This document shows positions 1 to 64,000 of a DNA stretch of 64,000 bases, piece by piece. This DNA comes from Escherichia coli. GTDB lineage: Bacteria > Pseudomonadota > Gammaproteobacteria > Enterobacterales > Enterobacteriaceae. The translations under genes were made by a program, and so were the position numbers. Each line of letters begins with the position of its first letter. Within the stretch, counting starts at the first letter, position 1. The DNA is taken from NCBI RefSeq assembly GCF_024298765.1, contig NZ_CP101210.1, one strand, 5' to 3'. Below the pieces are notes generated by a model. That model saw only the letters and a program-made list of their open reading frames with translations, did no database searches and was not told the origin of the DNA.

Positions 1-1404
1 GTGTCACTTTCGCTTTGGCAGCAGTGTCTTGCCCGATTGCAGGATGAGTTACCAGCCACAGAATTCAGTATGTGGATACGCCCATTGCAGGCGGAACTGA
101 GCGATAACACGCTGGCCCTGTACGCGCCAAACCGTTTTGTCCTCGATTGGGTACGGGACAAGTACCTTAATAATATCAATGGACTGCTAACCAGTTTCTG
201 CGGAGCGGATGCCCCACAGCTGCGTTTTGAAGTCGGCACCAAACCGGTGACGCAAACGCCACAAGCGGCAGTGACGAGCAACGTCGCGGCCCCTGCACAG
301 GTGGCGCAAACGCAGCCGCAACGTGCTGCGCCTTCTACGCGCTCAGGTTGGGATAACGTCCCGGCCCCGGCAGAACCGACCTATCGTTCTAACGTAAACG
401 TCAAACACACGTTTGATAACTTCGTTGAAGGTAAATCTAACCAACTGGCGCGCGCGGCGGCTCGCCAGGTGGCAGATAACCCTGGCGGTGCCTATAACCC
501 GTTGTTCCTTTATGGCGGCACGGGTCTGGGTAAAACTCACCTGCTGCATGCGGTGGGTAACGGCATTATGGCGCGCAAGCCGAATGCCAAAGTGGTTTAT
601 ATGCACTCCGAGCGCTTTGTTCAGGACATGGTTAAAGCCCTGCAAAACAACGCGATCGAAGAGTTTAAACGCTACTACCGTTCCGTAGATGCACTGCTGA
701 TCGACGATATTCAGTTTTTTGCTAATAAAGAACGATCTCAGGAAGAGTTTTTCCACACCTTCAACGCCCTGTTGGAAGGTAACCAGCAGATCATTCTCAC
801 CTCGGATCGCTATCCGAAAGAGATCAATGGCGTTGAGGATCGTCTGAAATCCCGCTTCGGTTGGGGACTGACTGTGGCGATCGAACCGCCAGAGTTAGAA
901 ACCCGCGTGGCGATCCTGATGAAAAAGGCCGACGAAAACGACATTCGTTTGCCGGGCGAAGTGGCGTTCTTTATCGCCAAGCGTCTACGATCTAACGTAC
1001 GTGAGCTGGAAGGCGCGCTGAACCGCGTTATTGCTAACGCCAACTTTACCGGACGGGCGATCACCATCGACTTCGTGCGTGAGGCGCTGCGCGACTTGCT
1101 GGCATTGCAGGAAAAACTGGTCACCATCGACAATATTCAGAAGACGGTGGCGGAGTACTACAAGATCAAAGTCGCGGATCTCCTTTCCAAGCGTCGATCC
1201 CGCTCGGTGGCACGTCCGCGCCAGATGGCGATGGCGCTGGCGAAAGAGCTGACTAACCACAGTCTGCCGGAGATTGGCGATGCGTTTGGTGGTCGTGACC
1301 ACACGACGGTGCTTCATGCCTGCCGGAAGATCGAGCAGTTGCGTGAAGAGAGCCACGATATCAAAGAAGATTTCTCTAATTTAATCAGAACATTGTCATC
1401 GTAA
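1..1404 (+). CDS. dnaA: chromosomal replication initiator protein DnaA
   Basis: 467-aa ORF with GTG start; AAA+ Walker [11 protein letters not shown]; followed directly by dnaN-recF-gyrB. Confidence 0.97.
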
Positions 1405-1408
1405 ACCT

Positions 1409-2508
1409 ATGAAATTTACCGTAGAACGTGAGCATTTATTAAAACCGCTACAACAGGTGAGCGGTCCGTTAGGTGGTCGTCCTACGCTACCGATTCTCGG
1501 TAATCTGCTGTTACAGGTTGCTGACGGTACGTTGTCGCTGACCGGTACTGATCTCGAGATGGAAATGGTGGCACGCGTTGCGCTGGTTCAGCCGCACGAA
1601 CCAGGGGCGACGACCGTTCCGGCGCGCAAATTCTTTGATATCTGCCGTGGTCTGCCTGAAGGCGCGGAAATTGCCGTGCAGCTGGAAGGTGAGCGGATGC
1701 TGGTGCGCTCCGGGCGTAGCCGTTTTTCGCTGTCTACCCTGCCAGCGGCAGATTTCCCGAACCTCGATGACTGGCAGAGCGAAGTCGAATTTACCCTGCC
1801 GCAGGCGACGATGAAGCGTCTGATTGAAGCGACCCAGTTTTCTATGGCACATCAGGACGTTCGCTATTACTTAAACGGTATGCTGTTTGAAACCGAAGGT
1901 GAAGAACTGCGCACCGTGGCGACCGACGGCCACCGTCTGGCGGTCTGTTCAATGCCAATTGGTCAATCTTTGCCAAGCCATTCGGTGATCGTGCCGCGTA
2001 AAGGCGTGATTGAACTGATGCGTATGCTCGACGGCGGCGACAATCCGCTGCGCGTGCAGATTGGCAGCAACAACATTCGCGCCCACGTTGGCGACTTTAT
2101 CTTCACCTCGAAACTGGTGGATGGTCGCTTCCCGGATTACCGTCGCGTTCTGCCGAAGAACCCGGACAAGCATCTGGAAGCTGGCTGTGATCTGCTCAAG
2201 CAGGCGTTTGCCCGTGCGGCAATTCTCTCTAACGAGAAATTCCGCGGCGTGCGTCTGTATGTCAGCGAAAACCAGCTGAAAATCACCGCCAACAACCCAG
2301 AACAGGAAGAAGCGGAAGAGATCCTCGACGTTACCTATAGCGGTGCGGAGATGGAAATCGGCTTCAACGTCAGCTATGTGCTGGATGTTCTGAACGCACT
2401 GAAATGCGAAAACGTCCGCATGATGCTGACCGATTCGGTTTCCAGCGTGCAGATTGAAGATGCGGCCAGCCAGAGCGCGGCTTATGTTGTCATGCCAATG
2501 AGACTGTA

Positions 2509-2509
<1 letters not shown>
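1409..2509 (+). CDS. dnaN: DNA polymerase III beta subunit (sliding clamp)
   Basis: 366-aa ORF starting [17 protein letters not shown], ending ...VVMPMRL; begins 4 bp after dnaA stop. Confidence 0.97.
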
Positions 2510-6025
<3,516 letters not shown>

Positions 6026-6045
6026 TGGCGTTAACAATGCGAGCG

Positions 6046-6147
6046 TGCCTGATGCGCTACGCTTATCAGGCCTACGAGACTCCTGCAATATATTGAATTT
6101 GCATGTTTTTGTAGGCCGGATAAGGCGTTCACGCCGCATCCGGCAAG
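6046..6147. repeat. REP/BIME palindromic elements downstream of gyrB
   Basis: gcctgatgcgctacgcttatcaggcctac and gtaggccggataaggcgttcacgccgcatccggcaag match REP consensus. Confidence 0.6.
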
Positions 6148-6157
6148 AAGCTATAAG

Positions 6158-6190
6158 AAAAGGGCGGAGATCATCTCCGCCCTTTTTATT
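6158..6190 (+). terminator. rho-independent terminator
   Basis: aaaagggcggagatcatctccgccctttttatt: GC stem plus T-run. Confidence 0.6.
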
Positions 6191-6264
6191 CCTGCAATCC
6201 GCAATTATCATCCCACAGAACTATACTTTTTGAGTCAACACGTAACGCTTTACAGGTGATTATC

Positions 6265-6663
6265 ATGGGCCTTTTTGATGACGTTGTCGGCGCCTTTCTG
6301 AAAGGCGATGCGGGGAAATATCAGGCGATTTTAAGTTGGGTTGAGGAGCAGGGCGGCATTCAGGTGCTGCTGGAAAAACTGCAAAGTGGCGGTTTAGGTG
6401 CCATTCTCTCAACCTGGCTGAGTAATCAACAGGGCAACCAACCAGTTAGCGGCGAGCAACTGGAATCGGCGCTCGGCACAAATGCGGTGTCCGATCTCGG
6501 GCAAAAACTGGGCGTGGATACCAGTACAGCTTCCAGTTTACTGGCAGAACAATTGCCGAAGATTATTGATGCACTCTCACCGCAAGGTGAAGTGTCACCA
6601 CAAGCCAATAACGATCTGCTTTCCGCAGGCATGGAACTGCTGAAAGGGAAACTCTTCCGCTAA
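6265..6663 (+). CDS. yidB: YidB family protein (DUF937)
   Basis: 132-aa product from MGLFDDVVGAF; position between gyrB and yidA as in K-12. Confidence 0.8.
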   Translation: MGLFDDVVGAFLKGDAGKYQAILSWVEEQGGIQVLLEKLQSGGLGAILSTWLSNQQGNQPVSGEQLESALGTNAVSDLGQKLGVDTSTASSLLAEQLPKIIDALSPQGEVSPQANNDLLSAGMELLKGKLFR

Positions 6664-6777
6664 GCAAAAGGGGAGCACGCAACGCGCGTTGCATCCCCCT
6701 TTTCCCTCGGGTGTTGTACTGATTTTTGAGCGGAATCGCGTTAGCATGGGTCAGGAACCAATCTACCTGGGGAACTC

Positions 6778-7590
6778 ATGGCTATCAAACTCATTGCTAT
6801 CGATATGGATGGCACCCTTCTGCTGCCCGATCACACCATTTCACCCGCCGTTAAAAATGCGATTGCCGCAGCTCGCGCCCGTGGCGTGAATGTCGTGCTA
6901 ACGACGGGTCGCCCTTATGCAGGTGTGCACAATTACCTGAAAGAGCTGCATATGGAACAGCCGGGCGACTACTGCATTACTTATAACGGCGCGCTGGTAC
7001 AGAAGGCCGCTGATGGTAGCACCGTGGCGCAAACCGCTCTCAGCTATGACGACTACCGTTTCCTGGAAAAACTCTCTCGCGAAGTCGGTTCTCATTTCCA
7101 CGCCCTGGACCGCACCACGCTGTACACCGCCAATCGTGATATCAGCTACTACACGGTGCATGAATCTTTCGTTGCCACCATTCCGCTGGTGTTCTGCGAA
7201 GCGGAGAAAATGGACCCCAATACCCAGTTCCTGAAAGTGATGATGATTGATGAACCTGCCATCCTCGACCAGGCCATCGCGCGTATTCCGCAGGAAGTGA
7301 AAGAAAAATACACCGTGCTGAAAAGTGCGCCGTACTTCCTCGAAATCCTCGATAAACGCGTTAACAAAGGTACGGGTGTGAAATCACTGGCCGACGTGTT
7401 AGGTATTAAACCGGAAGAAATCATGGCGATTGGCGATCAGGAAAACGACATCGCAATGATTGAATATGCAGGCGTCGGTGTGGCGATGGATAACGCTATT
7501 CCTTCGGTGAAAGAAGTGGCGAACTTTGTCACCAAATCCAACCTTGAAGATGGCGTGGCATTTGCTATTGAGAAGTATGTGCTGAATTAA
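6778..7590 (+). CDS. yidA: HAD-family sugar phosphatase (Cof-type)
   Basis: 270 aa; HAD motif I DMDGTLL near N-terminus; Cof-like GDQENDIAM. Confidence 0.85.
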   Translation: MAIKLIAIDMDGTLLLPDHTISPAVKNAIAAARARGVNVVLTTGRPYAGVHNYLKELHMEQPGDYCITYNGALVQKAADGSTVAQTALSYDDYRFLEKLSREVGSHFHALDRTTLYTANRDISYYTVHESFVATIPLVFCEAEKMDPNTQFLKVMMIDEPAILDQAIARIPQEVKEKYTVLKSAPYFLEILDKRVNKGTGVKSLADVLGIKPEEIMAIGDQENDIAMIEYAGVGVAMDNAIPSVKEVANFVTKSNLEDGVAFAIEKYVLN

Positions 7591-7633
7591 TTAGTGAATG
7601 GGCAAACGGCATGAATGCGTTTGCCCGCAGCGA

Positions 7634-8290
7634 TTAACAATTTCTGGTCGTGCATAAAATCAGGAACTGGAGTGGTGACGTTACTATATCCAGCGTAAGA
7701 GTGACTGGCAGCAGCGCATTAACGAGGCCGCGCGGGACGCCATCTGTTGCTTTGTACTCATAAAATCCCACCGTAAAGGGTTGATGGAAAACCATCACGT
7801 TTGAGTAATCCGCTTTTTTATTTTTCTGGTGGATTGAGCCTTTCAAACCGTCCAGCATCCATGTACAACGCCGGGTATCACAAATAAAACCATATTGTGT
7901 TGCCAGTGCCTTATCTTCTTCGTTGTTCCAGTCGTAATAGAGCGTAATAGCACCAGAGAAATTCTTATTACTGCTGCTTAAAATAAATTTCGCGTTATCA
8001 GAAACGGTGATTCTTTCACCATGGATTGCCGGATCGTTCAGCATTTTAACCACCTCATCGCCGCCGGTGGTCAACAGATAGTCCAACGATTCACCAACAA
8101 AAACATAGCCTTTCGTACCGTTACTGTCTTCAGCCAGCGATAAACCCTTAATCGTGTCTGACCGCCATTGCTCGGCATGTGGACGGCTTGCAGTATTGGA
8201 AACCAATCCCCAGGTGATACATCCGGTCAACGCAAATGCCAAAGAACACAAACCGGCAGCCTTAAAAAATCCCTTAAAATTCAACTTCAT
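7634..8290 (-). CDS. yidX: putative lipoprotein YidX
   Basis: Start at MKLNFKGFF; lipobox LTGC after hydrophobic signal peptide; 218 aa. Confidence 0.7.
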
Positions 8291-8566
8291 GATTAATCCT
8301 TTAAACGAGTAGCTAAGCCGTTGAAAGCATACTCTTCTTTCCCTCCTGTTTAGCGCCTGACATCCCTTTTCAGATTTCTGCCCGACGCATGTCATTTTTT
8401 ATGTATTGTTCTTTTTGTGATCTAAATTGTAGTACAACAATATAAGTTTGTACTACATTAGGCGCACAGCAAACGCGAACGTCATCACGCTGGTACTACA
8501 AAGTTGCCGCGTTATGCATCGATCGGGGTAAAGTAGAGAAGAACATACAGAGCACAAGGACTCTCC

Positions 8567-9256
8567 ATGACTCTCAATAAAACCGATCGCATCGTTATTA
8601 CGCTGGGTAAACAGATCGTTCACGGCAAATACGTACCAGGCTCTCCACTTCCGGCTGAGGCGGAGCTCTGTGAAGAGTTTGCAACCTCGCGCAACATCAT
8701 CCGTGAGGTGTTTCGTTCGCTGATGGCGAAGCGGCTGATTGAAATGAAACGTTATCGCGGGGCGTTTGTGGCTCCGCGTAACCAGTGGAATTACCTCGAC
8801 ACTGACGTACTGCAATGGGTGCTGGAAAACGACTATGACCCACGGCTTATCAGTGCAATGAGCGAAGTGCGAAACCTGGTAGAGCCGGCTATTGCCCGTT
8901 GGGCAGCAGAGCGCGCGACCTCCAGCGATCTGGCGCAGATTGAATCGGCGCTGAACGAGATGATTGCCAACAATCAGGACCGCGAAGCGTTTAACGAAGC
9001 GGATATTCGCTACCACGAGGCGGTGCTGCAGTCGGTGCATAACCCGGTGTTACAGCAACTTAGCATTGCGATCAGTTCGCTGCAGCGGGCGGTTTTTGAA
9101 CGAACCTGGATGGGCGATGAGGCCAACATGCCGCAAACGCTCCAGGAACATAAGGCGCTGTTCGATGCAATACGGCATCAGGACGGCGATGCGGCAGAGC
9201 AGGCGGCGCTTACCATGATCGCCAGCTCGACACGAAGGTTAAAGGAAATCACATGA
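8567..9256 (+). CDS. dgoR: GntR/FadR-family regulator of galactonate operon
   Basis: 229 aa; GntR HTH at N-terminus; first gene of dgoRKADT cluster. Confidence 0.9.
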   Translation: MTLNKTDRIVITLGKQIVHGKYVPGSPLPAEAELCEEFATSRNIIREVFRSLMAKRLIEMKRYRGAFVAPRNQWNYLDTDVLQWVLENDYDPRLISAMSEVRNLVEPAIARWAAERATSSDLAQIESALNEMIANNQDREAFNEADIRYHEAVLQSVHNPVLQQLSIAISSLQRAVFERTWMGDEANMPQTLQEHKALFDAIRHQDGDAAEQAALTMIASSTRRLKEIT

Positions 9257-10131
9257 CAGCTCGCTACATCGCAATTGACTGGGGATCGACCAATCTGCGC
9301 GCCTGGCTTTATCAGGGCGACCACTGCCTGGACAGCAGGCAATCAGAAGCAGGCGTCACGCGCCTGAACGGAAAATCTCCGGCTGCGGTGTTAGCAGAAG
9401 TCACGACCGACTGGCGTGAAGAGAATACGCCAGTGGTGATGGCAGGAATGGTCGGCAGCAATGTCGGCTGGAAAGTTGCACCGTATTTATCTGTTCCTGC
9501 CCGTTTTTCGTCTATTGGCGATCAATTAACGTCGGTTGGCGACAATATCTGGATTATTCCCGGATTATGCGTCTCTCATGACGATAACCACAATGTGATG
9601 CGCGGCGAAGAAACACAATTGATCGGCGCGCGTGCTCTCGCTCCTTCCTCTCTTTATGTTATGCCCGGTACCCATTGCAAATGGGTGCAGGCCGATAGCC
9701 AGCAAATCAACGATTTTCGCACCGTGATGACCGGTGAATTACATCATTTACTGTTAAATCACTCATTGATTGGCGCAGGTTTGCCGCCGCAGGAAAACTC
9801 TGCCGATGCCTTCGCGGCTGGTCTTGAGCGTGGCTTTAATGCTCCCGCCATATTGCCGCAGCTTTTTGAAGTTCGCGCCTCGCATGTGCTGGGAACACTT
9901 CCCCGCGAACAGGTCAGCGAATTTCTCTCTGGTTTGTTGATTGGCGCAGAGGTTGCCAGTATGCGCGACTATGTGACCCATCAACACGCCATCACCCTTG
10001 TCGCCGGAACATCGCTGACCGCGCGCTACCAGCAAGCCTTTCAGGCGATGGGTTGCGACGTGACGGCGGTGGCGGGCGACACGGCATTTCAGGCTGGTAT
10101 AAGGAGCATCGCTCATGCAGTGGCAAACTAA
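9253..10131 (+). CDS. dgoK: 2-dehydro-3-deoxygalactonokinase
   Basis: 292 aa; 4-bp overlap with dgoR stop; operon context. Confidence 0.9.
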   Translation: MTARYIAIDWGSTNLRAWLYQGDHCLDSRQSEAGVTRLNGKSPAAVLAEVTTDWREENTPVVMAGMVGSNVGWKVAPYLSVPARFSSIGDQLTSVGDNIWIIPGLCVSHDDNHNVMRGEETQLIGARALAPSSLYVMPGTHCKWVQADSQQINDFRTVMTGELHHLLLNHSLIGAGLPPQENSADAFAAGLERGFNAPAILPQLFEVRASHVLGTLPREQVSEFLSGLLIGAEVASMRDYVTHQHAITLVAGTSLTARYQQAFQAMGCDVTAVAGDTAFQAGIRSIAHAVAN

Positions 10132-10732
10132 ACTCCCGCTGATCGCCATTTTGCGCGGCATTACGCCCGACGAGGCGCTGGCGCATGTTGGCGCGGTGAT
10201 TGACGCCGGGTTCGACGCGGTTGAAATCCCGCTGAATTCCCCTCAATGGGAGAAAAGCATTCCCGCCATCGTTGATGCGTATGGCGATAAGGCGTTGATT
10301 GGCGCAGGTACGGTACTGAAACCTGAACAGGTCGATGCACTCGCCAGGATGAGCTGCCAGCTCATCGTTACGCCCAATATCCATAGTGAAGTGATCCGCC
10401 GTGCGGTGGGCTACGGCATGACCGTTTGCCCCGGCTGCGCGACGGCGACCGAAGCCTTTACCGCGCTCGACGCGGGCGCTCAGGCGCTGAAAATATTTCC
10501 GTCATCGGCTTTTGGTCCGCAATACATCAAAGCGTTAAAAGCGGTATTACCACCGGACATCGCAGTCTTTGCCGTTGGCGGCGTGACGCCAGAAAACCTG
10601 GCGCAGTGGATAGACGCAGGTTGTGCAGGGGCGGGCTTAGGCAGCGATCTCTATCGCGCCGGGCAGTCCGTAGAACGCACCGCGCAGCAGGCAGCAGCAT
10701 TTGTTAAGGCGTATCGAGAGGCAGTGCAATGA
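10115..10732 (+). CDS. dgoA: 2-dehydro-3-deoxy-6-phosphogalactonate aldolase
   Basis: 205 aa; overlaps dgoK end; KDPG-aldolase family; operon context. Confidence 0.9.
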
Positions 10733-11877
10733 AAATCACCAAAATTACCACGTATCGTTTACCTCCCCGCTGGATGTTCCTGAAAATTGAAACCGATGAA
10801 GGCGTGGTCGGCTGGGGCGAGCCAGTGATTGAAGGCCGCGCCCGCACGGTGGAAGCGGCAGTTCACGAGCTGGGTGACTATTTGATTGGTCAGGATCCAT
10901 CGCGCATCAATGACTTATGGCAAGTGATGTATCGCGCCGGATTTTATCGTGGCGGTCCAATCCTGATGAGCGCCATCGCCGGGATCGACCAGGCGTTATG
11001 GGATATCAAAGGCAAAGTGCTGAATGCGCCGGTCTGGCAACTGATGGGCGGCCTGGTTCGCGACAAAATTAAAGCCTACAGTTGGGTCGGCGGCGATCGT
11101 CCGGCGGATGTTATCGACGGCATTAAAACCCTGCGCGAAATCGGCTTCGATACCTTCAAACTGAACGGTTGTGAAGAACTGGGGCTAATTGATAACTCCC
11201 GCGCGGTAGATGCGGCAGTCAACACCGTGGCACAAATTCGTGAAGCTTTTGGCAATCAGATTGAGTTTGGTCTTGATTTCCACGGTCGCGTCAGCGCGCC
11301 GATGGCGAAAGTGCTGATTAAAGAACTGGAGCCGTATCGCCCGCTGTTTATTGAAGAGCCGGTGCTGGCAGAACAAGCCGAATACTACCCGAAACTGGCG
11401 GTACAAACGCATATTCCACTGGCGGCGGGTGAACGCATGTTCTCACGTTTCGATTTTAAACGTGTGCTGGAGGCGGGTGGTATTTCGATTCTGCAACCAG
11501 ATCTCTCCCACGCGGGCGGTATTACCGAATGCTACAAAATTGCCGGAATGGCAGAAGCCTATGACGTGACCCTTGCGCCGCACTGTCCGCTCGGACCGAT
11601 TGCACTGGCGGCTTGCCTGCATATCGACTTTGTTTCCTATAACGCCGTACTTCAGGAACAAAGTATGGGCATTCATTACAACAAAGGCGCGGAGTTACTC
11701 GACTTTGTGAAAAACAAAGAAGACTTCAGCATGGTCGGCGGTTTCTTTAAACCATTAACGAAACCGGGCTTAGGTGTGGAAATCGACGAAGCTAAAGTTA
11801 TTGAGTTCAGTAAAAATGCCCCGGACTGGCGTAATCCGCTCTGGCGTCATGAAGATAACAGCGTAGCAGAGTGGTAA
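10729..11877 (+). CDS. dgoD: D-galactonate dehydratase
   Basis: 382 aa; enolase-superfamily (mandelate racemase-like) sequence; overlaps dgoA stop. Confidence 0.92.
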
Positions 11878-11996
11878 TTCCTGCCACGTAAGCCCCTCAT
11901 CGGGCACTAAAACAGCAATACAAAAATATAACCCTCTGTAAATTACAGGGCATGGTGAGCGGCTTCGCTATGCCCAAAATCTGGAGAAAGCTCGCT

Positions 11997-13289
11997 ATGG
12001 ATATTCCCGTTAATGCAGCAAAGCCGGGGCGTCGGCGTTATCTGACGCTGGTGATGATCTTTATTACGGTGGTCATTTGTTATGTTGACCGCGCTAACCT
12101 GGCCGTGGCTTCCGCCCATATTCAGGAAGAGTTCGGTATTACCAAAGCGGAAATGGGCTATGTATTTTCGGCCTTCGCCTGGCTTTATACACTATGTCAG
12201 ATCCCCGGCGGTTGGTTTTTAGATCGCGTAGGTTCACGCGTGACTTATTTTATTGCGATATTTGGCTGGTCAGTGGCGACTTTATTCCAGGGCTTTGCCA
12301 CGGGATTGATGTCATTAATTGGTCTGCGCGCAATAACCGGTATTTTCGAAGCGCCCGCTTTCCCGACCAATAACCGGATGGTGACCAGCTGGTTCCCGGA
12401 ACATGAACGCGCTTCCGCCGTTGGTTTTTATACGTCTGGTCAGTTTGTCGGTCTGGCGTTTTTGACTCCGCTGCTGATCTGGATTCAGGAAATGTTGAGC
12501 TGGCACTGGGTGTTCATTGTCACCGGTGGTATCGGCATTATCTGGTCGCTGATTTGGTTTAAGGTTTATCAGCCGCCGCGCCTGACTAAAGGCATCAGCA
12601 AAGCTGAACTGGATTACATTCGTGATGGCGGCGGTCTGGTGGATGGTGATGCGCCGGTGAAAAAAGAGGCGCGTCAGCCGTTAACAGCCAAAGACTGGAA
12701 ACTGGTGTTCCATCGTAAACTGATCGGCGTCTATCTTGGGCAATTTGCGGTGGCTTCTACACTGTGGTTTTTCTTAACCTGGTTCCCGAACTATTTAACC
12801 CAGGAAAAAGGAATCACGGCGCTGAAAGCAGGTTTTATGACCACGGTGCCATTCCTCGCGGCGTTTATTGGCGTCCTGCTCTCTGGCTGGGTCGCGGATC
12901 TGCTGGTACGTAAGGGCTTTTCACTGGGCTTTGCGCGTAAAACGCCGATTATCTGCGGCTTGCTGATCTCCACCTGCATTATGGGTGCGAACTACACCAA
13001 CGATCCGATGATGATTATGTGCCTGATGGCGCTGGCATTCTTCGGCAACGGTTTTGCTTCGATAACCTGGTCGCTGGTCTCTTCTCTGGCACCGATGCGC
13101 CTGATTGGTTTAACCGGCGGTGTGTTTAACTTTGCCGGTGGTCTGGGCGGCATCACCGTTCCGCTGGTGGTGGGGTACCTTGCGCAGGGTTACGGTTTCG
13201 CGCCTGCACTGGTTTATATCTCCGCCGTCGCGTTGATTGGCGCGCTCTCTTACATCCTGCTGGTGGGCGATGTGAAGCGCGTTGGATAA
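11997..13289 (+). CDS. dgoT: D-galactonate:H+ symporter (MFS)
   Basis: 430 aa from [18 protein letters not shown]; 12-TM MFS pattern. Confidence 0.9.
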
Positions 13290-14350
13290 TCTTTCAACTG
13301 TGGAATATGCGCCACTCCACTGCGCATAATCCACTTTCTTAAAGCCGGTGCGGTCAGGCATCGGCTTTTTACTATCTTGCCGAAGAGTTTTAAACGCAGT
13401 TTGCGAGTGGCGCGCCTGTAAGCGGTATTGAGCTTCTCTGGCTGCTTCAGTAATACCGAACGCAGAATCTCTGCGCTATCCAGCGCATAGCTAATCCCCT
13501 CCAGCGAGCTGGCGCTGATAAATCCCGCCGCTTCGCCAATCAGAAAGGCGTTGTCCTTGCCGCAGACAAAATCCTGCCAGCGTGAGGGAAACAGCACCGT
13601 GCATTTTTCGCTTTTCACCGCCTTACCAAACTGGAACTGAAAGGCACTCATTTTCTCTTTTAGCGTCGTGAAACGCGTCTGACCGTCTTTCATCGGATAG
13701 GCACCGCCAAAGATAAAATAACCGTCTTTGCTGATACTCCATGAGTAACAGTCAGTTATCGCATTATCAAAGATGCAGGAGTAGAACGGCACCGGATGTT
13801 TCTCTGCGAACCACTGCTGGATGGCGACATATTTACGAATCTGATGATCCGGGTAGAGATGCCGCCGCACCATCGAGTTGGCACCATCGGCACCGACCAG
13901 ATAGCGGGCGGTAATATGCTGCTCCCAGCCGTCTGCGCGAAAAATGACATGCCATTTATCATCCTCACGCCAGATTTTTCGACACAGGCTGTCGTGGTAA
14001 ACCTCAACGCTGGCGGGGATCAGCGATTTCATCCACAAGTCGAAAGCATGGCGATTAATATTGATATAGCTTCGCTGGTAGTTACGCGTGAGCGATGCGG
14101 CGACGTCGACGGTTTTGACGCTGAAAATCTGCGGGTTGGCGATGACATCGACAGGAAGCGTCAGTCCATCGCGAATAAAAGATCGCTGCGCGTCCGGTGC
14201 CAGCAGACCGCCACAAGGTTTGCTGAAACCTTCTGTACCATACTGGTGCTTTTTATCCAGTGCGATCACCTGCATTTTGCCTGCTAACTTTCGCGCCAAC
14301 GCCGACCCTGCCGGGCCGAGGCCAATAATCGCCACGTCGAAATGTTCCAT
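13250..14350 (-). CDS. cbrA: FAD-dependent oxidoreductase CbrA
   Basis: Start at [22 protein letters not shown] (FAD-binding GxGxxG); convergent with and overlapping dgoT 3-prime end; exact start uncertain. Confidence 0.75.
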
Positions 14351-14417
14351 CTTTTCACTCACATTCATCACGATGGCAAAAGACTATTGTCTGAAAGTGA
14401 AGTCCTTGTGAAGTATT

Positions 14418-15665
14418 ATGGCGGGAACCGTTTTGTATCAGGACCGCGCCATGAAACAGATAACCTTTGCTCCTCGTAATCACCTGCTCACCAATACCAA
14501 TACCTGGACGCCCGACAGCCAGTGGCTGGTGTTTGACGTGCGGCCTTCTGGGGCGTCGTTTACCGGCGAGACCATTGAGCGTGTGAATATCCATACCGGC
14601 GAGGTCGAGGTTATCTATCGCGCGTCACAGGGCGCATACGTCGGCGTGGTGACCGTTCATCCGAAGTCAGAGAAGTATGTCTTCATCCACGGCCCGGAAA
14701 ATCCTGATGAAACATGGTATTACGACTTTCATCATCGGCGCGGAGTGATTGTTGAAAGCGGCAAGGTGAGCAATCTCGATGCAATGGATATTACCGCGCC
14801 ATATACGCCAGGAGCGCTACGTGGCGGCAGCCATGTACATGTCTTTAGCCCGAACGGTGAAAGGGTGAGCTTTACCTACAACGACCATGTAATGCATGAA
14901 CTCGATCCGGCGCTGGATTTGCGAAACGTCGGTGTTGCTGCACCGTTTGGCCCGGTCAACGTACAAAAGCAGCATCCGCGTGAATACAGCGGTAGCCACT
15001 GGTGCGTGCTGGTAAGTAAAACCACGCCCACGCCACAGCCTGGCAGTGATGAAATCAATCGTGCTTATGAAGAAGGATGGGTAGGAAATCACGCGCTGGC
15101 GTTTATTGGCGACACACTTTCGGCAAAGGGCGAGAAAGTGCCGGAGCTGTTTATTGTCGAGTTGCCGAAAGATGAAGCTGGCTGGAAAGCGGCAGGTGAT
15201 GTGCCGTTAAGTGGAACGGAAACAACCCTGCCTGCGCCACCGCGTGGTGTCGTGCAGCGACGTTTAACCTTTACGCACCATCGGGCTTATCCGGGATTAG
15301 TCAACGTCCCGCGCCACTGGGTGCGCTGTAATCCGCAGGGTACGCAAATCGCGTTTTTAATGCGTGATGATAACGGCATTGTGCAACTGTGGCTTATCTC
15401 GCCACAGGGCGGCGAGCCGCGCCAGTTAACCCATAACAAAACGGATATTCAGTCTGCATTTAACTGGCATCCGTCAGGCGAATGGCTGGGATTTGTGCTG
15501 GATAATCGGATTGCTTGTGCCCATGCGCAAAGCGGCGAGGTTGAGTATTTAACCGAAAACCACGCCAATCCACCTTCTGCGGACGCCGTGGTTTTCTCGC
15601 CGGATGGTCAATGGTTGGCGTGGATGGAGGACGGTCAGTTGTGGATCACCGAAACTGACCGCTAG
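14418..15665 (+). CDS. yidR: uncharacterized protein YidR
   Basis: 415-aa ORF; K-12 order cbrA-yidR-yidQ-ibpA. Confidence 0.75.
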   Translation: MAGTVLYQDRAMKQITFAPRNHLLTNTNTWTPDSQWLVFDVRPSGASFTGETIERVNIHTGEVEVIYRASQGAYVGVVTVHPKSEKYVFIHGPENPDETWYYDFHHRRGVIVESGKVSNLDAMDITAPYTPGALRGGSHVHVFSPNGERVSFTYNDHVMHELDPALDLRNVGVAAPFGPVNVQKQHPREYSGSHWCVLVSKTTPTPQPGSDEINRAYEEGWVGNHALAFIGDTLSAKGEKVPELFIVELPKDEAGWKAAGDVPLSGTETTLPAPPRGVVQRRLTFTHHRAYPGLVNVPRHWVRCNPQGTQIAFLMRDDNGIVQLWLISPQGGEPRQLTHNKTDIQSAFNWHPSGEWLGFVLDNRIACAHAQSGEVEYLTENHANPPSADAVVFSPDGQWLAWMEDGQLWITETDR

Positions 15666-15668
15666 CTC

Positions 15669-16001
15669 TCAGTTTGCAGGCATTTTGGCGGGGGGAATGA
15701 CGTTATTGGTTTCTTGCGCGTCGGCTTCGCTTTTTTCAACGCGCGAGCGCACTGAGCTGTCTTTGCGGAACACATCCCACGGTAGCAATATTGTGTCCAG
15801 TACTGCGGTAAATGGCATGTCGAGTATCGCCAGCGATTTTGTGCCCCAGTTGGTTTCATCGTCGCCAATCATGGTTGCGCTGGCGCGGGTGCCAGGATAC
15901 GTTCCTTCTTTCCCCCCGGTATGGGACATCACGCTGGAGCATCCTCCGAGTAATGTCATTCCGCTGCATATCATGAACGCTAACAACACATTTCTTATCA
16001 T
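15669..16001 (-). CDS. yidQ: small membrane/lipoprotein YidQ
   Basis: 110 aa from MIRNVLLAFMICSGMTLLGGC (signal plus lipobox-like LGGC). Confidence 0.7.
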   Translation of the reverse strand: MIRNVLLAFMICSGMTLLGGCSSVMSHTGGKEGTYPGTRASATMIGDDETNWGTKSLAILDMPFTAVLDTILLPWDVFRKDSSVRSRVEKSEADAQETNNVIPPAKMPAN

Positions 16002-16175
16002 AATAAATTCATCTGTTGATCGTGGGTGTTGGCCTGATGAGTTATAGCGATCCCTTGCTGAAAATAACATCATCATTACGTCGCACTGTGGCGGCTATCG
16101 CACTTTAACGTTTCGTGCTGCCCCCTCAGTCTATGCAATAGACCATAAACTGCAAAAAAAAGTCCGCTGATAAGG

Positions 16176-16203
16176 CTTGAAAAGTTCATTTCCAGACCCA
16201 TTT
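16176..16203 (+). promoter_or_regulatory. sigma-32 heat-shock promoter of ibpA
   Basis: CTTGAAA (16176-16182), 13-nt spacer, CCCATTTT (16196-16203), matching the sigma-32 consensus. Confidence 0.6.
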
Positions 16204-16306
16204 TTACATCGTAGCCGATGAGGACGCGCCTGATGGGTGTTCTGGCTACCTGACCTGTCCATTGTGGAAGGTCTTAGATTCTCGCTGATTTCAGGAGCTA
16301 TTGATT

Positions 16307-16720
16307 ATGCGTAACTTTGATTTATCCCCGCTTTACCGTTCTGCTATTGGATTTGACCGTTTGTTTAACCACTTAGAAAACAACCAGAGCCAGAGTAATG
16401 GCGGCTACCCTCCGTATAACGTTGAACTGGTAGACGAAAACCATTACCGCATTGCTATCGCTGTGGCTGGTTTTGCTGAGAGCGAACTGGAAATTACCGC
16501 CCAGGATAATCTGCTGGTGGTGAAAGGTGCTCACGCCGACGAACAAAAAGAGCGCACCTATCTGTACCAGGGCATCGCTGAACGCAACTTTGAACGCAAA
16601 TTCCAGTTAGCTGAGAACATTCATGTTCGTGGTGCTAACCTGGTAAATGGTTTGCTGTATATCGATCTCGAACGCGTGATTCCGGAAGCGAAAAAACCGC
16701 GCCGTATCGAAATCAACTAA
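16307..16720 (+). CDS. ibpA: small heat-shock protein IbpA
   Basis: 137 aa starting [20 protein letters not shown]; alpha-crystallin domain. Confidence 0.95.
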
Positions 16721-16831
16721 TTCCCTAAGGCCGCCTTGCGCGGCCTGACATCTCCATGCTCGCCGTCAGGGAGCATATGCGAATCTTCGGATTTGCAGGT
16801 ACTTACTCGCTTCTTAGAAGGAGAAATGACT

Positions 16832-17260
16832 ATGCGTAACTTCGATTTATCCCCACTGATGCGTCAATGGATCGGTTTTGACAAACTGGCCAACGCACTG
16901 CAAAACGCCGGTGAAAGCCAGAGCTTCCCGCCGTACAACATTGAGAAAAGCGACGATAACCACTACCGCATTACCCTTGCGCTGGCAGGTTTTCGTCAGG
17001 AAGATTTAGAGATTCAACTGGAAGGTACGCGCCTGAGCGTAAAAGGCACGCCGGAGCAGCCAAAAGAAGAGAAAAAATGGCTGCATCAAGGGCTTATGAA
17101 TCAGCCATTTAGCCTGAGCTTTACGCTGGCTGAAAATATGGAAGTCTCTGGTGCAACCTTCGTAAACGGTTTACTGCATATTGATTTAATTCGTAATGAG
17201 CCTGAACCCATCGCAGCGCAGCGTATCGCTATCAGCGAACGTCCCGCGTTAAATAGCTAA
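16832..17260 (+). CDS. ibpB: small heat-shock protein IbpB
   Basis: 142 aa starting [19 protein letters not shown]; paralogue directly downstream of ibpA. Confidence 0.95.
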
Positions 17261-17275
17261 CTAGCTATTCTCTTT

Positions 17276-17304
17276 GCCCCGCCATTCTGGTGGGGCTTTT
17301 TTTG
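17276..17304 (+). terminator. rho-independent terminator after ibpB
   Basis: gccccgccattctggtggggcttttttt. Confidence 0.5.
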
Positions 17305-17455
17305 TCTTTCTTCTTCAACAATGCGTTAATTTTCGCCTGTTTAAGATATTTCGGCACGTTCTTTCCCGTGATAATGTGCGCTATAAGGCAAATCTGCTTC
17401 ACCGATTCAGCCATAATCCGTAGCAATTAAAATGTTATCTCAAGAGAAATGGACG

Positions 17456-19117
17456 ATGAGTGATATAGCATTAACGGTCAGTATTCTGGCTTTGGTGGCG
17501 GTCGTCGGGTTGTTTATCGGCAACGTCAAGTTTCGCGGTGTTGGATTGGGCATTGGCGGCGTGCTGTTCGGTGGGATCATCGTCGGCCATTTTGTTTCTC
17601 AGGCGGGGATGACATTAAGTAGCGATATGCTGCATGTTATTCAGGAATTTGGCCTGATCCTGTTCGTTTATACCATCGGGATTCAGGTAGGGCCGGGCTT
17701 CTTTGCCTCATTGCGCGTCTCCGGATTACGCCTCAACCTGTTTGCTGTTCTGATCGTCATCATCGGGGGGCTGGTTACCGCCATCCTGCATAAACTGTTT
17801 GATATTCCACTGCCGGTAGTACTGGGGATTTTCTCCGGTGCGGTAACCAATACGCCAGCACTGGGGGCAGGGCAGCAGATCTTGCGCGACCTGGGGACAC
17901 CGATGGCGATGGTCGATCAAATGGGGATGAGCTATGCGATGGCGTATCCATTTGGGATTTGCGGCATTTTGTTCACTATGTGGATGCTGCGGGTTATTTT
18001 CCGCGTCAATGTTGAGACTGAGGCCCAGCAGCACGAGTCCACGCGAACCAACGGCGGTGCGCTAATCAGGACGATTAACATCCGAGTTGAGAATCCTAAT
18101 TTGCATAATTTAGCCATTAAAGATGTGCCGATTCTCAATGGCGATAAAGTTATTTGCTCACGATTGAAACGAGAAGAAACCCTAAAAGTGCCTTCGCCAG
18201 AAACCGTTATTCAACTGGGCGATTTGCTGCATCTGGTGGGGCAGCCTGCGGATTTACATAATGCGCAACTGGTGATTGGTCAGGAGGTCGATACCTCGCT
18301 GTCTACGAAAGGCACTGACTTGCGCGTCGAGCGTGTGGTGGTCACCAATGAAAACGTGCTCGGTAAACGTATTCGCGACCTGCACTTTAAAGAACGCTAT
18401 GACGTTGTTATCTCGCGCCTGAACCGTGCTGGTGTTGAATTAGTTGCAAGTAGCGATATCAGCCTGCAGTTCGGCGATATCCTCAACCTGGTGGGGCGTC
18501 CGTCCGCAATTGATGCCGTTGCCAATGTGCTGGGGAATGCGCAGCAAAAACTGCAACAGGTTCAGATGCTGCCAGTGTTTATTGGTATCGGGCTTGGCGT
18601 ATTGTTAGGTTCTATTCCCGTCTTTGTGCCTGGGTTCCCGGCGGCGTTGAAACTCGGGCTGGCGGGCGGTCCGCTGATTATGGCGTTGATCCTCGGGCGT
18701 ATCGGCAGTATCGGCAAGCTGTACTGGTTTATGCCACCAAGCGCTAACCTGGCGCTACGCGAGTTAGGCATTGTGCTCTTTCTCTCGGTGGTTGGCCTGA
18801 AATCCGGCGGCGATTTTATCCATACACTGGTGGATGGCGAAGGGCTAAGCTGGATTGGTTATGGTGCCCTGATCACCGCCGTTCCGCTGATTACTGTTGG
18901 CATTCTGGCGCGGATGTTAGCCAAAATGAATTACCTGACCATGTGCGGGATGCTGGCTGGCTCCATGACCGATCCTCCGGCGCTGGCGTTTGCTAATAAT
19001 CTTCATCCAACCAGCGGTGCGGCGGCGCTTTCTTACGCCACTGTCTATCCGTTGGTGATGTTCCTGCGCATTATCACCCCCCAATTACTGGCGGTGCTCT
19101 TCTGGAGTATCGGTTAA
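17456..19117 (+). CDS. yidE: putative transporter YidE (AAE family, two TrkA-C domains)
   Basis: 553 aa from [19 protein letters not shown]; duplicated membrane halves flanking soluble domains. Confidence 0.85.
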
Positions 19118-19206
19118 CTCTTTTCCGGGTGGAGTCGCCGTAAATGGTACTCCACCTGGTATTTCTGAACATCATCGAGTCATTTACACACTCGCCATTC
19201 TGGTTA

Positions 19207-20103
19207 TTACCTGTCCGTATTCTTCAGCACAGCTGACGGCGCATAACCAAATTTATGCTTAAAGGCTTTGCTGAAATGAAAGGAGTCGAAGAAGTTGAGC
19301 GTATCAGCGACTTCGCCAACCGAGTTCCCTTGTTGCTTTAATAGCGATAGCGCCAGATCCAGACGTGCATTGAGGTAATATTCTTTCGGCGTCTTGCCGG
19401 TATAGCGTAAAAACAGACGACGCAACCAGGCTTCGCTACAGGGGATCGTGGCAGCCATATCAGCTACGCTCCAGCGTTGTTGCAGACTGGCATGTAAAGT
19501 GGCAATTAGTTTTTCAATTTGCCGCCGTTGTGGATCTTTTTTACCGTCTGCGTACATAAGACAAATCCACTGATAAATAATTTTCGTCAGAAAAGCGACT
19601 GCCAGATTATTTTTTATTGCTTCTGGTGAAGTAATTAATTCAGCAACTTCGGTGAGTTCCTGATTATAAACTTCGCCATTATAAATAACGCTTTGCTGAC
19701 CGACGGGAATATCCATCATACTGGTGGGGGTAAATTCCATCCAGTACTGTTCCCAGACCAAACCTTCACAGTGATAAGAGTGAATATCCATTGGCTTTAA
19801 AAATATAATACAGTTGCCATGCAGAGTTATTTGCTCGTCATTCTTTAAAAGAATTTTCCCACATCCTTGTACGGTATACACCGCAACCCATGAGTTGGCG
19901 ATAAGCGGTTTCTTCTTGTCCCGCGGCCAGATCACCCGATAATGCTCGTCGGCGTAGGTATGCCAGAGCGATATCAGAGAAATTCCGCTGGAGATCACAT
20001 TTTCGTTAATCAATAAGGGAATATTGTACGGAGTTTCGTTTTTTACATCCGAACTTTGCAATTTTCCATTCATTTTAATATCCCTCCGGCGAATTATGCT
20101 CAC
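19207..20103 (-). CDS. yidL: AraC-family transcriptional regulator
   Basis: 298-aa ORF; C-terminal AraC HTH (...FDSFHFSKAFKHKFGYAPS); divergent from yidK. Confidence 0.75.
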   Translation of the reverse strand: MSIIRRRDIKMNGKLQSSDVKNETPYNIPLLINENVISSGISLISLWHTYADEHYRVIWPRDKKKPLIANSWVAVYTVQGCGKILLKNDEQITLHGNCIIFLKPMDIHSYHCEGLVWEQYWMEFTPTSMMDIPVGQQSVIYNGEVYNQELTEVAELITSPEAIKNNLAVAFLTKIIYQWICLMYADGKKDPQRRQIEKLIATLHASLQQRWSVADMAATIPCSEAWLRRLFLRYTGKTPKEYYLNARLDLALSLLKQQGNSVGEVADTLNFFDSFHFSKAFKHKFGYAPSAVLKNTDR

Positions 20104-20239
20104 AACCTGAACTTAACAGAAAACAATCCGTTCAGGGATACGACGTTTGTATTTTAAGAATCTGACTGCCTGACCCGACGCATTTTACCTCTCCCTATAT
20201 TCATGCGTCCGGGACATAAACATAAATAAGGGCTATGAG

Positions 20240-21955
20240 ATGAATTCGTTACAAATCTTGAGTTTTGTCGGTTTTACGCTGCTGGTAGCGGTCATCACCT
20301 GGTGGAAGGTCCGTAAAACAGATACCGGATCGCAACAAGGCTATTTTCTTGCCGGACGTTCACTAAAAGCGCCGGTTATTGCCGCTTCGTTAATGCTAAC
20401 CAACCTTTCCACGGAACAACTGGTCGGCCTTTCTGGGCAGGCCTACAAAAGTGGCATGTCGGTGATGGGCTGGGAAGTCACCTCTGCAGTGACGCTGATC
20501 TTCCTCGCGCTAATCTTTTTACCGCGCTATCTGAAGCGCGGCATTGCCACCATCCCCGATTTTCTGGAGGAACGTTATGATAAAACGACGCGTATTATCA
20601 TCGACTTCTGCTTCCTCATTGCCACCGGCGTCTGCTTTCTGCCGATTGTTCTCTATTCCGGCGCGTTGGCGCTCAACAGCCTGTTTCATGTGGGTGAGTC
20701 GCTACAACTTTCCGATGGTGCGGCTATCTGGTTACTGGTTATTTTGCTTGGTCTGGCGGGAATTTTGTATGCGGTGATCGGCGGACTGCGCGCAATGGCA
20801 GTGGCGGACTCCATTAACGGTATTGGGCTGGTTATTGGCGGGTTGATGGTGCCGGTATTTGGCCTGATCGCGATGGGCAAGGGCAGCTTTATGCAGGGCA
20901 TTGAGCAACTCACCACCGTTCACGCCGAGAAATTAAACTCAGTCGGCGGCCCGACCGATCCCTTGCCGATTGGCGCGGCATTTACCGGTTTGATTCTGGT
21001 GAACACCTTTTACTGGTGTACAAATCAGGGCATCGTGCAACGCACGCTGGCGTCAAAAAGCCTGGCGGAAGGGCAAAAGGGGGCGCTGTTAACGGCGGTG
21101 CTGAAAATGCTCGACCCGCTGGTACTGGTGCTGCCAGGGTTGATTGCGTTTCATCTGTATCAGGATCTACCGAAAGCCGACATGGCCTACCCGACGCTGG
21201 TCAATAACGTTCTGCCAGTGCCACTGGTGGGTTTCTTCGGCGCGGTGTTATTTGGTGCGGTGATCAGTACCTTCAACGGCTTTCTGAATAGCGCCAGTAC
21301 GTTATTCAGTATGGGTATTTACCGGCGCATCATTAACCAGAATGCCGAGCCGCAGCAGCTGGTCACCGTCGGGCGCAAATTTGGTTTCTTTATCGCCATC
21401 GTTTCGGTGCTGGTAGCGCCGTGGATCGCCAACGCGCCGCAGGGGCTGTATAGCTGGATGAAACAGCTCAACGGCATTTACAACGTGCCGCTGGTTACCA
21501 TCATCATTATGGGCTTTTTCTTCCCGCGCATCCCGGCGCTGGCGGCAAAAGTGGCGATGGGGATTGGCATAATCAGCTACATCACCATCAACTATCTGGT
21601 GAAGTTCGACTTCCATTTCCTCTATGTGCTGGCCTGTACGTTCTGCATCAACGTGGTCGTGATGCTGGTGATCGGTTTTATCAAACCGCGCGCCACGCCG
21701 TTCACCTTCAAAGATGCGTTTGCGGTGGACATGAAACCGTGGAAAAACGTCAAGATCGCGTCAATGGGCATCCTGTTCGCGATGATTGGCGTCTATGCCG
21801 GGCTGGCTGAATTCGGCGGCTACGGTACGCGCTGGTTAGCGATGATCAGTTATTTCATTGCCGCCGTAGTGATTGTCTACCTGATTTTTGATAGCTGGCG
21901 GCATCGTCACGACCCAGCCGTAACCTTTACTCCCGACGCGAAGGATAGCCTATGA
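20240..21955 (+). CDS. yidK: sodium:solute symporter family transporter
   Basis: 571 aa, polytopic membrane protein; position upstream of sulfatase yidJ. Confidence 0.8.
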   Translation: MNSLQILSFVGFTLLVAVITWWKVRKTDTGSQQGYFLAGRSLKAPVIAASLMLTNLSTEQLVGLSGQAYKSGMSVMGWEVTSAVTLIFLALIFLPRYLKRGIATIPDFLEERYDKTTRIIIDFCFLIATGVCFLPIVLYSGALALNSLFHVGESLQLSDGAAIWLLVILLGLAGILYAVIGGLRAMAVADSINGIGLVIGGLMVPVFGLIAMGKGSFMQGIEQLTTVHAEKLNSVGGPTDPLPIGAAFTGLILVNTFYWCTNQGIVQRTLASKSLAEGQKGALLTAVLKMLDPLVLVLPGLIAFHLYQDLPKADMAYPTLVNNVLPVPLVGFFGAVLFGAVISTFNGFLNSASTLFSMGIYRRIINQNAEPQQLVTVGRKFGFFIAIVSVLVAPWIANAPQGLYSWMKQLNGIYNVPLVTIIIMGFFFPRIPALAAKVAMGIGIISYITINYLVKFDFHFLYVLACTFCINVVVMLVIGFIKPRATPFTFKDAFAVDMKPWKNVKIASMGILFAMIGVYAGLAEFGGYGTRWLAMISYFIAAVVIVYLIFDSWRHRHDPAVTFTPDAKDSL

Positions 21956-23445
21956 AACGCCCCAATTTTCTGTTCATCATGACCGATACCCAGGCCACCA
22001 ATATGGTCGGTTGCTATAGCGGTAAGCCGCTGAATACGCAAAATATTGATAGTCTGGCGGCGGAAAGTATTCGCTTTAATTCCGCCTATACCTGTTCACC
22101 GGTTTGTACACCAGCGCGCGCCGGGCTGTTTACCGGTATCTACGCTAACCAGTCCGGCCCGTGGACCAACAACGTCGCGCCAGGTAAAAACATTTCCACC
22201 ATGGGGCGCTACTTTAAGGATGCGGGCTATCACACCTGTTACATTGGCAAATGGCATCTCGACGGTCATGACTATTTCGGCACTGGCGAGTGTCCGCCGG
22301 AGTGGGACGCTGATTACTGGTTCGATGGGGCGAACTACCTTAGCGAACTGACGGAAAAAGAGATCAGCCTGTGGCGCAATGGCCTAAACAGCGTTGAGGA
22401 TTTACAGGCGAACCATATCGACGAAACCTTCACCTGGGCGCACCGCATCAGCAATCGGGCGGTAGATTTTCTGCAACAGCCCGCGCGCGCCGACGAACCT
22501 TTCCTGATGGTGGTTTCGTATGATGAGCCGCATCACCCGTTCACCTGTCCGGTGGAGTATTTAGAGAAATACGCTGATTTTTACTACGAACTTGGCGAGA
22601 AATCACAGGATGACCTGGCGAACAAACCGGAACATCACCGCTTATGGGCGCAGGCGATGCCATCGCCAGTCGGTGATGACGGGCTTTATCACCATCCGCT
22701 CTATTTTGCCTGCAATGACTTTGTTGATGACCAAATCGGACGTGTCATCAATGCCTTAACGCCAGAGCAACGTGAAAATACGTGGGTCATTTATACCTCC
22801 GATCATGGTGAAATGATGGGCGCACATAAGCTGATCAGTAAAGGGGCGGCGATGTATGACGACATCACCCGCATTCCGCTGATCATCCGTTCGCCGCAAG
22901 GGGAGCGGCGACAGGTCGATACGCCAGTCAGTCATATTGACTTACTGCCGACAATGATGGCGCTGGCAGATATTGAAAAACCAGAGATTCTGCCGGGGGA
23001 TAATATCCTTGCCGTAAAAGAACCACGTGGCGTGTTGGTGGAATTTAATCGCTACGAGATTGAGCATGACAGCTTTGGCGGTTTTATTCCGGTGCGTTGC
23101 TGGGTAACGGATGACTTTAAACTGGTGCTCAACCTCTTCACCAGTGATGAACTTTACGATCGCCGTAATGACCCAAATGAAATGCATAACCTGATCGATG
23201 ATATCCATTTTGCCGACGTTCGCAGCAAAATGCATGACGCCTTATTGGATTATATGGACAAAATTCGCGATCCGTTCCGCAGTTATCAATGGAACCTGCG
23301 TCCGTGGCGCAAAGATGCACAACCGCGCTGGATGGGGGCGTTTCGTCCACGCCCACAGGATGGTTATTCTCCAGTGGTACGCGACTATGACACCGGTTTA
23401 CCGACACAAGGGGTGAAGGTGGAAGAGAAAAAACAGAAGTTCTGA
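21952..23445 (+). CDS. yidJ: Cys-type sulfatase
   Basis: 497 aa; sulfatase signature C-T-P-A-R (CSPVCTPARAGLFTG); overlaps yidK stop. Confidence 0.85.
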   Translation: MKRPNFLFIMTDTQATNMVGCYSGKPLNTQNIDSLAAESIRFNSAYTCSPVCTPARAGLFTGIYANQSGPWTNNVAPGKNISTMGRYFKDAGYHTCYIGKWHLDGHDYFGTGECPPEWDADYWFDGANYLSELTEKEISLWRNGLNSVEDLQANHIDETFTWAHRISNRAVDFLQQPARADEPFLMVVSYDEPHHPFTCPVEYLEKYADFYYELGEKSQDDLANKPEHHRLWAQAMPSPVGDDGLYHHPLYFACNDFVDDQIGRVINALTPEQRENTWVIYTSDHGEMMGAHKLISKGAAMYDDITRIPLIIRSPQGERRQVDTPVSHIDLLPTMMALADIEKPEILPGDNILAVKEPRGVLVEFNRYEIEHDSFGGFIPVRCWVTDDFKLVLNLFTSDELYDRRNDPNEMHNLIDDIHFADVRSKMHDALLDYMDKIRDPFRSYQWNLRPWRKDAQPRWMGAFRPRPQDGYSPVVRDYDTGLPTQGVKVEEKKQKF

Positions 23446-23504
23446 TGCATTATTGCTGTTCCTGGCCTAATTTTTCGGCGAGGAACAGTTTACAAGGAGC
23501 AACA

Positions 23505-23852
23505 ATGAAAATTTCCCGCCTCGGAGAAGCGCCCGATTACCGCTTCTCGCTGGCTAATGAGCGTACTTTTCTGGCGTGGATCCGTACTGCACTAGGATTT
23601 CTGGCGGCGGGGGTTGGGCTTGATCAACTTGCGCCAGATTTCGCCACGCCCGTCATCCGCGAACTGCTGGCGTTGTTGTTGTGTCTGTTTTCCGGCGGGT
23701 TAGCGATGTATGGCTACTTGCGCTGGTTACGCAATGAAAAAGCGATGCGCCTGAAAGAGGACCTGCCCTATACCAACAGCTTATTAATCATCAGTTTAAT
23801 ATTGATGGTCGTGGCAGTGATCGTCATGGGACTGGTGTTGTATGCCGGATAG
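23505..23852 (+). CDS. yidH: inner-membrane protein (DUF202-like)
   Basis: 115 aa from MKISRLGEAPDYRF; two TM helices; name assigned by length and position. Confidence 0.6.
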   Translation: MKISRLGEAPDYRFSLANERTFLAWIRTALGFLAAGVGLDQLAPDFATPVIRELLALLLCLFSGGLAMYGYLRWLRNEKAMRLKEDLPYTNSLLIISLILMVVAVIVMGLVLYAG

Positions 23853-24204
23853 CCGCAAAGCCAGACGCATTGCCGACCCAGGGCTGCAGCCGGAACGCAC
23901 ATCACTGGCGTGGTTTCGTACCATGCTGGGCTACGGCGCGTTGATGGCGTTGGCTATCAAACACAACTGGCACCAGGCGGGCATGTTATTCTGGATTTCG
24001 ATTGGCATCCTCGCCATCGTGGCGCTGATCCTCTGGCACTACACCCGTAATCGCAATTTAATGGATGTCACGAATAGCGATTTTTCCCAATTTCACGTAG
24101 TCCGTGACAAATTTTTGATCTCCCTCGCGGTGTTATCTCTCGCAATACTGTTTGCTGTAACGCATATACATCAACTTATCGTATTTATTGAGAGAGTCGC
24201 ATGA
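23842..24204 (+). CDS. yidG: inner-membrane protein
   Basis: 120-aa ORF overlapping yidH end; hydrophobic segments; name by position. Confidence 0.6.
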   Translation: MPDSRKARRIADPGLQPERTSLAWFRTMLGYGALMALAIKHNWHQAGMLFWISIGILAIVALILWHYTRNRNLMDVTNSDFSQFHVVRDKFLISLAVLSLAILFAVTHIHQLIVFIERVA

Positions 24205-24698
24205 CAGGAAGTCAGGTCATTGATGCTGAAGAGGACAGGCATAAACTGGTTGTAGAGTATAAGGATGCTCTGCAACCTGCCGATTTTTATCACAATTTCA
24301 AACAGCTGGGCATCCGCTCCGTACAGCTTATTCCCCATCTTGAATTTGATGACCGGGGCGATCTGACGGCCGCTTCGGTGACAGCAGAGCTGTGGGGGAA
24401 ATTTTTAATTGCCCTGTTCGAGTGTTGGGTGCGGGCAGATATCAGTCGTATTTCGATTGAACTTTTTGACACCACCTTACAAAAATGGTGTGGCAGCGAA
24501 AAGTCGCAACCGCGCCGTGACTGCCAGGCGTGCGACTGGCATCGGCTGTGCCCGCACGCTCGGGAAGATAAACCAGACAACGTGCTTTGTGCGGGCTATC
24601 AGGCGTTTTATTCTTACTCCGCGCCGCATATGCGGGTGATGCGTGATCTGATAAAGCAGCATCGTTCTCCCATGGAGCTGATGACGATGCTGCGGTGA
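24201..24698 (+). CDS. yidF: truncated anaerobic sulfatase-maturase-like protein
   Basis: 165 aa; C-terminal Cys cluster CQACDWHRLCP...C resembling a SPASM domain; no CxxxCxxC radical-SAM motif. Confidence 0.7.
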   Translation: MTGSQVIDAEEDRHKLVVEYKDALQPADFYHNFKQLGIRSVQLIPHLEFDDRGDLTAASVTAELWGKFLIALFECWVRADISRISIELFDTTLQKWCGSEKSQPRRDCQACDWHRLCPHAREDKPDNVLCAGYQAFYSYSAPHMRVMRDLIKQHRSPMELMTMLR

Positions 24699-24705
24699 CG
24701 TGAGC

Positions 24706-25890
24706 TTAAACAGGCTGCCCCTGATGCGACATCCGCGTCGCCAGCGGTAGCCAGCACAGCACGATCAACAATCCCATTAAGGTCATCAACAATCCCAGGC
24801 TGCCCTGACCGGTTTGCGGCAACATCGCAGAGAGCGACGCCAGCACGCCGGAACCAATGTTTTGCAGACCGCCGACCAGCGCGCCAGCGGTGCCCGCCAG
24901 GAAGGGGAACGGCTCCATCGCGCCGCTGGTAGCCAGTGGAAACAGCATCCCGGCACCGAAAAAGAACAGCGCGGCGGGAATGAGCAGCGTCCAGACATTC
25001 ATCACGCCAAACCAGTCGGGGATCCACATCAGCAAGCCAGCCAGCAGGCAGCAGATAACCGACTGCCACATTAACGTGGAGAAGCGTTTATTGGGACGTC
25101 CGGCAAACCATGCGCCAAAAAACGCTGCCGGAATCGGCAGAATAAACAAAATACTGACCGTCATACTGCTCAACCCTAACACCGCGCCCATCAGCACGCC
25201 GGAGCAGGCTTCAAAGGCGGCAATCCCGGCCAGACCGCCAATCAGCATCAGCAAATAACAGTTAAAACCGCCGTTACCGAAAAGCGTTTTATAACTGGTA
25301 AGCAGGCGCGTGCGCGGTGCGTCGACCGGACGCGTTTCCGGCATCCAGCGGGCCATACTGAAGGTCACACCGGCACAAAGAACCAACAAAAAGAGATAAC
25401 AGGCGCGCCAGTTCCACATCGTATCCAGCAGACCGCCGATTAGCGGTGCGAGCAACGGACTGACAAGAATCCCCATGTTTAACAGGCTGTTAGCATGGCG
25501 CAACTGTGTCCGTTCATATAAATCACGCGGCAAAGTACGCGCCATTACGCCGCCAACGCCGGTGCCCATGCCCTGCATCGCGCTGGCGGCAATCAATACC
25601 GTCAAACTGGAGGTCGTGACCGCGACTAGCGTTGCCAGCATAAAAATGGACATTCCGACGAGGATCACCGGTCGGCGACCCACACGGTCGGAAATTGGGC
25701 CATAAAACAGCTGTGAGACACCGTAAGTCAGCAGATAAGCGCCCATTACGCTCTGCACCGCCCCTTCACGGACGTTGAGATCGCGCGCCATATCGGCAAT
25801 GGCTGGAATATAAATGGTTTGCGCCATCTGACCGACGGCCACGAGTAATACCAACATCAATAACAAATTGACGTTTCTATGCCTTTTCAT
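24706..25890 (-). CDS. emrD: multidrug efflux MFS transporter EmrD
   Basis: 394 aa from MKRHRNVNLLLMLVLLVAVGQ; 12-TM MFS. Confidence 0.92.
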   Translation of the reverse strand: MKRHRNVNLLLMLVLLVAVGQMAQTIYIPAIADMARDLNVREGAVQSVMGAYLLTYGVSQLFYGPISDRVGRRPVILVGMSIFMLATLVAVTTSSLTVLIAASAMQGMGTGVGGVMARTLPRDLYERTQLRHANSLLNMGILVSPLLAPLIGGLLDTMWNWRACYLFLLVLCAGVTFSMARWMPETRPVDAPRTRLLTSYKTLFGNGGFNCYLLMLIGGLAGIAAFEACSGVLMGAVLGLSSMTVSILFILPIPAAFFGAWFAGRPNKRFSTLMWQSVICCLLAGLLMWIPDWFGVMNVWTLLIPAALFFFGAGMLFPLATSGAMEPFPFLAGTAGALVGGLQNIGSGVLASLSAMLPQTGQGSLGLLMTLMGLLIVLCWLPLATRMSHQGQPV

Positions 25891-26169
25891 TATCACGGAT
25901 GCTTTTATAAAAATAATTAGAATAAGTCACTACGCATTCCCATAAATGCGGGAGAGGAATCTATCACATTGATAAATGTTAGCCAGATATACGCCAGGAA
26001 TGGGGAATTGTTTAGCGGCAGAATATGTAAACAAAAGCGGCAATAAATGTTGCCGGGAGAGATGGTAGGGCGGATAAGATGCGTCAGCATCGCATCCGAC
26101 ACCAACCCGCACGCTAAATATAAAAGGGGAGCGGTTACCCGCTCCCCTTTAGTGCGACTTGAATCTGAA

Positions 26170-26259
26170 TTACTTCAGGTATTTCAGAACAGCATCAAGC
26201 AGTTGCAGTGCTGCAACAATGAGTTTGAGGATAAGAATGGCGATATCCACCAGGCTCAT
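26170..26259 (-). CDS. tisB: type I toxin TisB (SOS-induced membrane peptide)
   Basis: 29-aa ORF MSLVDIAILILKLIVAALQLLDAVLKYLK on minus strand; between emrD and ivbL as in K-12. Confidence 0.85.
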   Translation of the reverse strand: MSLVDIAILILKLIVAALQLLDAVLKYLK

Positions 26260-26493
26260 ACGCGTCTCCTGTGGTTCAGGAGCACTGCCAGCTGACGTAC
26301 CTTTCCGCTGCCTGTTGCCAGCTGTTGTGCACGCGGTATCTCAAGGAGAAACGTTGTGCTTGTTGACATAACACAGTGTGCTCACGCGGGGTTAAGGCGC
26401 TGACGGCACCACCCGTTTCAGCCAGGACTTAGTGCGCCGGGTAACGATGCGGCCCCCGCATAACACATTGCGTACAGTGATATTATAGAAGTT

Positions 26494-26513
26494 TACTGTA
26501 TAAATAAACAGTA
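26494..26513. promoter_or_regulatory. LexA box (tisAB / istR-2 control)
   Basis: tactgtataaataaacagta fits CTGT-N8-ACAG. Confidence 0.7.
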
Positions 26514-26618
26514 ATATTGGACAAAACGCAAACTGTGATCGATACTCAACTATGCACTAAATACGTCAAAATTCGTGCCGAAATTGCGCGTTCTGCGCGG
26601 AACACGTATACTTTCAGT

Positions 26619-26693
26619 GTTGACATAATACAGTGTGCTTTGCGGTTACCAGCCGCAGGCGACTGACGAAACCTCGCTCCGGCGGGGTTTTTT
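26619..26693 (+). ncRNA. istR: IstR-1 antitoxin sRNA
   Basis: sigma-70 promoter TTGCGC-17nt-TATACT upstream; gttgacataatacagtgtgct complementary to tisAB leader at 26361-26381; terminator hairpin ccucgcuccggcgggg plus U-run. Confidence 0.65.
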
Positions 26694-26822
26694 GTTACCT
26701 GCAATTCAGTACAAAACGTGATCAACCCCTCAATTTTCCCTTGCTGAAAAATTTTCCATTGTCTCCCCTGTAAAGCTGTGCTTGTATAAATATTGTTAAA
26801 CACAAAACCAACAAGGTCCCCA

Positions 26823-26921
26823 ATGACTACTTCCATGTTCAACGCAAAACTACTACCAACTGCGCCATCCGCCGCAGTGGTCGTCGTGCGTGTGGTGGTG
26901 GTCGTCGGCAATGCGCCGTAG
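26823..26921 (+). CDS. ivbL: ilvB operon leader peptide
   Basis: 32-aa ORF MTTSMFNAKLLPTAPSAAVVVVRVVVVVGNAP rich in Val/Leu regulatory codons. Confidence 0.9.
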   Translation: MTTSMFNAKLLPTAPSAAVVVVRVVVVVGNAP

Positions 26922-26945
26922 GGACTGGAACAACACACGATTCCA

Positions 26946-26979
26946 AAACCCCGCCGGCGCAAACCGGGCGGGGTTTTTC
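26946..26979 (+). terminator. ilvBN attenuator terminator
   Basis: aaaaccccgccggcgcaaaccgggcggggttttt between ivbL and ilvB. Confidence 0.7.
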
Positions 26980-27026
26980 GTTTAAGCACCTCCCGGAAAG
27001 TCGGCCCAGAAGAAAAGGACTGGAGC

Positions 27027-28715
27027 ATGGCAAGTTCGGGCACAACATCGACGCGTAAGCGCTTTACCGGCGCAGAATTTATCGTTCATTTCCTGGAACA
27101 GCAGGGCATTAAGATTGTGACGGGCATTCCGGGCGGTTCTATCCTGCCTGTTTACGATGCCTTAAGCCAAAGCACGCAAATCCGCCATATTCTGGCTCGC
27201 CATGAACAGGGCGCGGGGTTTATCGCTCAGGGAATGGCGCGCACCGACGGTAAACCGGCGGTCTGTATGGCCTGTAGCGGACCGGGGGCGACTAACCTGG
27301 TGACCGCCATTGCCGATGCACGGCTGGACTCCATCCCGCTGATTTGCATTACTGGTCAGGTTCCCGCCTCGATGATCGGCACCGACGCCTTCCAGGAAGT
27401 CGACACCTACGGCATCTCTATCCCCATCACCAAACACAACTATCTGGTCAGACATATCGAAGAACTCCCGCAGGTCATGAGCGATGCCTTCCGTATTGCG
27501 CAATCAGGCCGCCCTGGCCCGGTGTGGATAGACATTCCTAAGGATGTGCAAACGGCAGTTTTTGAGATTGAAACACAGCCCGCTATGGCAGAAAAAGCCG
27601 CCGCACCCGCCTTTAGCGAAGAAAGTATTCGTGACGCGGCGGCGATGATTAACGCCGCCAAACGCCCGGTGCTTTATCTGGGTGGTGGTGTGATCAACGC
27701 GCCTGCGCGAGTGCGTGAACTGGCGGAGAAAGCGCAACTGCCTACCACCATGACTTTAATGGCACTGGGTATGTTGCCAAAAGCGCATCCGCTGTCGCTG
27801 GGTATGCTGGGGATGCACGGTGTGCGCAGCACCAACTATATTTTGCAGGAGGCGGATCTGCTGATTGTACTCGGTGCGCGTTTTGATGACCGGGCGATTG
27901 GCAAAACCGAGCAGTTCTGTCCGAATGCCAAAATTATTCATGTCGATATCGACCGCGCAGAGCTGGGCAAAATCAAGCAACCGCATGTGGCAATTCAGGC
28001 GGATGTTGATGACGTGCTGGCGCAGTTGATCCCGCTGGTGGAAGCGCAACCGCGTGCAGAGTGGCACCAGTTGGTGGCGGATTTGCAGCGTGAATTCCCG
28101 TGTCCAATCCCGAAAGCGTGCGATCCATTAAGCCATTACGGCCTGATTAATGCCGTTGCCGCCTGCGTGGATGACAACGCGATTATTACCACTGACGTGG
28201 GTCAGCATCAGATGTGGACGGCGCAAGCCTATCCGCTCAATCGCCCACGCCAGTGGCTGACCTCCGGCGGGCTGGGCACGATGGGTTTTGGCCTGCCTGC
28301 GGCGATTGGCGCGGCGCTGGCGAACCCGGACCGCAAAGTGTTGTGCTTCTCCGGCGACGGCAGCCTGATGATGAATATTCAGGAGATGGCGACCGCCAGT
28401 GAAAATCAGCTGGATGTTAAAATCATTTTGATGAACAACGAAGCGCTGGGGCTGGTGCATCAGCAACAGAGTCTGTTCTACAAGCAGGGCGTTTTTGCCG
28501 CTACCTATCCGGGCAAAATCAACTTTATGCAGATTGCCGCAGGATTCGGCCTCGAAACCTGTGATTTGAATAACGAAGCCGATCCGCAGGCTGCATTGCA
28601 GGAAATCATCAATCGCCCTGGCCCGGCGCTGATCCACGTGCGCATTGATGCCGAAGAAAAAGTGTACCCGATGGTGCCGCCAGGTGCGGCGAATACTGAA
28701 ATGGTGGGGGAATAA
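27027..28715 (+). CDS. ilvB: acetolactate synthase I large subunit
   Basis: 562 aa; thiamine-diphosphate enzyme motifs; follows ivbL attenuator. Confidence 0.96.
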   Translation: MASSGTTSTRKRFTGAEFIVHFLEQQGIKIVTGIPGGSILPVYDALSQSTQIRHILARHEQGAGFIAQGMARTDGKPAVCMACSGPGATNLVTAIADARLDSIPLICITGQVPASMIGTDAFQEVDTYGISIPITKHNYLVRHIEELPQVMSDAFRIAQSGRPGPVWIDIPKDVQTAVFEIETQPAMAEKAAAPAFSEESIRDAAAMINAAKRPVLYLGGGVINAPARVRELAEKAQLPTTMTLMALGMLPKAHPLSLGMLGMHGVRSTNYILQEADLLIVLGARFDDRAIGKTEQFCPNAKIIHVDIDRAELGKIKQPHVAIQADVDDVLAQLIPLVEAQPRAEWHQLVADLQREFPCPIPKACDPLSHYGLINAVAACVDDNAIITTDVGQHQMWTAQAYPLNRPRQWLTSGGLGTMGFGLPAAIGAALANPDRKVLCFSGDGSLMMNIQEMATASENQLDVKIILMNNEALGLVHQQQSLFYKQGVFAATYPGKINFMQIAAGFGLETCDLNNEADPQAALQEIINRPGPALIHVRIDAEEKVYPMVPPGAANTEMVGE

Positions 28716-28718
28716 GCC

Positions 28719-29009
28719 ATGCAAAACACAACTCATGACAACGTGATTCTCGAACTCACCGTTCGCAACCATCCGGGCGTAATGACCCACGTTTGTGGCC
28801 TTTTTGCCCGTCGCGCTTTTAACGTTGAAGGTATTCTCTGCCTGCCGATTCAGGACAGCGACAAAAGCCACATCTGGCTACTGGTCAATGACGACCAGCG
28901 TCTGGAGCAGATGATAAGCCAAATCGACAAGCTGGAAGATGTGGTGAAAGTGCAGCGTAATCAGTCCGATCCGACCATGTTTAACAAGATTGCGGTGTTT
29001 TTTCAGTAA
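28719..29009 (+). CDS. ilvN: acetolactate synthase I small (regulatory) subunit
   Basis: 96 aa, ACT domain; 3 bp after ilvB. Confidence 0.95.
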
Positions 29010-29081
29010 CCGCTCAAGGCTTGAACAACATCGCGCTTATCGTTAAGGTAAGCGCGTTTTATTACCCTCCAGGACAAGATC

Positions 29082-29672
29082 ATGATCACCGTTGCCCTTA
29101 TAGACGATCACCTTATCGTCCGCTCCGGCTTTGCGCAGCTGCTGGGGCTGGAACCTGATTTGCAGGTAGTTGCCGAGTTTGGTTCGGGGCGCGAGGCGCT
29201 GGCGGGGCTGCCGGGGCGCGGTGTGCAGGTGTGTATTTGCGATATCTCCATGCCTGATATCTCCGGTCTGGAGCTTCTAAGCCAGCTGCCGAAAGGCATG
29301 GCGACAATTATGCTCTCCGTTCACGACAGTCCGGCGCTGGTTGAGCAGGCGCTTAACGCCGGGGCGCGCGGCTTTCTCTCCAAACGCTGTAGCCCGGATG
29401 AACTCATTGCTGCGGTGCATACGGTTGCCACTGGCGGCTGTTATCTGACGCCGGATATTGCCATTAAACTGGCATCCGGTCGCCAGGACCCGCTAACCAA
29501 ACGCGAACGCCAGGTGGCAGAAAAACTGGCGCAAGGAATGGCGGTGAAAGAGATTGCCGCCGAACTGGGCTTGTCACCGAAAACGGTACACGTCCATCGC
29601 GCCAATCTGATGGAAAAACTGGGCGTCAGTAACGACGTTGAACTGGCGCGCCGTATGTTTGATGGCTGGTGA
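29082..29672 (+). CDS. uhpA: response regulator UhpA (NarL/FixJ family)
   Basis: 196 aa; receiver domain plus LuxR-type HTH. Confidence 0.95.
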
Positions 29673-31174
29673 TGAAGACGTTGTTCTCCCGCTTAATTAC
29701 CGTTATTGCCTGCTTTTTTATCTTCTCTGCCGCATGGTTTTGCCTGTGGAGTATCAGCCTGCACCTGGTTGAGCGCCCTGATATGGCGGTGCTGTTATTT
29801 CCGTTTGGTCTGCGTCTGGGGCTAATGCTGCAATGCCCGCGCGGATACTGGCCGGTGTTGCTGGGCGCGGAGTGGCTGCTGATTTACTGGTTAACGCAGG
29901 CGGTCGGTTTAACCCATTTCTTCTTATTGATGATCGGTAGTTTACTGACGTTACTGCCCGTGGCGCTGATCTCGCGCTATCGCCATCAACGTGACTGGCG
30001 CACCTTGCTGCTACAAGGGGCGGCATTAACGGCGGCGGCGTTGTTGCAGTCGCTGCCCTGGCTTTGGCACGGCAAAGAGTCGTGGAATGCGCTGTTGCTG
30101 ACTTTAACTGGCGGCCTGACGCTGGCCCCGATATGTCTGGTGTTCTGGCACTATCTCGCCAATAACACCTGGCTGCCGCTCGGCCCGTCGTTAGTTTCTC
30201 AACCGATCAACTGGCGTGGGCGGCATCTGGTCTGGTACTTGCTGCTGTTTGTTATCAGTCTCTGGCTCCAGTTGGGATTGCCGGACGAACTGTCGCGCTT
30301 TACGCCATTCTGCCTGGCGCTGCCGATTATCGCGCTGGCCTGGCACTATGGCTGGCAAGGGGCGCTAATTGCGACGTTGATGAACGCCATCGCGCTGATC
30401 GCCAGTCAAACCTGGCGCGATCATTCGGTGGATTTATTGCTCTCGCTGCTGGTGCAAAGTCTGACAGGGTTGTTGCTTGGCGCTGGCATCCAGCGGTTGC
30501 GTGAACTTAACCAGTCGCTGCAAAAAGAACTGGCGCGCAATCAGCATCTGGCTGAACGTTTGTTAGAAACTGAAGAGAGCGTGCGCCGCGATGTGGCGCG
30601 TGAGCTGCATGATGATATCGGCCAGACCATCACTGCTATTCGTACTCAAGCGGGCATTGTCCAGCGACTGGCGGCAGATAATGCCAGCGTGAAGCAGAGC
30701 GGGCAGCTCATCGAACAACTGTCGCTGGGTGTTTACGATGCGGTGCGCCGTTTGTTAGGGCGGTTACGTCCGCGCCAGCTGGATGATCTCACCCTGGAGC
30801 AGGCCATCCGCTCACTGATGCGGGAAATGGAGCTGGAAGGGCGCGGCATTGTCAGCCATCTCGAATGGCGTATCGATGAGTCAGCGTTAAGTGAAAACCA
30901 GCGCGTGACGCTGTTTCGCGTCTGCCAGGAAGGGCTGAACAACATTGTGAAACATGCCGATGCCAGCGCGGTTACGCTGCAAGGCTGGCAGCAGGATGAA
31001 CGGTTGATGCTGGTGATTGAAGACGATGGCAGCGGTTTGCCGCCGGGTTCCGGGCAACAAGGTTTTGGCCTCACCGGAATGCGCGAGCGCGTAACGGCGC
31101 TGGGCGGCACATTACACATTTCCTGTCTGCACGGCACGCGTGTCAGCGTTTCTCTACCTCAACGTTATGTCTAA
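29669..31174 (+). CDS. uhpB: sensor histidine kinase UhpB
   Basis: about 500 aa; N-terminal membrane domain; H-box ELHDDIGQ; overlaps uhpA stop. Confidence 0.93.
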
Positions 31175-31180
31175 GGTTCG

Positions 31181-32503
31181 ATGATGTTGCCGTTTCTGAA
31201 AGCGCCTGCCGATGCGCCATTAATGACTGATAAACATGAAATTGATGCCCGCTATCGCTACTGGCGTCGGCATATTCTGCTGACCATCTGGCTGGGTTAC
31301 GCGCTGTTTTACTTCACGCGTAAAAGTTTTAACGCCGCCGTACCAGAAATCCTTGCTAACGGCGTGCTCAGCCGTAGCGATATTGGCCTGTTAGCGACCC
31401 TGTTTTACATTACCTACGGCGTGTCGAAGTTTGTCTCCGGCATTGTCAGCGATCGCTCAAATGCCCGTTATTTTATGGGGATAGGGCTTATTGCCACGGG
31501 CATCATCAACATTCTGTTTGGCTTCTCGACGTCGCTATGGGCGTTTGCCGTACTCTGGGTGCTGAACGCCTTTTTCCAGGGCTGGGGTTCACCGGTGTGT
31601 GCGCGTCTGTTAACCGCCTGGTATTCTCGTACCGAGCGCGGCGGTTGGTGGGCATTATGGAACACGGCGCATAACGTCGGCGGCGCACTCATTCCCATTG
31701 TGATGGCAGCGAGCGCGCTGCATTACGGCTGGCGTGCCGGGATGATGATTGCGGGTTGTATGGCGATCGTCGTGGGGATTTTTCTCTGCTGGCGGCTACG
31801 CGATCGCCCGCAGGCGTTAGGTTTACCAGCGGTCGGTGAATGGCGGCACGACGCGCTGGAGATAGCTCAACAACAAGAAGGGGCAGGGCTGACGCGTAAA
31901 GAGATCCTCACCAAATATGTGTTGCTGAATCCGTATATCTGGCTGCTTTCGTTTTGCTATGTGCTGGTCTATGTGGTCCGGGCGGCAATCAACGACTGGG
32001 GCAATTTGTATATGTCCGAGACGCTGGGCGTCGATCTGGTCACGGCGAATACGGCAGTGACGATGTTTGAACTGGGTGGATTTATCGGTGCGCTGGTAGC
32101 CGGTTGGGGCTCGGACAAATTGTTTAACGGCAACCGTGGGCCGATGAATTTGATTTTCGCCGCCGGAATTTTGCTTTCAGTCGGCTCGCTGTGGCTGATG
32201 CCATTTGCCAGCTACGTGATGCAGGCAACCTGCTTCTTCACCATTGGTTTTTTTGTCTTTGGCCCACAGATGTTAATCGGCATGGCGGCGGCAGAGTGTT
32301 CCCACAAAGAGGCGGCAGGGGCGGCGACGGGGTTTGTCGGCTTGTTTGCTTATCTGGGGGCGTCGCTTGCTGGTTGGCCACTGGCGAAAGTACTCGATAC
32401 CTGGCACTGGAGCGGATTTTTTGTGGTTATCTCTATCGCCGCCGGGGTTTCCGCACTGCTGTTACTGCCCTTTTTGAACGCCCAGACACCGCGAGAAGCG
32501 TGA
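31181..32503 (+). CDS. uhpC: glucose-6-phosphate sensor UhpC (MFS)
   Basis: about 440 aa; MFS organophosphate:Pi antiporter-like, paralogous to uhpT. Confidence 0.93.
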   Translation: MMLPFLKAPADAPLMTDKHEIDARYRYWRRHILLTIWLGYALFYFTRKSFNAAVPEILANGVLSRSDIGLLATLFYITYGVSKFVSGIVSDRSNARYFMGIGLIATGIINILFGFSTSLWAFAVLWVLNAFFQGWGSPVCARLLTAWYSRTERGGWWALWNTAHNVGGALIPIVMAASALHYGWRAGMMIAGCMAIVVGIFLCWRLRDRPQALGLPAVGEWRHDALEIAQQQEGAGLTRKEILTKYVLLNPYIWLLSFCYVLVYVVRAAINDWGNLYMSETLGVDLVTANTAVTMFELGGFIGALVAGWGSDKLFNGNRGPMNLIFAAGILLSVGSLWLMPFASYVMQATCFFTIGFFVFGPQMLIGMAAAECSHKEAAGAATGFVGLFAYLGASLAGWPLAKVLDTWHWSGFFVVISIAAGVSALLLLPFLNAQTPREA

Positions 32504-32758
32504 TGCATCTCACCTTTTCACTTCATATCCGGCAAAACTAAGAAATTTTCCAGGTTTTGCCTGGACGCTATCTCAGGCCTGATTTGCTGCTGATTTTTAC
32601 AATGCCATCATTCATTAATTCTTTCCCAAAATAATTCAAGTTGCAGGAACGCAGCAAACGCGTGAGTCCCGGGAGCATAGTGAACTATGTGACCGGGAGG
32701 AATGCGTGCAGCTAAGGCACCTGCGGCTTGAAGTATGAAGGGAAATCAGGAGTAACCC

Positions 32759-34150
32759 ATGCTGGCTTTCCTAAACCAGGTTCGCAAGCCGACCCTGGAC
32801 CTTCCGCTCGAAGTGCGGCGCAAAATGTGGTTCAAACCGTTCATGCAATCCTACCTGGTGGTCTTTATCGGCTACCTTACGATGTACCTGATTCGCAAGA
32901 ACTTTAACATCGCGCAGAACGACATGATCTCGACCTACGGGTTGAGCATGACGCAGCTGGGGATGATCGGCCTGGGCTTCTCCATCACTTATGGCGTGGG
33001 TAAAACGCTGGTTTCTTACTACGCCGACGGCAAAAACACCAAACAATTCCTGCCGTTCATGCTGATCCTGTCTGCCATTTGTATGCTGGGCTTCAGTGCC
33101 AGTATGGGCAGCGGCTCGGTTAGCCTGTTCCTGATGATTGCCTTCTACGCCTTAAGCGGCTTTTTCCAGAGTACCGGCGGTTCGTGCAGTTACTCCACCA
33201 TCACCAAATGGACGCCGCGTCGTAAACGCGGGACATTCCTCGGTTTCTGGAACATTTCTCACAACCTTGGTGGTGCAGGCGCAGCAGGTGTGGCGCTGTT
33301 CGGCGCAAATTACCTGTTCGATGGTCATGTCATCGGCATGTTTATTTTCCCGTCGATTATCGCGCTGATTGTTGGTTTTATCGGTCTGCGTTACGGCAGC
33401 GACTCCCCGGAATCTTATGGCCTCGGCAAAGCTGAAGAGCTGTTTGGCGAGGAGATCAGTGAAGAGGATAAAGAGACAGAATCTACCGATATGACCAAGT
33501 GGCAGATCTTTGTTGAGTATGTGCTGAAAAACAAAGTGATCTGGCTGCTGTGCTTTGCCAACATTTTCCTCTATGTGGTGCGTATTGGTATCGACCAGTG
33601 GTCAACCGTGTATGCGTTCCAGGAACTGAAACTCTCTAAAGCGGTGGCGATTCAGGGCTTTACGCTGTTTGAAGCTGGTGCGCTGGTCGGTACGCTGCTG
33701 TGGGGCTGGCTCTCTGACCTGGCGAACGGTCGCCGTGGCCTGGTGGCCTGTATCGCGCTGGCGCTGATTATCGCCACGCTCGGTGTGTATCAACACGCCA
33801 GCAACGAATATATCTACCTGGCTTCTCTCTTTGCGTTGGGTTTCCTGGTCTTTGGCCCGCAATTGTTGATTGGCGTGGCGGCTGTTGGCTTTGTACCTAA
33901 AAAAGCGATTGGCGCTGCCGATGGTATTAAAGGCACCTTCGCTTACCTGATTGGTGACAGCTTTGCCAAGTTAGGTCTGGGAATGATTGCCGATGGGACG
34001 CCGGTATTTGGCCTTACCGGCTGGGCAGGCACCTTCGCCGCGCTGGATATCGCCGCGATTGGTTGTATCTGCCTGATGGCGATAGTGGCGGTGATGGAAG
34101 AACGCAAAATCCGCCGCGAGAAAAAAATTCAGCAGTTGACAGTGGCATAA
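32759..34150 (+). CDS. uhpT: hexose-6-phosphate:phosphate antiporter UhpT
   Basis: 463 aa starting [24 protein letters not shown]. Confidence 0.95.
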
Positions 34151-34168
34151 ACGTAACTGGTGACTTTT

Positions 34169-34195
34169 GCCCGGCATGACGCCGGGCTTTTTTTT
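34169..34195. terminator. bidirectional terminator between uhpT and ade
   Basis: gcccggcatgacgccgggc flanked by A/T runs on both strands. Confidence 0.55.
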
Positions 34196-34196
34196 A

Positions 34197-35963
34197 TTAT
34201 TCCGTGACTTCCAGCGTAGTGAAGGCAAACTTCTCACCATCAAACAGCCCCTGACTGGTTAGTTTCAGCGCGGGGATCACTGGCAGGGAAAGAAACGCCA
34301 TCTGAATAAACGGCTCATCTGGTAACGGACCGCATTCACGGGCGGCGGCTTTCAAGGTGTCAATTTGCTCCGCCAGTGACTGCGCCGTGTCGGTGCTCAT
34401 TAGCCCGGCAATGGGCAACGGTAGATGACTTTGTACCTGGCCGTTACGGACCACGCACAGCCCGCCGCCATCCTGAATCACCTGATTGACCGCCAGCGCC
34501 ATCTCTTCTGCGCTACGACCGATCACTACAATATTATGGCTGTCATGGCTGACCGTCGCAGCCAGCGCACCTTCATTCAGGCCAAAGCCGCCGAGCAAAC
34601 CACAGGCCGGAGCCAGTCGTTGTCCGTAACGCTCAAGAACGGCAATAAAGCACACATCATCGCGATCAAAACCGTTTTCGCTGTAGACGCTGGAGCGGGA
34701 GTGCGTGATCAGTTCGTTATGGATTACCTCAATAACGCGATAGCGTTTTCCGGGGGTAAATTGCAGGGCAAAGTCGCTGGCGGAAACTGGCTGGCGATCA
34801 ATGGTATTGCCATATGGCGGGGCGGATTGTGCCAGTCTCGCCGACTCTTCCGCCTGTAAGGTTTGTGCATCGATCGGCTCGCCTTTCACCAGTACCTGCT
34901 GCACCGTGACCTTACGCGCATCGCTCAACAGGACGATATCGGCCTGCTTGCCGGGTGCCAGTAAGCCGAGGTGATTCAGACCAAAATGGCGCGCCGTCGA
35001 CCAGCTGGCTACGCGATATGCCACATGCAGCGGTACATTGTGTTGTTCGATCAGGCGGCGAATTAAGGCATCGATGTGTCCTTCATGGGCGATTTCCCAC
35101 GGGTTACGGTCATCGGTACAGAGCATGCATTGCGGGCTGTTAAATTCGTTGATCAACGGTGCCAGCGCGTTGAGATTGCGGGCAGCGGACCCTTCGCGGA
35201 TCATCAACGACATGCCGAGTTGTAATTTCCGGCGTCCTTCTTCCAGCTGATAACTTTCGTGGCAGTTTTCAATACCCGCAGCAATATAGGCGTTAAGTTC
35301 TTTACCACCCAAACCCGGGCAGTGACCGTCCAGCGTCAGGTGGCGAAATGCATCCAGTTTATCGAGCAGTGCATTCTGCCCGCTAATTACGCCAGGGTAG
35401 TCCATCATTTCTGCAAGGCCGGTAACCTGCGGATGGTCCCGCCAGGCGAGCATCTGTTCAAGGGTAAAACTGGCACCGTTAACATCGCAGCCTTCCAGGG
35501 CGGGTACGCAAGAGCTGACCTGCAAGTATTGGTTTTGCCTTGCCTGTTCGGCACAGCGGGCAAACCAGGCGAAACCGGCTTCGCCCATCACGTTGACGAT
35601 TTCATGAGGGTCGCAAATAACGGTCGTCAGGCCGCGCGGCAGGGTAGCAGTTTCAAAGGTGACCGGCGTCATCATGCTGGATTCAATATGCAGGTGAGCA
35701 TCAATAAACCCTGGCACCGCCGTTGCGCCGCGGGCATCAATCCGCTGCAAAGCCGGAGCATCAGCGTATTCTGCGCCAACACCGGCAATGTAACGTCCTT
35801 TAATCACAATTGGGCCGGAAATTTCTCCGCCATTGATCAGGTCGAGAATAGAGACATTATCAATAATATAATCGGCAACAGCGTCTCCACGGGAAACGGC
35901 TAACAATTCCTGGTATTCAGCCCGGCTAATGTGATGAAATTTATGGTTAATAGAATTATTCAT
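34197..35963 (-). CDS. ade: adenine deaminase
   Basis: 588 aa; amidohydrolase metal-binding motif HIESSM. Confidence 0.93.
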
Positions 35964-36137
35964 ATTTTTCTCATTTTGATTTTATCAATTTGATTATTAT
36001 TTATCATAAAGAAACGTCGCGAGATTATTAAAGAATATCCATTAATGTGCAATTGAAATGTGATAATTATCACTGAACCGTTGTTGTCATTTGTTTTACA
36101 AAAGCAAGGGATTAAATCTCCTCCAATGGACAAAAAA

Positions 36138-37472
36138 ATGAATAATGACAATACCGATTACGTGAGTAATGAATCAGGGACGCTTTCGCGATTATTTAAA
36201 CTACCTCAGCATGGGACCACCGTCCGCACAGAATTGATTGCGGGGATGACCACTTTTTTAACCATGGTGTACATCGTTTTTGTGAACCCGCAAATCCTCG
36301 GTGCGGCACAAATGGACCCGAAAGTGGTGTTTGTTACCACCTGTTTGATTGCCGGTATCGGCAGTATTGCGATGGGGGTATTTGCTAACTTACCCGTGGC
36401 ACTGGCTCCGGCAATGGGCCTGAACGCCTTCTTTGCCTTCGTGGTCGTGGGGGCGATGGGTATCTCCTGGCAGACCGGGATGGGCGCGATATTCTGGGGC
36501 GCAGTTGGGCTATTTTTGCTCACGCTGTTTCGTATCCGGTACTGGATGATCTCCAACATTCCATTAAGTTTACGTATTGGTATCACCAGCGGAATCGGAT
36601 TATTTATCGCCTTAATGGGATTAAAAAATACTGGCGTTATTGTCGCCAATAAAGACACCCTGGTGATGATTGGCGATTTAAGTTCTCACGGCGTGTTGTT
36701 AGGTATTTTAGGGTTTTTTATTATAACTGTGTTGTCATCACGTCATTTTCATGCCGCGGTGCTTGTTTCTATTGTGGTGACGTCTTGCTGTGGATTATTT
36801 TTCGGTGATGTTCATTTTAGCGGCGTCTATTCCATTCCGCCTGATATTAGCAGCGTCATTGGTGAAGTGGATTTGAGCGGCGCGTTATCACTTGAACTCG
36901 CCGGTATCATTTTCTCCTTTATGCTGATCAACCTATTTGATTCATCAGGAACATTAATTGGTGTAACTGATAAAGCTGGCTTAATAGATAGTAACGGTAA
37001 ATTCCCTAATATGAATAAGGCGCTGTATGTTGATAGCGTCAGTTCGGTGGCGGGTGCGTTTATCGGCACCTCGTCTGTTACCGCCTATATTGAAAGTACT
37101 TCTGGTGTGGCAGTCGGTGGTCGCACGGGGCTGACTGCGGTTGTGGTCGGCGTTATGTTCCTGTTGGTTATGTTCTTCTCACCGCTGGTGGCGATGGTTC
37201 CTCCTTACGCAACCGCCGGAGCGTTAATCTTTGTTGGCGTGTTGATGACCTCAAGTCTGGCGCGCGTTAACTGGGATGATTTTACCGAATCGGTACCTGC
37301 GTTTATTACCACGGTGATGATGCCCTTTACTTTCTCGATCACCGAAGGGATTGCACTCGGCTTTATGTCGTACTGCATCATGAAAGTGTGCACCGGGCGC
37401 TGGCGCGATCTGAACCTGTGTGTGGTGGTGGTCGCAGCTCTGTTTGCACTGAAGATTATTCTGGTGGATTAG
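36138..37472 (+). CDS. adeQ: adenine permease AdeQ (NCS2/AzgA family)
   Basis: 444 aa from MNNDNTDYVSNESGTLSRLFKL; polytopic membrane protein. Confidence 0.85.
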   Translation: MNNDNTDYVSNESGTLSRLFKLPQHGTTVRTELIAGMTTFLTMVYIVFVNPQILGAAQMDPKVVFVTTCLIAGIGSIAMGVFANLPVALAPAMGLNAFFAFVVVGAMGISWQTGMGAIFWGAVGLFLLTLFRIRYWMISNIPLSLRIGITSGIGLFIALMGLKNTGVIVANKDTLVMIGDLSSHGVLLGILGFFIITVLSSRHFHAAVLVSIVVTSCCGLFFGDVHFSGVYSIPPDISSVIGEVDLSGALSLELAGIIFSFMLINLFDSSGTLIGVTDKAGLIDSNGKFPNMNKALYVDSVSSVAGAFIGTSSVTAYIESTSGVAVGGRTGLTAVVVGVMFLLVMFFSPLVAMVPPYATAGALIFVGVLMTSSLARVNWDDFTESVPAFITTVMMPFTFSITEGIALGFMSYCIMKVCTGRWRDLNLCVVVVAALFALKIILVD

Positions 37473-37524
37473 TAACTGGCGAGGGTTTCCAGATATCATG
37501 AGTTCTGATTACGCAGGAGAACTC

Positions 37525-37977
37525 ATGATCTGGATAATGCTCGCCACGCTGGCGGTAGTGTTTGTGGTTGGTTTTCGGGTGCTGACATCCGGGGCCAGAA
37601 AAGCGATTCGCCGTCTCAGCGATCGGCTGAACATCGATGTCGTACCCGTGGAGTCGATGGTCGATCAAATGGGAAAGTCAGCCGGTGACGAATTTTTACG
37701 TTATTTGCATCGTCCGGATGAGTCGCACCTGCAAAACGCCGCGCAGGTGTTGCTCATCTGGCAAATTGTCATTGTCGATGGTAGCGAACAGAACTTGCTG
37801 CAATGGCATCGGATTTTACAAAAAGCCCGCCTTGCCGCTCCCATTACCGATGCTCAGGTCAGGCTGGCGCTGGGTTTTCTGCGCGAAACCGAACCTGAAA
37901 TGCAGGATATTAATGCTTTTCAGATGCGCTATAACGCGTTCTTTCAGCCTGCCGAGGGCGTTCACTGGCTGCATTAA
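37525..37977 (+). CDS. yicN: DUF1198 family protein YicN
   Basis: 150 aa from MIWIMLATLAVVFVVGF (N-terminal TM helix). Confidence 0.7.
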   Translation: MIWIMLATLAVVFVVGFRVLTSGARKAIRRLSDRLNIDVVPVESMVDQMGKSAGDEFLRYLHRPDESHLQNAAQVLLIWQIVIVDGSEQNLLQWHRILQKARLAAPITDAQVRLALGFLRETEPEMQDINAFQMRYNAFFQPAEGVHWLH

Positions 37978-37989
37978 AACCGCTTCGTC

Positions 37990-38052
37990 TTATCAGCCTA
38001 CAGACCGCGCCTGACCTGTAGGGTGGATAAGGCGTTCACGCCGCATCCGGTA
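37990..38052. repeat. REP element
   Basis: cctgtagggtggataaggcgttcacgccgcatccggtaatc. Confidence 0.6.
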
Positions 38053-38187
38053 ATCTTTGCCCTGTTCCGTTTCGATCTTAACTCCAGCTCAAGCAACATC
38101 GTAAAAGTTGCAAAAACGTTAAATGCATCACACATTTCAATGTTAGACTGGTCGGCTTTTCCCCTGAAACATGCCACGGGTAACACC

Positions 38188-39378
38188 ATGAGTGAATTTA
38201 TTGCTGAAAACCGCGGCGCGAATGCCATCACCCGACCGAACTGGTCAGCCGTTTTCTCGGTGGCGTTTTGCGTCGCCTGTCTGATTATCGTTGAGTTTTT
38301 GCCTGTCAGTTTGTTGACGCCAATGGCCCAGGATTTAGGCATTTCGGAAGGGGTTGCCGGCCAATCGGTGACCGTGACCGCCTTTGTGGCGATGTTTGCC
38401 AGTTTGTTTATTACCCAGACCATTCAGGCCACTGACCGCCGCTACGTTGTCATTCTGTTCGCCGTTTTGCTGACGCTTTCCTGTTTGCTGGTTTCCTTTG
38501 CCAACTCATTCAGTCTGCTGTTAATCGGTCGCGCCTGTCTGGGGGTGGCGCTGGGCGGGTTCTGGGCGATATCGGCGTCGCTGACCATGCGTCTGGTACC
38601 GCCGCGTACGGTGCCGAAGGCGCTGTCGGTGATCTTCGGCGCGGTTTCTATTGCGCTGGTGATTGCTGCGCCGTTGGGCAGTTTTTTAGGCGAGCTTATC
38701 GGTTGGCGCAATGTCTTTAATGCGGCGGCGGCGATGGGTGTGCTGTGTATTTTCTGGATTATCAAATCGCTGCCTTCGCTGCCAGGTGAACCTTCGCATC
38801 AGAAACAAAATACTTTCCGCTTATTACAACGTCCGGGAGTGATGGCCGGGATGATCGCCATCTTTATGTCCTTTGCCGGACAGTTTGCTTTTTTCACTTA
38901 TATTCGCCCAGTGTATATGAATCTGGCGGGATTCGGTGTTGATGGCTTAACCCTGGTGCTGCTGAGTTTTGGTATCGCCAGCTTTGTCGGGACATCGCTT
39001 TCGTCGTTTATTCTCAAACGTTCGGTGAAACTGGCCTTAGCGGGCGCACCGTTTGTGCTCGCCCTGAGCGCGCTGGTACTGACGCTGTGGGGAAGCGATA
39101 AAATTGTTGCTACTGGTGTGGCGATTATCTGGGGGCTGACCTTTGCTTTAATTCCCGTTGGTTGGTCAACGTGGATCACTCGCTCATTGACCGATCAGGC
39201 AGAAAAGGCTGGATCTATTCAGGTGGCCGTTATTCAGCTTGCTAACACCTGCGGTGCGGCAATCGGCGGTTATGCGTTGGATAACATTGGTCTGACTTCG
39301 CCGCTGATGTTGTCCGGCACATTGATGTTGCTGACTGCATTGTTGGTGACTGCAAAGGTGAAAATGAAGAAATCCTGA
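38188..39378 (+). CDS. nepI: purine ribonucleoside efflux pump NepI (MFS)
   Basis: 396 aa from [20 protein letters not shown]. Confidence 0.88.
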
Positions 39379-39418
39379 TATCAGGTAAAGAAGCGTTGGT
39401 CAGTGGTTGTTGCCGTTC

Positions 39419-39712
39419 TTACATATCCGGGCATTCTACCTTACCCAACGCTTCCCAATAATTGCTCTGATTATTACGTTCCATCGCCACGATGGCCTCG
39501 CGTATATGTTGTTTATTGTTTTCATCTGACAACATTAACTTTTCCCACGCTTCATCTGATAATGACGCCTGTGGCGTGCAAATTTTACGTAAATCTTGCA
39601 ATACCGTGGTTTTCTCTTTTGCCGACTGTAGAGAACTGAATGGCGACTCGGCCTGAGAAATGGCTGGAAAAATCAGGAATACGGTAATCATGAGTAGCAT
39701 CGTTGGCTTCAT
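39419..39712 (-). CDS. yicS: periplasmic protein YicS
   Basis: 97 aa from MKPTMLLMITVFLIFPAISQA (signal peptide). Confidence 0.7.
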   Translation of the reverse strand: MKPTMLLMITVFLIFPAISQAESPFSSLQSAKEKTTVLQDLRKICTPQASLSDEAWEKLMLSDENNKQHIREAIVAMERNNQSNYWEALGKVECPDM

Positions 39713-39933
39713 AGCGGCAACCTTCTGCAAATGTGCATCGAATGAAGCATAAGTGTAGTTTGCTTTTGCCGCTCTCATCATGCTGTACGAAAGGTGTTTG
39801 CGTGGTCAGTAAGAAGTGCCAGACTTTATATTCCACTTTTATTCCTTTTTATTCTTATCGATAGCGTTTCGTTTTTTAAACTGCAGCGACCTTACCGCTA
39901 TAGTCAGGTAATCATTAATAAAAGGATAAAAAA

Positions 39934-40752
39934 ATGAAACTGACAACACATCATCTACGGGCGGGGGCCGCATTATTACTGGCAGGAATTCTGCTGGCAG
40001 GTTGCGACCAGAGCAGCAGCGATGAAAAGCACATTAAAGTGGGCGTTATTAATGGCGCAGAACAAGATGTCGCGGAAGTCGCTAAAAAGGTGGCAAAAGA
40101 GAAATATGGCCTCGATGTTGAACTGGTAGGATTTAGCGGTTCGTTGCTACCGAACGATGCGACAAATCATGGCGAGCTTGATGCGAACGTCTTCCAGCAT
40201 CGACCCTTTCTTGAACAAGATAATCAGGCGCATGGTTATAAACTGGTAGCGGTGGGAAATACGTTTGTCTTCCCCATGGCGGGTTATTCCAAAAAAATCA
40301 AAACCGTGGCGCAAATAAAAGAAGGCGCGACAGTGGCGATCCCCAACGACCCTACCAACCTTGGTCGCGCGCTTTTACTGTTGCAAAAAGAGAAGCTAAT
40401 TACTCTGAAAGAGGGAAAAGGGTTACTACCTACCGCGCTGGATATAACCGATAATCCTCGTCATTTGCAGATTATGGAACTCGAGGGGGCGCAGCTCCCG
40501 CGCGTACTGGATGATCCCAAAGTTGATGTGGCGATTATCAGCACCACTTACATTCAGCAGACCGGACTTTCTCCGGTGCACGACAGCGTATTTATTGAAG
40601 ATAAAAATTCGCCGTATGTGAACATTCTGGTAGCACGGGAAGATAATAAGAATGCAGAAAACGTGAAGGAATTTCTGCAATCTTATCAATCATCTGAAGT
40701 CGCTAAAGCGGCAGAAACCATCTTTAACGGTGGCGCGGTGCCTGGCTGGTAA
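39934..40752 (+). CDS. nlpA: lipoprotein-28 (methionine-binding NlpA family)
   Basis: 272 aa; lipobox LAGC; MetQ-like binding-protein fold. Confidence 0.93.
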   Translation: MKLTTHHLRAGAALLLAGILLAGCDQSSSDEKHIKVGVINGAEQDVAEVAKKVAKEKYGLDVELVGFSGSLLPNDATNHGELDANVFQHRPFLEQDNQAHGYKLVAVGNTFVFPMAGYSKKIKTVAQIKEGATVAIPNDPTNLGRALLLLQKEKLITLKEGKGLLPTALDITDNPRHLQIMELEGAQLPRVLDDPKVDVAIISTTYIQQTGLSPVHDSVFIEDKNSPYVNILVAREDNKNAENVKEFLQSYQSSEVAKAAETIFNGGAVPGW

Positions 40753-40755
40753 TTC

Positions 40756-41679
40756 TCACTCATCCCGCGCCGGACGATTTATTTTTCTGGCGCGGCGACG
40801 GGAATCCATTGAAATCAAAATCACTGATGACAGAATCAGAAGCGTTCCCAGCCAGTCCGGTAATGTGAATGTGATCCCCAGCAACAGCAAAGAGAGCAGC
40901 GCGCTACTTAATGGTTCTGCACAGCTCAAAATGCTGGCTTTTGGACCGCCAATTAATTGTGCTCCTTTCAGGTACAGACTAAATGTCAGGGACGTACCAA
41001 TGACCACCAAATAAAAAAACGCCAGAATCAAACTGCCGTTAACGACAAAGTTTGTCCCTTGTCTGGCATAAAAAGGCAACAGAATCAGACCGCCGATCAG
41101 CATACTCCAGCCGACGACAGGCAACGTGCCATAGCGGGCAATCAGCGTTGAGGGATAGGTGGTATAGAATGCCGCAGCAAATGCCGAGGCAATGCCCCAG
41201 AATAACGCGGCAGGAGAGATCGATAATGACGTCGGATTACCGTGTGTCACCAGTAAAAAAGTCCCGACCAGCGATGTCAAAATAGCGCAAAAAACCAGAA
41301 TGCCCGGGCGGGATTTACGCACCAGTGAGAACCAGGCGACGATAATCGTCGGTGAGAGGAATTGCAGCACCGTTGCCGTGGCAGCATTCGATTTTTCAAT
41401 GGTCAGTAAAAAGGTGAGCTGTACGGTTAGCGCGCCAACCACGGAAAAAATCAGCAGACTAATGGCATCTTTGTGATTGTTAATAATAGAAAAGATTTTA
41501 TCGCCATGAACAAATGACAGCGTCAGCAGAATCAAACCGGCGAATATCAAACGCGTCATAGTCAAAAACTGCGACGACATCTGGCTTTGCTCCATGATGT
41601 ATTGCGCGCAGACCCCTGAACTTCCCCACAACACGGCGGCAATCAGAACGTTCAGCATCCCCTTTCTGGTGGAACCCAT
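40756..41679 (-). CDS. yicL: EamA/DMT-family transporter YicL
   Basis: 307 aa from [21 protein letters not shown]; convergent with nlpA. Confidence 0.85.
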
Positions 41680-41845
41680 TTTTCCCTCTGCATACTGTTT
41701 TGTCTTTTCATCAATATACGTTAAGGATACCACTACCGATGACGGTGAGGGAGTAGAGTAATCAATCAGTTTTAGTGAATGGAGGAAATAATGACATATA
41801 ACAATTATTCATATGGTATTTAAAAAAACTCAATATGAAATTTAA

Positions 41846-42343
41846 TTATTTAATGTTCAATAACTCTATGGCTTTAGTATATTCATCAGGAATACCAATT
41901 GTAAAACAAGGTGCGGTATCGGTAGGTAGATTTTCTTTGTTATCATCATCCAGAACAGAAATAGAAAATTGTCGTTCAGGTGTTGATGTCGTGGTTATTA
42001 AAATGGTTGGATTAGGAAGAGAAACATATGTTGTATCATTTTTTAGTTTTATTTCTTTGATGTTTTCTTTGTTAATTTTATCAATCGTTTCAATAGAGAA
42101 AAAAGAATCATACCCCATTCGCAGTTCAATTTTATTATCGTTTTCGAATAAATAAATGGCATTATTGTTTTGAAGCAGATTGAATATATTGTTAGCGCAA
42201 GTTTGAGTTGCTAGCCAGGATGCCGCTGGATGACTCAAATTAATATGCGTGCTAAAGACTTTGACGCGACTACTTCTGTTTTTCTCTTTACTTTCAATTA
42301 AATGCCTAGCGCTTTTGGCTGCTTTACAAGTTCCATGCCCCAC
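41846..42343 (-). CDS. hypothetical protein (AT-rich orphan ORF; possible N-terminal membrane anchor)
   Basis: 165-aa ORF from GTG; in-frame upstream codons encode a hydrophobic stretch (IVIIKLIGTIFSVVIGVILIVSIL) with no canonical start before a stop. Confidence 0.35.
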   Translation of the reverse strand: MGHGTCKAAKSARHLIESKEKNRSSRVKVFSTHINLSHPAASWLATQTCANNIFNLLQNNNAIYLFENDNKIELRMGYDSFFSIETIDKINKENIKEIKLKNDTTYVSLPNPTILITTTSTPERQFSISVLDDDNKENLPTDTAPCFTIGIPDEYTKAIELLNIK

Positions 42344-42784
42344 ACGGCAAAAATAATCTCCTGAAAGGATACTTACAATCAGTATTACACCAATGACGAC
42401 AGAAAAAATAGTTCCGATGAGTTTGATGATGACAATCCTTGTGCAGTGTTATTTTCACCATGGATTATAATGTTATAGTGAAATTATTGCGCATGTAATT
42501 TTTCTTTGATTGTTTTAACATCACATTTATGCACTTCTTCATCTTTGTAGCAGGTAAAAGCCATATATGGATGGCTGGTGTCCGGTGCAGATAAAATGCA
42601 ACTTATTCTTGATAGCTTGAAAAAAAGAGAGGTTTTTTTGAGTGACGGTTGATAGTCGGTGGCAAGGAAGACGTTTTCGTACACTCGGCAAGAAAAACGA
42701 ATCACTCTGTCATACTACCAGATACATCAGCAGGGTCAGGTTGCTCAGAAATAAGCAGGATGGGGATCACTGAAGAGGCATTTT

Positions 42785-42804
42785 GGCGATCACAGGAGTC
42801 GAAT
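42785..42804 (-). repeat. selC 3-prime-end-like att remnant (island distal boundary)
   Basis: ggcgatcacaggagtcgaat contains gatcacaggagtcgaa, the reverse complement of the tRNA-Sec 3-prime end ttcgactcctgtgatc (from memory of selC). Confidence 0.5.
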
Positions 42805-42938
42805 ATGAGTGTTAATGTTTTGATTTTAAATGATTAATCTGTGTTGGATAAATGAGTAACCCCCATAAGAACCCCCAAATAACTTTGTGTAAGGGAATGA
42901 AGCTAAAATACACAATCGAATCAATTCTTAGAGCTTTA

Positions 42939-43781
42939 TTATGAAGGTAACACTCCCGGATAGTGTTTCGCAATAATATCATTCAGCCTGTCAACCAGTT
43001 CTGGTTTCCTGAACCTGATGTGCGCGGAGCCTTTCTTAAAGTATCTGATGCTGAACATCTCATCTTCATAGCATTCTTTACCCTGAACAGACCGGATGTG
43101 ATCATCCAGACGAATAGTGATGTTTTCCCGGTTGTCGGGGATCGGTTTACCGCTGAACAGGTGCAACATTCTTTCCAGATCGGCGAGTCGGTCAGCCTGT
43201 TGCCCGGTGATAAGATGAAATCCCCACCGGTCCCACCTTACCAGGTTGTTAATGATAATTTTACTGCCAAATTTACAGGGGCAATTAGTTTTGTAATTCC
43301 AGCTCAGTCCCCTGAAGACGTTGATCACCCCTCGCTCAAACACTTCATCTTTGTTCTGGTGCAGTTGTTTAAATGTGCTCAGAATGTTCGCTTCGCTGAT
43401 TTCCGGAAAATTATCGTATTCCAGTGACCGGTACCATGTCTCACGGGCCTGCGCATCCATTAATGACAGCATCCCGGAACGTTGCATCAGGTCACGCCAG
43501 ATTTCGCGATCGAGATTGCGGGTGATGGCTTTCATTGCCGTTTCAGGTTTTTCCATCAGCCAGCAACCACAGCGAAAATCCTGTTTCATCGCCCAGTCCA
43601 GTGCGGCTTTACCGTCAATACTTTCTGTCATTGCTGAGATTTCTGCCAGTTGCCGGGTAAGTGTGTCGATTTGCAGCAGCGTACTCTTTCGTACAGCCAG
43701 AATGTGGCGGATACTGGTTGAGCAGATAACGTCCGTATGCCCGTTGACCACTTCCGGACGGGGGGCTGTGATTTCAGACAT
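42939..43781 (-). CDS. hypothetical protein (DUF4942-like, terminal gene of CP4-type islands)
   Basis: 280-aa ORF; last gene of the minus-strand backbone block; family assignment from memory. Confidence 0.55.
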   Translation of the reverse strand: MSEITAPRPEVVNGHTDVICSTSIRHILAVRKSTLLQIDTLTRQLAEISAMTESIDGKAALDWAMKQDFRCGCWLMEKPETAMKAITRNLDREIWRDLMQRSGMLSLMDAQARETWYRSLEYDNFPEISEANILSTFKQLHQNKDEVFERGVINVFRGLSWNYKTNCPCKFGSKIIINNLVRWDRWGFHLITGQQADRLADLERMLHLFSGKPIPDNRENITIRLDDHIRSVQGKECYEDEMFSIRYFKKGSAHIRFRKPELVDRLNDIIAKHYPGVLPS

Positions 43782-43865
43782 AATCGATATTCCTTTTTGC
43801 AGATAAATGAAAACGCCTGCCCTGTTCAGGCTGGCGTCAGTGGAATGAAGTCTGGTGAGTAAGAC

Positions 43866-44288
43866 TCACCGGTTCTGGTACAGAAGCTGCAGTTGGCGCA
43901 GGGTACGGATATCCTCCCTGGCCTGTTCAATACAGGGCAACAGTGCTGCCGAATCCGTTTTGTCCTCATCGTTGTCAAAGATAATTTCCGATTCGCAGTC
44001 AATATTGTCCTGCAGCCACGCAATGAGGATATCCAGCGCTGTTTCAGTGGTTAATGGCATCACGCTCTGTATCACTGTATTGTCTTCCGGCAACTGATGA
44101 GGGCTGGCAGAAGTCGCCGGTGTTTCGGTAGCGTCATGTTCATCCACCACGCGGAGTGAATAACCGTTTTCAGCGACTTTGTTAATCAGTTCAGCGAGCT
44201 TAATACCATCGACGTCAACGACAATGCGCCCCATGTTCAGCGCCTGCGCATTAATGCTGTCGGCTTCCAGCGTCAGGGCCAGTTTCAT
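43866..44288 (-). CDS. YeeW-like protein
   Basis: 140-aa ORF immediately downstream of the CbtA-like toxin, with 4-bp overlap. Confidence 0.55.
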   Translation of the reverse strand: MKLALTLEADSINAQALNMGRIVVDVDGIKLAELINKVAENGYSLRVVDEHDATETPATSASPHQLPEDNTVIQSVMPLTTETALDILIAWLQDNIDCESEIIFDNDEDKTDSAALLPCIEQAREDIRTLRQLQLLYQNR

Positions 44289-44662
44289 TGTTTCGCCCCC
44301 GGATGTTTACCCAGGGTAATGTTATTTACCGTTCTGTAGTTGTCGCGTGTCATCAGGCCGGTTGCCCGGCGTGCCCGGAGGATATCAATACTGTTTATTA
44401 ACTGAGAACGGGTACAGGCGCTGAATCCCGGCTGGTCGGTACGTACCAGCGCGTATTTTTCAACGAGAAAGTTCACCGCATCACACAGTGAAATGCCCGC
44501 TTCAATATGCTGCTCAATCACACGTTCATCAGCGAACGGTGTGTCATTCAGCGCGAGGCCGTAGTGCTGGTCCAGTAACCGGGTGAGCAGTGTCTGCCAG
44601 ATGGTGACGGGAGACGGGCAGCACGATGCCTCCCGTACATGCGTGTCGGGTAATGTTTTCAT
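44285..44662 (-). CDS. cbtA: type IV toxin-antitoxin toxin, CbtA/YkfI/YpjF family
   Basis: 125 aa from MKTLPDTHVREASCCPSPVTIWQTLLTRLLDQHYGL...; strong match to remembered CbtA family sequence. Confidence 0.85.
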   Translation of the reverse strand: MKTLPDTHVREASCCPSPVTIWQTLLTRLLDQHYGLALNDTPFADERVIEQHIEAGISLCDAVNFLVEKYALVRTDQPGFSACTRSQLINSIDILRARRATGLMTRDNYRTVNNITLGKHPGAKQ

Positions 44663-44751
44663 AATGAAGATTTTCCTGATATGCAGAGATAAAAAATGGG
44701 ACAGTGGCGTGGTGAAAGCACCAGGCCGGAGCAGAAGGTTATTCTGGAGAG

Positions 44752-45120
44752 TTACTTTTTCGTTTCGGGCGTCGGATAAACAGCCATATAAACGTAGCCA
44801 CAACTGCCGAGGGTGTCGGCTTTGCAGGTCAGACCTTTTGCATACAGCGTGACGGTATGCTGATGGCGGGGATTCAGTTCACCGCTGGTGAGCATGAGTT
44901 CCAGTTGTTTCATCAGCAGCGGAAAGGCCTGGTCCAGGTGGTACGCATCTGCATCGCTGAACAGGCCTCTGATACCGGCGCGGTCGGCAAGGTAATGCAG
45001 GCGGTTACCCTCCTGCACCAGACGTGCCCCGAAACAGGGCGTCACGGTGCAGGGCAGCCCCCACCAGGGGCGGTCGTGATTGTCGTCGGGAAGCATTGTC
45101 CCGGAGAGTGCGTCTGACAC
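44752..45120 (-). CDS. cbeA: type IV toxin-antitoxin antitoxin, CbeA/YafW/YfjZ family
   Basis: 122 aa MSDALSGTMLPDDNHDRPWWGLPCTVTPCFGARLVQEGNRLHYLADRAGIRG...; directly upstream of toxin. Confidence 0.85.
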   Translation of the reverse strand: MSDALSGTMLPDDNHDRPWWGLPCTVTPCFGARLVQEGNRLHYLADRAGIRGLFSDADAYHLDQAFPLLMKQLELMLTSGELNPRHQHTVTLYAKGLTCKADTLGSCGYVYMAVYPTPETKK

Positions 45121-45282
45121 GATAAAATCCTCACAGAAAATCGGTTAAGAATGGTTTAACGATGACAGGTCAGCCGGCGCGCAGACCGCCTTCGGTAAAG
45201 GTGTATTCGTTTATGAGCAGGGCCTCATCCACAGCGGCGTCTGAGCTCAGCCAGTCGTACTCGTTTTCCGGGTGACGGAACA

Positions 45283-45504
45283 TCAGTTCAGGGTGACGCT
45301 CATCAGCCGGACATACGGGCCAAAACTGTCCTTACGACGTTCAGCAAACACGGCCAGCACACCGGGAATATCCTGTACTTCACGACCGGTATACGTCTCA
45401 GCACTGCCGTGCCAGCGGTACTTACCGGTGTAGAACGGAAAAAGACGGGATGCAGGATGTTGTTGGTGAATACGCATGGCTTCACCACGAGTGATAATTT
45501 TCAT
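45283..45504 (-). CDS. DUF987 protein (YeeT/YpjJ-like)
   Basis: 73 aa MKIITRGEAMRIHQQHPASRLFPFYTGKYRWHGSAETYTGREV... Confidence 0.75.
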   Translation of the reverse strand: MKIITRGEAMRIHQQHPASRLFPFYTGKYRWHGSAETYTGREVQDIPGVLAVFAERRKDSFGPYVRLMSVTLN

Positions 45505-45566
45505 AATGGGATACCTCTGAAGACAGAAGATAAAAGTGAAAACAGGTGTGATGTGGTTGTGACGGG

Positions 45567-46043
45567 TTAAAGCAGACCATGTTCGGCAAAGGAGAAAACC
45601 TGGTTGCCACCGACTATCAGATGGTCCGGCACCCGGATATCCACCAGGCCCAGTGCCTGTACCAGACGTTCGGTGATAAGCCGGTCTGCCTTACTGGGTG
45701 TGACTTCACCGGACGGGTGATTGTGCGCCAGCACCACGGCAGCGGCATTGTGGTACAGGGCGCGTTTAATCACTTCCCGGGGATGGACTTCCGTGCGGTT
45801 GATGGTGCCGGTGAAGAGGGTTTCACCGGCAATCAGCTGATTCTGGTTATTCAGATACAGTACCCGGAATTCTTCACGCTCCAGTCCCGCCATGTTCAGA
45901 ATCAGCCATTCCCGTGCCGCACGGGTGGAGGTGAAGGCCACGCCGGGTTCATGAAGATGACGGTCCAGGGTTTTCAGGGCCCGCTGAATAAGGCTGCGCT
46001 CGCCGGGCGTCATCGCTCCGGGCAGAAAGGAAAGCTGTTGCAT
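45567..46043 (-). CDS. RadC-like JAB-domain protein (YeeS/YkfG/YfjY family)
   Basis: 158 aa; JAMM motif HNHPSGEVTPSKAD. Confidence 0.85.
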   Translation of the reverse strand: MQQLSFLPGAMTPGERSLIQRALKTLDRHLHEPGVAFTSTRAAREWLILNMAGLEREEFRVLYLNNQNQLIAGETLFTGTINRTEVHPREVIKRALYHNAAAVVLAHNHPSGEVTPSKADRLITERLVQALGLVDIRVPDHLIVGGNQVFSFAEHGLL

Positions 46044-46054
46044 GGCCTCTCTCC

Positions 46055-46534
46055 TCAGTCAATGATGCGCATAATGGCGCTGCATTCCGGATGCTGCAGG
46101 GCGTAATCCCGCAGCCGGTAATAATGGACCGTCATGGCATAACACTCCGTACGACAGGCGTGATGACTGTACGTCATCAGACAGGCAGCAATGCCGGCGG
46201 CTTCCGGGCTCATTTCAGCGCGGTTACCGTTCATGGCACTGAACAGTACCCATGTTTCGTCATCATCGTCATCCGGTTCGGGTGCCATAAATGCGCCACC
46301 GTTGTTCAGGGTGTACAGATTCCAGATACCCCCGCAGTAGTCTTCACACAGACGGTCCATCCAGCCGAAGATACGGGGCTCCAGGGTCACCCACTGTGGA
46401 ATGAGGCCAAAATGCTGCGGCCAGAAGCTGATGCGCTGTTCATCAGGGACGAGGCTGGCAACCAGCTGAGGCGGATTATTCTCTGGTGTTGTAGCTGAAT
46501 AAATTGTGGGGGTATTCTGAGAAACGGTCTTCAT
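46055..46534 (-). CDS. antirestriction protein (ArdB/KlcA family, YfjX-like)
   Basis: 159 aa; acidic DDDDDE stretch; conserved position upstream of radC-like gene. Confidence 0.8.
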   Translation of the reverse strand: MKTVSQNTPTIYSATTPENNPPQLVASLVPDEQRISFWPQHFGLIPQWVTLEPRIFGWMDRLCEDYCGGIWNLYTLNNGGAFMAPEPDDDDDETWVLFSAMNGNRAEMSPEAAGIAACLMTYSHHACRTECYAMTVHYYRLRDYALQHPECSAIMRIID

Positions 46535-46615
46535 GAGATAACTCCTTAAATAACAAATAAATGTGTGTTTTTCAGGAACGAAAGCTGAATGATTCCCTCA
46601 CTCAGGGAAACGGCA

Positions 46616-47434
46616 TCAGCGCAGGCTCTCCAGCATCGTTTCTGCCATCACCCACAATGCGCGGTTGAGCTTAATGTCGGTATCAATGCTGTGAATGGCC
46701 CGGGTATGGATACGTTTTCCTCTGGCACTGCGCCCGGAAATCCCGCCTTTCAGCATATTCTCCTGGATGGTCTGATAAGCACTCCACAGGTCCTTACCGT
46801 AATCCTCCCGGCGTCGTGGTGTCAGAATGTCGGCGGTGGTGACGGGCTGATGTTCGTCACCATAACGGTAAGTCAGCGCCGCCTGTGCCAGCGCCTGGCG
46901 TGCCGGTGGCGGCAGGACCAGCGACTGCATGGCATCACGCTTCTCCTCTATCCGGTCAAACACGCCCACCACCTCGTAAGCCCCTTCAATGACTCTGTCC
47001 ACCACATTTCCCCGGTGCGGAACACGTACTTCCCCCAGAGACTGACCACAGACGCAGCCGTTCTGGCAGACGAACCTGAAGTACCCCGGCAGCATCTGGT
47101 AGCTGGAGGTACCGTCATGAGAGTTGAGCAGAATAATTTCAGGGACATGTTCTCCGTTTATCTCTCCGGCCCGCCGCAGACGCAGCATGTGTTTTGTGTA
47201 TTCCCGGCGGCTCTGGTCGCGCACACGGGTCTGGCAGGCGAAGAACGGCTGAAAGCCTTCCCGCTGCAGATTTTCCAGGACGGTGATGGTGGGAATGTAC
47301 GCATACCGTTCACTGCGGGAGGTGTGCCGGTCTTCTCCAAAAATACTCGGGACGTGGTACATCAGTTCTTCGCGTGTCAGTGGGCGCTCCCGACGGATCT
47401 GATTTACATGACCAAAACGACTGGCTAATTGCAT
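46616..47434 (-). CDS. DUF932 protein (YafZ/YfjQ-like)
   Basis: 272-aa ORF; conserved backbone position. Confidence 0.75.
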   Translation of the reverse strand: MQLASRFGHVNQIRRERPLTREELMYHVPSIFGEDRHTSRSERYAYIPTITVLENLQREGFQPFFACQTRVRDQSRREYTKHMLRLRRAGEINGEHVPEIILLNSHDGTSSYQMLPGYFRFVCQNGCVCGQSLGEVRVPHRGNVVDRVIEGAYEVVGVFDRIEEKRDAMQSLVLPPPARQALAQAALTYRYGDEHQPVTTADILTPRRREDYGKDLWSAYQTIQENMLKGGISGRSARGKRIHTRAIHSIDTDIKLNRALWVMAETMLESLR

Positions 47435-47472
47435 ACTTTGCTCCTTATGAATGAATTAGCGGTATAAACGAA

Positions 47473-47500
47473 AAGGCCGCGTCTCCCGGAGAAGACGCGG
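47473..47500. other. intercistronic GC-rich stem-loop
   Basis: ggccgcgtct-cccggaga-agacgcggcc: perfect 10-bp stem between the DUF905 and DUF932 genes. Confidence 0.5.
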
Positions 47501-47523
47501 CCTGATGGATGAAATGAAGACGT

Positions 47524-47757
47524 TTATTGCCTGAGAATTCCCTCACTGGCGAGATACGAATTTAGCTGTTTTCCGGCATCAGGTTCAAAATTCCAGCACC
47601 GCCAGCGTAGCTGCCCTTCGGCATTGCGGATAACCAGCCGGAAATGCGTTCCCTGGTCATCCTCAATAAGCACATTGCGGTAAGCTGTTGTGACGGCAAC
47701 CGCCTGTTCGCGTGAGAAAGGGCCTTCGGGCAATAAAACAGGGTGGCAGTCCGACAT
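47524..47757 (-). CDS. DUF905 small protein
   Basis: 77-aa [51 protein letters not shown]... Confidence 0.65.
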
Positions 47758-47762
47758 ACCGG

Positions 47763-48440
47763 CTATTTTCCGATAAATTCAACGCTGGCGCCGGTGGCAT
47801 TACCGTCAGCACCAACCGTGACGGTCACTTTGTCGTACGCACGGTCTTCAGGATTGAATACTTCAAACTCAACCTTATTGCCTTTTACTTCGTAAGAGCC
47901 AAAATCAGCGGTTTCTGTTGTTTCCTCGTCATATTCCCGGGCGTATGCCTGCCGGGCAGCCTGCAGGACGGAATCTTTATTAATAGTGGTCGTCTGTTTC
48001 GGGGAAAAACCGGCAAGTGATGTGACAAATTTCGGACAGACCTTCAGCATATCACCGCGGGTGAATTCCATTCGTACACCAAATGCCTGTAAAACGGACA
48101 CATCACGCTCTGCTATGGAGTGAACGGCTTTTTTGACCATTTCCGGCGCCTGTCCGATTTCCACCTCAACAGCCCTGAATCCCGTCTGCTGATTACACAT
48201 TTGTGATGTGGGGATCAGGTTACCGTTAATACTGATACGGCTGCCCAGGAGCGTCTGTACACCATTCGGGCATCCCTGCATCAGGCCGGTAATACCAATC
48301 GTGCCATTTTTCAGCATTACCAGCGCCTGACCATCTTCCGTCATGGTCTGACACCAGCCGTTTTTGACAGCCCAGTTGCCGGCGGAGGCGGAGAATGATG
48401 CCACAGTGAACAGCAGGGGAAAAAGAGCTCTGGTATTCAT
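47763..48440 (-). CDS. secreted/periplasmic protein of unknown function
   Basis: 225 aa from [20 protein letters not shown] (signal peptide); GAGG Shine-Dalgarno upstream. Confidence 0.55.
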
Positions 48441-48587
48441 GACTGACCTCTGAAATGAACGTACGGTGTTATTGATAATGATGGAAGGTATGCAGTGACT
48501 GTTCAGGGAATGACGTAGCCGTATATTTAGTTTTCTGTTCAACATATTGTCTCCATACCTGTCGGGACGGCTTTGGCAGGCCGGCGA

Positions 48588-49268
48588 TCACAGGTTAAAG
48601 GTGTTGATAAGTTTATGGATGAAAGAGAAATGTGGCAGGGCGGAGATAAAACGCTCTTCAGCGACCAGACTGTGGATGTGGCCTCTCCGTTCAAACCGTT
48701 CTGATGTCAGGCTGACTGATTTGATATCTGCCAGAGGAAAGACCTGCAGTTTTCCCTTCTGTAACGCGATCAGATACCAGCTACCGCTGTAATAAATGAG
48801 CCGGCAGGGCTCCAGTGACGGATACCATCGCTCAGTCATCAGAGAGATGTGGATACACTGTCTTATTGCCAGGATGAGTTGCGAGAAACACTCGGGGAAC
48901 GTTGCAGTGATATCCGGCGCCGGTAGCCAGATAAGGCAGGGAGAGGGCTCCTGGTTGTCGGTAAGACAGGTTATCAGTCGTCCGTTCCGGAGCGGAAGTA
49001 TCCGTGCGATCCCGGTATTCTGTATAAAAGAAAGCATTTCAGGGATCGCACCTGGGCTGCTCTGTCGTCTGAGGCTGTACCTGCCATTTCTGTACTCTAA
49101 ATCCAGGTGAACCAGACGCTGATGAAAATCGCGCTGTAAAGTACGTTCTGTAACGCCAAATTCATCTGACAGTGTTTTTAGTGACAGAGATTCTCCGGCC
49201 ATCAGTCGGCTGATAATGAGTGATAAGCGAACCGCCAGGCGATCATGCCGGGAACGATTATCAGACAT
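48588..49268 (-). CDS. HTH plus WYL-domain transcriptional regulator (YfjR-like)
   Basis: 226 aa; N-terminal DeoR-type HTH (KTLSDEFGVTERTLQRD); C-terminal WYL-like region. Confidence 0.65.
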   Translation of the reverse strand: MSDNRSRHDRLAVRLSLIISRLMAGESLSLKTLSDEFGVTERTLQRDFHQRLVHLDLEYRNGRYSLRRQSSPGAIPEMLSFIQNTGIARILPLRNGRLITCLTDNQEPSPCLIWLPAPDITATFPECFSQLILAIRQCIHISLMTERWYPSLEPCRLIYYSGSWYLIALQKGKLQVFPLADIKSVSLTSERFERRGHIHSLVAEERFISALPHFSFIHKLINTFNL

Positions 49269-49470
49269 AGATGTGCACTCCGTAAGAAAACATCTTTTAT
49301 TTCATGATGTTATTATGCATCATGATGTTGAAAGGATGTGTCGCATCCGGATAATCAGGAATAAAATGCAGCAGAAAAAATATTCTTTTAATTATCTGAT
49401 TTTTAAGCATGATTTCATAAAAAGAAGAATGCTCGTTAATCCAGCGACACATCCTGTCGGCGTGAGTGTG

Positions 49471-50355
49471 TCAGAACAGACGCTCCCACAGTGTGATCAG
49501 CAGGTGGATAATGCGGTCCCGGGCTTTACGCAGAAGCTGTAACATCCAGGCCGGAAAACTGAACCGGGCAACGGCGTCGTCAAAACTTTTCCCGATGGCA
49601 TCACCAAAAGTCTGTTGTGCGTGTTTCCGGGCCTGTTCAGAGCGGTTTTCCCCCCTGATATGTGAATAAACTGCGCTGGTTGCCTGTGGTGGCAGCGCGT
49701 GGATCATCAGTGACACCAGCGCTGGAAGGTTCCAGCCTGCAGGTGCGGCTACAGGGAGTACCGGAAATGATGAAGGGAACAGGGTGGCCACCCGGGCTGT
49801 TACTGTCGCCAGTGAGAGTTCCTGGTGACGGGACGGGCATTTTTCTGTGGCATTCCATTCTTCAGCAGGAAACATGCGATCGGCATGGCTGAGAACAAAC
49901 AGAAAGCGCGAGGGATCTGCGCCCTCATTCAGTAAAAACTGATGCATGGCAATATCGGCAGCATACGCACGTTCATCACTCCGCAGGATCCAGATAATCA
50001 GATCCAGTTCCGGCAGTAACTGACGATAAAGCGCTCGGTATTCCTGATCATGCTGCGGTGTTTCACCAATGCCGGGCAGATCGACCAGCGTCATTCTGCG
50101 TTCACCGAGCTGCAGGGTAAGACGATGAGCCTGGCGGGTGCAGCCGTTCAGGGGATGCGTGGCGCAGATACGGGACTGAAAAATGGCATTACACAGGCTG
50201 CTCTTGCCGGTGCCGGATTTACCCATAATGCCAATCACGGGCTCGTAATGAATAACACCGTGGAGATGTTCAAGGATTTTCTGGCGTATTTCTTCAGGAA
50301 GAAACGTCAGATATGATTTCACTTGCGCGGAGAGGGAAGAATTGCTGAATGGCAT
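49471..50355 (-). CDS. GTPase (YfjP/YkfA/YeeP family)
   Basis: 294 aa; P-loop GKSGTGKSS, DLPG switch, ribosome-associated GTPase-like. Confidence 0.8.
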   Translation of the reverse strand: MPFSNSSLSAQVKSYLTFLPEEIRQKILEHLHGVIHYEPVIGIMGKSGTGKSSLCNAIFQSRICATHPLNGCTRQAHRLTLQLGERRMTLVDLPGIGETPQHDQEYRALYRQLLPELDLIIWILRSDERAYAADIAMHQFLLNEGADPSRFLFVLSHADRMFPAEEWNATEKCPSRHQELSLATVTARVATLFPSSFPVLPVAAPAGWNLPALVSLMIHALPPQATSAVYSHIRGENRSEQARKHAQQTFGDAIGKSFDDAVARFSFPAWMLQLLRKARDRIIHLLITLWERLF

Positions 50356-50455
50356 ACCGGTATCCTGTTGATTTCACTGAACCGGATCACACTAATCCGG
50401 TTTATCATTCAGGTAATATGGGTGTGAAAATTTTTCCATTGACGGGAAGAAGAGT

Positions 50456-51679
50456 ATGGCTAAAAACAAAGGTATTTGTCGGAATAAAAAATGCAGTAAT
50501 CCTGTTTCAGAATTTGATGAGGCAAATGCCTTAAGGTTATGCGATGATCATTATAAGCTATGGAAGCGAAATAAAGAGAATCGTCGGGTCAGGAATATTT
50601 GTCGTATAATCAGTAAATATGACAAAAGTCTGGACCGGGAGATATTTTATGGAGTAAGAGATGCTGCAAAAAATAAAACGGGAAAGAGAATTATTGAGGA
50701 CGCAAAAATATTACATCAATGCCGTGCCTCAAAGCAAGTAAGAAAAAGTTTTCACAAGGGTGTGCTTCGGTCACGGGAATGGCTTAATACACAGGAGTTA
50801 CTGAGCAGAAAACATATATCTGTTACAGGTGAACTATTTAAATTTTACATAAAAGATATTATCAGATTATATTGCTATAAGTTTCTCTACAGCAGAGAAT
50901 ATCTTAATGAAAACGCATACAAAAAACGATATCAGAGTGATATTCACCCCAGAAAAGTTAATGTTCCGATACTGCAACTTGAAGTTGCATGGATAAATAA
51001 TAATTGCCGTTCAAGTGATTCAAGCACTGATATTATTATCCTTCCGAGGATGATAAGAAGAATGGTTGTATTTAATTATACGAAGATAAATAAACAATTA
51101 GAGAAATTGTTAGGGGGGATAGCACGAAAACAAACCTCAGAAAGGAATAAAGGCGGTCTCTATACCAGAATAAAAAAAGAAAGTGACTTTCTTTCTATGG
51201 ATAGATTTATGGTGGAAATAGAAAATATCATAAGGCCTGAAAGGTTTCCGACATCAATTTATCCAGTCTTTTCACATTCATTTATTGAACGAGAGCTTCC
51301 GCTACTGAATCTTGCTCGATCACAGTATAAAAGAGCAATAAGTAAAAAAGTGGCGAATTCAATTTTTTATACTTTGCAAAAAACTAACGTAGCATTATGG
51401 CTACATCTTGAAATGTTTGCTCTGGTGGCATTCATTAAACTGTATACAGGAAAAGGTTTTGAATTCATAAAAAACATGTGTGCATTTATCGATTATAATA
51501 ATGGGATAATAAAATCCACACATGAAGAACTACTGGGTGAAATTAAGCATAACATTCAGGTTAATTTGAAGGTGAACCCTGATAATTTTCCTGAGCTAAT
51601 AAATATATACAATTCATGTTTTAGTAAAAATATATTTTTATATGATATTAATGATGGTAATTTTAAATGGTGTTCATGA
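50456..51679 (+). CDS. hypothetical protein, Lys-rich with N-terminal Cys/His cluster (candidate novel defense/abortive-infection gene)
   Basis: 407-aa ORF; purine-rich RBS; very AT-rich codon usage; C8-x4-C13...C29-x2-H32; divergent from GTPase gene. Confidence 0.6.
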   Translation: MAKNKGICRNKKCSNPVSEFDEANALRLCDDHYKLWKRNKENRRVRNICRIISKYDKSLDREIFYGVRDAAKNKTGKRIIEDAKILHQCRASKQVRKSFHKGVLRSREWLNTQELLSRKHISVTGELFKFYIKDIIRLYCYKFLYSREYLNENAYKKRYQSDIHPRKVNVPILQLEVAWINNNCRSSDSSTDIIILPRMIRRMVVFNYTKINKQLEKLLGGIARKQTSERNKGGLYTRIKKESDFLSMDRFMVEIENIIRPERFPTSIYPVFSHSFIERELPLLNLARSQYKRAISKKVANSIFYTLQKTNVALWLHLEMFALVAFIKLYTGKGFEFIKNMCAFIDYNNGIIKSTHEELLGEIKHNIQVNLKVNPDNFPELINIYNSCFSKNIFLYDINDGNFKWCS

Positions 51680-51978
51680 TTCTAAAATAGCAAATTCATA
51701 TTGCATATTAATTATCAACAAAAAACACATAATAAAATTTCAATAAGTTACCTGCTAATGGTGCTGATGATCCGCCAGTTTAGTATGGTTATATGATTTG
51801 ATGGTTAATGCTTACAGATAATCACACTTTCTTATGAATAGTATAAATGAGCATGCCATAGTCGTTTGTTCAGAGATAAAATTTACTGAATGAGCTTATG
51901 TTGTGGTTATCTGTACTTACCGGATACGACGACTTATATTCCTCACATTATATGGCTTAACTTTTCTGGGGTAAAGCG

Positions 51979-52044
51979 ATGGAGTTACAGACGCTGATTA
52001 CGATGGTTTACTGTCTCGTTATCACGGGATTTCTGCTGTACTGA
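51979..52044 (+). CDS. putative 21-aa hydrophobic mini-protein (speculative)
   Basis: ORF MELQTLITMVYCLVITGFLLY preceded by GGGGTAAAGCG; could be chance in AT-rich DNA. Confidence 0.2.
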   Translation: MELQTLITMVYCLVITGFLLY

Positions 52045-52184
52045 ATACGTGAACAGGAAAATAACTCCAGAGTAAATCTGCTCTGTTTTTAGGACAGAAA
52101 ACTCCATGCTGGCTGTAAAAGTGAAAAATTAACACCCAGTATGTATGGAAGTCTGAAGATGTTGAGAATGTCGGTATGATACTA

Positions 52185-52330
52185 TATACACGTATTTTAC
52201 TAAGTATTTTTACTAAGCATTTCAGTAAGTGTTATACACGTATTTTCTACTAAGTGTTTTACCAGACATACACGTATTTTCATAAACACTTCTACAAGTG
52301 TTTTCGTTAAGCATTGCTATACACATCCAG
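52185..52330. repeat. tandem imperfect direct repeats (ATACACGTATTTT ... ACTAAGTnTTTT)
   Basis: tatacacgtatttt at 52185 and 52233, catacacgtatttt at 52267, gctatacacatcc at 52317; each followed by actaagt/acaagt then a T-run. Confidence 0.5.
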
Positions 52331-52842
52331 TTTAGTAAATCTTTACGTTAACTAAATCAGTTTAATGCTGCTGTAAAACCTTTCTGTTTAAGCAATCAAT
52401 CTGCTATTCGATTTTACTGATGTTACGTTTAACCTTTCCTTAGATTTCGAGTTTCGACGTTAGCTTGAGAAAAGTATCTTTACGTAAAGCCCAGTGAATT
52501 AACTCAAATCCGATTGAGGTAACCTGATGCGATTTACTGTGAGTTTGCGATAACACTGTTAAATGGCTTATGGATGATTTTGTAACGGCGAGATTGATAA
52601 GGTGATTAACTGGCCCTGGTGTTTTTTCTCAGCGTAAGGTGATTATCTTCATCATAAGGCTCTTTTCAGAAAAAGTGTGATGATTGGTTGTGGTGTTTTG
52701 ATTCAGATGAGGATCTGCCAATGATTATGATGTATTGTAAGAAATAACGCCTTCAGAATGTTGGAGCATGCACTTACACAAACTGTTTTTCTAAAATTAA
52801 GGGAACAGTTTAAAGAGTATAAACTGTTCATCTTCTTCAGGA

Positions 52843-53373
52843 TTAAGCTACATTGTTGTTATGACTGACAGGATTGTTTTCTTCCCCTGACTCTGGGCTT
52901 AACAGTCCCTGGCGTTGTAGATATTCACTGACTGACATTCCAGAACTACGGATCCTGTCAGAGATTTTACGAAATTGATCCTTCCATTCTGCAGGTAATT
53001 TCTTAATTTGTCTGACTTTACAGGCTACACTGTACGGGGTTCGCCCTAGTTTCTCTGCCAGCCAGAAAAGGTGTTTACCAATTTCATCGTCCGGTACATC
53101 CTCCAGAACATCTCGCAATAAACTCTCGTCTGCCTCATTCCATGCCACACCAGCATTTGGGAAACGAGGATCGATCTCTCTTTCCTTCTTCTCCTTCTTA
53201 CTTTGCTCTTTTCGGGATGATACAGATACGACAGAACGTTCTTTTACCGCTGTAATTGCCATAACTGCATTGAGCAGAGATCTGCGCTCCACATCGTTCA
53301 GCATTTTTCCTTCACAGATCAAATCATTCAGGATGTCAATGACTAGATTCAGACTTTCTTCTGTTAGCTTCAT
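52843..53373 (-). CDS. hypothetical protein with putative HTH
   Basis: 176-aa ORF; AAGG RBS 8 nt upstream; charged KE-rich linker; HTH-like LAEKLGRTPYSVACKVRQIKK. Confidence 0.55.
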   Translation of the reverse strand: MKLTEESLNLVIDILNDLICEGKMLNDVERRSLLNAVMAITAVKERSVVSVSSRKEQSKKEKKEREIDPRFPNAGVAWNEADESLLRDVLEDVPDDEIGKHLFWLAEKLGRTPYSVACKVRQIKKLPAEWKDQFRKISDRIRSSGMSVSEYLQRQGLLSPESGEENNPVSHNNNVA

Positions 53374-53987
53374 ATTTCAGACCTTGAAGTATGTAGATAA
53401 TCAGCACAATTACTAATGTGATAAATATCAGAAGATAATTTACAGGTAAACCGGAAAATACATCTGAAGAATAAAGGCCTCAGCTTAACGTTTCAGCCAG
53501 TTTGTGAGCTGATTGAGGTACGGCGATGACATTAACGGGAATTACTCCCCTATAGCTCTGAGCTTATTTTTCACCCTGGCAACATATGGTGGCTACTGCG
53601 CATGGTTTTGGAGTAGATATCTTACTACTCGTAGAATTGTGCTTACTGGTCAGGCCAGCGCACAGGCATTCCGTGCAATCAATAGAACACTGGTTTTTTA
53701 GTCTTCCGTTACCCATCAGGATGTTAGTGCAGATTCCGGTGTATTCGATCAGTTGTTCGGCGAATCAGCGATCGATCACGATGCGATTTCGTATGTTAGG
53801 GATGCTGGTATGATTACTCGCTGAAAAATAATGTGAAAAGGCAGTTTTTCTTTAGACATTTAGCTCATTCATGCTGTTGTTTTACGTTTTGCTGTCGTGT
53901 GCAGGATTATCTTTTCGTTACGGGACGATTCATTCCGTTTTAATCAGGAGCTATTGGCGTTGCTCATTGGTGGGATGCCGTAAAGTT

Positions 53988-54035
53988 TTACCGCGGCGAT
54001 TAATGATGTGAAGTCAATCCAAATCAACGGAGATC
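53988..54035. repeat. conserved leader element (copy 1) shared with 62702-62744
   Basis: ttaccgcggcgattaatgatgtgaagtcaatccaaatcaacggagatc versus ttaccgccttgcttaatgatgtgaactgaagtcaacggagatc. Confidence 0.55.
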
Positions 54036-54042
54036 TCTCATC

Positions 54043-54774
54043 ATGAATCAACCAATACACAATGATTACTGGTTATCCCGTTTTGAAAGTATTCTCAACA
54101 GTGCCCTGGTGCAACACCGTGCCGTCTCGTTAATCCGGGTGGATTTACGTTTCCCTGAGCATATGCCTGTCACCATCATGGATCCCGATCCGGATTCAGC
54201 GGTGATTTCTCGTTTTTTCGAATCCCTGAAAGCCAAAATTCAGGCTTACCAGCGGAAAAAACGACGTACCAACAAGCGTGTGCGTGCAACCACCCTGCAT
54301 TATTTCTGGTGTCGAGAGTTTGGCAAGGAAAAAGGCAGGAAACATTATCACGTGATATTACTGCTCAACAAAGATACCTGGTGCTCGCCAGGGGATTTCA
54401 CCGTTCCTTCTTCGCTGGCGACGCTGATCCAACTGGCATGGTGTAGCGCTCTGCATCTTGAGCCCTGGCAGGGTAATGGACTGGTTCATTTTTCCAGGCG
54501 GACGCCTTTCCGTAAACCGGCATCATCTGATGCTCGCCCTTCTTCCGATGATACGCCTTTGTCGGGTGGATGTTCTGAAACCAGGAAGGCTTCAGACAAA
54601 AAGCCGGGTGAAGCCGCTGTTCTCTGGATCAAGCGTGGTGATGTGGAAGCGATGCAGAAAGCCATGGAGAGAGCCCGTTATCTCGTGAAGTATGAGACGA
54701 AGCAGCATGACGGTTCTGGTCAACGTAATTATGGTTGCAGCCGTGGAGCGGGGCGTCTACTGGATGGCAGGTGA
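54043..54774 (+). CDS. inovirus Gp2-like replication-associated protein (YagK/YfjJ family)
   Basis: 243 aa; HYHVILLL motif region; family assignment from memory. Confidence 0.65.
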   Translation: MNQPIHNDYWLSRFESILNSALVQHRAVSLIRVDLRFPEHMPVTIMDPDPDSAVISRFFESLKAKIQAYQRKKRRTNKRVRATTLHYFWCREFGKEKGRKHYHVILLLNKDTWCSPGDFTVPSSLATLIQLAWCSALHLEPWQGNGLVHFSRRTPFRKPASSDARPSSDDTPLSGGCSETRKASDKKPGEAAVLWIKRGDVEAMQKAMERARYLVKYETKQHDGSGQRNYGCSRGAGRLLDGR

Positions 54775-54884
54775 ACCCTGTAAAACGGCATCCGGTGCCA
54801 GAGTATATGTCACAGTAAGGTCGTTGGCTGACGCCCTTAGCTCGTTTTCTGAAAAAGTTTTTCTGAAGTAATGTGGATTTGCCC

Positions 54885-55790
54885 CTATATTTCCAGACAT
54901 CTGTTATCACTTAACCCATTACAAGCCCGCTGCCGCAGATATTCCCGTGGCGAGCGATAACCCAGCGCACTATGCGGATGCCATTCGTTATAATGCTCGA
55001 ACGCCTCTGCAAGGTTCTTTGCTGCCGTTAACCCGTCTGGTTTGGGCATGATACTGATGTAGTCACGCTTTATCGTTTTCACGAAGCTCTCTGCGATTCC
55101 GTTACTCTCCGGACTCCGCACCGCCGTGTTCTTCGGTTCAAGTCCCAACATCCGGGCGAACTGGCGTGTTTCATTAGCCCGGTAGCATGAACCATTATCC
55201 GTCAGCCACTCCACTGGAGACGACGGAAGATCGTTGCCGAAGCGGCGTTCCACCGCTCCCAGCATGACGTCCTGTACTGTTTCACTGTTGAAGCCGCCGG
55301 TAGTGACCGCCCAGTGCAGTGCCTCACGATCACAGCAGTCCAGCGCGAACGTGACACGCAGTCTCTCTCCGTTATCACAGCAGAACTCGAACCCGTCAGA
55401 GCACCATCGCTGATTGCTTTCTTTCACGGCCACTCTGCCTGTATGTGCCCGTTTCGATGGCGGTACAGCAGGTTTTCGCTCAAGCAACAGCGCATTCTGG
55501 CGCATGATCCGGTAAACACGTTTGGCATTGATCGCAGGCATACCATCAAGTTCGGCCTGTCTGCGAAGCAGCACCCATACCCGACGATAACCATATGTGG
55601 GCAGCTCTCCGATAACATGGTGTATACGGAGAAGCACATCCGTATCATCAGTGTGACGGCTGCGGCGACCATCTTTCCAGTCATCGGTTCGTCTGAGAAT
55701 GACGTGCAACTGCGCACGCGACACCCGGAGACAACGGCTGACTAAGCTTACTCCCCATCCCCGGGCAATAAGGGCGCGTGCGCTATCCAC
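54885..55790 (-). CDS. insD: IS2 transposase InsD (OrfB)
   Basis: 301 aa [34 protein letters not shown]...; DDE integrase core. Confidence 0.92.
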
Positions 55791-56113
55791 TTTTTTGCAC
55801 GCCCATATTCAACGGCTTCTTTAAGGAGTTCATTTTCCATCGTTTTTTTGCCGAGCAGGCGCTGGAGTTCTTTAATCTGCTTCATGGCAGCAGCAAGTTC
55901 AGAGGCAGGAACGACCTGTTCTCCTGCGGCCACAGCAGTAAGACTTCCCTCCTGGTATTGCTTGCGCCAGAGAAATAACTGGCTGGCTGCCACACCGTGT
56001 TGCCGGGCAACAAGGGAGACCGTCATTCCCGGTTCAAAACTCTGCTGAACAATAGCGATCTTTTCCTGTGTAGTACGCCGTCTGCGTTTCTCCGGTCCTA
56101 AGACATCAATCAT
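55748..56113 (-). CDS. insC: IS2 InsC (OrfA)
   Basis: 121 aa from [29 protein letters not shown]. Confidence 0.9.
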
Positions 56114-56261
56114 CTGCTCTCCAATGACTAGTCTAAAAACTAGTATTAAGACTATCACTTAAATAAGTGATATTGGTTGTCTGGAGATTCAGGGGGGCCA
56201 GTCTACTGAATGAGCGAAATGTGATTTACCTTCTTTTCTGTTCATTGTAAATTCCCTCTTT

Positions 56262-56290
56262 GCTAACGCAAATCATTATCATTACGCCTT
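56262..56290 (+). promoter_or_regulatory. putative Fur box in receptor promoter
   Basis: aatcattatcattac contains AATCATTATC, an exact match to the 3-prime half of the Fur consensus GATAATGATAATCATTATC. Confidence 0.45.
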
Positions 56291-56306
56291 TGGCAAAGGG
56301 AAATTT

Positions 56307-58355
56307 ATGAAGAACAAATATATCATTGCTCCGGGCATTGCCGTGATGTGTTCTGCAGTTATATCATCAGGTTATGCCAGTTCTGATAAAAAAGAAGATA
56401 CGCTTGTTGTTACTGCCTCCGGGTTCACTCAGCAGCTCAGAAATGCCCCGGCCAGTGTCTCAGTCATTACTTCAGAACAACTGCAAAAAAAACCGGTTTC
56501 AGATCTGGTCGATGCAGTAAAAGATGTTGAAGGGATTAGTATCACTGGTGGGAATGAAAAACCGGATATCAGTATACGTGGTCTAAGTGGCGATTACACG
56601 CTGATTCTGGTCGATGGACGACGTCAGAGCGGTCGGGAATCCAGACCAAACGGCAGCGGCGGTTTTGAAGCCGGATTTATCCCTCCTGTGGAAGCAATTG
56701 AACGCATTGAAGTGATCCGTGGCCCTATGTCTTCCCTGTATGGTTCTGATGCCATCGGAGGGGTCATTAATATCATAACCAAACCAGTTAATAACCAAAC
56801 ATGGGATGGCGTACTTGGACTTGGGGGGATTATTCAGGAACATGGGAAATTTGGTAACTCAACCACAAATGACTTCTATCTGTCAGGCCCATTGATTAAG
56901 GATAAACTTGGTCTTCAGCTATATGGAGGAATGAACTATCGCAAGGAAGATAGTATCTCTCAGGGAACACCGGCAAAAGATAATAAGAATATAACGGCAA
57001 CGCTCCAGTTTACTCCGACTGAAAGCCAGAAGTTTGTTTTTGAATATGGAAAAAATAACCAGGTGCATACATTAACACCTGGTGAGTCTCTCGATGCCTG
57101 GACTATGCGGGGAAATCTTAAACAACCAAACAGTAAAAGAGAAACGCATAATTCACGTAGTCACTGGGTAGCAGCATGGAATGCCCAGGGCGAAATACTG
57201 CATCCTGAAATTGCTGTTTATCAGGAGAAAGTTATTCGTGAGATTAAATCAGGTAAAAAAGATAAATATAATCATTGGGATCTTAATTACGAGTCAAGAA
57301 AACCGGAAATAACCAACACAATCATAGATGCAAAAGTGACGGCATTTCTGCCGGAAAATGTACTGACCATCGGAGGTCAATTTCAGCATGCAGAGCTCCG
57401 TGATGACTCAGCCACGGGTAAAAAAACGACAGAAACACAGTCTGTTTCAATTAAACAGAAAGCTGTTTTTATAGAAAATGAATATGCAGCAACGGATTCT
57501 CTCGCCCTGACTGGAGGACTGCGTCTCGATAATCATGAAATCTATGGCAGTTACTGGAATCCAAGATTGTACGCTGTTTATAACCTGACCGATAATCTCA
57601 CACTCAAAGGGGGGATCGCAAAAGCATTTCGGGCTCCTTCAATTCGTGAGGTGAGTCCTGGATTTGGAACACTGACGCAGGGTGGTGCCTCTATTATGTA
57701 TGGAAACAGGGACCTGAAACCGGAGACCAGTGTAACCGAAGAGATCGGTATTATTTATAGTAATGATAGTGGTTTTTCGGCGAGCGCGACGCTGTTTAAT
57801 ACTGATTTTAAAAATAAGTTGACCAGTTACGATATAGGTACAAAAGATCCAGTCACCGGGTTAAACACTTTTATTTATGATAATGTAGGTGAGGCAAATA
57901 TCAGAGGGGTGGAGCTTGCAACTCAGATTCCTGTGTATGATAAATGGCATGTATCTGCAAACTATACATTTACTGACTCTCGTCGAAAAAGTGATGACGA
58001 AAGTCTCAATGGCAAGTCGCTGAAAGGGGAACCTCTGGAAAGAACTCCCAGACATGCAGCCAATGCAAAACTGGAATGGGATTACACTCAGGATATTACA
58101 TTTTATTCATCTCTGAATTATACGGGAAAACAAATCTGGGCAGCACAAAGAAATGGTGCTAAGGTTCCCCGCGTTCGTAATGGATTCACATCTATGGATA
58201 TTGGTCTAAATTACCAGATTCTGCCAGACACGCTGATTAATTTTGCCGTTCTTAACGTCACAGACAGAAAGAGCGAGGATATCGATACCATTGATGGTAA
58301 CTGGCAGGTCGATGAAGGACGCCGTTATTGGGCTAATGTAAGAGTATCCTTCTGA
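56307..58355 (+). CDS. ireA: TonB-dependent outer-membrane siderophore receptor (IreA-like)
   Basis: 682 aa; signal peptide; TonB box DTLVVTAS; plug domain; C-terminal beta-barrel ending in F; symbol from memory of IreA length and N-terminus. Confidence 0.7.
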   Translation: MKNKYIIAPGIAVMCSAVISSGYASSDKKEDTLVVTASGFTQQLRNAPASVSVITSEQLQKKPVSDLVDAVKDVEGISITGGNEKPDISIRGLSGDYTLILVDGRRQSGRESRPNGSGGFEAGFIPPVEAIERIEVIRGPMSSLYGSDAIGGVINIITKPVNNQTWDGVLGLGGIIQEHGKFGNSTTNDFYLSGPLIKDKLGLQLYGGMNYRKEDSISQGTPAKDNKNITATLQFTPTESQKFVFEYGKNNQVHTLTPGESLDAWTMRGNLKQPNSKRETHNSRSHWVAAWNAQGEILHPEIAVYQEKVIREIKSGKKDKYNHWDLNYESRKPEITNTIIDAKVTAFLPENVLTIGGQFQHAELRDDSATGKKTTETQSVSIKQKAVFIENEYAATDSLALTGGLRLDNHEIYGSYWNPRLYAVYNLTDNLTLKGGIAKAFRAPSIREVSPGFGTLTQGGASIMYGNRDLKPETSVTEEIGIIYSNDSGFSASATLFNTDFKNKLTSYDIGTKDPVTGLNTFIYDNVGEANIRGVELATQIPVYDKWHVSANYTFTDSRRKSDDESLNGKSLKGEPLERTPRHAANAKLEWDYTQDITFYSSLNYTGKQIWAAQRNGAKVPRVRNGFTSMDIGLNYQILPDTLINFAVLNVTDRKSEDIDTIDGNWQVDEGRRYWANVRVSF

Positions 58356-58372
58356 GAGTATATAAAGACAAC

Positions 58373-58393
58373 CTGAGGCCGTGAGCCTCAGGT
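58373..58393 (+). terminator. stem-loop downstream of receptor gene
   Basis: cctgaggccgtgagcctcagg; no clear T-run. Confidence 0.4.
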
Positions 58394-59736
58394 ACCAGTG
58401 TAGTAATCAGTAATGTCAGTTTCCAGGTTGTAATGCTTTTAATCTTGATTAAAATAATCTTAATAATTTAAACTTGTTAAATATCGATGATTTTAATTTG
58501 AGAGCGTTCAGAATTCTGTGTCACGTTAAAAATTCTACAGCGTCATCACATTATTCAGCCGCCCTTCAAAATAAATGGCTAACTGCGACAATGTCAAATT
58601 CCAGCTTTGGATGGGCATTGTCCATTTCTCCTGTGCGTTCATCAGTCCCAGATAAAGTAGCTTCAACAGGCTGTTTTCATTCGGGAAAGCACCTTTAGGT
58701 TTTGGTCAGTTTCCTGAACTGGCGGTGGACTGATTCTATCGCGTTGGTTGTGTAGATCACCTTGCGGATATTCGCCGGATAGCGGAAGTACGCTGACAGA
58801 TTTTCCCTCTTGCGGCGCCAGGACTGGAGCACCACCGGATATTGCTGCCCCCGTTTCGCTTCCAGCTCATCCAGCGCCGTTTCCGACACCGCACGATACA
58901 CTGGCTTCAGGTCGGCCATGAACGCTTTATGGTGTTTTGACGCCACATATTTAATCGAGTTACGTATCTGGTGAATGACGCACAACTGTACCTCTGTCTG
59001 CGGATAAATGCTGTTTATCGCTTCAGGGAAGCCGGTCAGCCCATCCACGCAGGCAATCAGAATGTCTTCAACGCCACGGTTTTGCAGATCACTTAATACT
59101 GACAGCCAGAAGTTAGCGCCTTCGCTTTCCGACAAATACAGGCCCAGGACTTCTTTTTTGCCTTCCAGATTCAGCGCCAGTACGGTATAAACTGCCTTGC
59201 TCTGATAACACCCATCTTCGCGGATTTTATAGTGAATGGCGTCCAGCCAGACGAAGGGATAAACCTTTTCCAGCGGGCGCTGCTGCCACTGTTTTAACTC
59301 AGGAATGACTTTATCGGTAACCGCACTGATGGTAGCCGTGGAAACACTGAAGGCATATAAATCTTCGATCTCCCGGCTGATATCCTGGTAGCTCATCCCC
59401 AGCGCGAACAGGCGAATGATCTTGCGCTCGAGCTCATCAGACAGCGTGGTCTGGTGCTTCTTCACCAGTTGGGGTTCAAAATAACCATTACGATCACGTG
59501 GAGTTGCCAGCTCAAAGCTGCCAGTCGGGGCTTTAATGGTCTTTTTTCCGGAACCATTTTTACGATTGACTTCAAAATCCTGAGCCAGATGGGAGTCGAG
59601 TTCAGCGGCCAGAGCGGTTTCTGTTAACTGTTTGATTAATGGCGTTAGGATACCATCCTTGCCGGTTAATGCTTGGCCGGACTGAACCGCCCCGGAAATC
59701 CTGGAGACTAAACTCCCTGAGAAAGAGGTAAACAGG

Positions 59737-60063
59737 ATGACTAAAAATACTCGTTTTTCCCCCGAAGTCCGTCAACGGGCAGTTCGTATGGTTCTGGAAA
59801 GTCAGGGCGAATATGACTCACAATGGGCGGCAATTTGTTCCATTGCTCCAAAGACTGGCTGTACGCCGGAGACTCTGCGTGTCTGGGTTCGCCAGTATGA
59901 GCGGGATACCGGGGGCGGAGATGGAGGGCTCACCAGTGCTGAACGTCAGCGTCTGAAAGAGCTGGAACGTGAAAATCGTGAACTGCGCCGCAGCAACAAT
60001 ATCCTTCGCCAGGCTTCCGCTTATTTTGCGAAGGCGGAGTTCGACCGCCTCTGGAAAAAGTGA
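59737..60063 (+). CDS. IS629 OrfA
   Basis: 108 aa [39 protein letters not shown]... Confidence 0.88.
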
Positions 60064-60950
60064 TGGCACTGCTGGATAAGCTGCGTGAGCAGTACGGGGT
60101 CAGACCGGTATGCAGTGAACTGCATATTGCCCCGTCAACGTATTACCACTGTCAGCAACAGCGACATCATCCTGATAAACGCAGTGCACATGCACAGCGC
60201 GATGACTGGCTGAAGAGAGAGATACAGCGCGTATACGATGAAAATCATCAGTGTACCGTGTGCGTAAAGTCTGGCGCCAGTTGTTACGGGAAGGAATCAG
60301 GATGGCCAGATGTACAGTGGTGCGCCTCATGGCGGTTATGGGACTTGCCGGTGTTCTCCGGGGTAAAAAGGTCCGCACTACCGTCAGCCGGAAAACCGTT
60401 GCCGCAGGTGACCGCGTAAACCGTCAGTTCGTGGCAGAACGTCCTGACCAGCTGTGGGTGGCTGATTTTACTTACGTCAGCACATGGCAGGGCTTCGTCT
60501 ATAGTGGCGTTCATCATTGATGTATTTGCCGGATATATCGTGGGGTGGTGGGTCTCATCGTCTATGGAAACGACATTCGTGCTGGATGCGCTGGAGCAGG
60601 CGTTGTGGGCCCGCCGTCCGTCCGGCACCATCCATCACAGCGATAAAGGCTCTCAGTATGTGTCACTGGCCTATATGGAGCGATTAAAAGAAGCAAAACT
60701 GCTGGCATCAACAGGGAGTACAGGCGACTCGTATGACAACGCGATGGCGGAGAGCATCAATGGTCTTTACAAAGCGGAGGTAATACACCGTAAGAGCTGG
60801 AAAAACCGTGCAGAAGTGGAACTGGCCACACTCACGTGGGTGGACTGGTATAACAATCGACGATTGCTGGGAAGGCTGGGCCATACTCCTCCGGCAGAAG
60901 CAGAAAAAGCTTATTATGCTTCCATCGGAAACAATGATCTGGCAGCCTGA
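60060..60950 (+). pseudogene. IS629 OrfB transposase, frameshifted
   Basis: DDE transposase sequence split over three overlapping frames (60060-60419, 60251-60520, 60504-60950). Confidence 0.8.
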
Positions 60951-61097
60951 GTTCACAGATAAAACACTCTCCAGGAAACCCGGGGCGGTTCAGGACTGGA
61001 GTGCCTTAAGCGCTTTATCGAAATCGAAGGGTTGGGACATGTGTCATTCCTTTTTGGTTGTATATTACTGGAATGACACAGAATTTCTAACACTCCC

Positions 61098-62085
61098 TTT
61101 AATTTAGGTTTATTACTATTATTATACTTACTCTCTTTTTTACATGACCTCAATCTTTACGATTATATTCACTCTATCTTTACACATTCCATTACTCTTA
61201 TCCTCATCCAATTATATTCATGTCCTTCTCTAATCTTCCTTGTCACCATTATCATAATATCCACTTCTTCCCTCATTCAATCATAATTACTGTAATTCAT
61301 ACGTTACTCAGATAAGTTATTCTCTACAGCTACGCTATTGTTGATATCCATCTGTTCTCATTTTCAGTGAAACAGTAATTGATTTTAATTTATCCATCAT
61401 GAACTGTATTTGCTTAACAATGATTGTTTATCTGAAGTGTTTTAACTATTCTGGTTGGAAACAATTTCTCTGTCATCAAAGATTAACTGAATGTTTACTC
61501 TTTGATAAGGTATCCATGGTTCCGTCATGTTTAACAGCGCAGGATAAACAACAGAATTAACAGAGTGAATTTCTGATTATATTTGTTGCCGGTTGTATTG
61601 TTTAAGGTACTGGGTGAAAATTATTCATCCATTGTATGTTGTCTTATGCTATCGTGTGTCGTTAACGTTCATATCCTGGAAAACAGATTGAATAAGCGCG
61701 TGTGAGTTTATTGTGGTGACCTTATAAACGTTTTTTCAGACTCACTGAGAGCAAATTTACAAATCATGAGCTTATAGTTGTAATATGTTTCCTAACCGCC
61801 TGGCAGCGGGATTACAGTTCGTATTTTTCTGTATTTCACTGTGTTGTATTGAATCTGTATTTTCTTCGCACCTCGTTTATCTCATCTCTATAGACAATGC
61901 CATCAGATAACTCATACCCTTCAGCACAACGCTGTGTGTCGTTAATAATCCGTCGTATCCATTCTGTTACAGCATGCCTGATAAATACCATCTGTAAGTT
62001 ATTACCGTTTTAGATCTGATTATGAGCGAAAGCATTAATTCGCTCACAGAGCTTAAAACATCATTAACTTTCAGGAGTCATCAAC
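61098..62085. other. about 1 kb ORF-free AT-rich spacer with G-depleted tract
   Basis: No ORF of 60 aa or more on either strand; 61108-61300 is pyrimidine-rich on the plus strand with about six G. Confidence 0.6.
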
Positions 62086-62652
62086 ATGCCTAAATCTTAC
62101 ACACCAAACTGGTTTTTTACCGCTTTACTTGACAATCACATCAATCAAATGATGGCACGCTATTCCTGCCTGCGGGCCTTACGGATGGATTTCTTCTACA
62201 GGAAGGATACGCCTGATTTCTTACAACCTGATCATCGTTGGCTTGAATTACAACTGCGTATGCTGCTGGAGCAGGTTGAACAGTTTGAAAATATGGTTGG
62301 CTTCTTCTGGGTGATTGAATGGACGGTTGATCATGGTTTTCATGCGCATGTGGTCTTCTGGCTCGATCGTCAGAGGGTTAAAAAAATATATCCCTTTGCG
62401 GAGCGGATTACGGAATGCTGGCGGTCTATTACGCATAACAGCGGTTCGGCACACCGCTGTACATATCAGCCGCATTATACATACAACATCAACATTCCTG
62501 TGCGCCACAACGATCCTGAAAGCATCGATAATATTCGCGGTGCCCTGCATTATCTGGCAAAAGAAGAGCAAAAAGACGGGCTGTGTGCCTACGGCTGCAA
62601 TGAAGTTCCTGAACGTCCTGCTGCAGGGCGTCCTCGTAAGCCTCACTTCTGA
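62086..62652 (+). CDS. inovirus Gp2-like protein (YagK/YfjJ family paralogue)
   Basis: 188 aa; FHAHVVFWLDRQ motif region analogous to HYHVILLLNKD of the 54043 gene. Confidence 0.6.
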   Translation: MPKSYTPNWFFTALLDNHINQMMARYSCLRALRMDFFYRKDTPDFLQPDHRWLELQLRMLLEQVEQFENMVGFFWVIEWTVDHGFHAHVVFWLDRQRVKKIYPFAERITECWRSITHNSGSAHRCTYQPHYTYNINIPVRHNDPESIDNIRGALHYLAKEEQKDGLCAYGCNEVPERPAAGRPRKPHF

Positions 62653-62701
62653 AGCTTAAATCCTGAGCTTCCTGTCCTGGAAACATTCCGTCGGTAAAAC
62701 C

Positions 62702-62744
62702 TTACCGCCTTGCTTAATGATGTGAACTGAAGTCAACGGAGATC
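62702..62744. repeat. conserved leader element (copy 2)
   Basis: See copy 1 at 53988-54035. Confidence 0.55.
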
Positions 62745-62909
62745 ATTCACTCTGAACCACATCCGGTGTTCTGTCCCTTGTCGGTGACCTGATCTTCCCG
62801 TTCTGCCCCGGTTCTTCACTTATTCCATCAACCCCATCCGCAAACCATAACACGTCAGCTTATTCACGGGCAGGACGCATTGTGGGCTGCGCATAACGGA
62901 GCATATCTT

Positions 62910-63482
62910 ATGAATGCTATCCCTTATTTCGACTATAGCCTGGCCCCCTTCTGGCCATCTTATCAGAACAAAATCATCGGCGTTCTCAACCGTGTGTTGC
63001 GCGAGCAGTCCTGCTCCCGAATACGGCGGATCCTGCTTCGTCTGCCGGGGGAACATGGCAACATCTTCAGCGACAGAAAAACCTGGTTCGGTATGGCCTT
63101 TATCGAAACCGTCAGTGCGCTGATGAATGCAACACCCGGACGTGACCTCTGCTGGCTCCTGACACGTCATCCTGAAAAACCGGAATACCACGTGGTGCTG
63201 TGCGTCAGACAGGAGTATTTCGACGGCCCTGAACTGGATCGGCTGATTCTGGATGCCTGGAGCAACGTACTGGGCTTCGCATCACCGGGTGAAGCAGCAC
63301 CGTACCAGAAGCAGATCACCCGGGATGTGGTGCTGGACAGTTGTTCACCGGACTGCGAAGAGAGACTCAAAGAGCTGATATGGGCGTTCAGTGATTTCGC
63401 CCGCGATCGTCGTGGTGTGCGCGATCCGGAAGCCCGTTACCTCGCCGGTAATCCCTGGTATCCCGTAGCAGGCCAGCTCTGA
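62910..63482 (+). CDS. hypothetical protein, possible third Gp2-like paralogue
   Basis: 190 aa from MNAIPYFDYS; GGAG RBS; EYHVVLCVRQEYF motif. Confidence 0.5.
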   Translation: MNAIPYFDYSLAPFWPSYQNKIIGVLNRVLREQSCSRIRRILLRLPGEHGNIFSDRKTWFGMAFIETVSALMNATPGRDLCWLLTRHPEKPEYHVVLCVRQEYFDGPELDRLILDAWSNVLGFASPGEAAPYQKQITRDVVLDSCSPDCEERLKELIWAFSDFARDRRGVRDPEARYLAGNPWYPVAGQL

Positions 63483-63550
63483 AAGCTCAGCTCAGCAGAT
63501 TCACCCGCATTTGCCCAACATTCATAAATCTCACAGAGGACATTCTGACC

Positions 63551-63787
63551 ATGTTGACCTCAATGACAGGTCACGACAGCGTATTGCTGCGTGCCGACGA
63601 TCCCCTGATCGACATGAACTACATCACCAGCTTCACTGGTATGACCGACAAATGGTTTTACAAGCTGATCAGTGAAGGCCATTTCCCTAAACCCATCAAA
63701 CTGGGGCGCAGCAGCCGCTGGTACAAAAGTGAAGTGGAGCAGTGGATGCAGCATCGAATCGAGGCATCACGAGGGGCAGCAGCATGA
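63551..63787 (+). CDS. AlpA-family prophage regulatory protein (excisionase-like HTH)
   Basis: 78 aa; ...ITSFTGMTDKWFYKLISEGHFPKPIKLGRSSRWYKSEVEQWM resembles AlpA/Xis-type HTH. Confidence 0.7.
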   Translation: MLTSMTGHDSVLLRADDPLIDMNYITSFTGMTDKWFYKLISEGHFPKPIKLGRSSRWYKSEVEQWMQHRIEASRGAAA

Positions 63788-64000
63788 AACGTGTTGTAAT
63801 GCCGGTACGCTGGCAATGTGCAAAATACCAGCGTTGGTATTGTGGAAATCAGCCCTGTCCCTGGTGCTGGCGACATTTACGTTCATCTTCTTGCAGACAT
63901 TCTCCAGTCAGCCAGCAGGTTGTAGCTCTTCCTGACTGATTCGTCATTCCATTCTTATTGATTATAACTGGCATTACACCGGTGCTGGCGTGCTTTCCTG

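What the first reader, a model, noticed from the sequence alone, without database searches (positions are those of the whole stretch)
53988..54035. Conserved leader shared by two Gp2-like paralogues 8.7 kb apart suggests a composite or tandem island
The same element (ttaccgc...ttaatgatgtgaa...caacggagatc) lies immediately upstream of the Gp2-like gene at 54043 and again at 62702-62744, between the other two Gp2-like genes. Three Gp2-family paralogues plus two copies of this leader, with IS elements in between, suggest two related integrative elements fused or duplicated, then reshuffled by insertion sequences.
Basis: seen in the sequence. Interest (0 to 1): 0.4.

Follow-up and report, generated by a model that had tools for sequence, protein, structure and literature searches.

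The report
Conserved leader of island Rep-like genes
A 60-80 base non-coding sequence really is repeated next to two Rep-like (Gp2/YagK) genes of an E. coli genomic island; it is the conserved upstream control region of this gene family, and its two copies are far apart here only because insertion sequences placed 7.8 kb, including the ireA iron-receptor gene, between them.

Summary
The repeat is real. Window 53979-54050 and 62694-62759 align with one 5-nt indel, well above chance, sharing three blocks: GTAAA-N3-TTACCG, TTAATGATGTGAA and TCAACGGAGATC.

The window is an E. coli chromosome carrying a P4/CP4-like island. In ordinary versions of this island both copies occur in one compact module, about 0.93 kb apart. 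They flank the 243-aa Gp2 gene: el_up, Gp2-243, el_down, hyp190, AlpA-like. A third, more diverged leader precedes the 188-aa gene.

So the pair of leaders is not the mark of an island fusion. Still, the window is a mosaic. A 243-type left arm and a 188-type right arm meet across IS2, ireA, an IS256 remnant and an IS3-family element. IS2 has no target duplication.

Both cores are better conserved than the non-coding DNA beside them. Homologous leaders in Brenneria, Providencia and Morganellaceae keep the same block order and spacing to the ATG, with no conserved RNA fold.

Best reading: a DNA-level cis-regulatory leader (operator, promoter and RBS) of the Gp2-(hyp190)-AlpA operon, confidence about 0.5. 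Main rival: the recognition site of the HUH Rep-like protein itself.

The finding is ordinary to moderately interesting, and the function is untested.

The parts
53972..54042 (+). el_up, the leader directly upstream of the 243-aa Gp2 gene. Box A is GTAAAGTTTTACCG (53980-53993), box B is TTAATGATGTGAA (54000-54012), and box C is TCAACGGAGATC (54024-54035), which contains the GGAG ribosome-binding site.
   Evidence: nhmmer E = 1e-21. The core 53980-54040 is 93-99% identical across 8 other E. coli loci, against 65-83% for the intergenic DNA just upstream.
54043..54774 (+). Gp2-243, a YagK/YfjJ ('inovirus Gp2') family protein with an HUH Rep-like nuclease fold. It keeps HYH (HUH) and RYLVKYETK, and carries a ~35-aa low-confidence insertion at residues 153-186.
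54874..56205 (-). IS2, at the left junction of the intercalated segment, with no target-site duplication.
   Evidence: Terminal inverted repeats (pair I2), PGAP annotation, flanks TAATG and CTGAA. Homology to compact islands stops at 54855-54873.
56307..58355 (+). ireA, a TonB-dependent siderophore receptor. This is cargo inside the intercalated segment.
   Evidence: 682-aa ORF; PGAP annotation: IreA.
58695..59465 (-). Remnant of an IS256-family transposase gene, frameshifted.
59663..61012 (+). IS3-family element with a frameshifted transposase, at the right junction of the intercalated segment.
   Evidence: 45-nt terminal inverted repeats (pair I1). Rfam ALIL pseudoknot at 60018-60134.. Collinearity with 188-type islands begins at 61098.
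61991..62085 (+). up188, a third and diverged leader upstream of the 188-aa gene. It has box A' GTAAGTTATTACCG (61994-62007), a box-B-like TGATTATGAGCGAA, an inserted stable hairpin (62007-62059), then GGAG and the ATG.
   Evidence: the same motif sits 92 nt upstream of the gene in L004, L005 and L007. (RNA fold z = -4.3). (98% identity among four loci). (alignment with the other leaders).
62086..62652 (+). Gp2-188, a YagK/YfjJ-domain protein that keeps HAH and YLAKEEQK. In other islands it is the alternative occupant of the slot upstream of el_down.
   Evidence: PF23343 E = 2.8e-5 and PF11726 E = 4.8e-5, both below cut-off. PGAP names it YagK/YfjJ domain-containing. for context.
62667..62750 (+). 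el_down, the second leader copy. Box A is GTAAAACCTTACCG (62694-62707), box B 62714-62726 and box C 62733-62744. About 27 further conserved bases lie upstream of box A, including GGAAACATTCC. The position matching the start codon is CTG, and no ORF follows.
   Evidence: The left flank comes in two unrelated types and the right flank in two types, while the core is kept. 62680-62739 is 92-95% identical across 10 loci, against 60% at 62760-62799.
62751..62909 (+). Variable spacer between el_down and the 190-aa gene. It ends with a second AACGGAG (62895-62901), 8 nt before the ATG.
   Evidence: 60-88% identity, with indels; sequence.
62910..63482 (+). hyp190, an E. coli-restricted protein with no Pfam family. 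It is a remote, degenerate Gp2-like paralogue: HUH has become E-Y-H and YxxK has become YLAG.
   Evidence: no significant Pfam hit; 62 homologues; every named one is E. coli; hhalign against the Gp2 profile: probability 62%, E = 7.8e-5, 140 columns. The AlphaFold2 model is too poor to use.
63551..63787 (+). AlpA-family helix-turn-helix protein, the last gene of the Gp2-(hyp190)-AlpA unit within the window.
   Evidence: Pfam PF05930 E = 2e-10. The Gp2-AlpA pairing is conserved in other genera.

Best explanation
The element is the conserved 5' control region ('leader') of the Gp2/YagK-type Rep-like genes that sit beside an AlpA-family regulator gene on P4/CP4-like genomic islands. It most likely acts as DNA.

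- Box A is a short palindrome (GGTAAA-N2-4-TTTACC). It overlaps a T-rich TTTAC block and would be an operator for a dimeric island-encoded DNA-binding protein.
- Box B (TGATGTGAA, which corresponds to TATGAA across the family) lies 14 nt further on. Together with box A it would form a non-consensus, probably activator-dependent promoter.
- Box C carries the ribosome-binding site, 8-9 nt before the start codon.

In E. coli the leader exists in three diverged versions. el_up precedes Gp2-243. up188 precedes Gp2-188. el_down heads the hyp190-AlpA part of the operon, where it would act as an internal control site.

Shown: the sequence, its position and orientation, its conservation, its family-wide architecture and the absence of a conserved RNA fold. 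Inferred: promoter or operator activity and the identity of the binding protein.

The 8.7-kb separation in this window is secondary. An IS-bounded segment carrying ireA and a second Gp2 allele lies between two copies that are normally 0.93 kb apart.
For: 1. Position and orientation. Every copy lies on the coding strand upstream of a Gp2-type gene. In el_up, box C supplies GGAG 8 nt before the ATG.
2. Family-wide architecture. Leaders of Gp2 genes only 36-49% identical in protein, from Brenneria, Providencia, Morganellaceae and metagenomes, align with the same block order and spacing: TTTAC or TTAAC, 14 nt, TATGAA or TGTGAA, about 14 nt, GGAG, about 8 nt, ATG. The Gp2-AlpA synteny is also kept.
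3. Selection. The cores are 92-99% identical across E. coli islands, while neighbouring non-coding DNA is 60-83% and the coding sequences about 90%. el_down keeps its core between two unrelated left flanks and two right-flank types.
4. Each copy type keeps its own diagnostic differences across strains, so the copies are not being homogenised with one another.
5. No RNA explanation. There is no Rfam hit. There is no consensus structure across genera: -0.04 kcal/mol.
6. Palindrome. The arms of box A are conserved and its centre varies (AGTT, AACC, AAAC), as expected for a dimer binding site. The exact motif occurs only at the three Gp2-associated sites in 64 kb.
7. Restricted distribution that tracks the genes: 1904 of 5426 E. 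coli genomes have the element, 1879 the Gp2-243 region and 1876 the el_down region. It is absent from the phage collection and, as an exact pattern, from the GTDB species representatives.
Against: - The strict sigma-70 scan finds nothing at either copy. A PWM scan gives only weak and mutually inconsistent candidates.
- The 14-nt spacing of the two conserved hexamers is too short for a standard -35/-10 pair.
- Box C is conserved in el_down even though no start codon or ORF follows it. A role purely as a ribosome-binding site cannot explain that.
- el_down lies 165 nt from hyp190, which has its own AACGGAG ribosome-binding site.
- No transcription-start or binding data were available, so function is inferred.
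Confidence: 0.5

Rival explanations
1. The element is the cognate DNA site of the HUH Rep-like protein itself, serving as an origin-like nick or binding site. On this reading Gp2-243, flanked by two directly repeated sites, forms a small Rep-plus-two-origins cassette. The protein would bind or nick there, for island replication after excision, for release of a 0.93-kb circle, or merely for autoregulation.
For: - It keeps HUH and a Y-x-x-x-Y/K motif.
- From general knowledge, rolling-circle Rep genes commonly lie next to their origin and autoregulate through it.
- The element co-evolves with the gene in all genera sampled.
- Box C is conserved in el_down with no ORF to serve.
- In compact islands the two copies bracket the gene as direct repeats.
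Against: - There is no shared stable hairpin to present a nick site. As ssDNA, el_up folds no better than shuffles (z = +0.45) and el_down only modestly (z about -2).
- No iterons are visible.
- Flanking repeats occur only in the E. coli 243-type. They are absent around Gp2-188, yfjJ, yagK and the Brenneria and metagenomic homologues.
- No 'solo' recombined or released product was found. A chimeric el_up/el_down junction query reached 80% coverage in 0 of 5426 genomes.
- The cassette never appears in a new left-hand context among the loci sampled.
- The resemblance of some copies (CTTGAT-TAAT) to the phiX/pC194 nick consensus is recalled from memory and is not conserved among copies.
Confidence: 0.2
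2. The element is mainly a recombination boundary. It would be a short conserved 'linker' at which related islands exchange modules by homologous recombination, conserved because recombinants are repeatedly selected rather than because it regulates anything.
For: - el_down sits exactly where 188-type and 243-type islands converge.
- Its right flank also exists in two forms.
- E. coli tRNA-associated islands are known to be mosaics of modules (PMC11537424).
Against: - The convergence point (62667) lies about 27 nt upstream of the shared boxes, not at them.
- About 70 nt is short for efficient RecA-dependent exchange.
- The hypothesis does not explain the family-wide spacing to the ATG in other genera.
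- It does not explain the conservation of el_up, whose right flank is simply its own gene.
Confidence: 0.1
3. The element is a structured RNA leader, or the target of an sRNA or RNA chaperone. For example, a hairpin might hide the ribosome-binding site and start codon, perhaps acted on by the island's ProQ/FinO-family protein.
For: - el_up RNA can pair AUGAUGUGA with UCUCAUCAU across the ribosome-binding site and the AUG (z = -2.3).
- up188 has a strong hairpin (z = -4.3), and its two natural C-to-T changes keep G-U pairs.
- A ProQ/FinO gene lies about 0.7 kb beyond the window.
Against: - No Rfam family matches.
- The el_up hairpin has no counterpart in el_down. Its 3' partner differs in sequence and varies between islands.
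- There is no consensus structure across genera.
Confidence: 0.08
4. The element is a functionless relic. el_down would be only the decayed 5' end of a lost or displaced Gp2 gene copy (ATG changed to CTG), and the similarity would reflect a recent copying event.
For: - The similarity runs 7 nt past the start codon into what would be coding sequence.
- el_down has lost the start codon, and no ORF follows.
Against: - The el_down core is 92-95% conserved, while the DNA immediately downstream has fallen to 60%.
- It is retained in every 188-type and nearly every 243-type island sampled.
- The associated proteins are only about 20% identical, so a neutral relic of a shared duplication should have vanished.
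Confidence: 0.07

Closest known systems
Upstream control regions of replication-initiator or regulator operons on P4-like satellites and CP4-type cryptic prophages (for example alpA-yfjI-yfjJ of CP4-57 and yagK of CP4-6 in E. coli K-12)
   Same: The island type and gene family are the same (YagK/YfjJ, AlpA, the GTPase-antirestriction-RadC-CbtA/CbeA module). The K-12 paralogues yfjJ and yagK also share a leader of their own (T(T)GATAGGTAWTATATA).
   Different: The K-12 leaders are unrelated in sequence to this element, and those genes are not flanked by repeats. I found no functional study of either leader.
AlpA binding element (ABE) promoters of Pseudomonas aeruginosa, where AlpA is loaded as a processive antiterminator (PMC7969949, PMC9371919)
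   Same: An AlpA-family gene is part of the unit. In the ABE model a short specific DNA element lies between poorly spaced promoter hexamers, which would fit a conserved block between box A and box B.
   Different: The ABE motif GGGACG-N5-GGTA is not present. No intrinsic terminator lies downstream of either copy. The E. coli island protein is only a family-level relative. Nothing was tested.
Double-strand origins of rolling-circle replicons, placed next to their HUH rep gene (phiX174/pC194-type, pMV158, parvovirus or AAV Rep-binding elements plus nick site)
   Same: An HUH-fold protein is encoded directly beside a conserved non-coding element that co-evolves with it.
   Different: There is no stable conserved hairpin, no iterons and no evidence of nicking or circles. 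Some paralogues next to the element have lost the catalytic HUH (hyp190).
IS-mediated mosaicism of E. coli tRNA-associated genomic islands (GI-pheV and GI-selC; PMC11537424, PMC6174562)
   Same: Modules are separated by IS elements, and ireA, pgt and fec cargo is shared with described islands. Junctions lie at IS ends, and IS2 has no target duplication.
   Different: None in kind. This window is a further example. The described work does not mention the Gp2 leader element.

Membership tests
YagK/YfjJ ('inovirus Gp2') HUH Rep-like protein family | Significant match to PF11726 or PF23343 above Pfam's cut-off | tested here: met
   Met for Gp2-243 only (PF11726 126 bits against 25.8; PF23343 37 against 27.8). 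Gp2-188 scores 23.8 and 24.8 bits, just below cut-off. hyp190 has no significant hit.
YagK/YfjJ ('inovirus Gp2') HUH Rep-like protein family | HUH metal-binding motif and a catalytic tyrosine motif (YxxK) | tested here: met
   Gp2-243 has HYH and RYLVKYETK. Gp2-188 has HAH and HYLAKEEQK. hyp190 has E-Y-H and ARYLAG, so the feature is not met for hyp190.
YagK/YfjJ ('inovirus Gp2') HUH Rep-like protein family | HUH endonuclease fold | tested here: met
Structured cis-regulatory RNA (riboswitch, thermometer or attenuator) or a known sRNA | Match to a curated covariance model | tested here: not met
   No Rfam family reaches its gathering score in the window at either copy. Only noise appears at E <= 5.
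Structured cis-regulatory RNA (riboswitch, thermometer or attenuator) or a known sRNA | Secondary structure conserved across homologues, with covariation | tested here: not met
   RNAalifold on 8 leaders from at least 5 lineages gives -0.04 kcal/mol and only a 5-pair trivial helix. The el_up hairpin is not reproduced in el_down.
Sigma-70 promoter | -35 and -10 hexamers close to consensus, with a 16-18 nt spacer | tested here: inconclusive
   The strict scan finds none at either copy. The PWM scan gives weak candidates: TTGCTC-15-TAAAGT (6.6 bits) and TTTACC-16-TGAAGT (3.0). Candidates are better in distant homologues: TTTACA-18-GACAAT (8.1) and TTGATT-17-TAAATT (11.1).
Sigma-70 promoter | An experimentally mapped transcription start | not testable with these tools
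   No transcription-start data could be mapped to this sequence.
Rolling-circle double-strand origin | Lies beside the cognate HUH rep gene | tested here: met
   el_up abuts Gp2-243. In compact islands el_down follows the gene within about 200 nt.
Rolling-circle double-strand origin | A stable hairpin or cruciform presenting the nick site, shared by all copies | tested here: not met
   ssDNA folds give el_up z = +0.45 and +0.36, and el_down z = -2.1 and -2.3. Only the 5-6 bp box A palindrome is shared.
Rolling-circle double-strand origin | Site-specific nicking or covalent attachment by the Rep protein | not testable with these tools
   This needs biochemistry.
Tandem or composite genomic island | Two sets of homologous backbone modules within one insertion | tested here: met
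   Two alternative occupants of the Gp2 slot are both present. In the identical strain-104 island there is a second hyp182-ProQ/FinO module at 86% identity, about 27 kb to the right and outside the window.
Tandem or composite genomic island | A second integrase, or an internal att repeat, marking a tandem insertion | tested here: not met
   Across L001 and L045 (about 86 kb of island) only one tyrosine recombinase is annotated, at the far end. ARAGORN finds no tRNA gene in the window. att repeats were not searched for.
Composite transposon carrying ireA | Matching IS copies on both sides, with a target-site duplication | tested here: not met
   The flanking IS elements belong to different families: IS2 on the left, an IS256 remnant and an IS3-family element on the right. 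The IS2 flanks are TAATG and CTGAA.

The most novel reading that the evidence does not exclude
The three-box element is the specific DNA target of the YagK/YfjJ HUH proteins. On this reading el_up-Gp2-243-el_down is a minimal Rep-plus-two-origins cassette. The Rep-like protein would nick at one copy and rejoin at the other, either releasing a 0.93-kb circle or priming rolling-circle replication of the excised island. That would give this widespread 'y-gene' family of P4-like islands its first mechanistic role.
Probability: 0.08. Interest if true: 0.7.

Novelty: new member of a known kind. Interest (0 to 1): 0.3.

Why it matters
YagK/YfjJ ('inovirus Gp2') proteins are core genes of tRNA-associated islands in E. 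coli and of related islands in other genera, including Pseudomonas (bioRxiv 10.1101/2024.08.29.610337). I found no assigned function for them in the papers searched.

A short, strongly conserved, family-specific DNA element beside these genes gives a concrete handle for experiments. It is the obvious probe for binding, nicking and reporter assays that would show whether these proteins are regulators or active rolling-circle nucleases.

The element is present in about 35% of complete E. coli genomes, typically in two copies. The finding about island structure is ordinary: it is one more IS-built mosaic island carrying ireA.

Tried and rejected
- Rfam at gathering thresholds and at E <= 5 found nothing at either copy.
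- Strict sigma-70 promoter and terminator scans found nothing at either copy. A home-made PWM scan gave weak, inconsistent candidates.
- The K-12 paralogues yfjJ and yagK lack the element and have a different shared leader.
- The IMG/VR pattern scan returned 12 loci. One was genuine (L010, presumably E. coli) and the rest were chance matches, most of them one recurring, apparently coding sequence.
- The pattern scan of GTDB species representatives returned only a chance hit in Paenibacillus. In this exact form the element is not in the species representatives.
- The phage collection gave no match. The plasmid collection gave 5 E. coli records, one of which is really a chromosome.
- I looked for flanking repeats around other Gp2 genes (Gp2-188, yfjJ, yagK, Brenneria, metagenomic). 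None exceeded shuffles.
- I looked for a 'solo' hybrid element, the expected product of recombination or replicative release between the two copies. None was found in 5426 genomes.
- I tested a shared RNA or ssDNA hairpin. It was rejected.
- I looked for a conserved small ORF after el_down. The frames differ between islands and the CTG is not conserved.
- The Pseudomonas AlpA binding element GGGACG-N5-GGTA is not present.
- The PDB sequence search with the Gp2 profile found nothing below E = 0.8.
- The AlphaFold2 model of hyp190 was too poor (pLDDT 46) for a fold search.
- I looked for a DUF3987/YfjI remnant in window 60901-62100. None was found.

Full report
**What the window is.** Rfam marks AsdA (the dnaA antisense RNA), the ROSE_2 thermometer (which I attribute to ibpA), and istR. 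The window is 100% identical over both queried stretches (53800-54800 and 62000-63500) to E. coli chromosomes such as strain 104, NZ_CP029164. After yicL comes a P4/CP4-like island. Its minus strand carries the CbtA/CbeA, RadC, antirestriction, DUF932 and GTPase module. Its plus strand carries the genes discussed here.

- Window 53979-54050 aligns with 62694-62759 with one 5-nt indel. The score is 42, against 23 +/- 2 (maximum 31) in shuffles.
- The two longest exact blocks, TTAATGATGTGAA and TCAACGGAGATC, each occur exactly twice in 64 kb, in the same order and on the same strand.
- No similarity extends beyond about 70 nt.
- Copy 1 (el_up) runs into the ATG of a 243-aa gene.
- Copy 2 (el_down) lies between the 188-aa gene and a 190-aa gene. 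It has CTG where copy 1 has ATG.
GTAANNNNTTACCG occurs exactly at only three sites in the window: 53980, 61994 and 62694. The middle one lies 92 nt upstream of the 188-aa gene, as it does in L004, L005 and L007.

**The proteins.**
- Gp2-243 is a clear YagK/YfjJ ('inovirus Gp2') protein (PF11726, E = 1.8e-36; PF23343 REP_ORF2-G2P). It keeps HYH and RYLVKYETK.
- Gp2-188 falls just below Pfam's cut-offs but keeps HAH and YLAK.
- The 190-aa protein (hyp190) has no Pfam family, and all its named homologues are from E. coli.
- A profile-profile comparison aligns hyp190 collinearly with the Gp2 family over 140 columns (probability 62%, E = 7.8e-5). RVDLR corresponds to RILLRLP and HYHV to EYHV. It is therefore a remote paralogue that has probably lost catalysis.
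- Pairwise identities among the three are about 20%. These are old paralogues, not recent duplicates.

**What single islands look like.** This decides the interpretation.
- In L006, L008, L009, L023 and L031-L037 the same two copies lie 930-936 nt apart and directly flank the 243-aa gene.
- The order is hyp407, el_up, Gp2-243, el_down, hyp190, AlpA-like, hyp182, then, where the locus extends that far, ProQ/FinO on the other strand.
- In a second island type (L004, L005, L007) the 188-aa gene occupies the same slot, upstream of el_down-hyp190-AlpA.
- BLAST shows that window 53866-54855/54873 and 62667-63872 are 17-40 nt apart in the compact islands. It also shows that the window is collinear with 188-type islands from 61098-61831 rightwards.
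- So the window has a 243-type left arm and a 188-type right arm.
- Between them lie IS2 (54874-56205), ireA, an IS256 remnant and an IS3-family element (59663-61012).
- The left junction falls exactly at the IS2 end and the right one within about 90 nt of the IS3-family end. IS2 has no target duplication: TAATG versus CTGAA.
- The compact Gp2-243/el_down junction is present in at least 527 complete genomes. The window's Gp2-243/IS2 junction is present in 106.
- In strain 104 the island runs about 86 kb to a single integrase. It contains a second hyp182-ProQ module at 86% identity.
It fits what is known of E. coli tRNA-associated islands (PMC11537424).
- The leader pair is not evidence for that history, and nothing here is a recent duplication.

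**Is the element constrained?**
- Across 8-10 other E. coli loci the cores are 93-99% identical (53980-54040) and 92-95% identical (62680-62739).
- Adjacent non-coding DNA is 60-83% identical, and the coding sequences are about 90%.
- el_down keeps its core between two unrelated left flanks (the end of the 188-aa gene, or the tail of the 243-aa gene) and two right-flank types.
- Each copy type keeps its own diagnostic differences. Conservation therefore reflects selection across strains, not homogenisation between copies.
- The element occurs in 1904 of 5426 complete E. coli genomes, with a median of two places per positive genome. It tracks the Gp2-243 and hyp190 regions.
- It is absent from the phage collection and rare on plasmids.
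- As an exact pattern it is absent from the GTDB species representatives.

**What kind of element is it?**
- Gp2 genes 36-49% identical in protein, from Brenneria, Providencia, Morganellaceae and metagenomes, sit in the same synteny: a divergent GTPase module in most of the loci, then leader, Gp2 and AlpA.
- Their leaders align with the E. coli copies in block order and spacing: T-rich TTTAC or TTAAC, 14 nt, TATGAA or TGTGAA, about 14 nt, GGAG, about 8 nt, ATG.
- No secondary structure is conserved (-0.04 kcal/mol), and no Rfam family matches.
- The hairpin that could mask the ribosome-binding site in el_up has no counterpart in el_down.
- As ssDNA, el_up folds no better than shuffled sequence.
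- In E. coli, box A is a palindrome with conserved arms and a variable centre (GGTAAA-N2-4-TTTACC).
- Fixed primary-sequence blocks at a fixed distance from the start codon, plus a dimer-type palindrome and no RNA structure, point to a DNA-level operator, promoter and RBS region.

**Caveats to that reading.**
- No consensus sigma-70 promoter is present.
- The 14-nt spacing of the two conserved hexamers is too short for a standard -35/-10 pair.
- Box C stays conserved in el_down although no ORF follows it.
- These points keep alive the alternative that the boxes are recognised by the HUH protein itself, as an autoregulatory site or an origin-like site.
- Against an active origin there is no shared hairpin and there are no iterons.
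- Other Gp2 genes have no flanking repeats.
- No recombined 'solo' copy exists in 5426 genomes.
- There is no sign that the cassette moves on its own.

**Comparison with known systems.**
- The closest analogues are the uncharacterised upstream regions of the CP4-57 and CP4-6 paralogues. Their leader sequence is different.
- A second analogue is the AlpA-binding-element promoter class of Pseudomonas. Its motif is absent here.
- A third is the rolling-circle origin placed beside a rep gene. The fold and the adjacency match, but the origin hallmarks do not.
- I found no paper describing this element or assigning a function to YagK/YfjJ proteins. A preprint lists Gp2-like proteins among the likely core functions of a widespread class of islands.

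**Verdict.**
- The element is best read as the conserved cis-regulatory leader of the Gp2-(hyp190)-AlpA unit, with confidence about 0.5.
- It is a new member of a known kind, and interest is 0.3.
- The most novel reading still open is a cognate nick or origin site for an HUH Rep-like protein, forming a Rep-plus-two-origins cassette. I give it about 8%.

Noticed in passing
window 54008-54046: A 12-codon GTG-initiated upstream ORF (VKSIQINGDLSS*) lies inside el_up, and its TGA overlaps the Gp2-243 start codon (ATGA). In the metagenomic homologue L024 an ATG-initiated ORF (MDNHKPEII*) ends directly before the Gp2 ATG. In L027, L043 and L044 the same stretch is in frame with the gene. No ribosome-binding site precedes the GTG. 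It could reflect translational coupling or be an accident.
   Followed up: partly
window 62007-62059: The leader of the 188-aa gene contains an inserted, very stable stem-loop (RNA fold z = -4.3 for 61975-62095) that the other leaders lack. The only two changes seen in its inner 3' arm in other islands are C-to-T, which keep G-U pairs.
   Followed up: partly
window 62895-62901: AACGGAG, the core of box C, recurs 8 nt before the hyp190 start codon. The variable 150-nt spacer is therefore bracketed by two AACGGAG copies. Either an insertion split the leader or the ribosome-binding sites are similar by chance.
   Followed up: no
window 54869-54873 and 56206-56210: IS2 (54874-56205) is flanked by TAATG and CTGAA, so there is no 5-bp target duplication. 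It marks a rearrangement junction rather than a simple insertion.
   Followed up: yes
L045 9006-10466 (strain 104, about 27 kb right of the window end): A second hyp182-ProQ/FinO module, both genes frameshifted, is 86% identical to the one just beyond the window (L001 26916-28322). It follows pgtABCP and precedes PTS and transketolase genes. From memory that cargo resembles the selC island AGI-3 or the tkt1 island, but I did not test this.
   Followed up: partly
window 54499-54600 (Gp2-243 residues 153-186): The 243-aa allele carries a Ser/Pro/Asp-rich insertion of about 35 aa that relatives in other genera lack, and it is modelled with pLDDT below 50. Several E. coli alleles (214 aa: P0061, P0083) are frameshifted at this point.
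   Followed up: partly
window 50456-51679 and 52843-53373: Two conserved island ORFs (407 aa on the plus strand, 176 aa on the minus strand) lie between the GTPase gene and el_up. Neither has a Pfam family. The 407-aa protein is Lys/Asn-rich and its gene looks AT-rich.
   Followed up: no
window 53374-53971: About 600 nt of non-coding DNA upstream of el_up contains conserved patches (for example TCTTTTCGTT and TTAATCAGGAG) interrupted by indels between islands. The real promoter of Gp2-243 could lie here.
   Followed up: no
window 511-591, 6068-6110, 16241-16313, 26564-26693, 60018-60134: Rfam matches above gathering score are AsdA, ES036, ROSE_2, istR and the ALIL frameshift pseudoknot of the IS3-family element. 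All are expected for this chromosomal region. ARAGORN finds no tRNA in the window, and no tRNA is annotated in the next 81 kb up to the far-end integrase.
   Followed up: no

Follow-up and report, generated by a model that had tools for sequence, protein, structure and literature searches.

The IS2 element upstream of the siderophore receptor gene ireA in this Escherichia coli chromosome is probably the recombination joint of two IS2 copies and not a primary insertion. Its ends have been mapped exactly, and it occupies the place of 578 bp that are missing relative to IS2-free relatives. The element is a chimera of two IS2 sequence subtypes, and its right junction is shared with a second type of island, with the breakpoint between the two inside IS2. 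The stretch of DNA that was analysed (the window, 64 kb) matches, with equal coordinates, the opening 64 kb of a number of E. coli chromosomes, for example NZ_CP058874.1 of strain STLEFF_47.

The IS2 element and its ends

The ends of the element were mapped with K-12 IS2A (NC_000913.3 381260-382590), an annotated mobile element, as the reference. In the alignment the outer end of the terminal inverted repeat IRR, TGGATTTGCCCC, begins at 54874 and the outer end of IRL, ...GGCCAGTCTA, finishes at 56205. The extent of 54874-56205 given for IS2 in a first-pass annotation of the window is therefore exact, with both ends matching K-12 IS2A. The parts of the element are as follows.

54874..56205, minus strand: IS2, complete, K-12/W chimera of 1332 bp, both ends identical to K-12 IS2A
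54874..54914: IRR, 41 bp, outer end TGGATTTG, facing the Gp2 gene (K-12 IS2A alignment)
54885..55790, minus strand: orfB, integrase core / DDE domain (Pfam rve and rve_3; open reading frame list)
55751..56113, minus strand: orfA, HTH_Tnp_1 (Pfam; sequence; annotation)
56163..56205: IRL, 43 bp against the usual 42 (one extra base), facing ireA (K-12 IS2A alignment)

The window copy differs from K-12 IS2A by 30 substitutions and one extra base, and is 97.7% identical to it overall. The extra base lies in the C-run of IRL (the G-run at 56192-56197 on the plus strand), which makes the element 1332 bp long instead of 1331 bp. This base is limited to a subset of the genomes that carry the junction, and IMT5155 and D10 have the usual 5-base run.

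The terminal inverted repeats (IRL TAGACTGG..., IRR ...GCAAATCCA) and the length of ~1331 bp are those of IS2. The same is true of the coding content, in which orfA (HTH) and orfB (DDE) overlap and are joined by a -1 frameshift at an A6G window at 55790-55796 on the minus strand (the plus strand reads CTTTTTT). In the RefSeq annotation of an identical genome the gene is an IS3-like element IS2 family transposase with a programmed frameshift and not a pseudogene. DNA similar to the window IS2 is present in 7677 records, and no second IS2 copy was found within the 64-kb window.

Flanking pentamers and the IS2-free site

The pentamers next to the two ends were identified from the sequence and from IS2-free relatives.

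54869..54873: TAATG, adjoining IRR (site 1), homologous to TCATG
56206..56210: CTGAA, adjoining IRL (site 2), mismatching the left pentamer

With the exact ends set by K-12 IS2A, no 5-bp target duplication was found at the window IS2 (TAATG on the left, CTGAA on the right). The lack of an obvious duplication had been noted in the first-pass annotation, and the flanks quoted there, ctgaagtaatg and ctgaatgagcg, are correct. End mapping against a reference element had been proposed as a check, with exact direct repeats as the outcome that would speak against the observation, and such repeats are absent. Five other IS2 copies were end-mapped in the identical manner as controls. All five have clean 5-bp repeats (K-12 IS2A, ATTAC; pSTEC2018_553-a, TTTAG; PK-F-10122, CGATG; MDR_56, ATCAG; MS 119-7, TATTC), so the missing repeat is a real property of the window copy. 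A duplication marks the insertion event and not the element; the assignment to IS2 stands, while the status of a primary insertion is lost.

The exact 34-mer across the left junction is present in 108 of 5,426 complete E. coli genomes and is thus not an assembly artefact. The whole stretch from the Gp2 gene through IS2 to ireA, including a type with a variant left flank, is found in 149 genomes; this alternative left flank accounts for ~41 genomes beyond the 108.

Without IS2, the Gp2 gene and ireA lie close together in 163 complete genomes, and the intact upstream region of ireA, whatever lies further left, is present in 195. Three IS2-free Gp2-ireA genomes were included in an alignment of the spacer, which reads ...CTGAAGTCATG, followed by 578-590 bp (578 bp in strain 20KM2762), followed by CTGAATGAGCG.... 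The flanks of the window IS2 stop and restart exactly at the two edges of this stretch. A comparison with receptor islands that lack IS2, which had also been suggested, thus places the flanks 578 bp apart, so that they are non-contiguous in IS-free relatives, as expected for a hybrid IS. IS2 stands where these relatives have 578 bp, and the native DNA upstream of ireA is cut to 101 bp, against 679 bp in the intact allele (20KM2762 and CFT073, for example).

The 578-bp stretch contains no open reading frame longer than 55 amino acids, no Rfam match and no consensus promoter, and it is unrelated to yfjI. Its first 214 bp are ordinary backbone of the Gp2-acyltransferase islands that lack ireA. 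An origin of the junction by inversion or translocation was considered and rejected, as there is no other IS2 in the window and the extra copy of the 578 bp in strain CT30 is part of a second, complete ireA island.

A hybrid of two IS2 subtypes

Diagnostic sites separate the K-12-type copies (K-12, PK-F-10122) from a W subtype (D10 copy 2, MDR_56, MS 119-7), which is ~4% divergent evenly over the whole of IS2. Scored at these sites, the window copy falls into two segments.

54874..55517: K-12-type IS2 segment (14/14 diagnostic sites, 54966-55517, are K-type)
55518..55553: crossover interval (last K-type marker at 55517, first W-type marker at 55554)
55554..56205: W-type IS2 segment, ~4.6% divergent, linked to ireA (26/28 sites, 55554-56163, are W-type)

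The IRR half of the window IS2 has 1 difference from K-12 IS2A and 24-28 from the W copies, while the IRL half has 6 differences from pure W copies and 30 from K-12. The element is therefore a mosaic with one switch between parental subtypes, and this single switch at 55518-55553 is, judged from the diagnostic sites, what a crossover between two copies of IS2 leaves behind. The suggestion of the first-pass annotation that the junction arose by an IS-mediated deletion or recombination, and not by a simple insertion, is supported both by this chimera and by the absence of the 578 bp. The identical K-12/W hybrid is carried by IMT5155, and the pure W-type copies found elsewhere are simple insertions with clean duplications. 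There are 461 records at least 99% identical to the window IS2, a figure for identity only, irrespective of coverage. The hybrid could in principle have been formed elsewhere than at the ireA junction.

The left flank and its Gp2 allele

The left neighbour of IS2 contains the following features.

54043..54774, plus strand: inovirus Gp2 / YagK-YfjJ family gene, an allele of islands with yfjI downstream (annotation, Pfam)
54816..54839, plus strand: conserved hairpin behind the Gp2 gene, 34 nt from the IS2 junction
54857..54873, plus strand: 17-nt patch GTTTTTCTGAAGTAATG with 4 substitutions seen only in IS2-bearing genomes

The Gp2/YagK-YfjJ product resembles a rolling-circle replication protein (Pfam REP_ORF2-G2P). 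Over 4.3 kb the left flank is ~100% identical to an island that lacks ireA and has yfjI after the Gp2 gene (L007). Within the Gp2 gene, identity between the window and the ireA islands without IS2 is no more than 90-94%, and none of the 163 such islands exceeds 96-97.5% identity to the window flanks. IS2 presence and the Gp2 allele show complete linkage. Had DNA been deleted within an ireA island, the Gp2 allele of that island would have been kept, and the allele switch therefore speaks for recombination through IS2, by which the switch and the junction would arise together.

A further complication comes from the hairpin loop within the final 55 bp of the left flank. It resembles the allele of the ireA/acyltransferase type and not that of the yfjI type, which means that the left flank is itself a mosaic. 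Descent from an ireA-bearing island followed by replacement of the allele is possible. No IS2 at site 1 was found beside a consensus, unmutated left flank, all junction hits carrying the 4 window-specific substitutions. Likewise, no IS2-free island has the window-type end of the left flank (the best is 97.7% identical over 300 bp), and the exact 34-mer of the left junction occurs only beside IS2.

A second island type with the same right junction

The second copy in D10 (D10 copy 2, L015) has the order Gp2, acyltransferase, ...CACTATG, IS2, CTGAATGAGCG, ireA. Its right junction, from IRL through CTGAATGAGCG to ireA, is identical to that of the window, while its left flank is different. This second arrangement, of which D10 copy 2 is an example, is the reason why the broader query finds 149 genomes and the exact 34-mer 108. 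The D10-type arrangement is also present in three metagenome contigs.

The IS2 of D10 copy 2 is of pure W-type. It differs from the window by 28 substitutions across 54966-55723, and the next 6 kb contain only 3 substitutions and the 1-base indel in IRL, so that the similarity between the two shifts abruptly within IS2. To the right, D10 agrees with the window at the junction, in ireA and in the IS remnants beyond it as far as the compared D10 stretch extends (window position 61805). On the left, the IS2-free strain JNE170426 matches D10 as far as the last base ahead of IRR, beyond which its sequence is unrelated. From the shared right junction and the breakpoint inside IS2 it follows that ireA moves together with the IRL half, and that the IRR half is part of the recipient island, as is the left flank.

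No duplication is present at the D10 junction either (CTATG on the left, CTGAA on the right), which requires at least one further undocumented and still hidden event. A D10-type precursor, in which IS2 would be flanked by a CTATG duplication, was looked for and not found; the closest case, PK-F-10122, has a separate K-12-type IS2 that lies 270 bp further along and is flanked by a CGATG duplication.

A pseudo-element forms the right-hand limit of the block that the window has in common with the second island type.

58535..61098: IS256-family (ISEc39-like) pseudo-element, split by an IS3-family pseudo-element at 59737-60950 (annotation)

The exchanged block ends at ~61098, and homology to the IS-free backbones resumes at 61099. 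A composite transposon carrying ireA between IS2 and ISEc39 was rejected on two grounds. Its ends would differ, an IS3-family IS2 on one side and an IS256-family pseudo-element on the other, and the right boundary lies inside shared island backbone. The ireA block is better explained by homologous exchange.

Origin of the junction

Based on these observations, we propose a two-parent model. A W-type IS2 would have inserted at CTGAA, 101 bp upstream of ireA, and a K-12-type IS2 in the same orientation would have inserted at T(C/A)ATG, 34 nt past the Gp2 hairpin, in a related CP4-like island. Homologous (RecA-type) recombination between both copies, with the crossover at 55518-55553, would then have produced the hybrid IS2. 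One parent would have supplied its IRR half with the left flank, the other its IRL half with the shortened region upstream of ireA, ireA itself and the IS remnants beyond. Another exchange, in the backbone that the islands share on the right, where homology begins at 61099, would complete the installation of the IS2-ireA block, which would thus have been carried between related islands by recombination. As each flank would keep one copy of a different target duplication, no 5-bp repeat is expected. Both parental insertions, the direction in which the block moved and the role of RecA are inferred parts of this model. That the left pentamer is a genuine IS target is indicated by an island without ireA (metagenome contig L023), in which IS100 is inserted at this pentamer with a TCATG duplication.

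The model predicts two parental junctions, GTTAACTGAA joined to TGGATTTGCCCC where IS2 occupies site 2 and the 578 bp are still in place, and GGCCAGTCTA joined to T(A/C)ATGCAATGTTTCC where IS2 occupies site 1 of a yfjI-type island. Among 5,426 complete genomes and 60 metagenome contigs, neither parental insertion was found, that is, neither IS2 at T(C/A)ATG with this pentamer duplicated nor IS2 at CTGAA with the 578 bp intact. The parental simple insertions that accompany a hybrid IS are thus missing from the genomes and contigs sampled, and the parents may be extinct or unsampled. Intermediates were also sought with chimeric junction queries against the 5,426 complete E. coli genomes. In none of these genomes does the 578-bp region follow an IS2 at site 1 or precede an IS2 at site 2, and in none does an IS2 at site 1 run into the yfjI-type continuation. 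The sole hit with full coverage, plasmid pSTEC2018_553-a, was rejected as an intermediate, since it carries an independent IS2 170 bp into the spacer with a clean TTTAG duplication. A scan of the GTDB representative genomes for the site-1 motif found nothing.

Alternatively, a single IS2 at CTGAA or TCATG in the spacer between the Gp2 gene and ireA could have removed the neighbouring 578 bp by transposase-mediated adjacent deletion. This would proceed by intramolecular transposition, for example through the active junction of a tandem dimer, and would leave one IS2 without a duplication. Such a route agrees with the finding that both flanks belong to one spacer, keep their order and orientation and, in relatives without IS2, are separated by exactly 578 bp; the hairpin variant adjoining IS2 also resembles alleles that natively continue into the 578-bp sequence. 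On the other hand, adjacent deletion leaves unexplained the K-12/W chimera, the Gp2 allele typical of islands without ireA, and the occurrence of the right junction behind a second left flank, with the breakpoint inside IS2, and none of the 5,426 complete genomes contains an intermediate. We consider it unlikely as the origin of the window junction, although a transposase-driven adjacent deletion as the first step in some ancestor is possible.

ireA and its promoter region

To the right of IS2, the following features have been identified.

56262..56286, plus strand: Fur box, two overlapping matches, retained (56262-56280, 15/19; 56268-56286, 14/19)
56307..58355, plus strand: ireA, TonB-dependent siderophore receptor (open reading frame list, RefSeq annotation of an identical genome, Pfam)

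IreA has a Plug domain and a TonB-dependent barrel. The match at 56262-56280 (15/19) scores higher against the Fur consensus than any other site in the 64-kb window, and the Fur box lies 21-45 bp upstream of the ireA ATG, as predicted for a Fur-regulated receptor. In CFT073, ireA is a direct Fur target for which Fur binding has been reported (PMC7157518). The distance from the IRL end is 101 bp to the ATG and 56 bp to the Fur box, in agreement with the earlier estimates of about 100 bp and about 60 bp. These 101 bp upstream of the ATG, with the Fur box and the ribosome-binding region, are untouched by IS2. Since the Fur box is retained, Fur control of ireA is expected to be intact, and normal iron-repressible expression would be expected from the sequence.

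The first-pass annotation had raised the possibility that the outward-facing partial promoter of IS2 alters expression of the receptor. The orientation of the element argues against this. The outward-directed -35 lies in IRR, which is the donor end (PMC3299598, PMC9330008, also for the lengths and roles of the inverted repeats). The promoter P-IRL reads inward, and it is only in the minicircle that the strong junction promoter arises (PMC9330008; PMC3299598). In the window, IRR is directed toward the 3' end of the Gp2 gene and IRL toward ireA, so that the outward -35 points away from ireA. A consensus promoter scan across the junction between IS2 and ireA found nothing that reads into ireA or crosses the IRL end; the junction search returned one weak 8/12 match only, with a 19-nt spacer. 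No IS2-derived promoter is thus expected to read into ireA, and any regulatory effect would have to stem from the loss of the 578 bp, in which there is no recognisable signal.

These results also bear on whether IS2 was selected for changing ireA expression, either through an outward promoter or by removing an upstream negative element. Three independent IS2 insertions upstream of ireA or at the equivalent island position (the window, pSTEC2018_553-a and PK-F-10122) have the same orientation, and the truncated allele, common among poultry isolates, is found in ~149 of ~345 complete genomes with ireA, as selection might produce. Its frequency can also be explained by clonal spread. As the outward -35 in IRR is directed away from ireA (PMC9330008; PMC3299598), the IRL end is crossed by no promoter-like site beyond the lone weak match, the Fur box has been kept, and the 578 bp hold no sizeable open reading frame, Rfam family or consensus promoter, selection of this kind appears very unlikely.

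Comparison with known systems

The window IS2 resembles the IS2 of K-12 in length class, identical termini, orfA and orfB with the A6G window, and the HTH_Tnp_1 and rve domains. It differs from it in lacking a 5-bp duplication, in being a hybrid of the K-12 subtype and the ~4%-divergent one and in having an IRL of 43 bp, one more than the usual 42.

Homologous recombination between IS copies gives rise to deletions and inversions and leaves hybrid IS elements without direct repeats. Examples are the IS6110-associated deletions of Mycobacterium tuberculosis and the IS1- and IS26-mediated rearrangements of enterobacterial plasmids. As in these cases, one IS is left in the window, its flanks are non-contiguous in IS-free relatives, the repeats are unmatched and the intervening DNA is gone. 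Unlike in the textbook cases, the crossover is directly visible because the parental IS2 copies belong to different sequence subtypes, and the exchange appears to move a block of virulence genes between paralogous islands and not only to delete DNA.

Adjacent deletion by an IS from active IR-IR junctions is known from IS30/IS911-type pathways. It would likewise leave one IS beside the deletion without a duplication. A non-chimeric IS is predicted in that case, however, whereas the chimera and the second left flank of the ireA junction argue for homologous recombination.

A further comparison can be made with the ampC hybrid promoter made by IS2 (Jaurin and Normark 1983, as cited in PMC9330008). 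That hybrid promoter requires a spacing of 17 bp between the outward -35 in IRR and a resident -10. The window IS2 also lies immediately upstream of a chromosomal gene, but here IRL faces ireA, 101 bp from the ATG.

Significance for ireA and island exchange

Both IS2 and recombination between its copies are well known, and the junction is an ordinary case of the IS route by which pathogenicity islands are reshuffled. The missing duplication is fully explained by this standard process, and nothing new about IS2 is needed. The main value of the locus is as a worked example and as a point of annotation. In ~149 of the ~345 ireA-positive complete E. coli genomes, ireA has only 101 bp of native upstream DNA, and the short-upstream allele is present in much-studied avian pathogenic strains, IMT5155 and BEN2908 among them. 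IreA has been tested as a vaccine antigen against urinary tract infection (PMC2736566). Expression studies and promoter constructs should record which upstream allele of ireA a strain carries, and the chimeric IS2 provides a clean marker for tracing the movement of the ireA block between CP4-like islands.

The left-junction pentamer and the 17-nt patch

CTGAA is present in both flanks (54863-54867 and 56206-56210), as if a simple insertion had a duplication that was missed through mis-mapped or later mutated ends; with ends equal base for base to K-12 IS2A, the left CTGAA 6 bp off the junction and the two flanks 578 bp apart in IS2-free genomes, this reading has virtually no chance of being correct and is already refuted by the end mapping and the empty-site comparison.

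The 17-nt patch at the left junction matches the reverse complement of ireA 56465-56481 at 16/17 positions, and 3 of its 4 substitutions convert toward that sequence. An inverted match that good within 2 kb was obtained for 1 in 6,000 random 17-mers of the window. One possibility is that a short template switch during repair lies behind the patch.

The left-junction pentamer is also the exact point at which the yfjI-type islands and the ireA/acyltransferase-type islands lose homology, and other alleles have a 12-nt indel at this position. Four independent events thus coincide at T(C/A)ATG: the IS2 junction, the IS100 insertion with its TCATG duplication, the 12-nt indel and the homology break. 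It is conceivable, if highly doubtful, that T(C/A)ATG is a structural or enzymatic hot spot for IS landing and cargo exchange, with the 4 substitutions as the product of template-switch repair there.

A recurrent rearrangement point downstream of the Gp2 gene

The pentamer T(C/A)ATG, located 34 nt past the hairpin that follows the Gp2 gene (inovirus Gp2/YagK-YfjJ family), is a recurrent rearrangement point. Its occurrences are as follows:

Window 54869-54873: pentamer site
L023:3075-5038 (metagenome contig): pentamer site with the IS100 insertion
L013:2988 (locus in another genome or contig): pentamer site
L007:4599 (island without ireA, with yfjI after Gp2): pentamer site
L002:3599 (locus in another genome or contig): pentamer site

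In the window, the pentamer forms the junction with IS2. In the metagenome contig it has been the target of an IS100 insertion, flanked by a TCATG duplication, and other alleles carry a 12-nt indel, [A/C]AACGGTATTTT, at the same place. The homology between the islands of the yfjI type and those of the ireA/acyltransferase type also stops exactly at this pentamer.

The sequence adjoining the IS2 IRR

The 17 nt adjoining the IRR (window 54857-54873) read GTTTTTCTGAAGTAATG and agree at 16 of 17 positions with the reverse complement of ireA-internal nucleotides 56465-56481, while the consensus of the IS2-free alleles, GTCGTCCTGAAGTCATG, matches that reverse complement at only 14 of 17. The match to the inverted ireA segment is created by three of the four substitutions specific to the window. 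Of 6,000 random 17-mers of the window, 1 had an equally good inverted match within 2 kb.

The 34 nt from the Gp2 hairpin to the pentamer (window 54840-54873, minus strand, and its homologues) are near-invariant in most of the Gp2 alleles with coding regions ~10% different from one another; the exceptions are the IAI39-type and window alleles. Read by eye, the minus strand of this interval contains a putative 11-codon ORF starting at the pentamer (ATG ACT TCA GGA CGA CTT TTT CAG AAA ACG AGC TAA), and the window variant, by the same reading, would be without its ATG.

An additional base in the IS2 IRL

At the ireA-facing end of IS2, the C-run of the IRL (window 56192-56197) has a one-base insertion, with six residues versus five, giving an IRL of 43 bp. 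The ST117-like genomes with the coordinates of the window have the extra base. IMT5155 and D10 share the junction and are without the extra base.

ireA in other contexts

The conjugative plasmid pSTEC2018_553-a (NZ_CP075666.1; L005 4956-9069) also bears ireA, adjoining trbA/trbC genes, of which trbA is annotated as IncI1-type. The start of its island-derived segment falls inside the Gp2 hairpin. The plasmid carries an independent IS2 in the same orientation, inserted 170 bp into the ireA upstream region with a TTTAG duplication; this copy is of the reciprocal hybrid type, with a divergent IRR half and a K-12-type IRL half.

In some genomes ireA is present twice, each copy on one of a pair of paralogous islands. 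In CT30 (NZ_CP032078.1; L008), one copy is truncated by IS2 and the other is intact, and in D10 (NZ_CP010157.1; L012/L015) both IS2-bearing ireA arrangements are present.

The surrounding island

The features flanking the Gp2-IS2-ireA region are as follows:

Window 42900-52000: CP4-like element (surrounding island)
Window 58497-61098: IS256-family (ISEc39-like) element downstream of ireA, split by an IS3-family pseudo-element with IS629-like ends

The CP4-like island genes include the CbtA/CbeA toxin-antitoxin, antirestriction, DUF932, and GTPase-family genes. The presence of several Gp2/YagK-YfjJ paralogues (54043, 62086, and 64053) suggests tandem or composite islands. At roughly the position of the split element downstream of ireA, 20KM2762 and the second CT30 copy have an intact, oppositely oriented ISEc39.

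Follow-up and report, generated by a model that had tools for sequence, protein, structure and literature searches.

The window analysed here is a stretch of 64,000 nucleotides from Escherichia coli (RefSeq assembly GCF_024298765.1, contig NZ_CP101210.1), which starts at dnaA. Towards its other end, a single open reading frame on the plus strand (56307..58355) encodes a TonB-dependent outer-membrane receptor of 682 amino acids plus stop codon. A sequence-only reading of the window had likened this protein to IreA, which was first described from the ExPEC strains CP9 and CFT073 by Russo et al. in 2001 according to the passages of PMC7545054 and PMC4988017 that refer to that work. The likeness is borne out: the protein scores 1518.3 bits against the IreA equivalog model of NCBIfam (NF010011; cutoff 1197) with coverage of residues 1-682 of 682, and it is identical to CFT073 IreA (c5174; NC_004431 4935990..4938038) at 681 of 682 positions (99.85%), with I313V as the sole change and a single nucleotide difference in 2049. 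Furthermore, the DNA including its flanks is 100% identical to loci in many E. coli genomes, avian pathogenic strains among them, that are annotated as ireA in RefSeq (WP_000792543.1, TonB-dependent siderophore receptor IreA). The comparison with other receptor classes that had been proposed as a check gave an unambiguous result: all other receptor models remained far below their own curated cutoffs (CirA, for example, reached 400 bits against a cutoff of 745), leaving the IreA equivalog as the only one exceeded. Judged by its membership of this family together with its near-identity to the experimentally studied CFT073 protein, the open reading frame is an intact copy of ireA, known from ExPEC as the iron-responsive-element gene.

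The architecture of the protein is that of a TonB-dependent transporter, and each of the elements named by the sequence-only reading is present in the Pfam matches and the alignment with CirA. Residues 1-24 (56307..56378) form a predicted signal peptide of the typical Sec type, MKNKYIIAPGIAVMCSAVISSGYA, followed by SS; the cleavage site was placed after GYA on the basis of sequence features and of the mature N-terminus of CirA (PDB ID: 2hdf), which aligns from about IreA residue 25-27. The TonB box DTLVVTA (residues 31-37; 56397..56417) aligns with ETMVVTA at the CirA N-terminus and is followed by the plug domain (residues 44-153; 56436..56765; Pfam PF07715, E 1.2e-28) and the beta-barrel domain (56928..58352). 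The latter is matched by PF00593 over residues 208-651 (E 1.4e-53) and also by PF14905, and it extends past the Pfam match to a C-terminal aromatic residue, Phe682, in the final sequence RVSF.

A search of the PDB returned no IreA structure, the closest solved relative being CirA (E 4e-104), followed by FepA, PfeA and PirA. CirA, a receptor for colicin I and catecholates (PDB IDs: 2hdf, 9nn6), aligns over IreA residues 27-678, and IreA retains both the TonB box and the plug motifs; however, IreA falls well short of the CirA equivalog cutoff, and the alignment contains many gaps in the extracellular loop regions, so that neither ligand nor colicin specificity can be transferred from CirA to IreA. 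The nearest relatives outside E. coli are IreA-family receptors of the same length and domain set from Salmonella enterica (76% identity) and Morganella morganii (65-66% identity). The Morganella homologues lie on contigs that can be as large as a chromosome (about 4 Mb), which points to a chromosomal location of the gene in this genus, and the E. coli gene may have derived from such a Salmonella/Morganella-type lineage.

The Fur operator and the 5' region of ireA

Upstream of the gene, a Shine-Dalgarno-like AAGGGA (56296..56301), read from the sequence and with its function presumed, places its AAGGG core 6 nt before the ATG. It is preceded by a Fur box on the plus strand (56262..56286), and position 56262, from which the feature had originally been drawn, is the first base of this match rather than the start of the gene. 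The core 19-mer GCTAACGCAAATCATTATC (56262..56280) lies 27-45 bp before the ATG, as is appropriate for a Fur operator, and agrees with the Fur consensus GATAATGATAATCATTATC at 15 of 19 positions. A search for the consensus with up to 3 mismatches found nothing in the window, because the ireA site carries 4; the site was instead identified by ranking all 19-mers of the window against the consensus, in which it scored best of the about 128,000 positions that the two strands offer. Overlapping matches of 13-14/19 extend the site to 56286. The sequence-only reading had noted a half-Fur-box in the promoter, and this observation can be improved upon: the decamer AATCATTATC (56271..56280) is the 3' half of the complete 19-mer.

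This 19-mer is identical to the Fur motif reported under the ireA ChIP-seq peak in CFT073 (PMC7157518, supplementary file 6), the centre of which is at 4935947, 43 bp before the ireA ATG. In the CFT073 fur mutant, ireA RNA increased 39-fold and IreA protein 185-fold with no effect of RyhB, and ireA was designated a direct Fur target (PMC7157518). A 27-bp block holding the Fur site is invariant in four contexts: the selC island of the window, the pheU island of CFT073, an STEC chromosome with a 95%-identical allele, and a plasmid. Identity to a ChIP-validated site thus identifies the ireA operator as real, and regulation by Fur and iron in the copy studied here would be expected to equal that in CFT073.

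The native 5' region that has been retained comprises 101 bp (56206..56306, plus strand), contains the operator and presumably also the promoter, and is the same as in CFT073 bar one base at -53; it forms a highly conserved block across the four contexts. A standard promoter scan between the upstream insertion sequence and the ireA ATG found no sigma-70 site, and a looser scan of the same 101 bp returned only weak candidates, TTCCCT-N19-TATCAT or TTCCCT-N16-CATTAT, both of which overlap the Fur box. Overlap of promoter and Fur box is usual for Fur-repressed promoters. The transcription start site probably lies within the 101 bp, and the promoter may have survived the insertion, although they hold no convincing sigma-70 consensus. 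At the other end of the gene, a G+C-rich palindromic hairpin (58371..58393; 10-bp stem with 6 G-C pairs) begins 16 nt past the stop codon; it could act as the ireA terminator, with a T-rich tail solely on its minus-strand side.

Insertion sequences and mobility of ireA

The insertion sequence that borders the retained region is an IS2 element of the IS3 family on the minus strand (54874..56205), whose edge lies 101 bp upstream of ireA. Its transposase, encoded by open reading frames at 55748..56158 and 54885..55790, reads away from ireA, so that the element is joined to the ireA upstream region by its transposase-start end; NF006918 matches TnpB with 722 bits (cutoff 597), and RefSeq names the element an IS3-like element IS2 family transposase. 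The 5-bp flanks differ (TAATG and CTGAA), i.e. there is no target-site duplication, and IS2 stands in place of about 580 bp of CFT073 DNA (positions 35309..35888 of the CFT073 locus, L002). Identity to CFT073 is 88% immediately left of IS2 and 98-100% to its right, which indicates that the ireA block has a history different from that of the island backbone. IS2 is a secondary insertion accompanied by an adjacent deletion. An 18-nt inverted repeat between the left flank of IS2 and the inside of ireA was also considered and is most likely due to chance, given that its left arm falls within a stretch that can be aligned with CFT073 (88%) up to the edge of IS2. The allele is common: of 5426 complete E. 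coli genomes, 341 are ireA-positive, and among these junction-spanning queries identified 155 (about 45%) that share the exact IS2-ireA junction and 176 that have the intact CFT073-type upstream region.

Downstream of ireA lies a degenerate IS256-family element on the minus strand (58502..61095; 1284 bp when the nested element is subtracted), which is split by an IS3-family insertion. Its terminal inverted repeats (58502-58523 and 61074-61095) are 82% complementary, and its transposase, matched by NF033543 with 325 bits and labelled in RefSeq as a frameshifted IS256 family transposase, is truncated and interrupted by premature stops and frameshifts: the element is a dead remnant. The IS3-family element inside it (59683..60992, plus strand; 1310 bp), which may be IS629/IS1203-like, is recognised by transposase matches, by TGAACCGCCCCGG termini and by a 4-bp GGAC target duplication; it contains an ALIL frameshift pseudoknot (RF01497, 60018..60134, 117.6 bits), and its orfB is broken into several open reading frames.

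That ireA is bracketed by IS2 and an IS256-family element, as had been recognised from the sequence, is confirmed by the NF006918 and NF033543 matches. The IS-mediated acquisition that was read from this arrangement holds up only in part: the bracket exists, but a composite transposon has to be rejected as the two elements on either side of ireA are not of one family, that of the IS256 family is degenerate and IS2 has no target duplication. Comparison of genomic contexts provides further insight into how the gene travels. The ireA cassette common to the STEC and plasmid contexts ends at 58499/58500, beside the IS256-family inverted repeat, and a bare cassette with the 95%-identical allele is found in an island of an STEC genome beside a gene for a YadA-like adhesin. 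The gene also occurs on 23 E. coli plasmids, most of them conjugative; in these the match is often split in two, with the pieces spaced about 1.3 kb more widely than in the query. In APEC BEN2908, the IS2-ireA module together with roughly 14 kb of CP4-like backbone is present at the pheU locus, next to cadC, with identical proteins throughout (CP4-like backbone, Gp2-family gene, IS2, ireA, IS256 remnant and IS3), and hence ireA also travels within a larger island block. Judging by these contexts, ireA moves both as a small cassette and within large island blocks; IS elements are plausible drivers of this movement.

The selC island and the host lineage

Homology to K-12 (adeQ to yicL) stops at 41708, just past yicL, and the remaining 22 kb (41709..64000) are the distal part of a large mosaic genomic island whose anchor, tRNA-Sec (selC), lies past the end of the window. 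The corresponding selC-yicL interval in K-12 spans only about 1.9 kb (yicT, setC). A tRNA search found none inside the window, and the anchor was instead located in the collinear chromosome of MSHS 133, in which the island reaches tRNA-Sec at 129793..129887, with a tyrosine integrase at 128309..129493. The whole island in MSHS 133 measures ~88 kb and carries as other cargo fec, pgt, a PTS/transketolase cluster, hlyE and an autotransporter. The G+C content of ireA (42.9%; GC3 36%) deviates from the 52.3% of the core part of the window. The region thus combines the features by which genomic and pathogenicity islands are recognised, namely absence from K-12, a tRNA gene with integrase (both seen through MSHS 133), deviating G+C content and mobility genes, and the island setting of the gene that had been claimed is upheld by the end of K-12 homology together with the difference in base composition. 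Its low G+C content and the presence of its nearest non-E. coli relatives in Salmonella and Morganella identify ireA as horizontally acquired cargo. Scans for anti-phage defence and phage families among the unannotated neighbours of ireA gave nothing informative.

Comparison with the ireA locus of CFT073 reveals a shared core in a different setting. Both loci encode 682 amino acids behind an identical Fur-box 19-mer, with the same IS256-family and IS3-family elements downstream and a Gp2-family gene upstream. However, CFT073 has no IS2 and retains about 580 bp of extra upstream DNA, and its island is at pheU with an adjoining pap operon; the island backbone left of ireA is 86-94% identical to CFT073 as compared to 98-100% for the ireA block. 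Like the island in the window, PAI II CFT073 at pheU and two islands at pheV, those of S88 and APEC O1, are mosaics anchored at a tRNA gene that contain CP4-like backbone genes and numerous IS elements and have ireA among their cargo; PAI I APEC-O1 (pheV) carries ireA, pap and tia. In contrast to these islands, the one in the window is anchored at selC, with ~88 kb that include fec, pgt, the PTS/transketolase cluster, hlyE and the autotransporter. A literature search returned no paper placing ireA in a selC island, yet many database genomes have such an arrangement.

MSHS 133 is also informative with respect to the host, as it is a documented ST117 isolate from human urinary tract infection that groups with isolates from retail chicken. 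Its chromosome and the window are collinear, with 36,199 of 36,200 and 23,769 of 23,781 bases identical, and one ISVsa5 insertion of MSHS 133 is missing from the window. This near-identity supports an ExPEC-like host of an ST117-like ExPEC/APEC lineage. Of the earlier proposal of an ExPEC- or STEC-like strain other than K-12, the ExPEC assignment (1 nt in 36.2 kb) and the distinction from K-12 were therefore retained, whilst the STEC option was dropped: no STEC-specific feature was seen within the window.

Function, regulation and alternative explanations

Taken together, the locus is very probably explained by an intact ireA encoding a Fur-repressed, TonB-dependent importer of an iron chelate that was acquired horizontally as cargo of the selC island. 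Its product would be an outer-membrane transporter of the 22-strand type, with plug and TonB box in its N-terminal part. As long as iron is in good supply, Fe2+-Fur would bind the operator (56262..56286), overlapping the likely -10 region and repressing transcription, and under iron starvation, as in urine, blood or tissue, this repression would be lifted; IreA would then be exported via Sec, inserted in the outer membrane and energised by TonB-ExbBD in order to import its iron chelate. The IS2 insertion 101 bp upstream would have removed about 580 bp whilst sparing both the Fur box and the conserved block of the proximal promoter. Since CirA, FepA and IrgA are the nearest characterised relatives, the likeliest chelate is a siderophore of the catecholate type or of foreign origin, although both the ligand class and the role of IreA as a siderophore receptor are deduced from this relationship. 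IreA has been termed "putative" or "less well characterized" (PMC7157518, PMC2736566), and a search of the literature for an IreA ligand, xenosiderophores and cefiderocol uptake returned no ligand, only speculation. Carriage of enterobactin conjugates by IreA is one suggestion found there.

Several alternatives were weighed against this explanation. The open reading frame could encode a merely IreA-like TonB-dependent receptor of another class (CirA, Iha, a heme receptor or BtuB), given its significant similarity to the CirA, FepA and heme-receptor models; the NF010011 score, the only curated cutoff passed, and the 99.85% identity to the named CFT073 protein refute this, and we grant it virtually no chance of being correct. 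It is also conceivable that, in the manner of its relative Iha, IreA serves chiefly in adhesion or against envelope stress, with iron import secondary or absent. Deletion of ireA in APEC DE205B reduced adhesion to DF-1 cells as well as survival in alkali, high osmolarity and cold, but left the duck LD50 unchanged (PMC4988017), which together with the lack of a reported ligand in the literature examined would fit such a role. However, the TonB box, plug and barrel are all conserved in a full-length alignment with the transporter CirA, ireA is under tight Fur repression, as are the other iron receptors (PMC7157518), and other iron-uptake genes were upregulated in the APEC mutant, suggesting a role in iron supply (PMC4988017). 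A primarily adhesive or stress-related function thus appears unlikely, and the two roles are not mutually exclusive. The abstract of the latter study, in which ireA expression is higher in high iron, was rejected as evidence against Fur repression: it contradicts the discussion of the same paper, where the opposite direction is stated. Results from infection support the importance of the gene in the urinary tract, as infected mice showed a 23-fold induction of ireA in their urine, deletion of the gene lowered fitness in the mouse urinary tract and intranasal vaccination with IreA protected the bladder (PMC2736566).

The remaining alternative concerns IS2, whose insertion at -101 could have rewired ireA through loss of upstream regulatory or promoter DNA or gain of outward transcription, leaving the gene partly Fur-independent or silent. 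The replacement of about 580 bp relative to CFT073 with no target duplication, the wide spread of the junction (155 genomes versus 176 intact), the lack of a clear promoter consensus in the 101 bp left and a weak outward-facing candidate in the IS2 end (TTAAGA-N17-GATATT, 56146..56174) can all be cited for this. Nevertheless, IS2 left the Fur box, the Shine-Dalgarno sequence and the entire conserved proximal block untouched; the four ireA contexts already diverge upstream of -101, including a 13-bp deletion in the STEC allele; and the ChIP peak in CFT073 has its centre 43 bp before the ATG, at the Fur box, as is typical of an operator that overlaps its promoter. In addition, the coding sequence is intact and nearly invariant in genomes with the IS2 allele at two chromosomal sites, which argues for continued selection. 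We hence consider rewiring quite improbable, and prefer the explanation in which Fur control of ireA has been preserved. The bolder proposal that the IS2 allele, carried by about 45% of ireA-positive complete genomes and found in both selC and pheU islands, is a regulatory adaptation which alters how strongly IreA is expressed or how far its expression depends on iron is likewise a long shot; if correct, it could matter for IreA-based vaccines and could explain why iron regulation has been reported as weak or inconsistent for some avian strains.

The gene itself, its control by Fur, its association with islands and its role in virulence and vaccination are all already known, and the value of the locus is thus one of annotation only: a recognised virulence and vaccine-candidate gene is present with its Fur operator intact, and it marks the host as a member of an ExPEC/APEC-type lineage resembling ST117.

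Island genes around ireA

The DNA to the left of the ireA block comprises a CP4-44/CP4-57-like island backbone (42939..50355, minus strand), with genes for a GTPase, an HTH regulator, DUF905 and DUF932 proteins, an antirestriction protein and a JAB/RadC-like protein, together with DUF987, the CbeA antitoxin and CbtA toxin, a truncated DUF5983, DUF957 and DUF4942. Comparison with the pheU island of the ExPEC strain CFT073 revealed a difference between the two blocks: the backbone is 86-94% identical, whereas the ireA block reaches 98-100%. A stretch of 31-41% G+C separating the CP4-like GTPase gene from the ireA block encodes a 407-aa hypothetical protein (WP_001107214.1; 50456..51679, plus strand), for which the PADLOC and PHROGs libraries returned no match. 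The same protein is carried by the pheU island of the APEC strain BEN2908, while CFT073 has other genes in its place.

The island also holds three paralogous YagK/YfjJ ("inovirus Gp2 family") genes, all on the plus strand (54043..54774, 62086..62652 and 62880..63482), one of which is found immediately upstream of the IS2-ireA block and is 88% identical to its CFT073 counterpart. We also observed an 18-nt inverted repeat (94% complementary) with one arm immediately left of IS2 (54856..54873) and the other within ireA (56465..56482). This repeat is probably due to chance, since the alignment with CFT073, at 88% identity, extends through the left arm as far as the IS2 edge.

Of the RNA elements elsewhere in the window, the AsdA antisense RNA of dnaA (511..591, minus strand), the ES036 sRNA (6068..6110, minus strand), the ROSE_2 thermometer before ibpA (16241..16313, plus strand) and istR adjoining tisB (26564..26693, plus strand), all identified through Rfam, are ordinary core-genome RNAs.

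Nested insertion elements downstream of ireA

Downstream of ireA we find an IS256-family element (58502..61095), its ends defined by 22-nt inverted repeats, that is interrupted by a 1310-bp IS3-family element (59683..60992) with a 4-bp GGAC target duplication; the transposases of both are degenerate. CFT073 displays the same nested layout through 60993 and then diverges towards the pap operon. In case of the ST117 human UTI isolate MSHS 133, the genome is near-identical to the window except for an ISVsa5 (IS10-type) insertion at window position 59871..59879, where those 9 bp are duplicated. ISVsa5 is absent from the window at this site, so the window stems from a closely related strain rather than from MSHS 133 itself.

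Iron response and other contexts of ireA

Caution is required when citing the ireA deletion study in an APEC strain (PMC4988017) on iron, as it contradicts itself: the abstract gives a 1.8-fold increase of ireA expression in high-iron medium, while the discussion describes decreased expression in high iron. On the STEC17-190 chromosome (8100..15136 of the locus), a 95%-identical ireA is followed by genes for a 1440-aa YadA-like adhesin and an OmpA-family protein. Matches from PLSDB place ireA on plasmids of E. coli as well: there are 23, of which 18 are conjugative. For about half of the 23, the match falls into two pieces spaced ~1.3 kb wider than in the query, and on one plasmid ireA is frameshifted.

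Follow-up and report, generated by a model that had tools for sequence, protein, structure and literature searches.

The region downstream of the iron-receptor gene ireA in this Escherichia coli genome holds one insertion sequence (IS) inside the transposase gene of another, which raises the question of what the two elements are, in which order they arrived and where the defects in their genes came from. We analyzed the nest within a window of 64,000 nucleotides, the whole stretch of DNA under study, starting from a first-pass annotation that had described an IS629 copy within an "IS1414-like" member of the IS256 family. Almost certainly, the locus represents two successive transposition events downstream of ireA that were left as a fossil in an E. 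coli genomic island. The core of the earlier interpretation is upheld, since nothing we found contradicts a nested insertion, while the label of the outer element and several details had to be corrected.

The window starts at the dnaA region, and a low-GC island begins near its 50-kb mark. RNAs within it are the AsdA antisense RNA (511-591), ES036 (6068-6110), a ROSE_2 thermoregulator (16241-16313) and istR (26564-26693). No tRNA gene was found in the 64-kb window, and an attachment site of the island was not located there; NCBIfam scans of the neighboring island open reading frames (ORFs) returned nothing informative. The insertion site itself is intergenic and lies beyond the terminator hairpin of ireA. 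To the right of the nest, about 1 kb of AT-rich DNA (61106-62085; 35% GC) without a long ORF extends upstream of a gene encoding a YagK/YfjJ domain (62086-62652). A match of any kind to this stretch was obtained in 1280 E. coli genomes, and more than 1000 contain similar sequence, mostly at 80-90% identity.

The outer element occupies 58500-61097 and carries its transposase gene on the minus strand, as delimited by excision, by alignment to the uninterrupted copies L002, L003 and L004 and by the IS256-family model NF033543. It is bounded by 24-bp terminal inverted repeats at 58500-58523 (transposase 3′ side) and 61074-61097 (transposase 5′ side), which match at 19 of 24 positions, and by the 8-bp target duplication TTTAATTT at 58492-58499 and 61098-61105. 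The 5′ part of the gene (60997-61040, minus strand) begins with an ATG at 61040-61038, and its codons 1-16 take in the GGAC at 60993-60996. The 3′ part, from codon 17 onward, lies at 58535-59682 (minus strand) and is a pseudogene truncated by a stop codon at 58695-58697; RefSeq lists it as "IS256 family transposase, frameshifted". Against NF033543, the reconstructed 396-aa transposase reaches 394.8 bits (cut-off 150). This profile match, a length of ~1.3 kb with imperfect inverted repeats and a duplication within the 8-9 bp range place the element in the IS256 family.

The inner element is an IS3-family insertion sequence of the IS629/IS1203 type on the plus strand (59683-60992; 1310 bp), delimited by its ends, its inverted repeats, an end-motif search and comparison with an O157:H7 copy. 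Its termini read TG...CA, and its 25-bp inverted repeats (59683-59707 and 60968-60992) contain 3 mismatches. The element starts at 59683 with TGAACCGCCCCGG, and the reverse complement of the same motif closes it at 60992. Within the 64 kb this motif occurs in two places only, both of them element ends, against 0.11 occurrences expected by chance, so that the ends of IS629 cannot be attributed to chance. The element is flanked by the 4-bp duplication GGAC, with the left copy at 59679-59682 and the right copy, read from the sequence, at 60993-60996. Both elements thus begin and end exactly where the first-pass annotation had placed them, and the uninterrupted orthologues agree with these coordinates.

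The coding content of the inner element is typical of its family. Its orfA (59737-60063, plus strand; 108 aa) is intact and matches the N-terminal part of the NCBIfam IS3 model. Since orfA ends at 60063 and orfB begins at 60060, the two genes overlap, with a −1 programmed-frameshift signal and an ALIL frameshift-stimulating pseudoknot at the overlap (60018-60134, plus strand; Rfam RF01497, 117.6 bits, gathering score 50). With two indels repaired (see below), OrfB reaches 301.2 bits against NF033516, the model for IS3 transposases (cut-off 160). The element is 95.8% identical over 1310 bp to the copy in O157:H7 Z885, a reference that carries the RefSeq label "IS3-like element IS1203 family transposase" and is not the Shigella type sequence. 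The profile, the frameshift signal, the TG...CA ends with their duplication and a nucleotide identity of at least 90% assign the copy to the IS3 family and to the IS629 isoform group. Given that IS1203 is an isoform of IS629, that IS629 subtypes lie 4-5% apart and that IS629 generates target duplications of 3-4 bp (PMC3271280), "IS629" is a fair name for the inner element. The alignment to reference elements that had been proposed as a check is in keeping with IS629; for IS1414 it failed, at 46.8% amino acid identity.

IS629 splits the outer transposase gene at codon 16, and the two elements lie in opposite orientations. Deleting 59683-60996 in silico, that is, IS629 and one GGAC, leaves 1284 bp with one continuous minus-strand frame, MSQPFDFDKALKALQSGQALTGKDG...RKLTKT*, which bears out the earlier claim that excision restores the reading frame. 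A search with the excised sequence identified uninterrupted 1296-bp copies of the outer element in EcPF14 and 2009C-3133, at an ireA site and with flanks as in the window. A single GGAC is present in L002, L003 and L004 exactly where the window has IS629. Using both outer flanks joined through one TTTAATTT as a query, we also obtained empty sites from three genomes (L010, L011 and L012): strains 1105 and 2013C-3033 have theirs downstream of ireA, and P19_598 in a related island. These sites read ...TTTTAATTTAGGTTTATTACT..., with the octamer present once in each. Uninterrupted orthologues and empty sites, each with the respective duplication in single copy, establish both insertions as real transposition events with the ends given above. 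The locus is therefore a nested insertion in which IS629 entered an IS256-family element that was already in place, as had been proposed. This order follows from the topology alone, because one element cannot insert around another.

The orfB gene of IS629 (60060-60950, plus strand) is broken into the pieces 60060-60250, 60251-60503 and 60504-60950. Compared with the functional O157:H7 copy, it lacks a G at 60250/60251 and has an additional A at 60503, 253 nt apart. OrfB had been described as split into three frames; there are indeed three pieces, but they occupy only two frames (coordinate mod 3 = 0, 2, 0). The first frame meets a stop codon at 60417-60419, ahead of the catalytic DDE region. 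As judged from the sequence, the inner element would be unable to make a full transposase and is predicted to be incapable of autonomous transposition. Together with a frameshift in the outer gene, the indels would leave both transposase genes in the window defective, in line with the first-pass annotation, and neither element is expected to be able to move on its own now.

The orfB indels probably originated elsewhere and reached this site either with a defective IS629 that was mobilized in trans or through gene conversion that overwrote a resident copy. The same two indels are found in L008, a complete chromosomal IS629 at an unrelated site, and in L014, a copy truncated by IS26 that lies on an IncF plasmid. 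The additional A alone occurs in L013 and L015, in pEK499-type plasmids (widespread IncF). The indels are shared by copies at four or more separate junctions; the right-hand junctions of these copies are not the same, and their sequences are 1.2-2.0% apart. Some observations argue against such an import. IS3-family transposases act preferentially in cis, as known from IS911, and mobilization in trans is accordingly expected to be inefficient. Distinct junctions also need not reflect transposition, since copies that recombine with each other can produce them as well. Finally, the distribution of the missing G is not tree-like, as L014 is only 4 nt from L015, which does not share this deletion.

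Gene conversion can be demonstrated at the site itself, which favors imported indels. GPEC60-33-648 (L017) contains the same nest, with flanks, GGAC duplication and a 12-bp deletion in the outer gene identical to the window. The ends of its IS629 (locus 2491-3800) match those of the window copy, and the interior corresponding to 59847-60871 (~1 kb) has ~75 differences, contains neither indel and is annotated as an intact transposase. This interior is a clear gene-conversion patch, through which the dead copy has been "repaired". A second strain, Z1323CEC0017 (L018), has a short conversion patch at 60629-60650. Because of these patches, the interior of IS629 is no reliable record of what first inserted.

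It seems rather doubtful that IS629 arrived in functional form and lost orfB only afterwards, through two independent single-base indels at this site, as the earlier description had implied. Such a history would fit the perfect GGAC duplication, the intact ends, the intact orfA and the intact pseudoknot of the window copy, and intact IS629 copies do occupy the same site in CFT073 and GPEC60-33-648. The identical pair of indels in L008 and L014, within other flanks, and the additional A on its own in L013 and L015 nevertheless speak against decay in place. In GPEC60-33-648, the intact interior was introduced by conversion between ends of the window type, which makes that copy derived rather than ancestral. 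In CFT073 (L016), the intact IS629 (locus 5846-7155) shares the left junction; it has 72 differences to the window copy over 1310 positions (5.5%), whereas the flanks differ by only ~0.15%, which marks it as a different sequence lineage. With the indels present in copies elsewhere and the interior exchanged by conversion, decay after insertion is not established. Nor do we regard the opposite claim, an IS629 that was "dead on arrival", as proven: CFT073 has an intact copy at the site, and L017 and L018 have conversion patches.

The CFT073 locus has further peculiarities. Its left junction reads GGAT instead of GGAC, and the right end of its IS629 is joined to papG-II of the pap operon, with GAT on both sides. 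The CFT073 genome contains neither the right flank nor the outer element's 5′ end. This arrangement looks like the product of an IS629-mediated rearrangement. Given the divergent intact IS629 and the GGAT junction, a simple history with a single insertion is not a full explanation. Import of the indels remains our preferred reading, and on balance we lean slightly toward viewing the nested IS629 not as a static fossil but as a substrate for recombination, swapping sequence with further IS629 copies. If this holds generally, gene conversion can revive "dead" nested IS copies, and the preference of IS3-family transposases for acting in cis does not keep defective variants from spreading.

The defects of the outer transposase gene can be placed relative to the arrival of IS629. 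The first is a 1-nt insertion, an extra G at 58698-58699 (GG against a single G in the intact L004), which shifts the frame beyond ...RKLTKT; the C-terminus, 53 conserved residues (KGAFPNENSLLKLLYLG...), continues in a different frame. It corresponds to the single-base frameshift that had been noted as truncating the C-terminus. Since the uninterrupted orthologues L002 and L003 have the same extra G, it predates IS629. A second defect was missing from the earlier list: 12 bp (GCTGCTTCTTTT on the plus strand) are deleted in frame at 58884/58885, removing the residues KEAA. These 12 bp are retained in L002, L003, L004 and CFT073. At the variable sites of ireA and the outer element, 8 states are common to the window and CFT073 and set them apart from the uninterrupted lineage. 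As CFT073 groups with the window and has the IS629 junction without the deletion, the 12-bp deletion occurred after IS629. The order is thus insertion of the outer element, extra G, IS629 and 12-bp deletion. The outer transposase is predicted to have lost its function.

We propose the following course of events. An IS256-family element integrated 136 bp past the stop codon of ireA, duplicating the octamer, and its transposase gene then gained the extra G near its 3′ end, at the cost of ~55 conserved residues at the C-terminus. Within one sub-lineage, an element of the IS629/IS1203 type entered codon 16 in opposite orientation and duplicated GGAC; the outer gene later lost 12 bp in frame. IS256 and IS3 families move by a copy-out/paste-in mechanism through a circular intermediate. 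By family membership, both elements presumably took this pathway, which generates short duplications from staggered cuts like those observed here. Boundaries, duplications, frame restoration, the order of the four events and both family memberships are direct observations.

Precise excision could in principle mimic part of this history. The copies in EcPF14 and 2009C-3133 would then not be ancestral but would have lost IS629, for example through the IS-excision enhancer, and the order would be unproven. Enhanced IS629 excision is documented in EHEC (bioRxiv 10.1101/2023.06.07.543989; PMC9397093). We nonetheless consider this scenario very unlikely, because 8 fixed sites in ireA and the outer element, together with the absence of the 12-bp deletion, identify the uninterrupted lineage as an older branch, separate from that of the window and CFT073; the order of insertion would in any case follow from the topology. 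Among complete genomes, we found no uninterrupted copy that combines the 12-bp deletion with window-type variants (no full-length match at 99% identity or more).

Among 5426 complete genomes of E. coli, 261 cover at least 80% of the 2801-bp region. At least 99% identity was found in 221 records, and the 30 records listed are all 100% identical. The notion that there is no true nest, and that unrelated IS256-family fragments flank IS629 or the assembly is faulty, has a negligible probability and is refuted by the continuous frame upon excision, the exact 4-bp duplication, the colinearity with the uninterrupted 1296-bp copies and the occurrence of the same structure in 261 independently assembled complete genomes. 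The nest is ordinary, being present in public genomes and annotated there as pseudogenes. RefSeq lists two of them directly downstream of ireA, first "IS256 family transposase, frameshifted" and then "IS3 family transposase, frameshifted", and a published table contains the gene order ireA:IS256:IS3 (PMC12108210).

In other strains, the scar has received further elements. GPEC673 (L005, locus 5650-6964) has a genuine IS1414 of 1315 bp with astA/EAST1 in the 5′ remnant of the outer element; its 8-bp duplication GTGTCATT corresponds to 61041-61048 of the window, resulting in three IS elements in one scar. MSHS 133 (L006, locus 4481-5809) has an ISVsa5 (IS10-type) of 1329 bp inside orfA of IS629, with a 9-bp duplication corresponding to 59871-59879, and hence a three-deep nest. 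A dead transposase gene in intergenic DNA may be a neutral target, in which case the site would tolerate insertions, and the additional IS1414 and ISVsa5/IS10 copies fit this view.

Pathogenicity islands of E. coli commonly contain nested insertion sequences that have decayed, and the significance of the present one is mostly bookkeeping. The locus can serve as a lineage marker for ireA islands, with the states empty, outer element only, nest, nest with 12-bp deletion and nest with IS1414 or IS10. It is also a compact and clear-cut case of one IS copy being converted by another.

A comparison with known systems places both elements. IS1414 resembles the outer element in its family (IS256), in its length, which at 1315 bp is close to the 1296 bp of uninterrupted outer copies, and in its 8-bp duplication. 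It differs in that astA, encoding EAST1, sits inside its transposase gene, whereas the outer element of the window is without astA. Elements are regarded as the same by the ISfinder convention above 90% nucleotide or 95% amino acid identity. The intact relative of the outer transposase and the genuine IS1414 transposase are only 46.8% identical (372 residues). With genuine IS1414 as the reference, blastn found no significant match to the outer copy of the window and a single 65-nt match (78%) to the intact relative. A tblastn search with EAST1 found nothing within 58500-61097; in the L005 element, which RefSeq annotates as IS1414, it found a match of 100% over 38 aa. Neither near identity to IS1414 nor an embedded astA ORF was thus found in the outer element, and we rejected the designation IS1414, including the earlier "IS1414-like".

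The closest system for the inner element is IS629/IS1203/IS3411 of O157:H7 and Shigella, with which it shares the length of 1310 bp, the TG...CA ends, the −1 frameshifting orfA/orfB arrangement with an ALIL pseudoknot and the 4-bp duplication. Unlike these elements, the window copy has the −1 and +1 indels in orfB, so that neither full OrfAB nor OrfB would be possible, and its slippery region (position 60060) reads GGAAAAAGTG rather than GGAAAAAATG.

For the outer element, literature searches and an exact look-up of the protein cluster gave only "IS256 family transposase" and no ISfinder name. Its intact relative is the 400-aa transposase WP_097752252.1, found in E. coli A37 (L004), Q5 and GF130. 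The 90% protein cluster of this sequence has 1884 members from E. coli, Salmonella, Yersinia enterocolitica and Enterobacter, every one of which bears the generic label "IS256 family transposase". Aligned to L004:4001-5295, the first ~800 nt of the window copy show at most 4 differences per 100 nt outside the block with the 12-bp deletion, while the last ~500 nt, which hold the 5′ third of the transposase gene, are 13-17% divergent. This mosaic pattern suggests recombination between IS variants. Over its full length, the window copy is 93.3% identical to this unnamed Enterobacteriaceae IS256-family element and shares its ends, and it differs from it by the extra G, the 12-bp deletion and the IS629 insertion.

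Follow-up and report, generated by a model that had tools for sequence, protein, structure and literature searches.

Toward the right end of the window (the whole 64,000-nucleotide stretch of Escherichia coli DNA analyzed here), two Gp2-like genes are followed by a gene for an AlpA-like regulator. The initial annotation took this trio for an integrase-proximal module with the gene order of the int-alpA-yfjI/yfjJ end of CP4-57, raising the question of where in its element the block lies and what its proteins might do there. Here, our analysis revealed that the three genes are real and conserved and together make up an ordinary piece of the backbone of a large genomic island at the E. coli selC locus. 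We consider it probable that they belong to an internal, ~4-kb backbone block of a ~90-kb mosaic island, a block predicted to combine an AlpA-type switch, a nicking enzyme and non-catalytic paralogs.

Position and orientation of the block in the selC island

All three open reading frames lie on the plus strand as first described, and the span given for ORF2 is right, its RefSeq start being the ATG at 62910 (Table 1). The block opens with an AT-rich leader, after which come ORF1, ORF2, the AlpA-like gene and a doubtful small ORF; it continues just past the window with another YagK-like gene, the third of its kind and degenerate, and with a ProQ/FinO-family gene in convergent orientation. What lies beyond position 64,000 was read not from the window itself but from near-identical genomes, which show 6 mismatches in 24 kb.

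Table 1. Features of the block and of the surrounding island (positions beyond 64,000 refer to near-identical genomes).
Feature	Position	Strand	Description
Candidate distal repeat	42788..42803		16-bp copy of the selC 3′ end, GATCACAGGAGTCGAA; exact k-mer common with tRNA-Sec at 133375, NZ_CP058874.1
tRNA-distal conserved block	42939..50355	-	DUF4942, DUF957, DUF5983, CbtA/CbeA, DUF987, RadC/JAB, antirestriction, DUF932, DUF905, HTH, GTPase (annotation of near-identical genome)
Gp2-243	54043..54774	+	Classical 243-aa "inovirus Gp2 family" paralog, same backbone; HYH, YLVK intact
IS elements	54.9-61.0 kb		IS256 and IS3 pseudogenes and IS2, directly upstream of the block
Leader of ORF1	61351..62085	+	Non-coding, AT-rich (32-42% GC), conserved; composition profile, four-island alignment
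Leader hairpin	62023-62046		8 bp, ~40 nt before ORF1 start
ORF1	62086..62652	+	188 aa, WP_001126822.1; YagK/YfjJ / REP_ORF2-G2P ("inovirus Gp2") HUH-type protein (predicted)
ORF2	62910..63482	+	190 aa, WP_000991576.1, RefSeq "hypothetical protein"; divergent YfjJ-like paralog
ORF3	63551..63787	+	78 aa, WP_000958152.1; AlpA/Vis/TorI-family winged-helix DNA-binding protein
Small ORF (doubtful)	63784..63939	+	Overlaps ORF3 stop (ATGA); annotated elsewhere as 41-52 aa hydrophobic peptide
YagK-like gene	just past window		183 aa, degenerate
ProQ/FinO-family gene	just past window		Convergent
Second YagK-like/ProQ pair	91.1-92.2 kb		Frameshifted copy
Integrase	131,883-133,067	-	P4-type, 40% identical to IntA
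tRNA-Sec (selC)	133,367-133,461	-	

Rightward extension into these genomes recovered a P4-type integrase and the selC tRNA, so that the downstream side lacks neither an integrase nor a tRNA. The expectation that both would be found beyond the window was thereby borne out as to their existence. However, they lie ~69 kb from ORF3 on the opposite strand, with fec, pgt, PTS and autotransporter genes and numerous IS genes in between, and the integrase has IS1 rather than alpA as its neighbor, which does away with the integrase-proximal placement. Block and integrase are convergent, the block reading on the plus strand and the integrase, selC and the tRNA-distal block on the minus strand. The proposed match to the gene order of the CP4-57 end likewise fails: the order here is Gp2-like, Gp2-like, AlpA, Gp2-like (the last one just past the window) in the opposite orientation, and tblastn of the 100-kb region, using K-12 YfjI as the query (E < 1e-3), found no YfjI homolog in the island. 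No tRNA was detected in the window between 40 and 64 kb.

At the other end of the island, the 16-bp copy of the selC 3′ end is, as judged from its sequence, likely to be the distal boundary repeat of a ~90.6-kb island. The block lies ~19 kb from this tRNA-distal end, and its Gp2/AlpA genes are divergent from the GTPase-antirestriction-RadC-CbtA block and read toward the integrase, with cargo in between. Within the block, a promoter and terminator consensus scan revealed no operon structure (counts at or below shuffle expectation), an Rfam search (E ≤ 1) returned no RNA family, and PADLOC, with only a weak HTH match, did not make the block part of any defense system.

Gp2-like and AlpA-like proteins of the block

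The proposed identities of the three proteins hold on the evidence of Pfam, motifs and, for ORF2, profiles. As a direct HMM check, the result was divided: the AlpA match exceeds its cut-off, whereas ORF1 falls below both Gp2-related cut-offs and the direct Pfam match of ORF2 to the Gp2-like family reaches E = 0.29 only. ORF1, which RefSeq names a YagK/YfjJ domain-containing protein, scores 23.8 bits against PF11726 (YagK_YfjJ_C; cut-off 25.8) and 24.8 bits against PF23343 (REP_ORF2-G2P; cut-off 27.8), both with E < 1e-4, and both families are precomputed for its 95%-identical cluster (P0065) and for many homologs. The motifs of ORF1 are intact (E78, H86-A-H88 and Y156-L-A-K159) and correspond in the alignment to HYH and Y..K of YfjJ and of the 243-aa paralog, Gp2-243. 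Across 28 homologs from several genera, E78, H88, Y156 and K159 are invariant and the HxH/YxxK set is invariant or nearly so. HUH Reps are among the fold matches of ORF1, and its dN/dS against homologous islands is 0.08–0.14. ORF1 is thus predicted from its sequence to be an HUH-type, nickase-type enzyme. Gp2-243 scores 126 bits against PF11726 and 37 bits against PF23343 and matches phage replication-initiator PHROGs; ORF1-like genes are nearly absent from phages (2 of 50,697 records). In pairwise BLASTP among ORF1, ORF2, the 183-aa paralog, Gp2-243 and YfjJ, the sole match was between ORF1 and YfjJ (E = 0.006).

Since hhalign between the ORF1 and ORF2 families was negative, the homology of ORF2 was shown by way of P0197, a 36%-identical relative (E = 4e-15) that scores 41.8 bits against PF11726 (cut-off 25.8), and by an ORF2-family HMM, which scores 40.3 bits against K-12 YfjJ. 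The AF2 model of ORF2 (pLDDT 73.7) has the same order of secondary-structure elements as ORF1, and its top named BFVD matches comprise Inovirus Gp2 (probability 1.00, TM 0.56), microvirus Rep and parvovirus NS1, all of them with weak E-values (1e-3 to 1e-2). By this transitive, profile and fold evidence, ORF2 belongs to the YfjJ family. Its active-site motifs are lost: E-Y-H stands in place of H-x-H, the first His being replaced by Glu, the Glu at the "VIEWT" position is missing, and a motif alignment of multiple paralogs places an invariant Asp (SDFARDR) at the position of the catalytic Tyr. The Tyr of "ARYLAG" was also considered as the catalytic residue and ruled out, as it varies (Y/C/H) and the catalytic position is taken in the alignment by the invariant Asp. 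We therefore predict ORF2 to be a non-catalytic, pseudo-HUH protein. Its dN/dS against homologous islands is 0.16–0.30. Overall, among four Gp2-like paralogs, two have lost the catalytic residues and are still conserved: ORF2 and the YagK-like protein of 183 aa.

ORF3 clearly belongs, by sequence, to the AlpA family. It scores 40.8 bits against PF05930 (Phage_AlpA; gathering score 21, E = 2e-10) and matches phrog_2790, "excisionase and transcriptional regulator" (E = 4.5e-10), while its best PDB sequence matches are 8c3t, an "AlpA family phage regulatory protein" (E = 0.0012), and TorI, 1z4h (E = 0.018). Identity to K-12 AlpA is 23% (E = 1e-5), and NCBIfam searches with the ORFs gave excisionase matches below threshold only. 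The dN/dS of ORF3 against homologous islands is 0.06–0.16. By analogy with its relatives, ORF3 is a putative transcription activator and/or recombination directionality factor (RDF). Between the selC and pheV islands, identity is ~95% for the AlpA-like proteins and only 42% for the integrases, which argues against a strictly cognate RDF–integrase pair and favors a transcriptional role or modular exchange.

The flanks of the three genes differ in how well they are kept. Inter-island homology begins at 61.1–61.35 kb; the leader has a mean identity of 88% in the four-island alignment, its final ~180 nt being almost invariant, and the RNA fold of 61986–62088 has z = -4.9, a stability that none of 200 shuffled sequences reached. 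Upstream of the ORF1-like genes of Enterobacter, Xenorhabdus, a metagenomic element and a plasmid copy, the leader hairpin is not kept, and it was therefore dropped as a family-wide origin. On the other flank, DNA alignment revealed that a 26-bp insertion (~63805–63830) shifts the frame of the small ORF, whose translation is unrelated to the other copies, these being weakly constrained themselves (dN/dS 0.36–0.44). We regard it as a doubtful or disrupted gene. Its Cys-rich, 51-aa product was considered as a zinc ribbon and ruled out as a frameshift product of the same insertion.

Recurrence of the block and its possible roles

The block is present in ~2,700 of 5,426 complete E. coli genomes, and with identical copies of its proteins in dozens of genomes and RefSeq accessions and family names already assigned, it is a routine, already annotated island backbone. 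In other E. coli tRNA islands it recurs at 86–94% identity with the same layout, including the pheV island, where it holds the same internal position 46 kb from the integrase, and the islands of O157 ATCC 43888, strain 1435 and strain 83972. Its orientation relative to the GTPase block is the same in the pheV island, 83972, Klebsiella and Enterobacter; the smaller Klebsiella and Enterobacter islands carry AlpA, then an ORF1-like gene, then defense cargo, divergent from the GTPase block. In a Xenorhabdus island, an ORF1-like gene is followed by cargo and a convergent integrase 6.5 kb away, and an E. coli plasmid carries an alpA-yfjI-Gp2 cluster.

As to how such a block might work, the AlpA-family protein would serve as the DNA-binding switch of the island, activating transcription and/or promoting integrase-mediated excision by analogy with CP4-57, CP4So and ROD21, and silencing of the H-NS type, acting on the AT-rich leader, probably keeps expression low. 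The predicted role of ORF1 is to use Tyr156 for nicking the island's single-stranded DNA, by which the excised circle would begin to replicate in rolling-circle mode or to be transferred. ORF2 and the 183-aa paralog, which keep the fold without the catalytic residues, are probably non-catalytic DNA-binding partners or modulators. In the searchable literature we found no experimental work on any YagK/YfjJ protein, and nicking, replication and mobilization are for this reason purely inferred.

A more far-reaching proposal, which we put forward only tentatively and hold to be rather unlikely, is that the AlpA-like protein, ORF1 and the two dead paralogs constitute a post-excision DNA-processing system for large tRNA-associated genomic and defense islands of Enterobacterales. 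Such a system would act in rolling-circle replication or helper-dependent mobilization of islands, and the ProQ/FinO-family neighbor, together with the structured, near-invariant leader of ORF1, could provide FinOP-like RNA control.

It appears improbable that the AlpA-like protein is only a local activator or antiterminator of the co-directional downstream genes (paralog and cargo), in the manner of AlpA in phage-inducible islands, with no role in excision, and that the Gp2-like proteins regulate by binding DNA and have no enzymatic role. The near-identity of AlpA-like proteins across islands with divergent integrases is in line with such a role, as are the conservation of the two catalytically dead paralogs, the Klebsiella and Enterobacter AlpA genes, which head a co-directional gene string into the cargo, and the description of AlpA as an activator in papers on islands and satellites. 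However, AlpA homologs are experimentally established excisionases in CP4So and ROD21, and ORF1 and Gp2-243 keep all catalytic residues across genera, a pattern not easily accounted for unless they are active enzymes.

About equally improbable, in our estimate, is that the block is what survives of the integrase-proximal end of another, independently acquired island that was either inverted or added in tandem; its int and att would have been lost through IS-mediated rearrangement, and the present internal position of the block would be accidental. The surroundings offer some hints of this kind: IS2 and IS pseudogenes immediately precede the block, the island is strongly mosaic and contains the second, frameshifted YagK-like/ProQ copy, integrase fragments adjoin related Enterobacter islands, and in strain 83972 the segment 54874–62666 is absent, so that Gp2-243 directly adjoins ORF2 (junction at 62667). 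An accidental position is nevertheless at odds with the constant placement and orientation of the block toward the GTPase block in the pheV, O157, 1435 and 83972 islands, with the same layout in compact Klebsiella and Enterobacter islands without intervening IS elements, and with purifying selection on all three genes.

The original placement next to the integrase is very unlikely indeed, for although CP4-57 and the plasmid-borne cluster both pair AlpA with Gp2-like genes, and selC and a P4-type integrase do exist downstream, the distance, strand and IS1 neighbor of that convergent integrase, the differing gene order without YfjI, and the internal position that the block keeps in other islands all stand against it. 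A phage-inducible chromosomal island (PICI) or P4-like satellite was ruled out, as no primase, rep-helicase, packaging or capsid gene was found within the block or around it in the inspected loci; the island size (~90 kb) and the near-absence of ORF1-like genes from phage records also disfavor it.

These results correct the position and orientation of the module, which is internal and convergent with the integrase, and assign the "hypothetical" ORF2 to the YfjJ family as a predicted pseudo-enzyme. They further place an AlpA/Gp2 block beside the GTPase-antirestriction block in several enterobacterial genera, with cargo, often defense genes, before the integrase. If the HUH proteins do process excised island DNA, this would bear on the movement of non-conjugative pathogenicity and defense islands; a post-excision system, if real, would provide a function for the uncharacterized YagK/YfjJ family and explain the spread of islands without conjugation genes.

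Comparison with known systems

HUH rolling-circle initiators (PF23343; parvovirus NS1/Rep, microvirus and cressdnavirus Rep) are among the fold matches of ORF1 and ORF2. ORF1 has in common with them the metal-binding motif Glu/His-x-His and the motif Tyr-x-x-Lys, carried by a putative beta-alpha-beta-beta-alpha-beta core. Unlike these initiators, ORF1 and ORF2 are only ~190 aa long, with no helicase or other domain, and ORF2 lacks the catalytic residues.

Among island regulators, AlpA of CP4So is required for excision and is silenced by H-NS (PMC5148205), and SEN1998 of ROD21, of the EARL family, is a distal AlpA/TorI-like RDF that binds both att regions (PMC8844411). Like the selC AlpA-like protein, SEN1998 is small, has a winged helix and belongs to the AlpA/TorI family, and its gene is part of the conserved core of a family of enterobacterial islands (PMC8844411). 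RDF and integrase phylogenies agree in EARL, whereas the selC AlpA-like protein does not track its integrase, and no Gp2-like partner is described for EARL.

With CP4-57 of E. coli K-12 (ssrA-intA-yfjH-alpA-yfjI-yfjJ ... yfjP ... ypjF), the selC island shares a P4-type integrase, the linkage of an AlpA-family regulator to YfjJ-type (Gp2-like) genes and the same distal GTPase/DUF932/antirestriction/RadC/toxin-antitoxin block. In CP4-57, however, transcription of intA, alpA, yfjI and yfjJ runs uniformly away from the tRNA, and 1.2 kb separates alpA from intA. The selC module, by contrast, has the opposite orientation to both its integrase and the distal block, is separated from that integrase by ~69 kb and has no yfjI. 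Three or four Gp2-like paralogs flank its alpA, and its AlpA-like protein is only 23% identical to that of K-12.

In the jumbo-phage-transduced Pseudomonas tmRNA islands I23, I44 and I55, a Gp2-like gene and then alpA stand at the end opposite the integrase (PMC12595487). By their description, these islands resemble the selC island in having a RadC and HTH core with variable defense cargo in between (PMC12595487), and they differ in genus, in integration site and in having alpA as the terminal gene. In the SRL PAI of Shigella flexneri, orf39 (YfjJ/Gp2), orf40 (Hha) and orf41 (Vis/AlpA) lie upstream of the orf46 GTPase gene (PMC6980539). Although the order there is Gp2-Hha-AlpA, and extra YfjI and Gp2 genes adjoin its integrase, this island shares with the selC island an internal Gp2-like and AlpA/Vis-like pair near the GTPase block, far from the integrase, as well as fec cargo (PMC6980539).

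Gene content and protein families

The three plus-strand genes that the initial annotation placed at 62086-63787 were confirmed, each being preceded by a Shine-Dalgarno-like sequence. When they were compared with their homologs in three other islands, dN/dS was 0.08-0.14 for ORF1, 0.16-0.30 for ORF2 and 0.06-0.16 for ORF3, and all three are thus real genes under constraint. The window starts with dnaA, followed by dnaN, recF and gyrB, and several complete E. coli chromosomes match its 61,900-64,000 stretch at 100% identity and at the same coordinates. As a stand-in for all sequence past 64,000 we used NZ_CP058874.1, which differs from window 40,001-64,000 at 6 of 24,000 positions; the gene content described there is presumed from this near-identical proxy genome, and a second near-identical genome, APEC E12049, displayed the same genes downstream.

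Positions of the three genes in the window and of the tRNA and integrase genes in the proxy genome
Feature	Position	Strand	Description
ORF1	62086-62652	+	188 aa; RefSeq: YagK/YfjJ domain-containing protein
ORF2	62910-63482	+	190 aa from RefSeq ATG; RefSeq: hypothetical protein
ORF3	63551-63787	+	78 aa; RefSeq: helix-turn-helix transcriptional regulator
Tyrosine integrase	131,883-133,067 (proxy)	-	proxy annotation
tRNA-Sec gene	133,367-133,461 (proxy)	-	proxy annotation

ORF3 had been called AlpA-like, in agreement with its score of 40.8 bits against Pfam Phage_AlpA (cut-off 21). Its PHROG match is annotated as 'excisionase and transcriptional regulator'; the solved structures nearest to it by sequence are 8c3t (an AlpA-family protein), TorI and RdfS, and K-12 AlpA shares 23% identity with it (E = 1e-5). 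On these sequence relationships, ORF3 can be placed securely in the AlpA/Vis/TorI winged-helix family.

ORF1 falls slightly below the Pfam cut-offs for REP_ORF2-G2P (24.8 vs 27.8) and YagK_YfjJ_C (23.8 vs 25.8), the two domains to which its homologs are assigned. These homologs, sharing 39-95% identity with it, occur in Escherichia, Salmonella, Citrobacter, Enterobacter, Klebsiella, Serratia and Xenorhabdus under names that include 'inovirus-type Gp2' and 'rolling circle replication-associated protein'. Across an alignment of 28 ORF1-family sequences, Glu78, His88, Tyr156 and Lys159 are invariant and His86 nearly so, which is the Glu/HUH/YxxK signature of HUH endonucleases, and the AlphaFold model is confident (pLDDT 86.9). 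Retention of all HUH catalytic residues across genera argues for a nicking activity. ORF1-like genes are nearly missing from phages (2 of 50,697 records), and are found mostly on large plasmids with other replicons.

ORF2 gave a faint direct Pfam match (E = 0.29) and matched ORF1 neither by BLASTP nor in a profile-profile comparison of the two families; its near relatives are almost all E. coli 'hypothetical proteins' without a Pfam domain. An exhaustive HMMER search recovered two distant full-length relatives. The distant relative P0197 (36% identity to ORF2, E = 4e-15) scored 41.8 bits against YagK_YfjJ_C (cut-off 25.8), and an HMM combining the ORF2 family with both distant relatives detected K-12 YfjJ at 40.3 bits and Gp2-243, a 243-aa 'inovirus Gp2 family' paralog, at 22.3 bits. 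The ORF2 model (pLDDT 73.7) has the same helix/strand order as ORF1, its top named viral-structure matches being 'Inovirus Gp2', a microvirus replication initiator and parvovirus NS1. Together, the P0197, HMM and structural evidence thus upholds the proposal of two Gp2-like genes. In a multi-paralog alignment, which brought the motifs into register, ORF2 carries E-Y-H in place of H-x-H, is missing the Glu and has an invariant Asp (W-A-F-S-D-F-A-R-D-R) at the catalytic Tyr position, and we predict it to be a conserved pseudo-enzyme. The motifs of Gp2-243 (54043-54774) are intact, and a 183-aa YagK-like gene just past the window (64,053-64,601 in the proxy) has lost every one.

Position within the selC island

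Foreign DNA in the proxy genome begins after yicL, and window 42788-42803, between yicL and a DUF4942 gene, exactly repeats 16 bp (GATCACAGGAGTCGAA) of the selC 3' end. This repeat is the probable distal boundary of a selC island that, measured from there to the tRNA-Sec gene, would span ~90.6 kb. The start of ORF1 is ~19 kb from the repeat. The expectation that selC and an integrase lie further downstream therefore holds in the proxy genome, but the description 'integrase-proximal' does not, since ~69 kb separate the end of ORF3 from the integrase. This interval contains a third YagK-like gene (the 183-aa one), a ProQ/FinO gene, an H-NS paralog, a dGTPase fragment and hlyE, as well as the fec and pgt loci, PTS and transketolase genes, a YadA-like adhesin, an autotransporter and many IS; the integrase's own neighbour is IS1. 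ARAGORN predicted no tRNA gene within window 40-64 kb, and tblastn across the 100-kb region found neither a second AlpA gene nor a YfjI homolog.

The degenerate 183-aa YagK-like gene and the ProQ/FinO gene form a convergent pair that is present twice in NZ_CP058874.1, at 64,053-65,099 and at 91,143-92,213, the latter copy showing 78% protein identity and frameshifts in both genes. Between the GTPase gene and Gp2-243 lie two conserved hypothetical genes, 50456-51679 (+; 407 aa, no PADLOC match) and 52843-53373 (-; 176 aa), both of which were found again in a pheV island.

Recurrence of the block and its leader

BLASTN comparisons revealed that ~3.9 kb, from ~61.1-61.35 kb to 65.25 kb, is kept at 86-90% identity in three other islands. 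This block comprises an AT-rich leader, ORF1, ORF2, the AlpA-like gene, a small ORF, the YagK-like gene and the ProQ/FinO gene, and in a fourth island (strain 83972) most of it is present, from ORF2 on. Matches occur in ~2,700 of 5,426 complete E. coli genomes, with at least 80% of the block covered in 1,536. In GZ04-0083, the block lies inside a pheV island with the same distal block (GTPase-antirestriction-RadC-CbtA genes) and Gp2-243 and with different cargo on both sides, the integrase and tRNA-Phe being 46 kb away on the opposite strand. Two further carriers are O157:H7 ATCC 43888 and strain 1435, neither with a complete integrase gene annotated within 9 kb of the block; in the former, GTPase and Gp2-243 genes lie upstream. 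In 83972, Gp2-243 directly adjoins ORF2, and the 7.8-kb segment 54874-62666 (IS2, ireA, IS256 and IS3 pseudogenes, the leader and ORF1) is missing, which suggests either that Gp2 paralog regions have recombined or that cargo was inserted here. On these comparisons, the block is a widespread, already annotated internal backbone unit of enterobacterial tRNA islands.

In other genera, ORF1 homologs sit in a more compact form of this layout. Klebsiella and Enterobacter carry minus-strand antirestriction, DUF905, DUF932 and GTPase genes (in Enterobacter additionally DUF5983, CbeA and RadC) and, divergent from these, a plus-strand AlpA gene, next the plus-strand ORF1-like gene and after it defence cargo, for instance type I R-M and an OLD-family nuclease. 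Directly after the ORF1-like gene lie, in the other genera, type I R-M, an OLD-family ATPase-nuclease, or DUF6361 with a helicase; in Xenorhabdus, a convergent integrase follows the cargo, 6.5 kb away. The islands of these three genera resemble carriers of defence cargo. AlpA, an ORF1-like gene and the ORF2-like P0197 are also linked on a metagenomic element, and a plasmid-borne copy has the CP4-57-like order alpA-yfjI-Gp2. The Klebsiella, Enterobacter, metagenomic and plasmid cases thus indicate that the AlpA-Gp2 linkage is general.

The ORF1 leader is AT-rich (32-42% GC), and its last ~180 nt (61900-62085) hardly vary across islands and exceed the coding regions in conservation. The 3' part folds into an extended hairpin (z = -4.9; core stem 62023-62046) ~40 nt 5' of the start codon, in which one G-to-T change in one island would keep a G-U pair on the plus-strand RNA. 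Most ORF1 homologs of other genera lack this structure upstream. Rfam (E <= 1) matched no RNA family in the block, and PADLOC assigned it to no defence system, giving just a weak HTH hit. Given the block's ProQ/FinO-family gene, RNA-level control is conceivable. Separately, the small ORF overlapping the alpA stop (ATGA) carries, just past its start, a 26-bp insertion (~63805-63830) relative to three other islands. The insertion creates a short palindrome and shifts the frame, replacing a hydrophobic 41-52 aa peptide with an unrelated Cys-rich 51-aa product.

Putative functions and relation to known islands

AlpA-family proteins act as excisionases and/or activators. Between the selC and pheV islands, the AlpA-like proteins differ at ~4 of 78 residues (~95% identity), whereas the integrases share only 42% identity, so the backbone block has a history separate from that of the integrase module; this contrast speaks against a strictly cognate role as RDF. 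For ORF1, we infer that the most likely use would be to start rolling-circle replication or mobilisation of the excised island circle. No origin or nick site was identified for it, and our literature search found no experiment on YagK, YfjJ or Gp2-like proteins. Should HUH proteins indeed process or replicate excised island DNA, the block would gain greater significance.

Excision of CP4So needs AlpA, whose promoter is silenced by H-NS, and excision of CP4-57 is induced by Hha (PMC5148205). Several islands have genes for H-NS or Hha paralogs close to the block, and the ORF1 leader is AT-rich, making it plausible that nucleoid proteins silence the block at this leader. In ROD21, the AlpA-like RDF SEN1998 binds both att regions (PMC8844411).

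The initial annotation had likened the module to the integrase-proximal end of CP4-57, a likeness that fails in distance, orientation and gene order. K-12 CP4-57 reads ssrA, intA(+), yfjH(-), alpA(+), yfjI(+), yfjJ(+), then yfjP onward to ypjF(+), all listed genes but yfjH pointing away from the tRNA. In the selC island, the integrase and the yfjP-ypjF homologs (42.9-50.4 kb) are on the minus strand and ORF1-ORF3 on the plus strand, so the module is inverted relative to that layout; it is also far from the integrase, without yfjI and differently ordered. Published parallels are found elsewhere: the SRL PAI has orf39 (YfjJ/Gp2), orf40 (Hha) and orf41 (Vis/AlpA), with the GTPase gene orf46 a few ORFs further downstream (PMC6980539), and Pseudomonas tmRNA islands carry the integrase at one end and Gp2-like and alpA genes at the other (PMC12595487). 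The selC island has the distal form, convergent with the integrase, of the general AlpA-Gp2 linkage.
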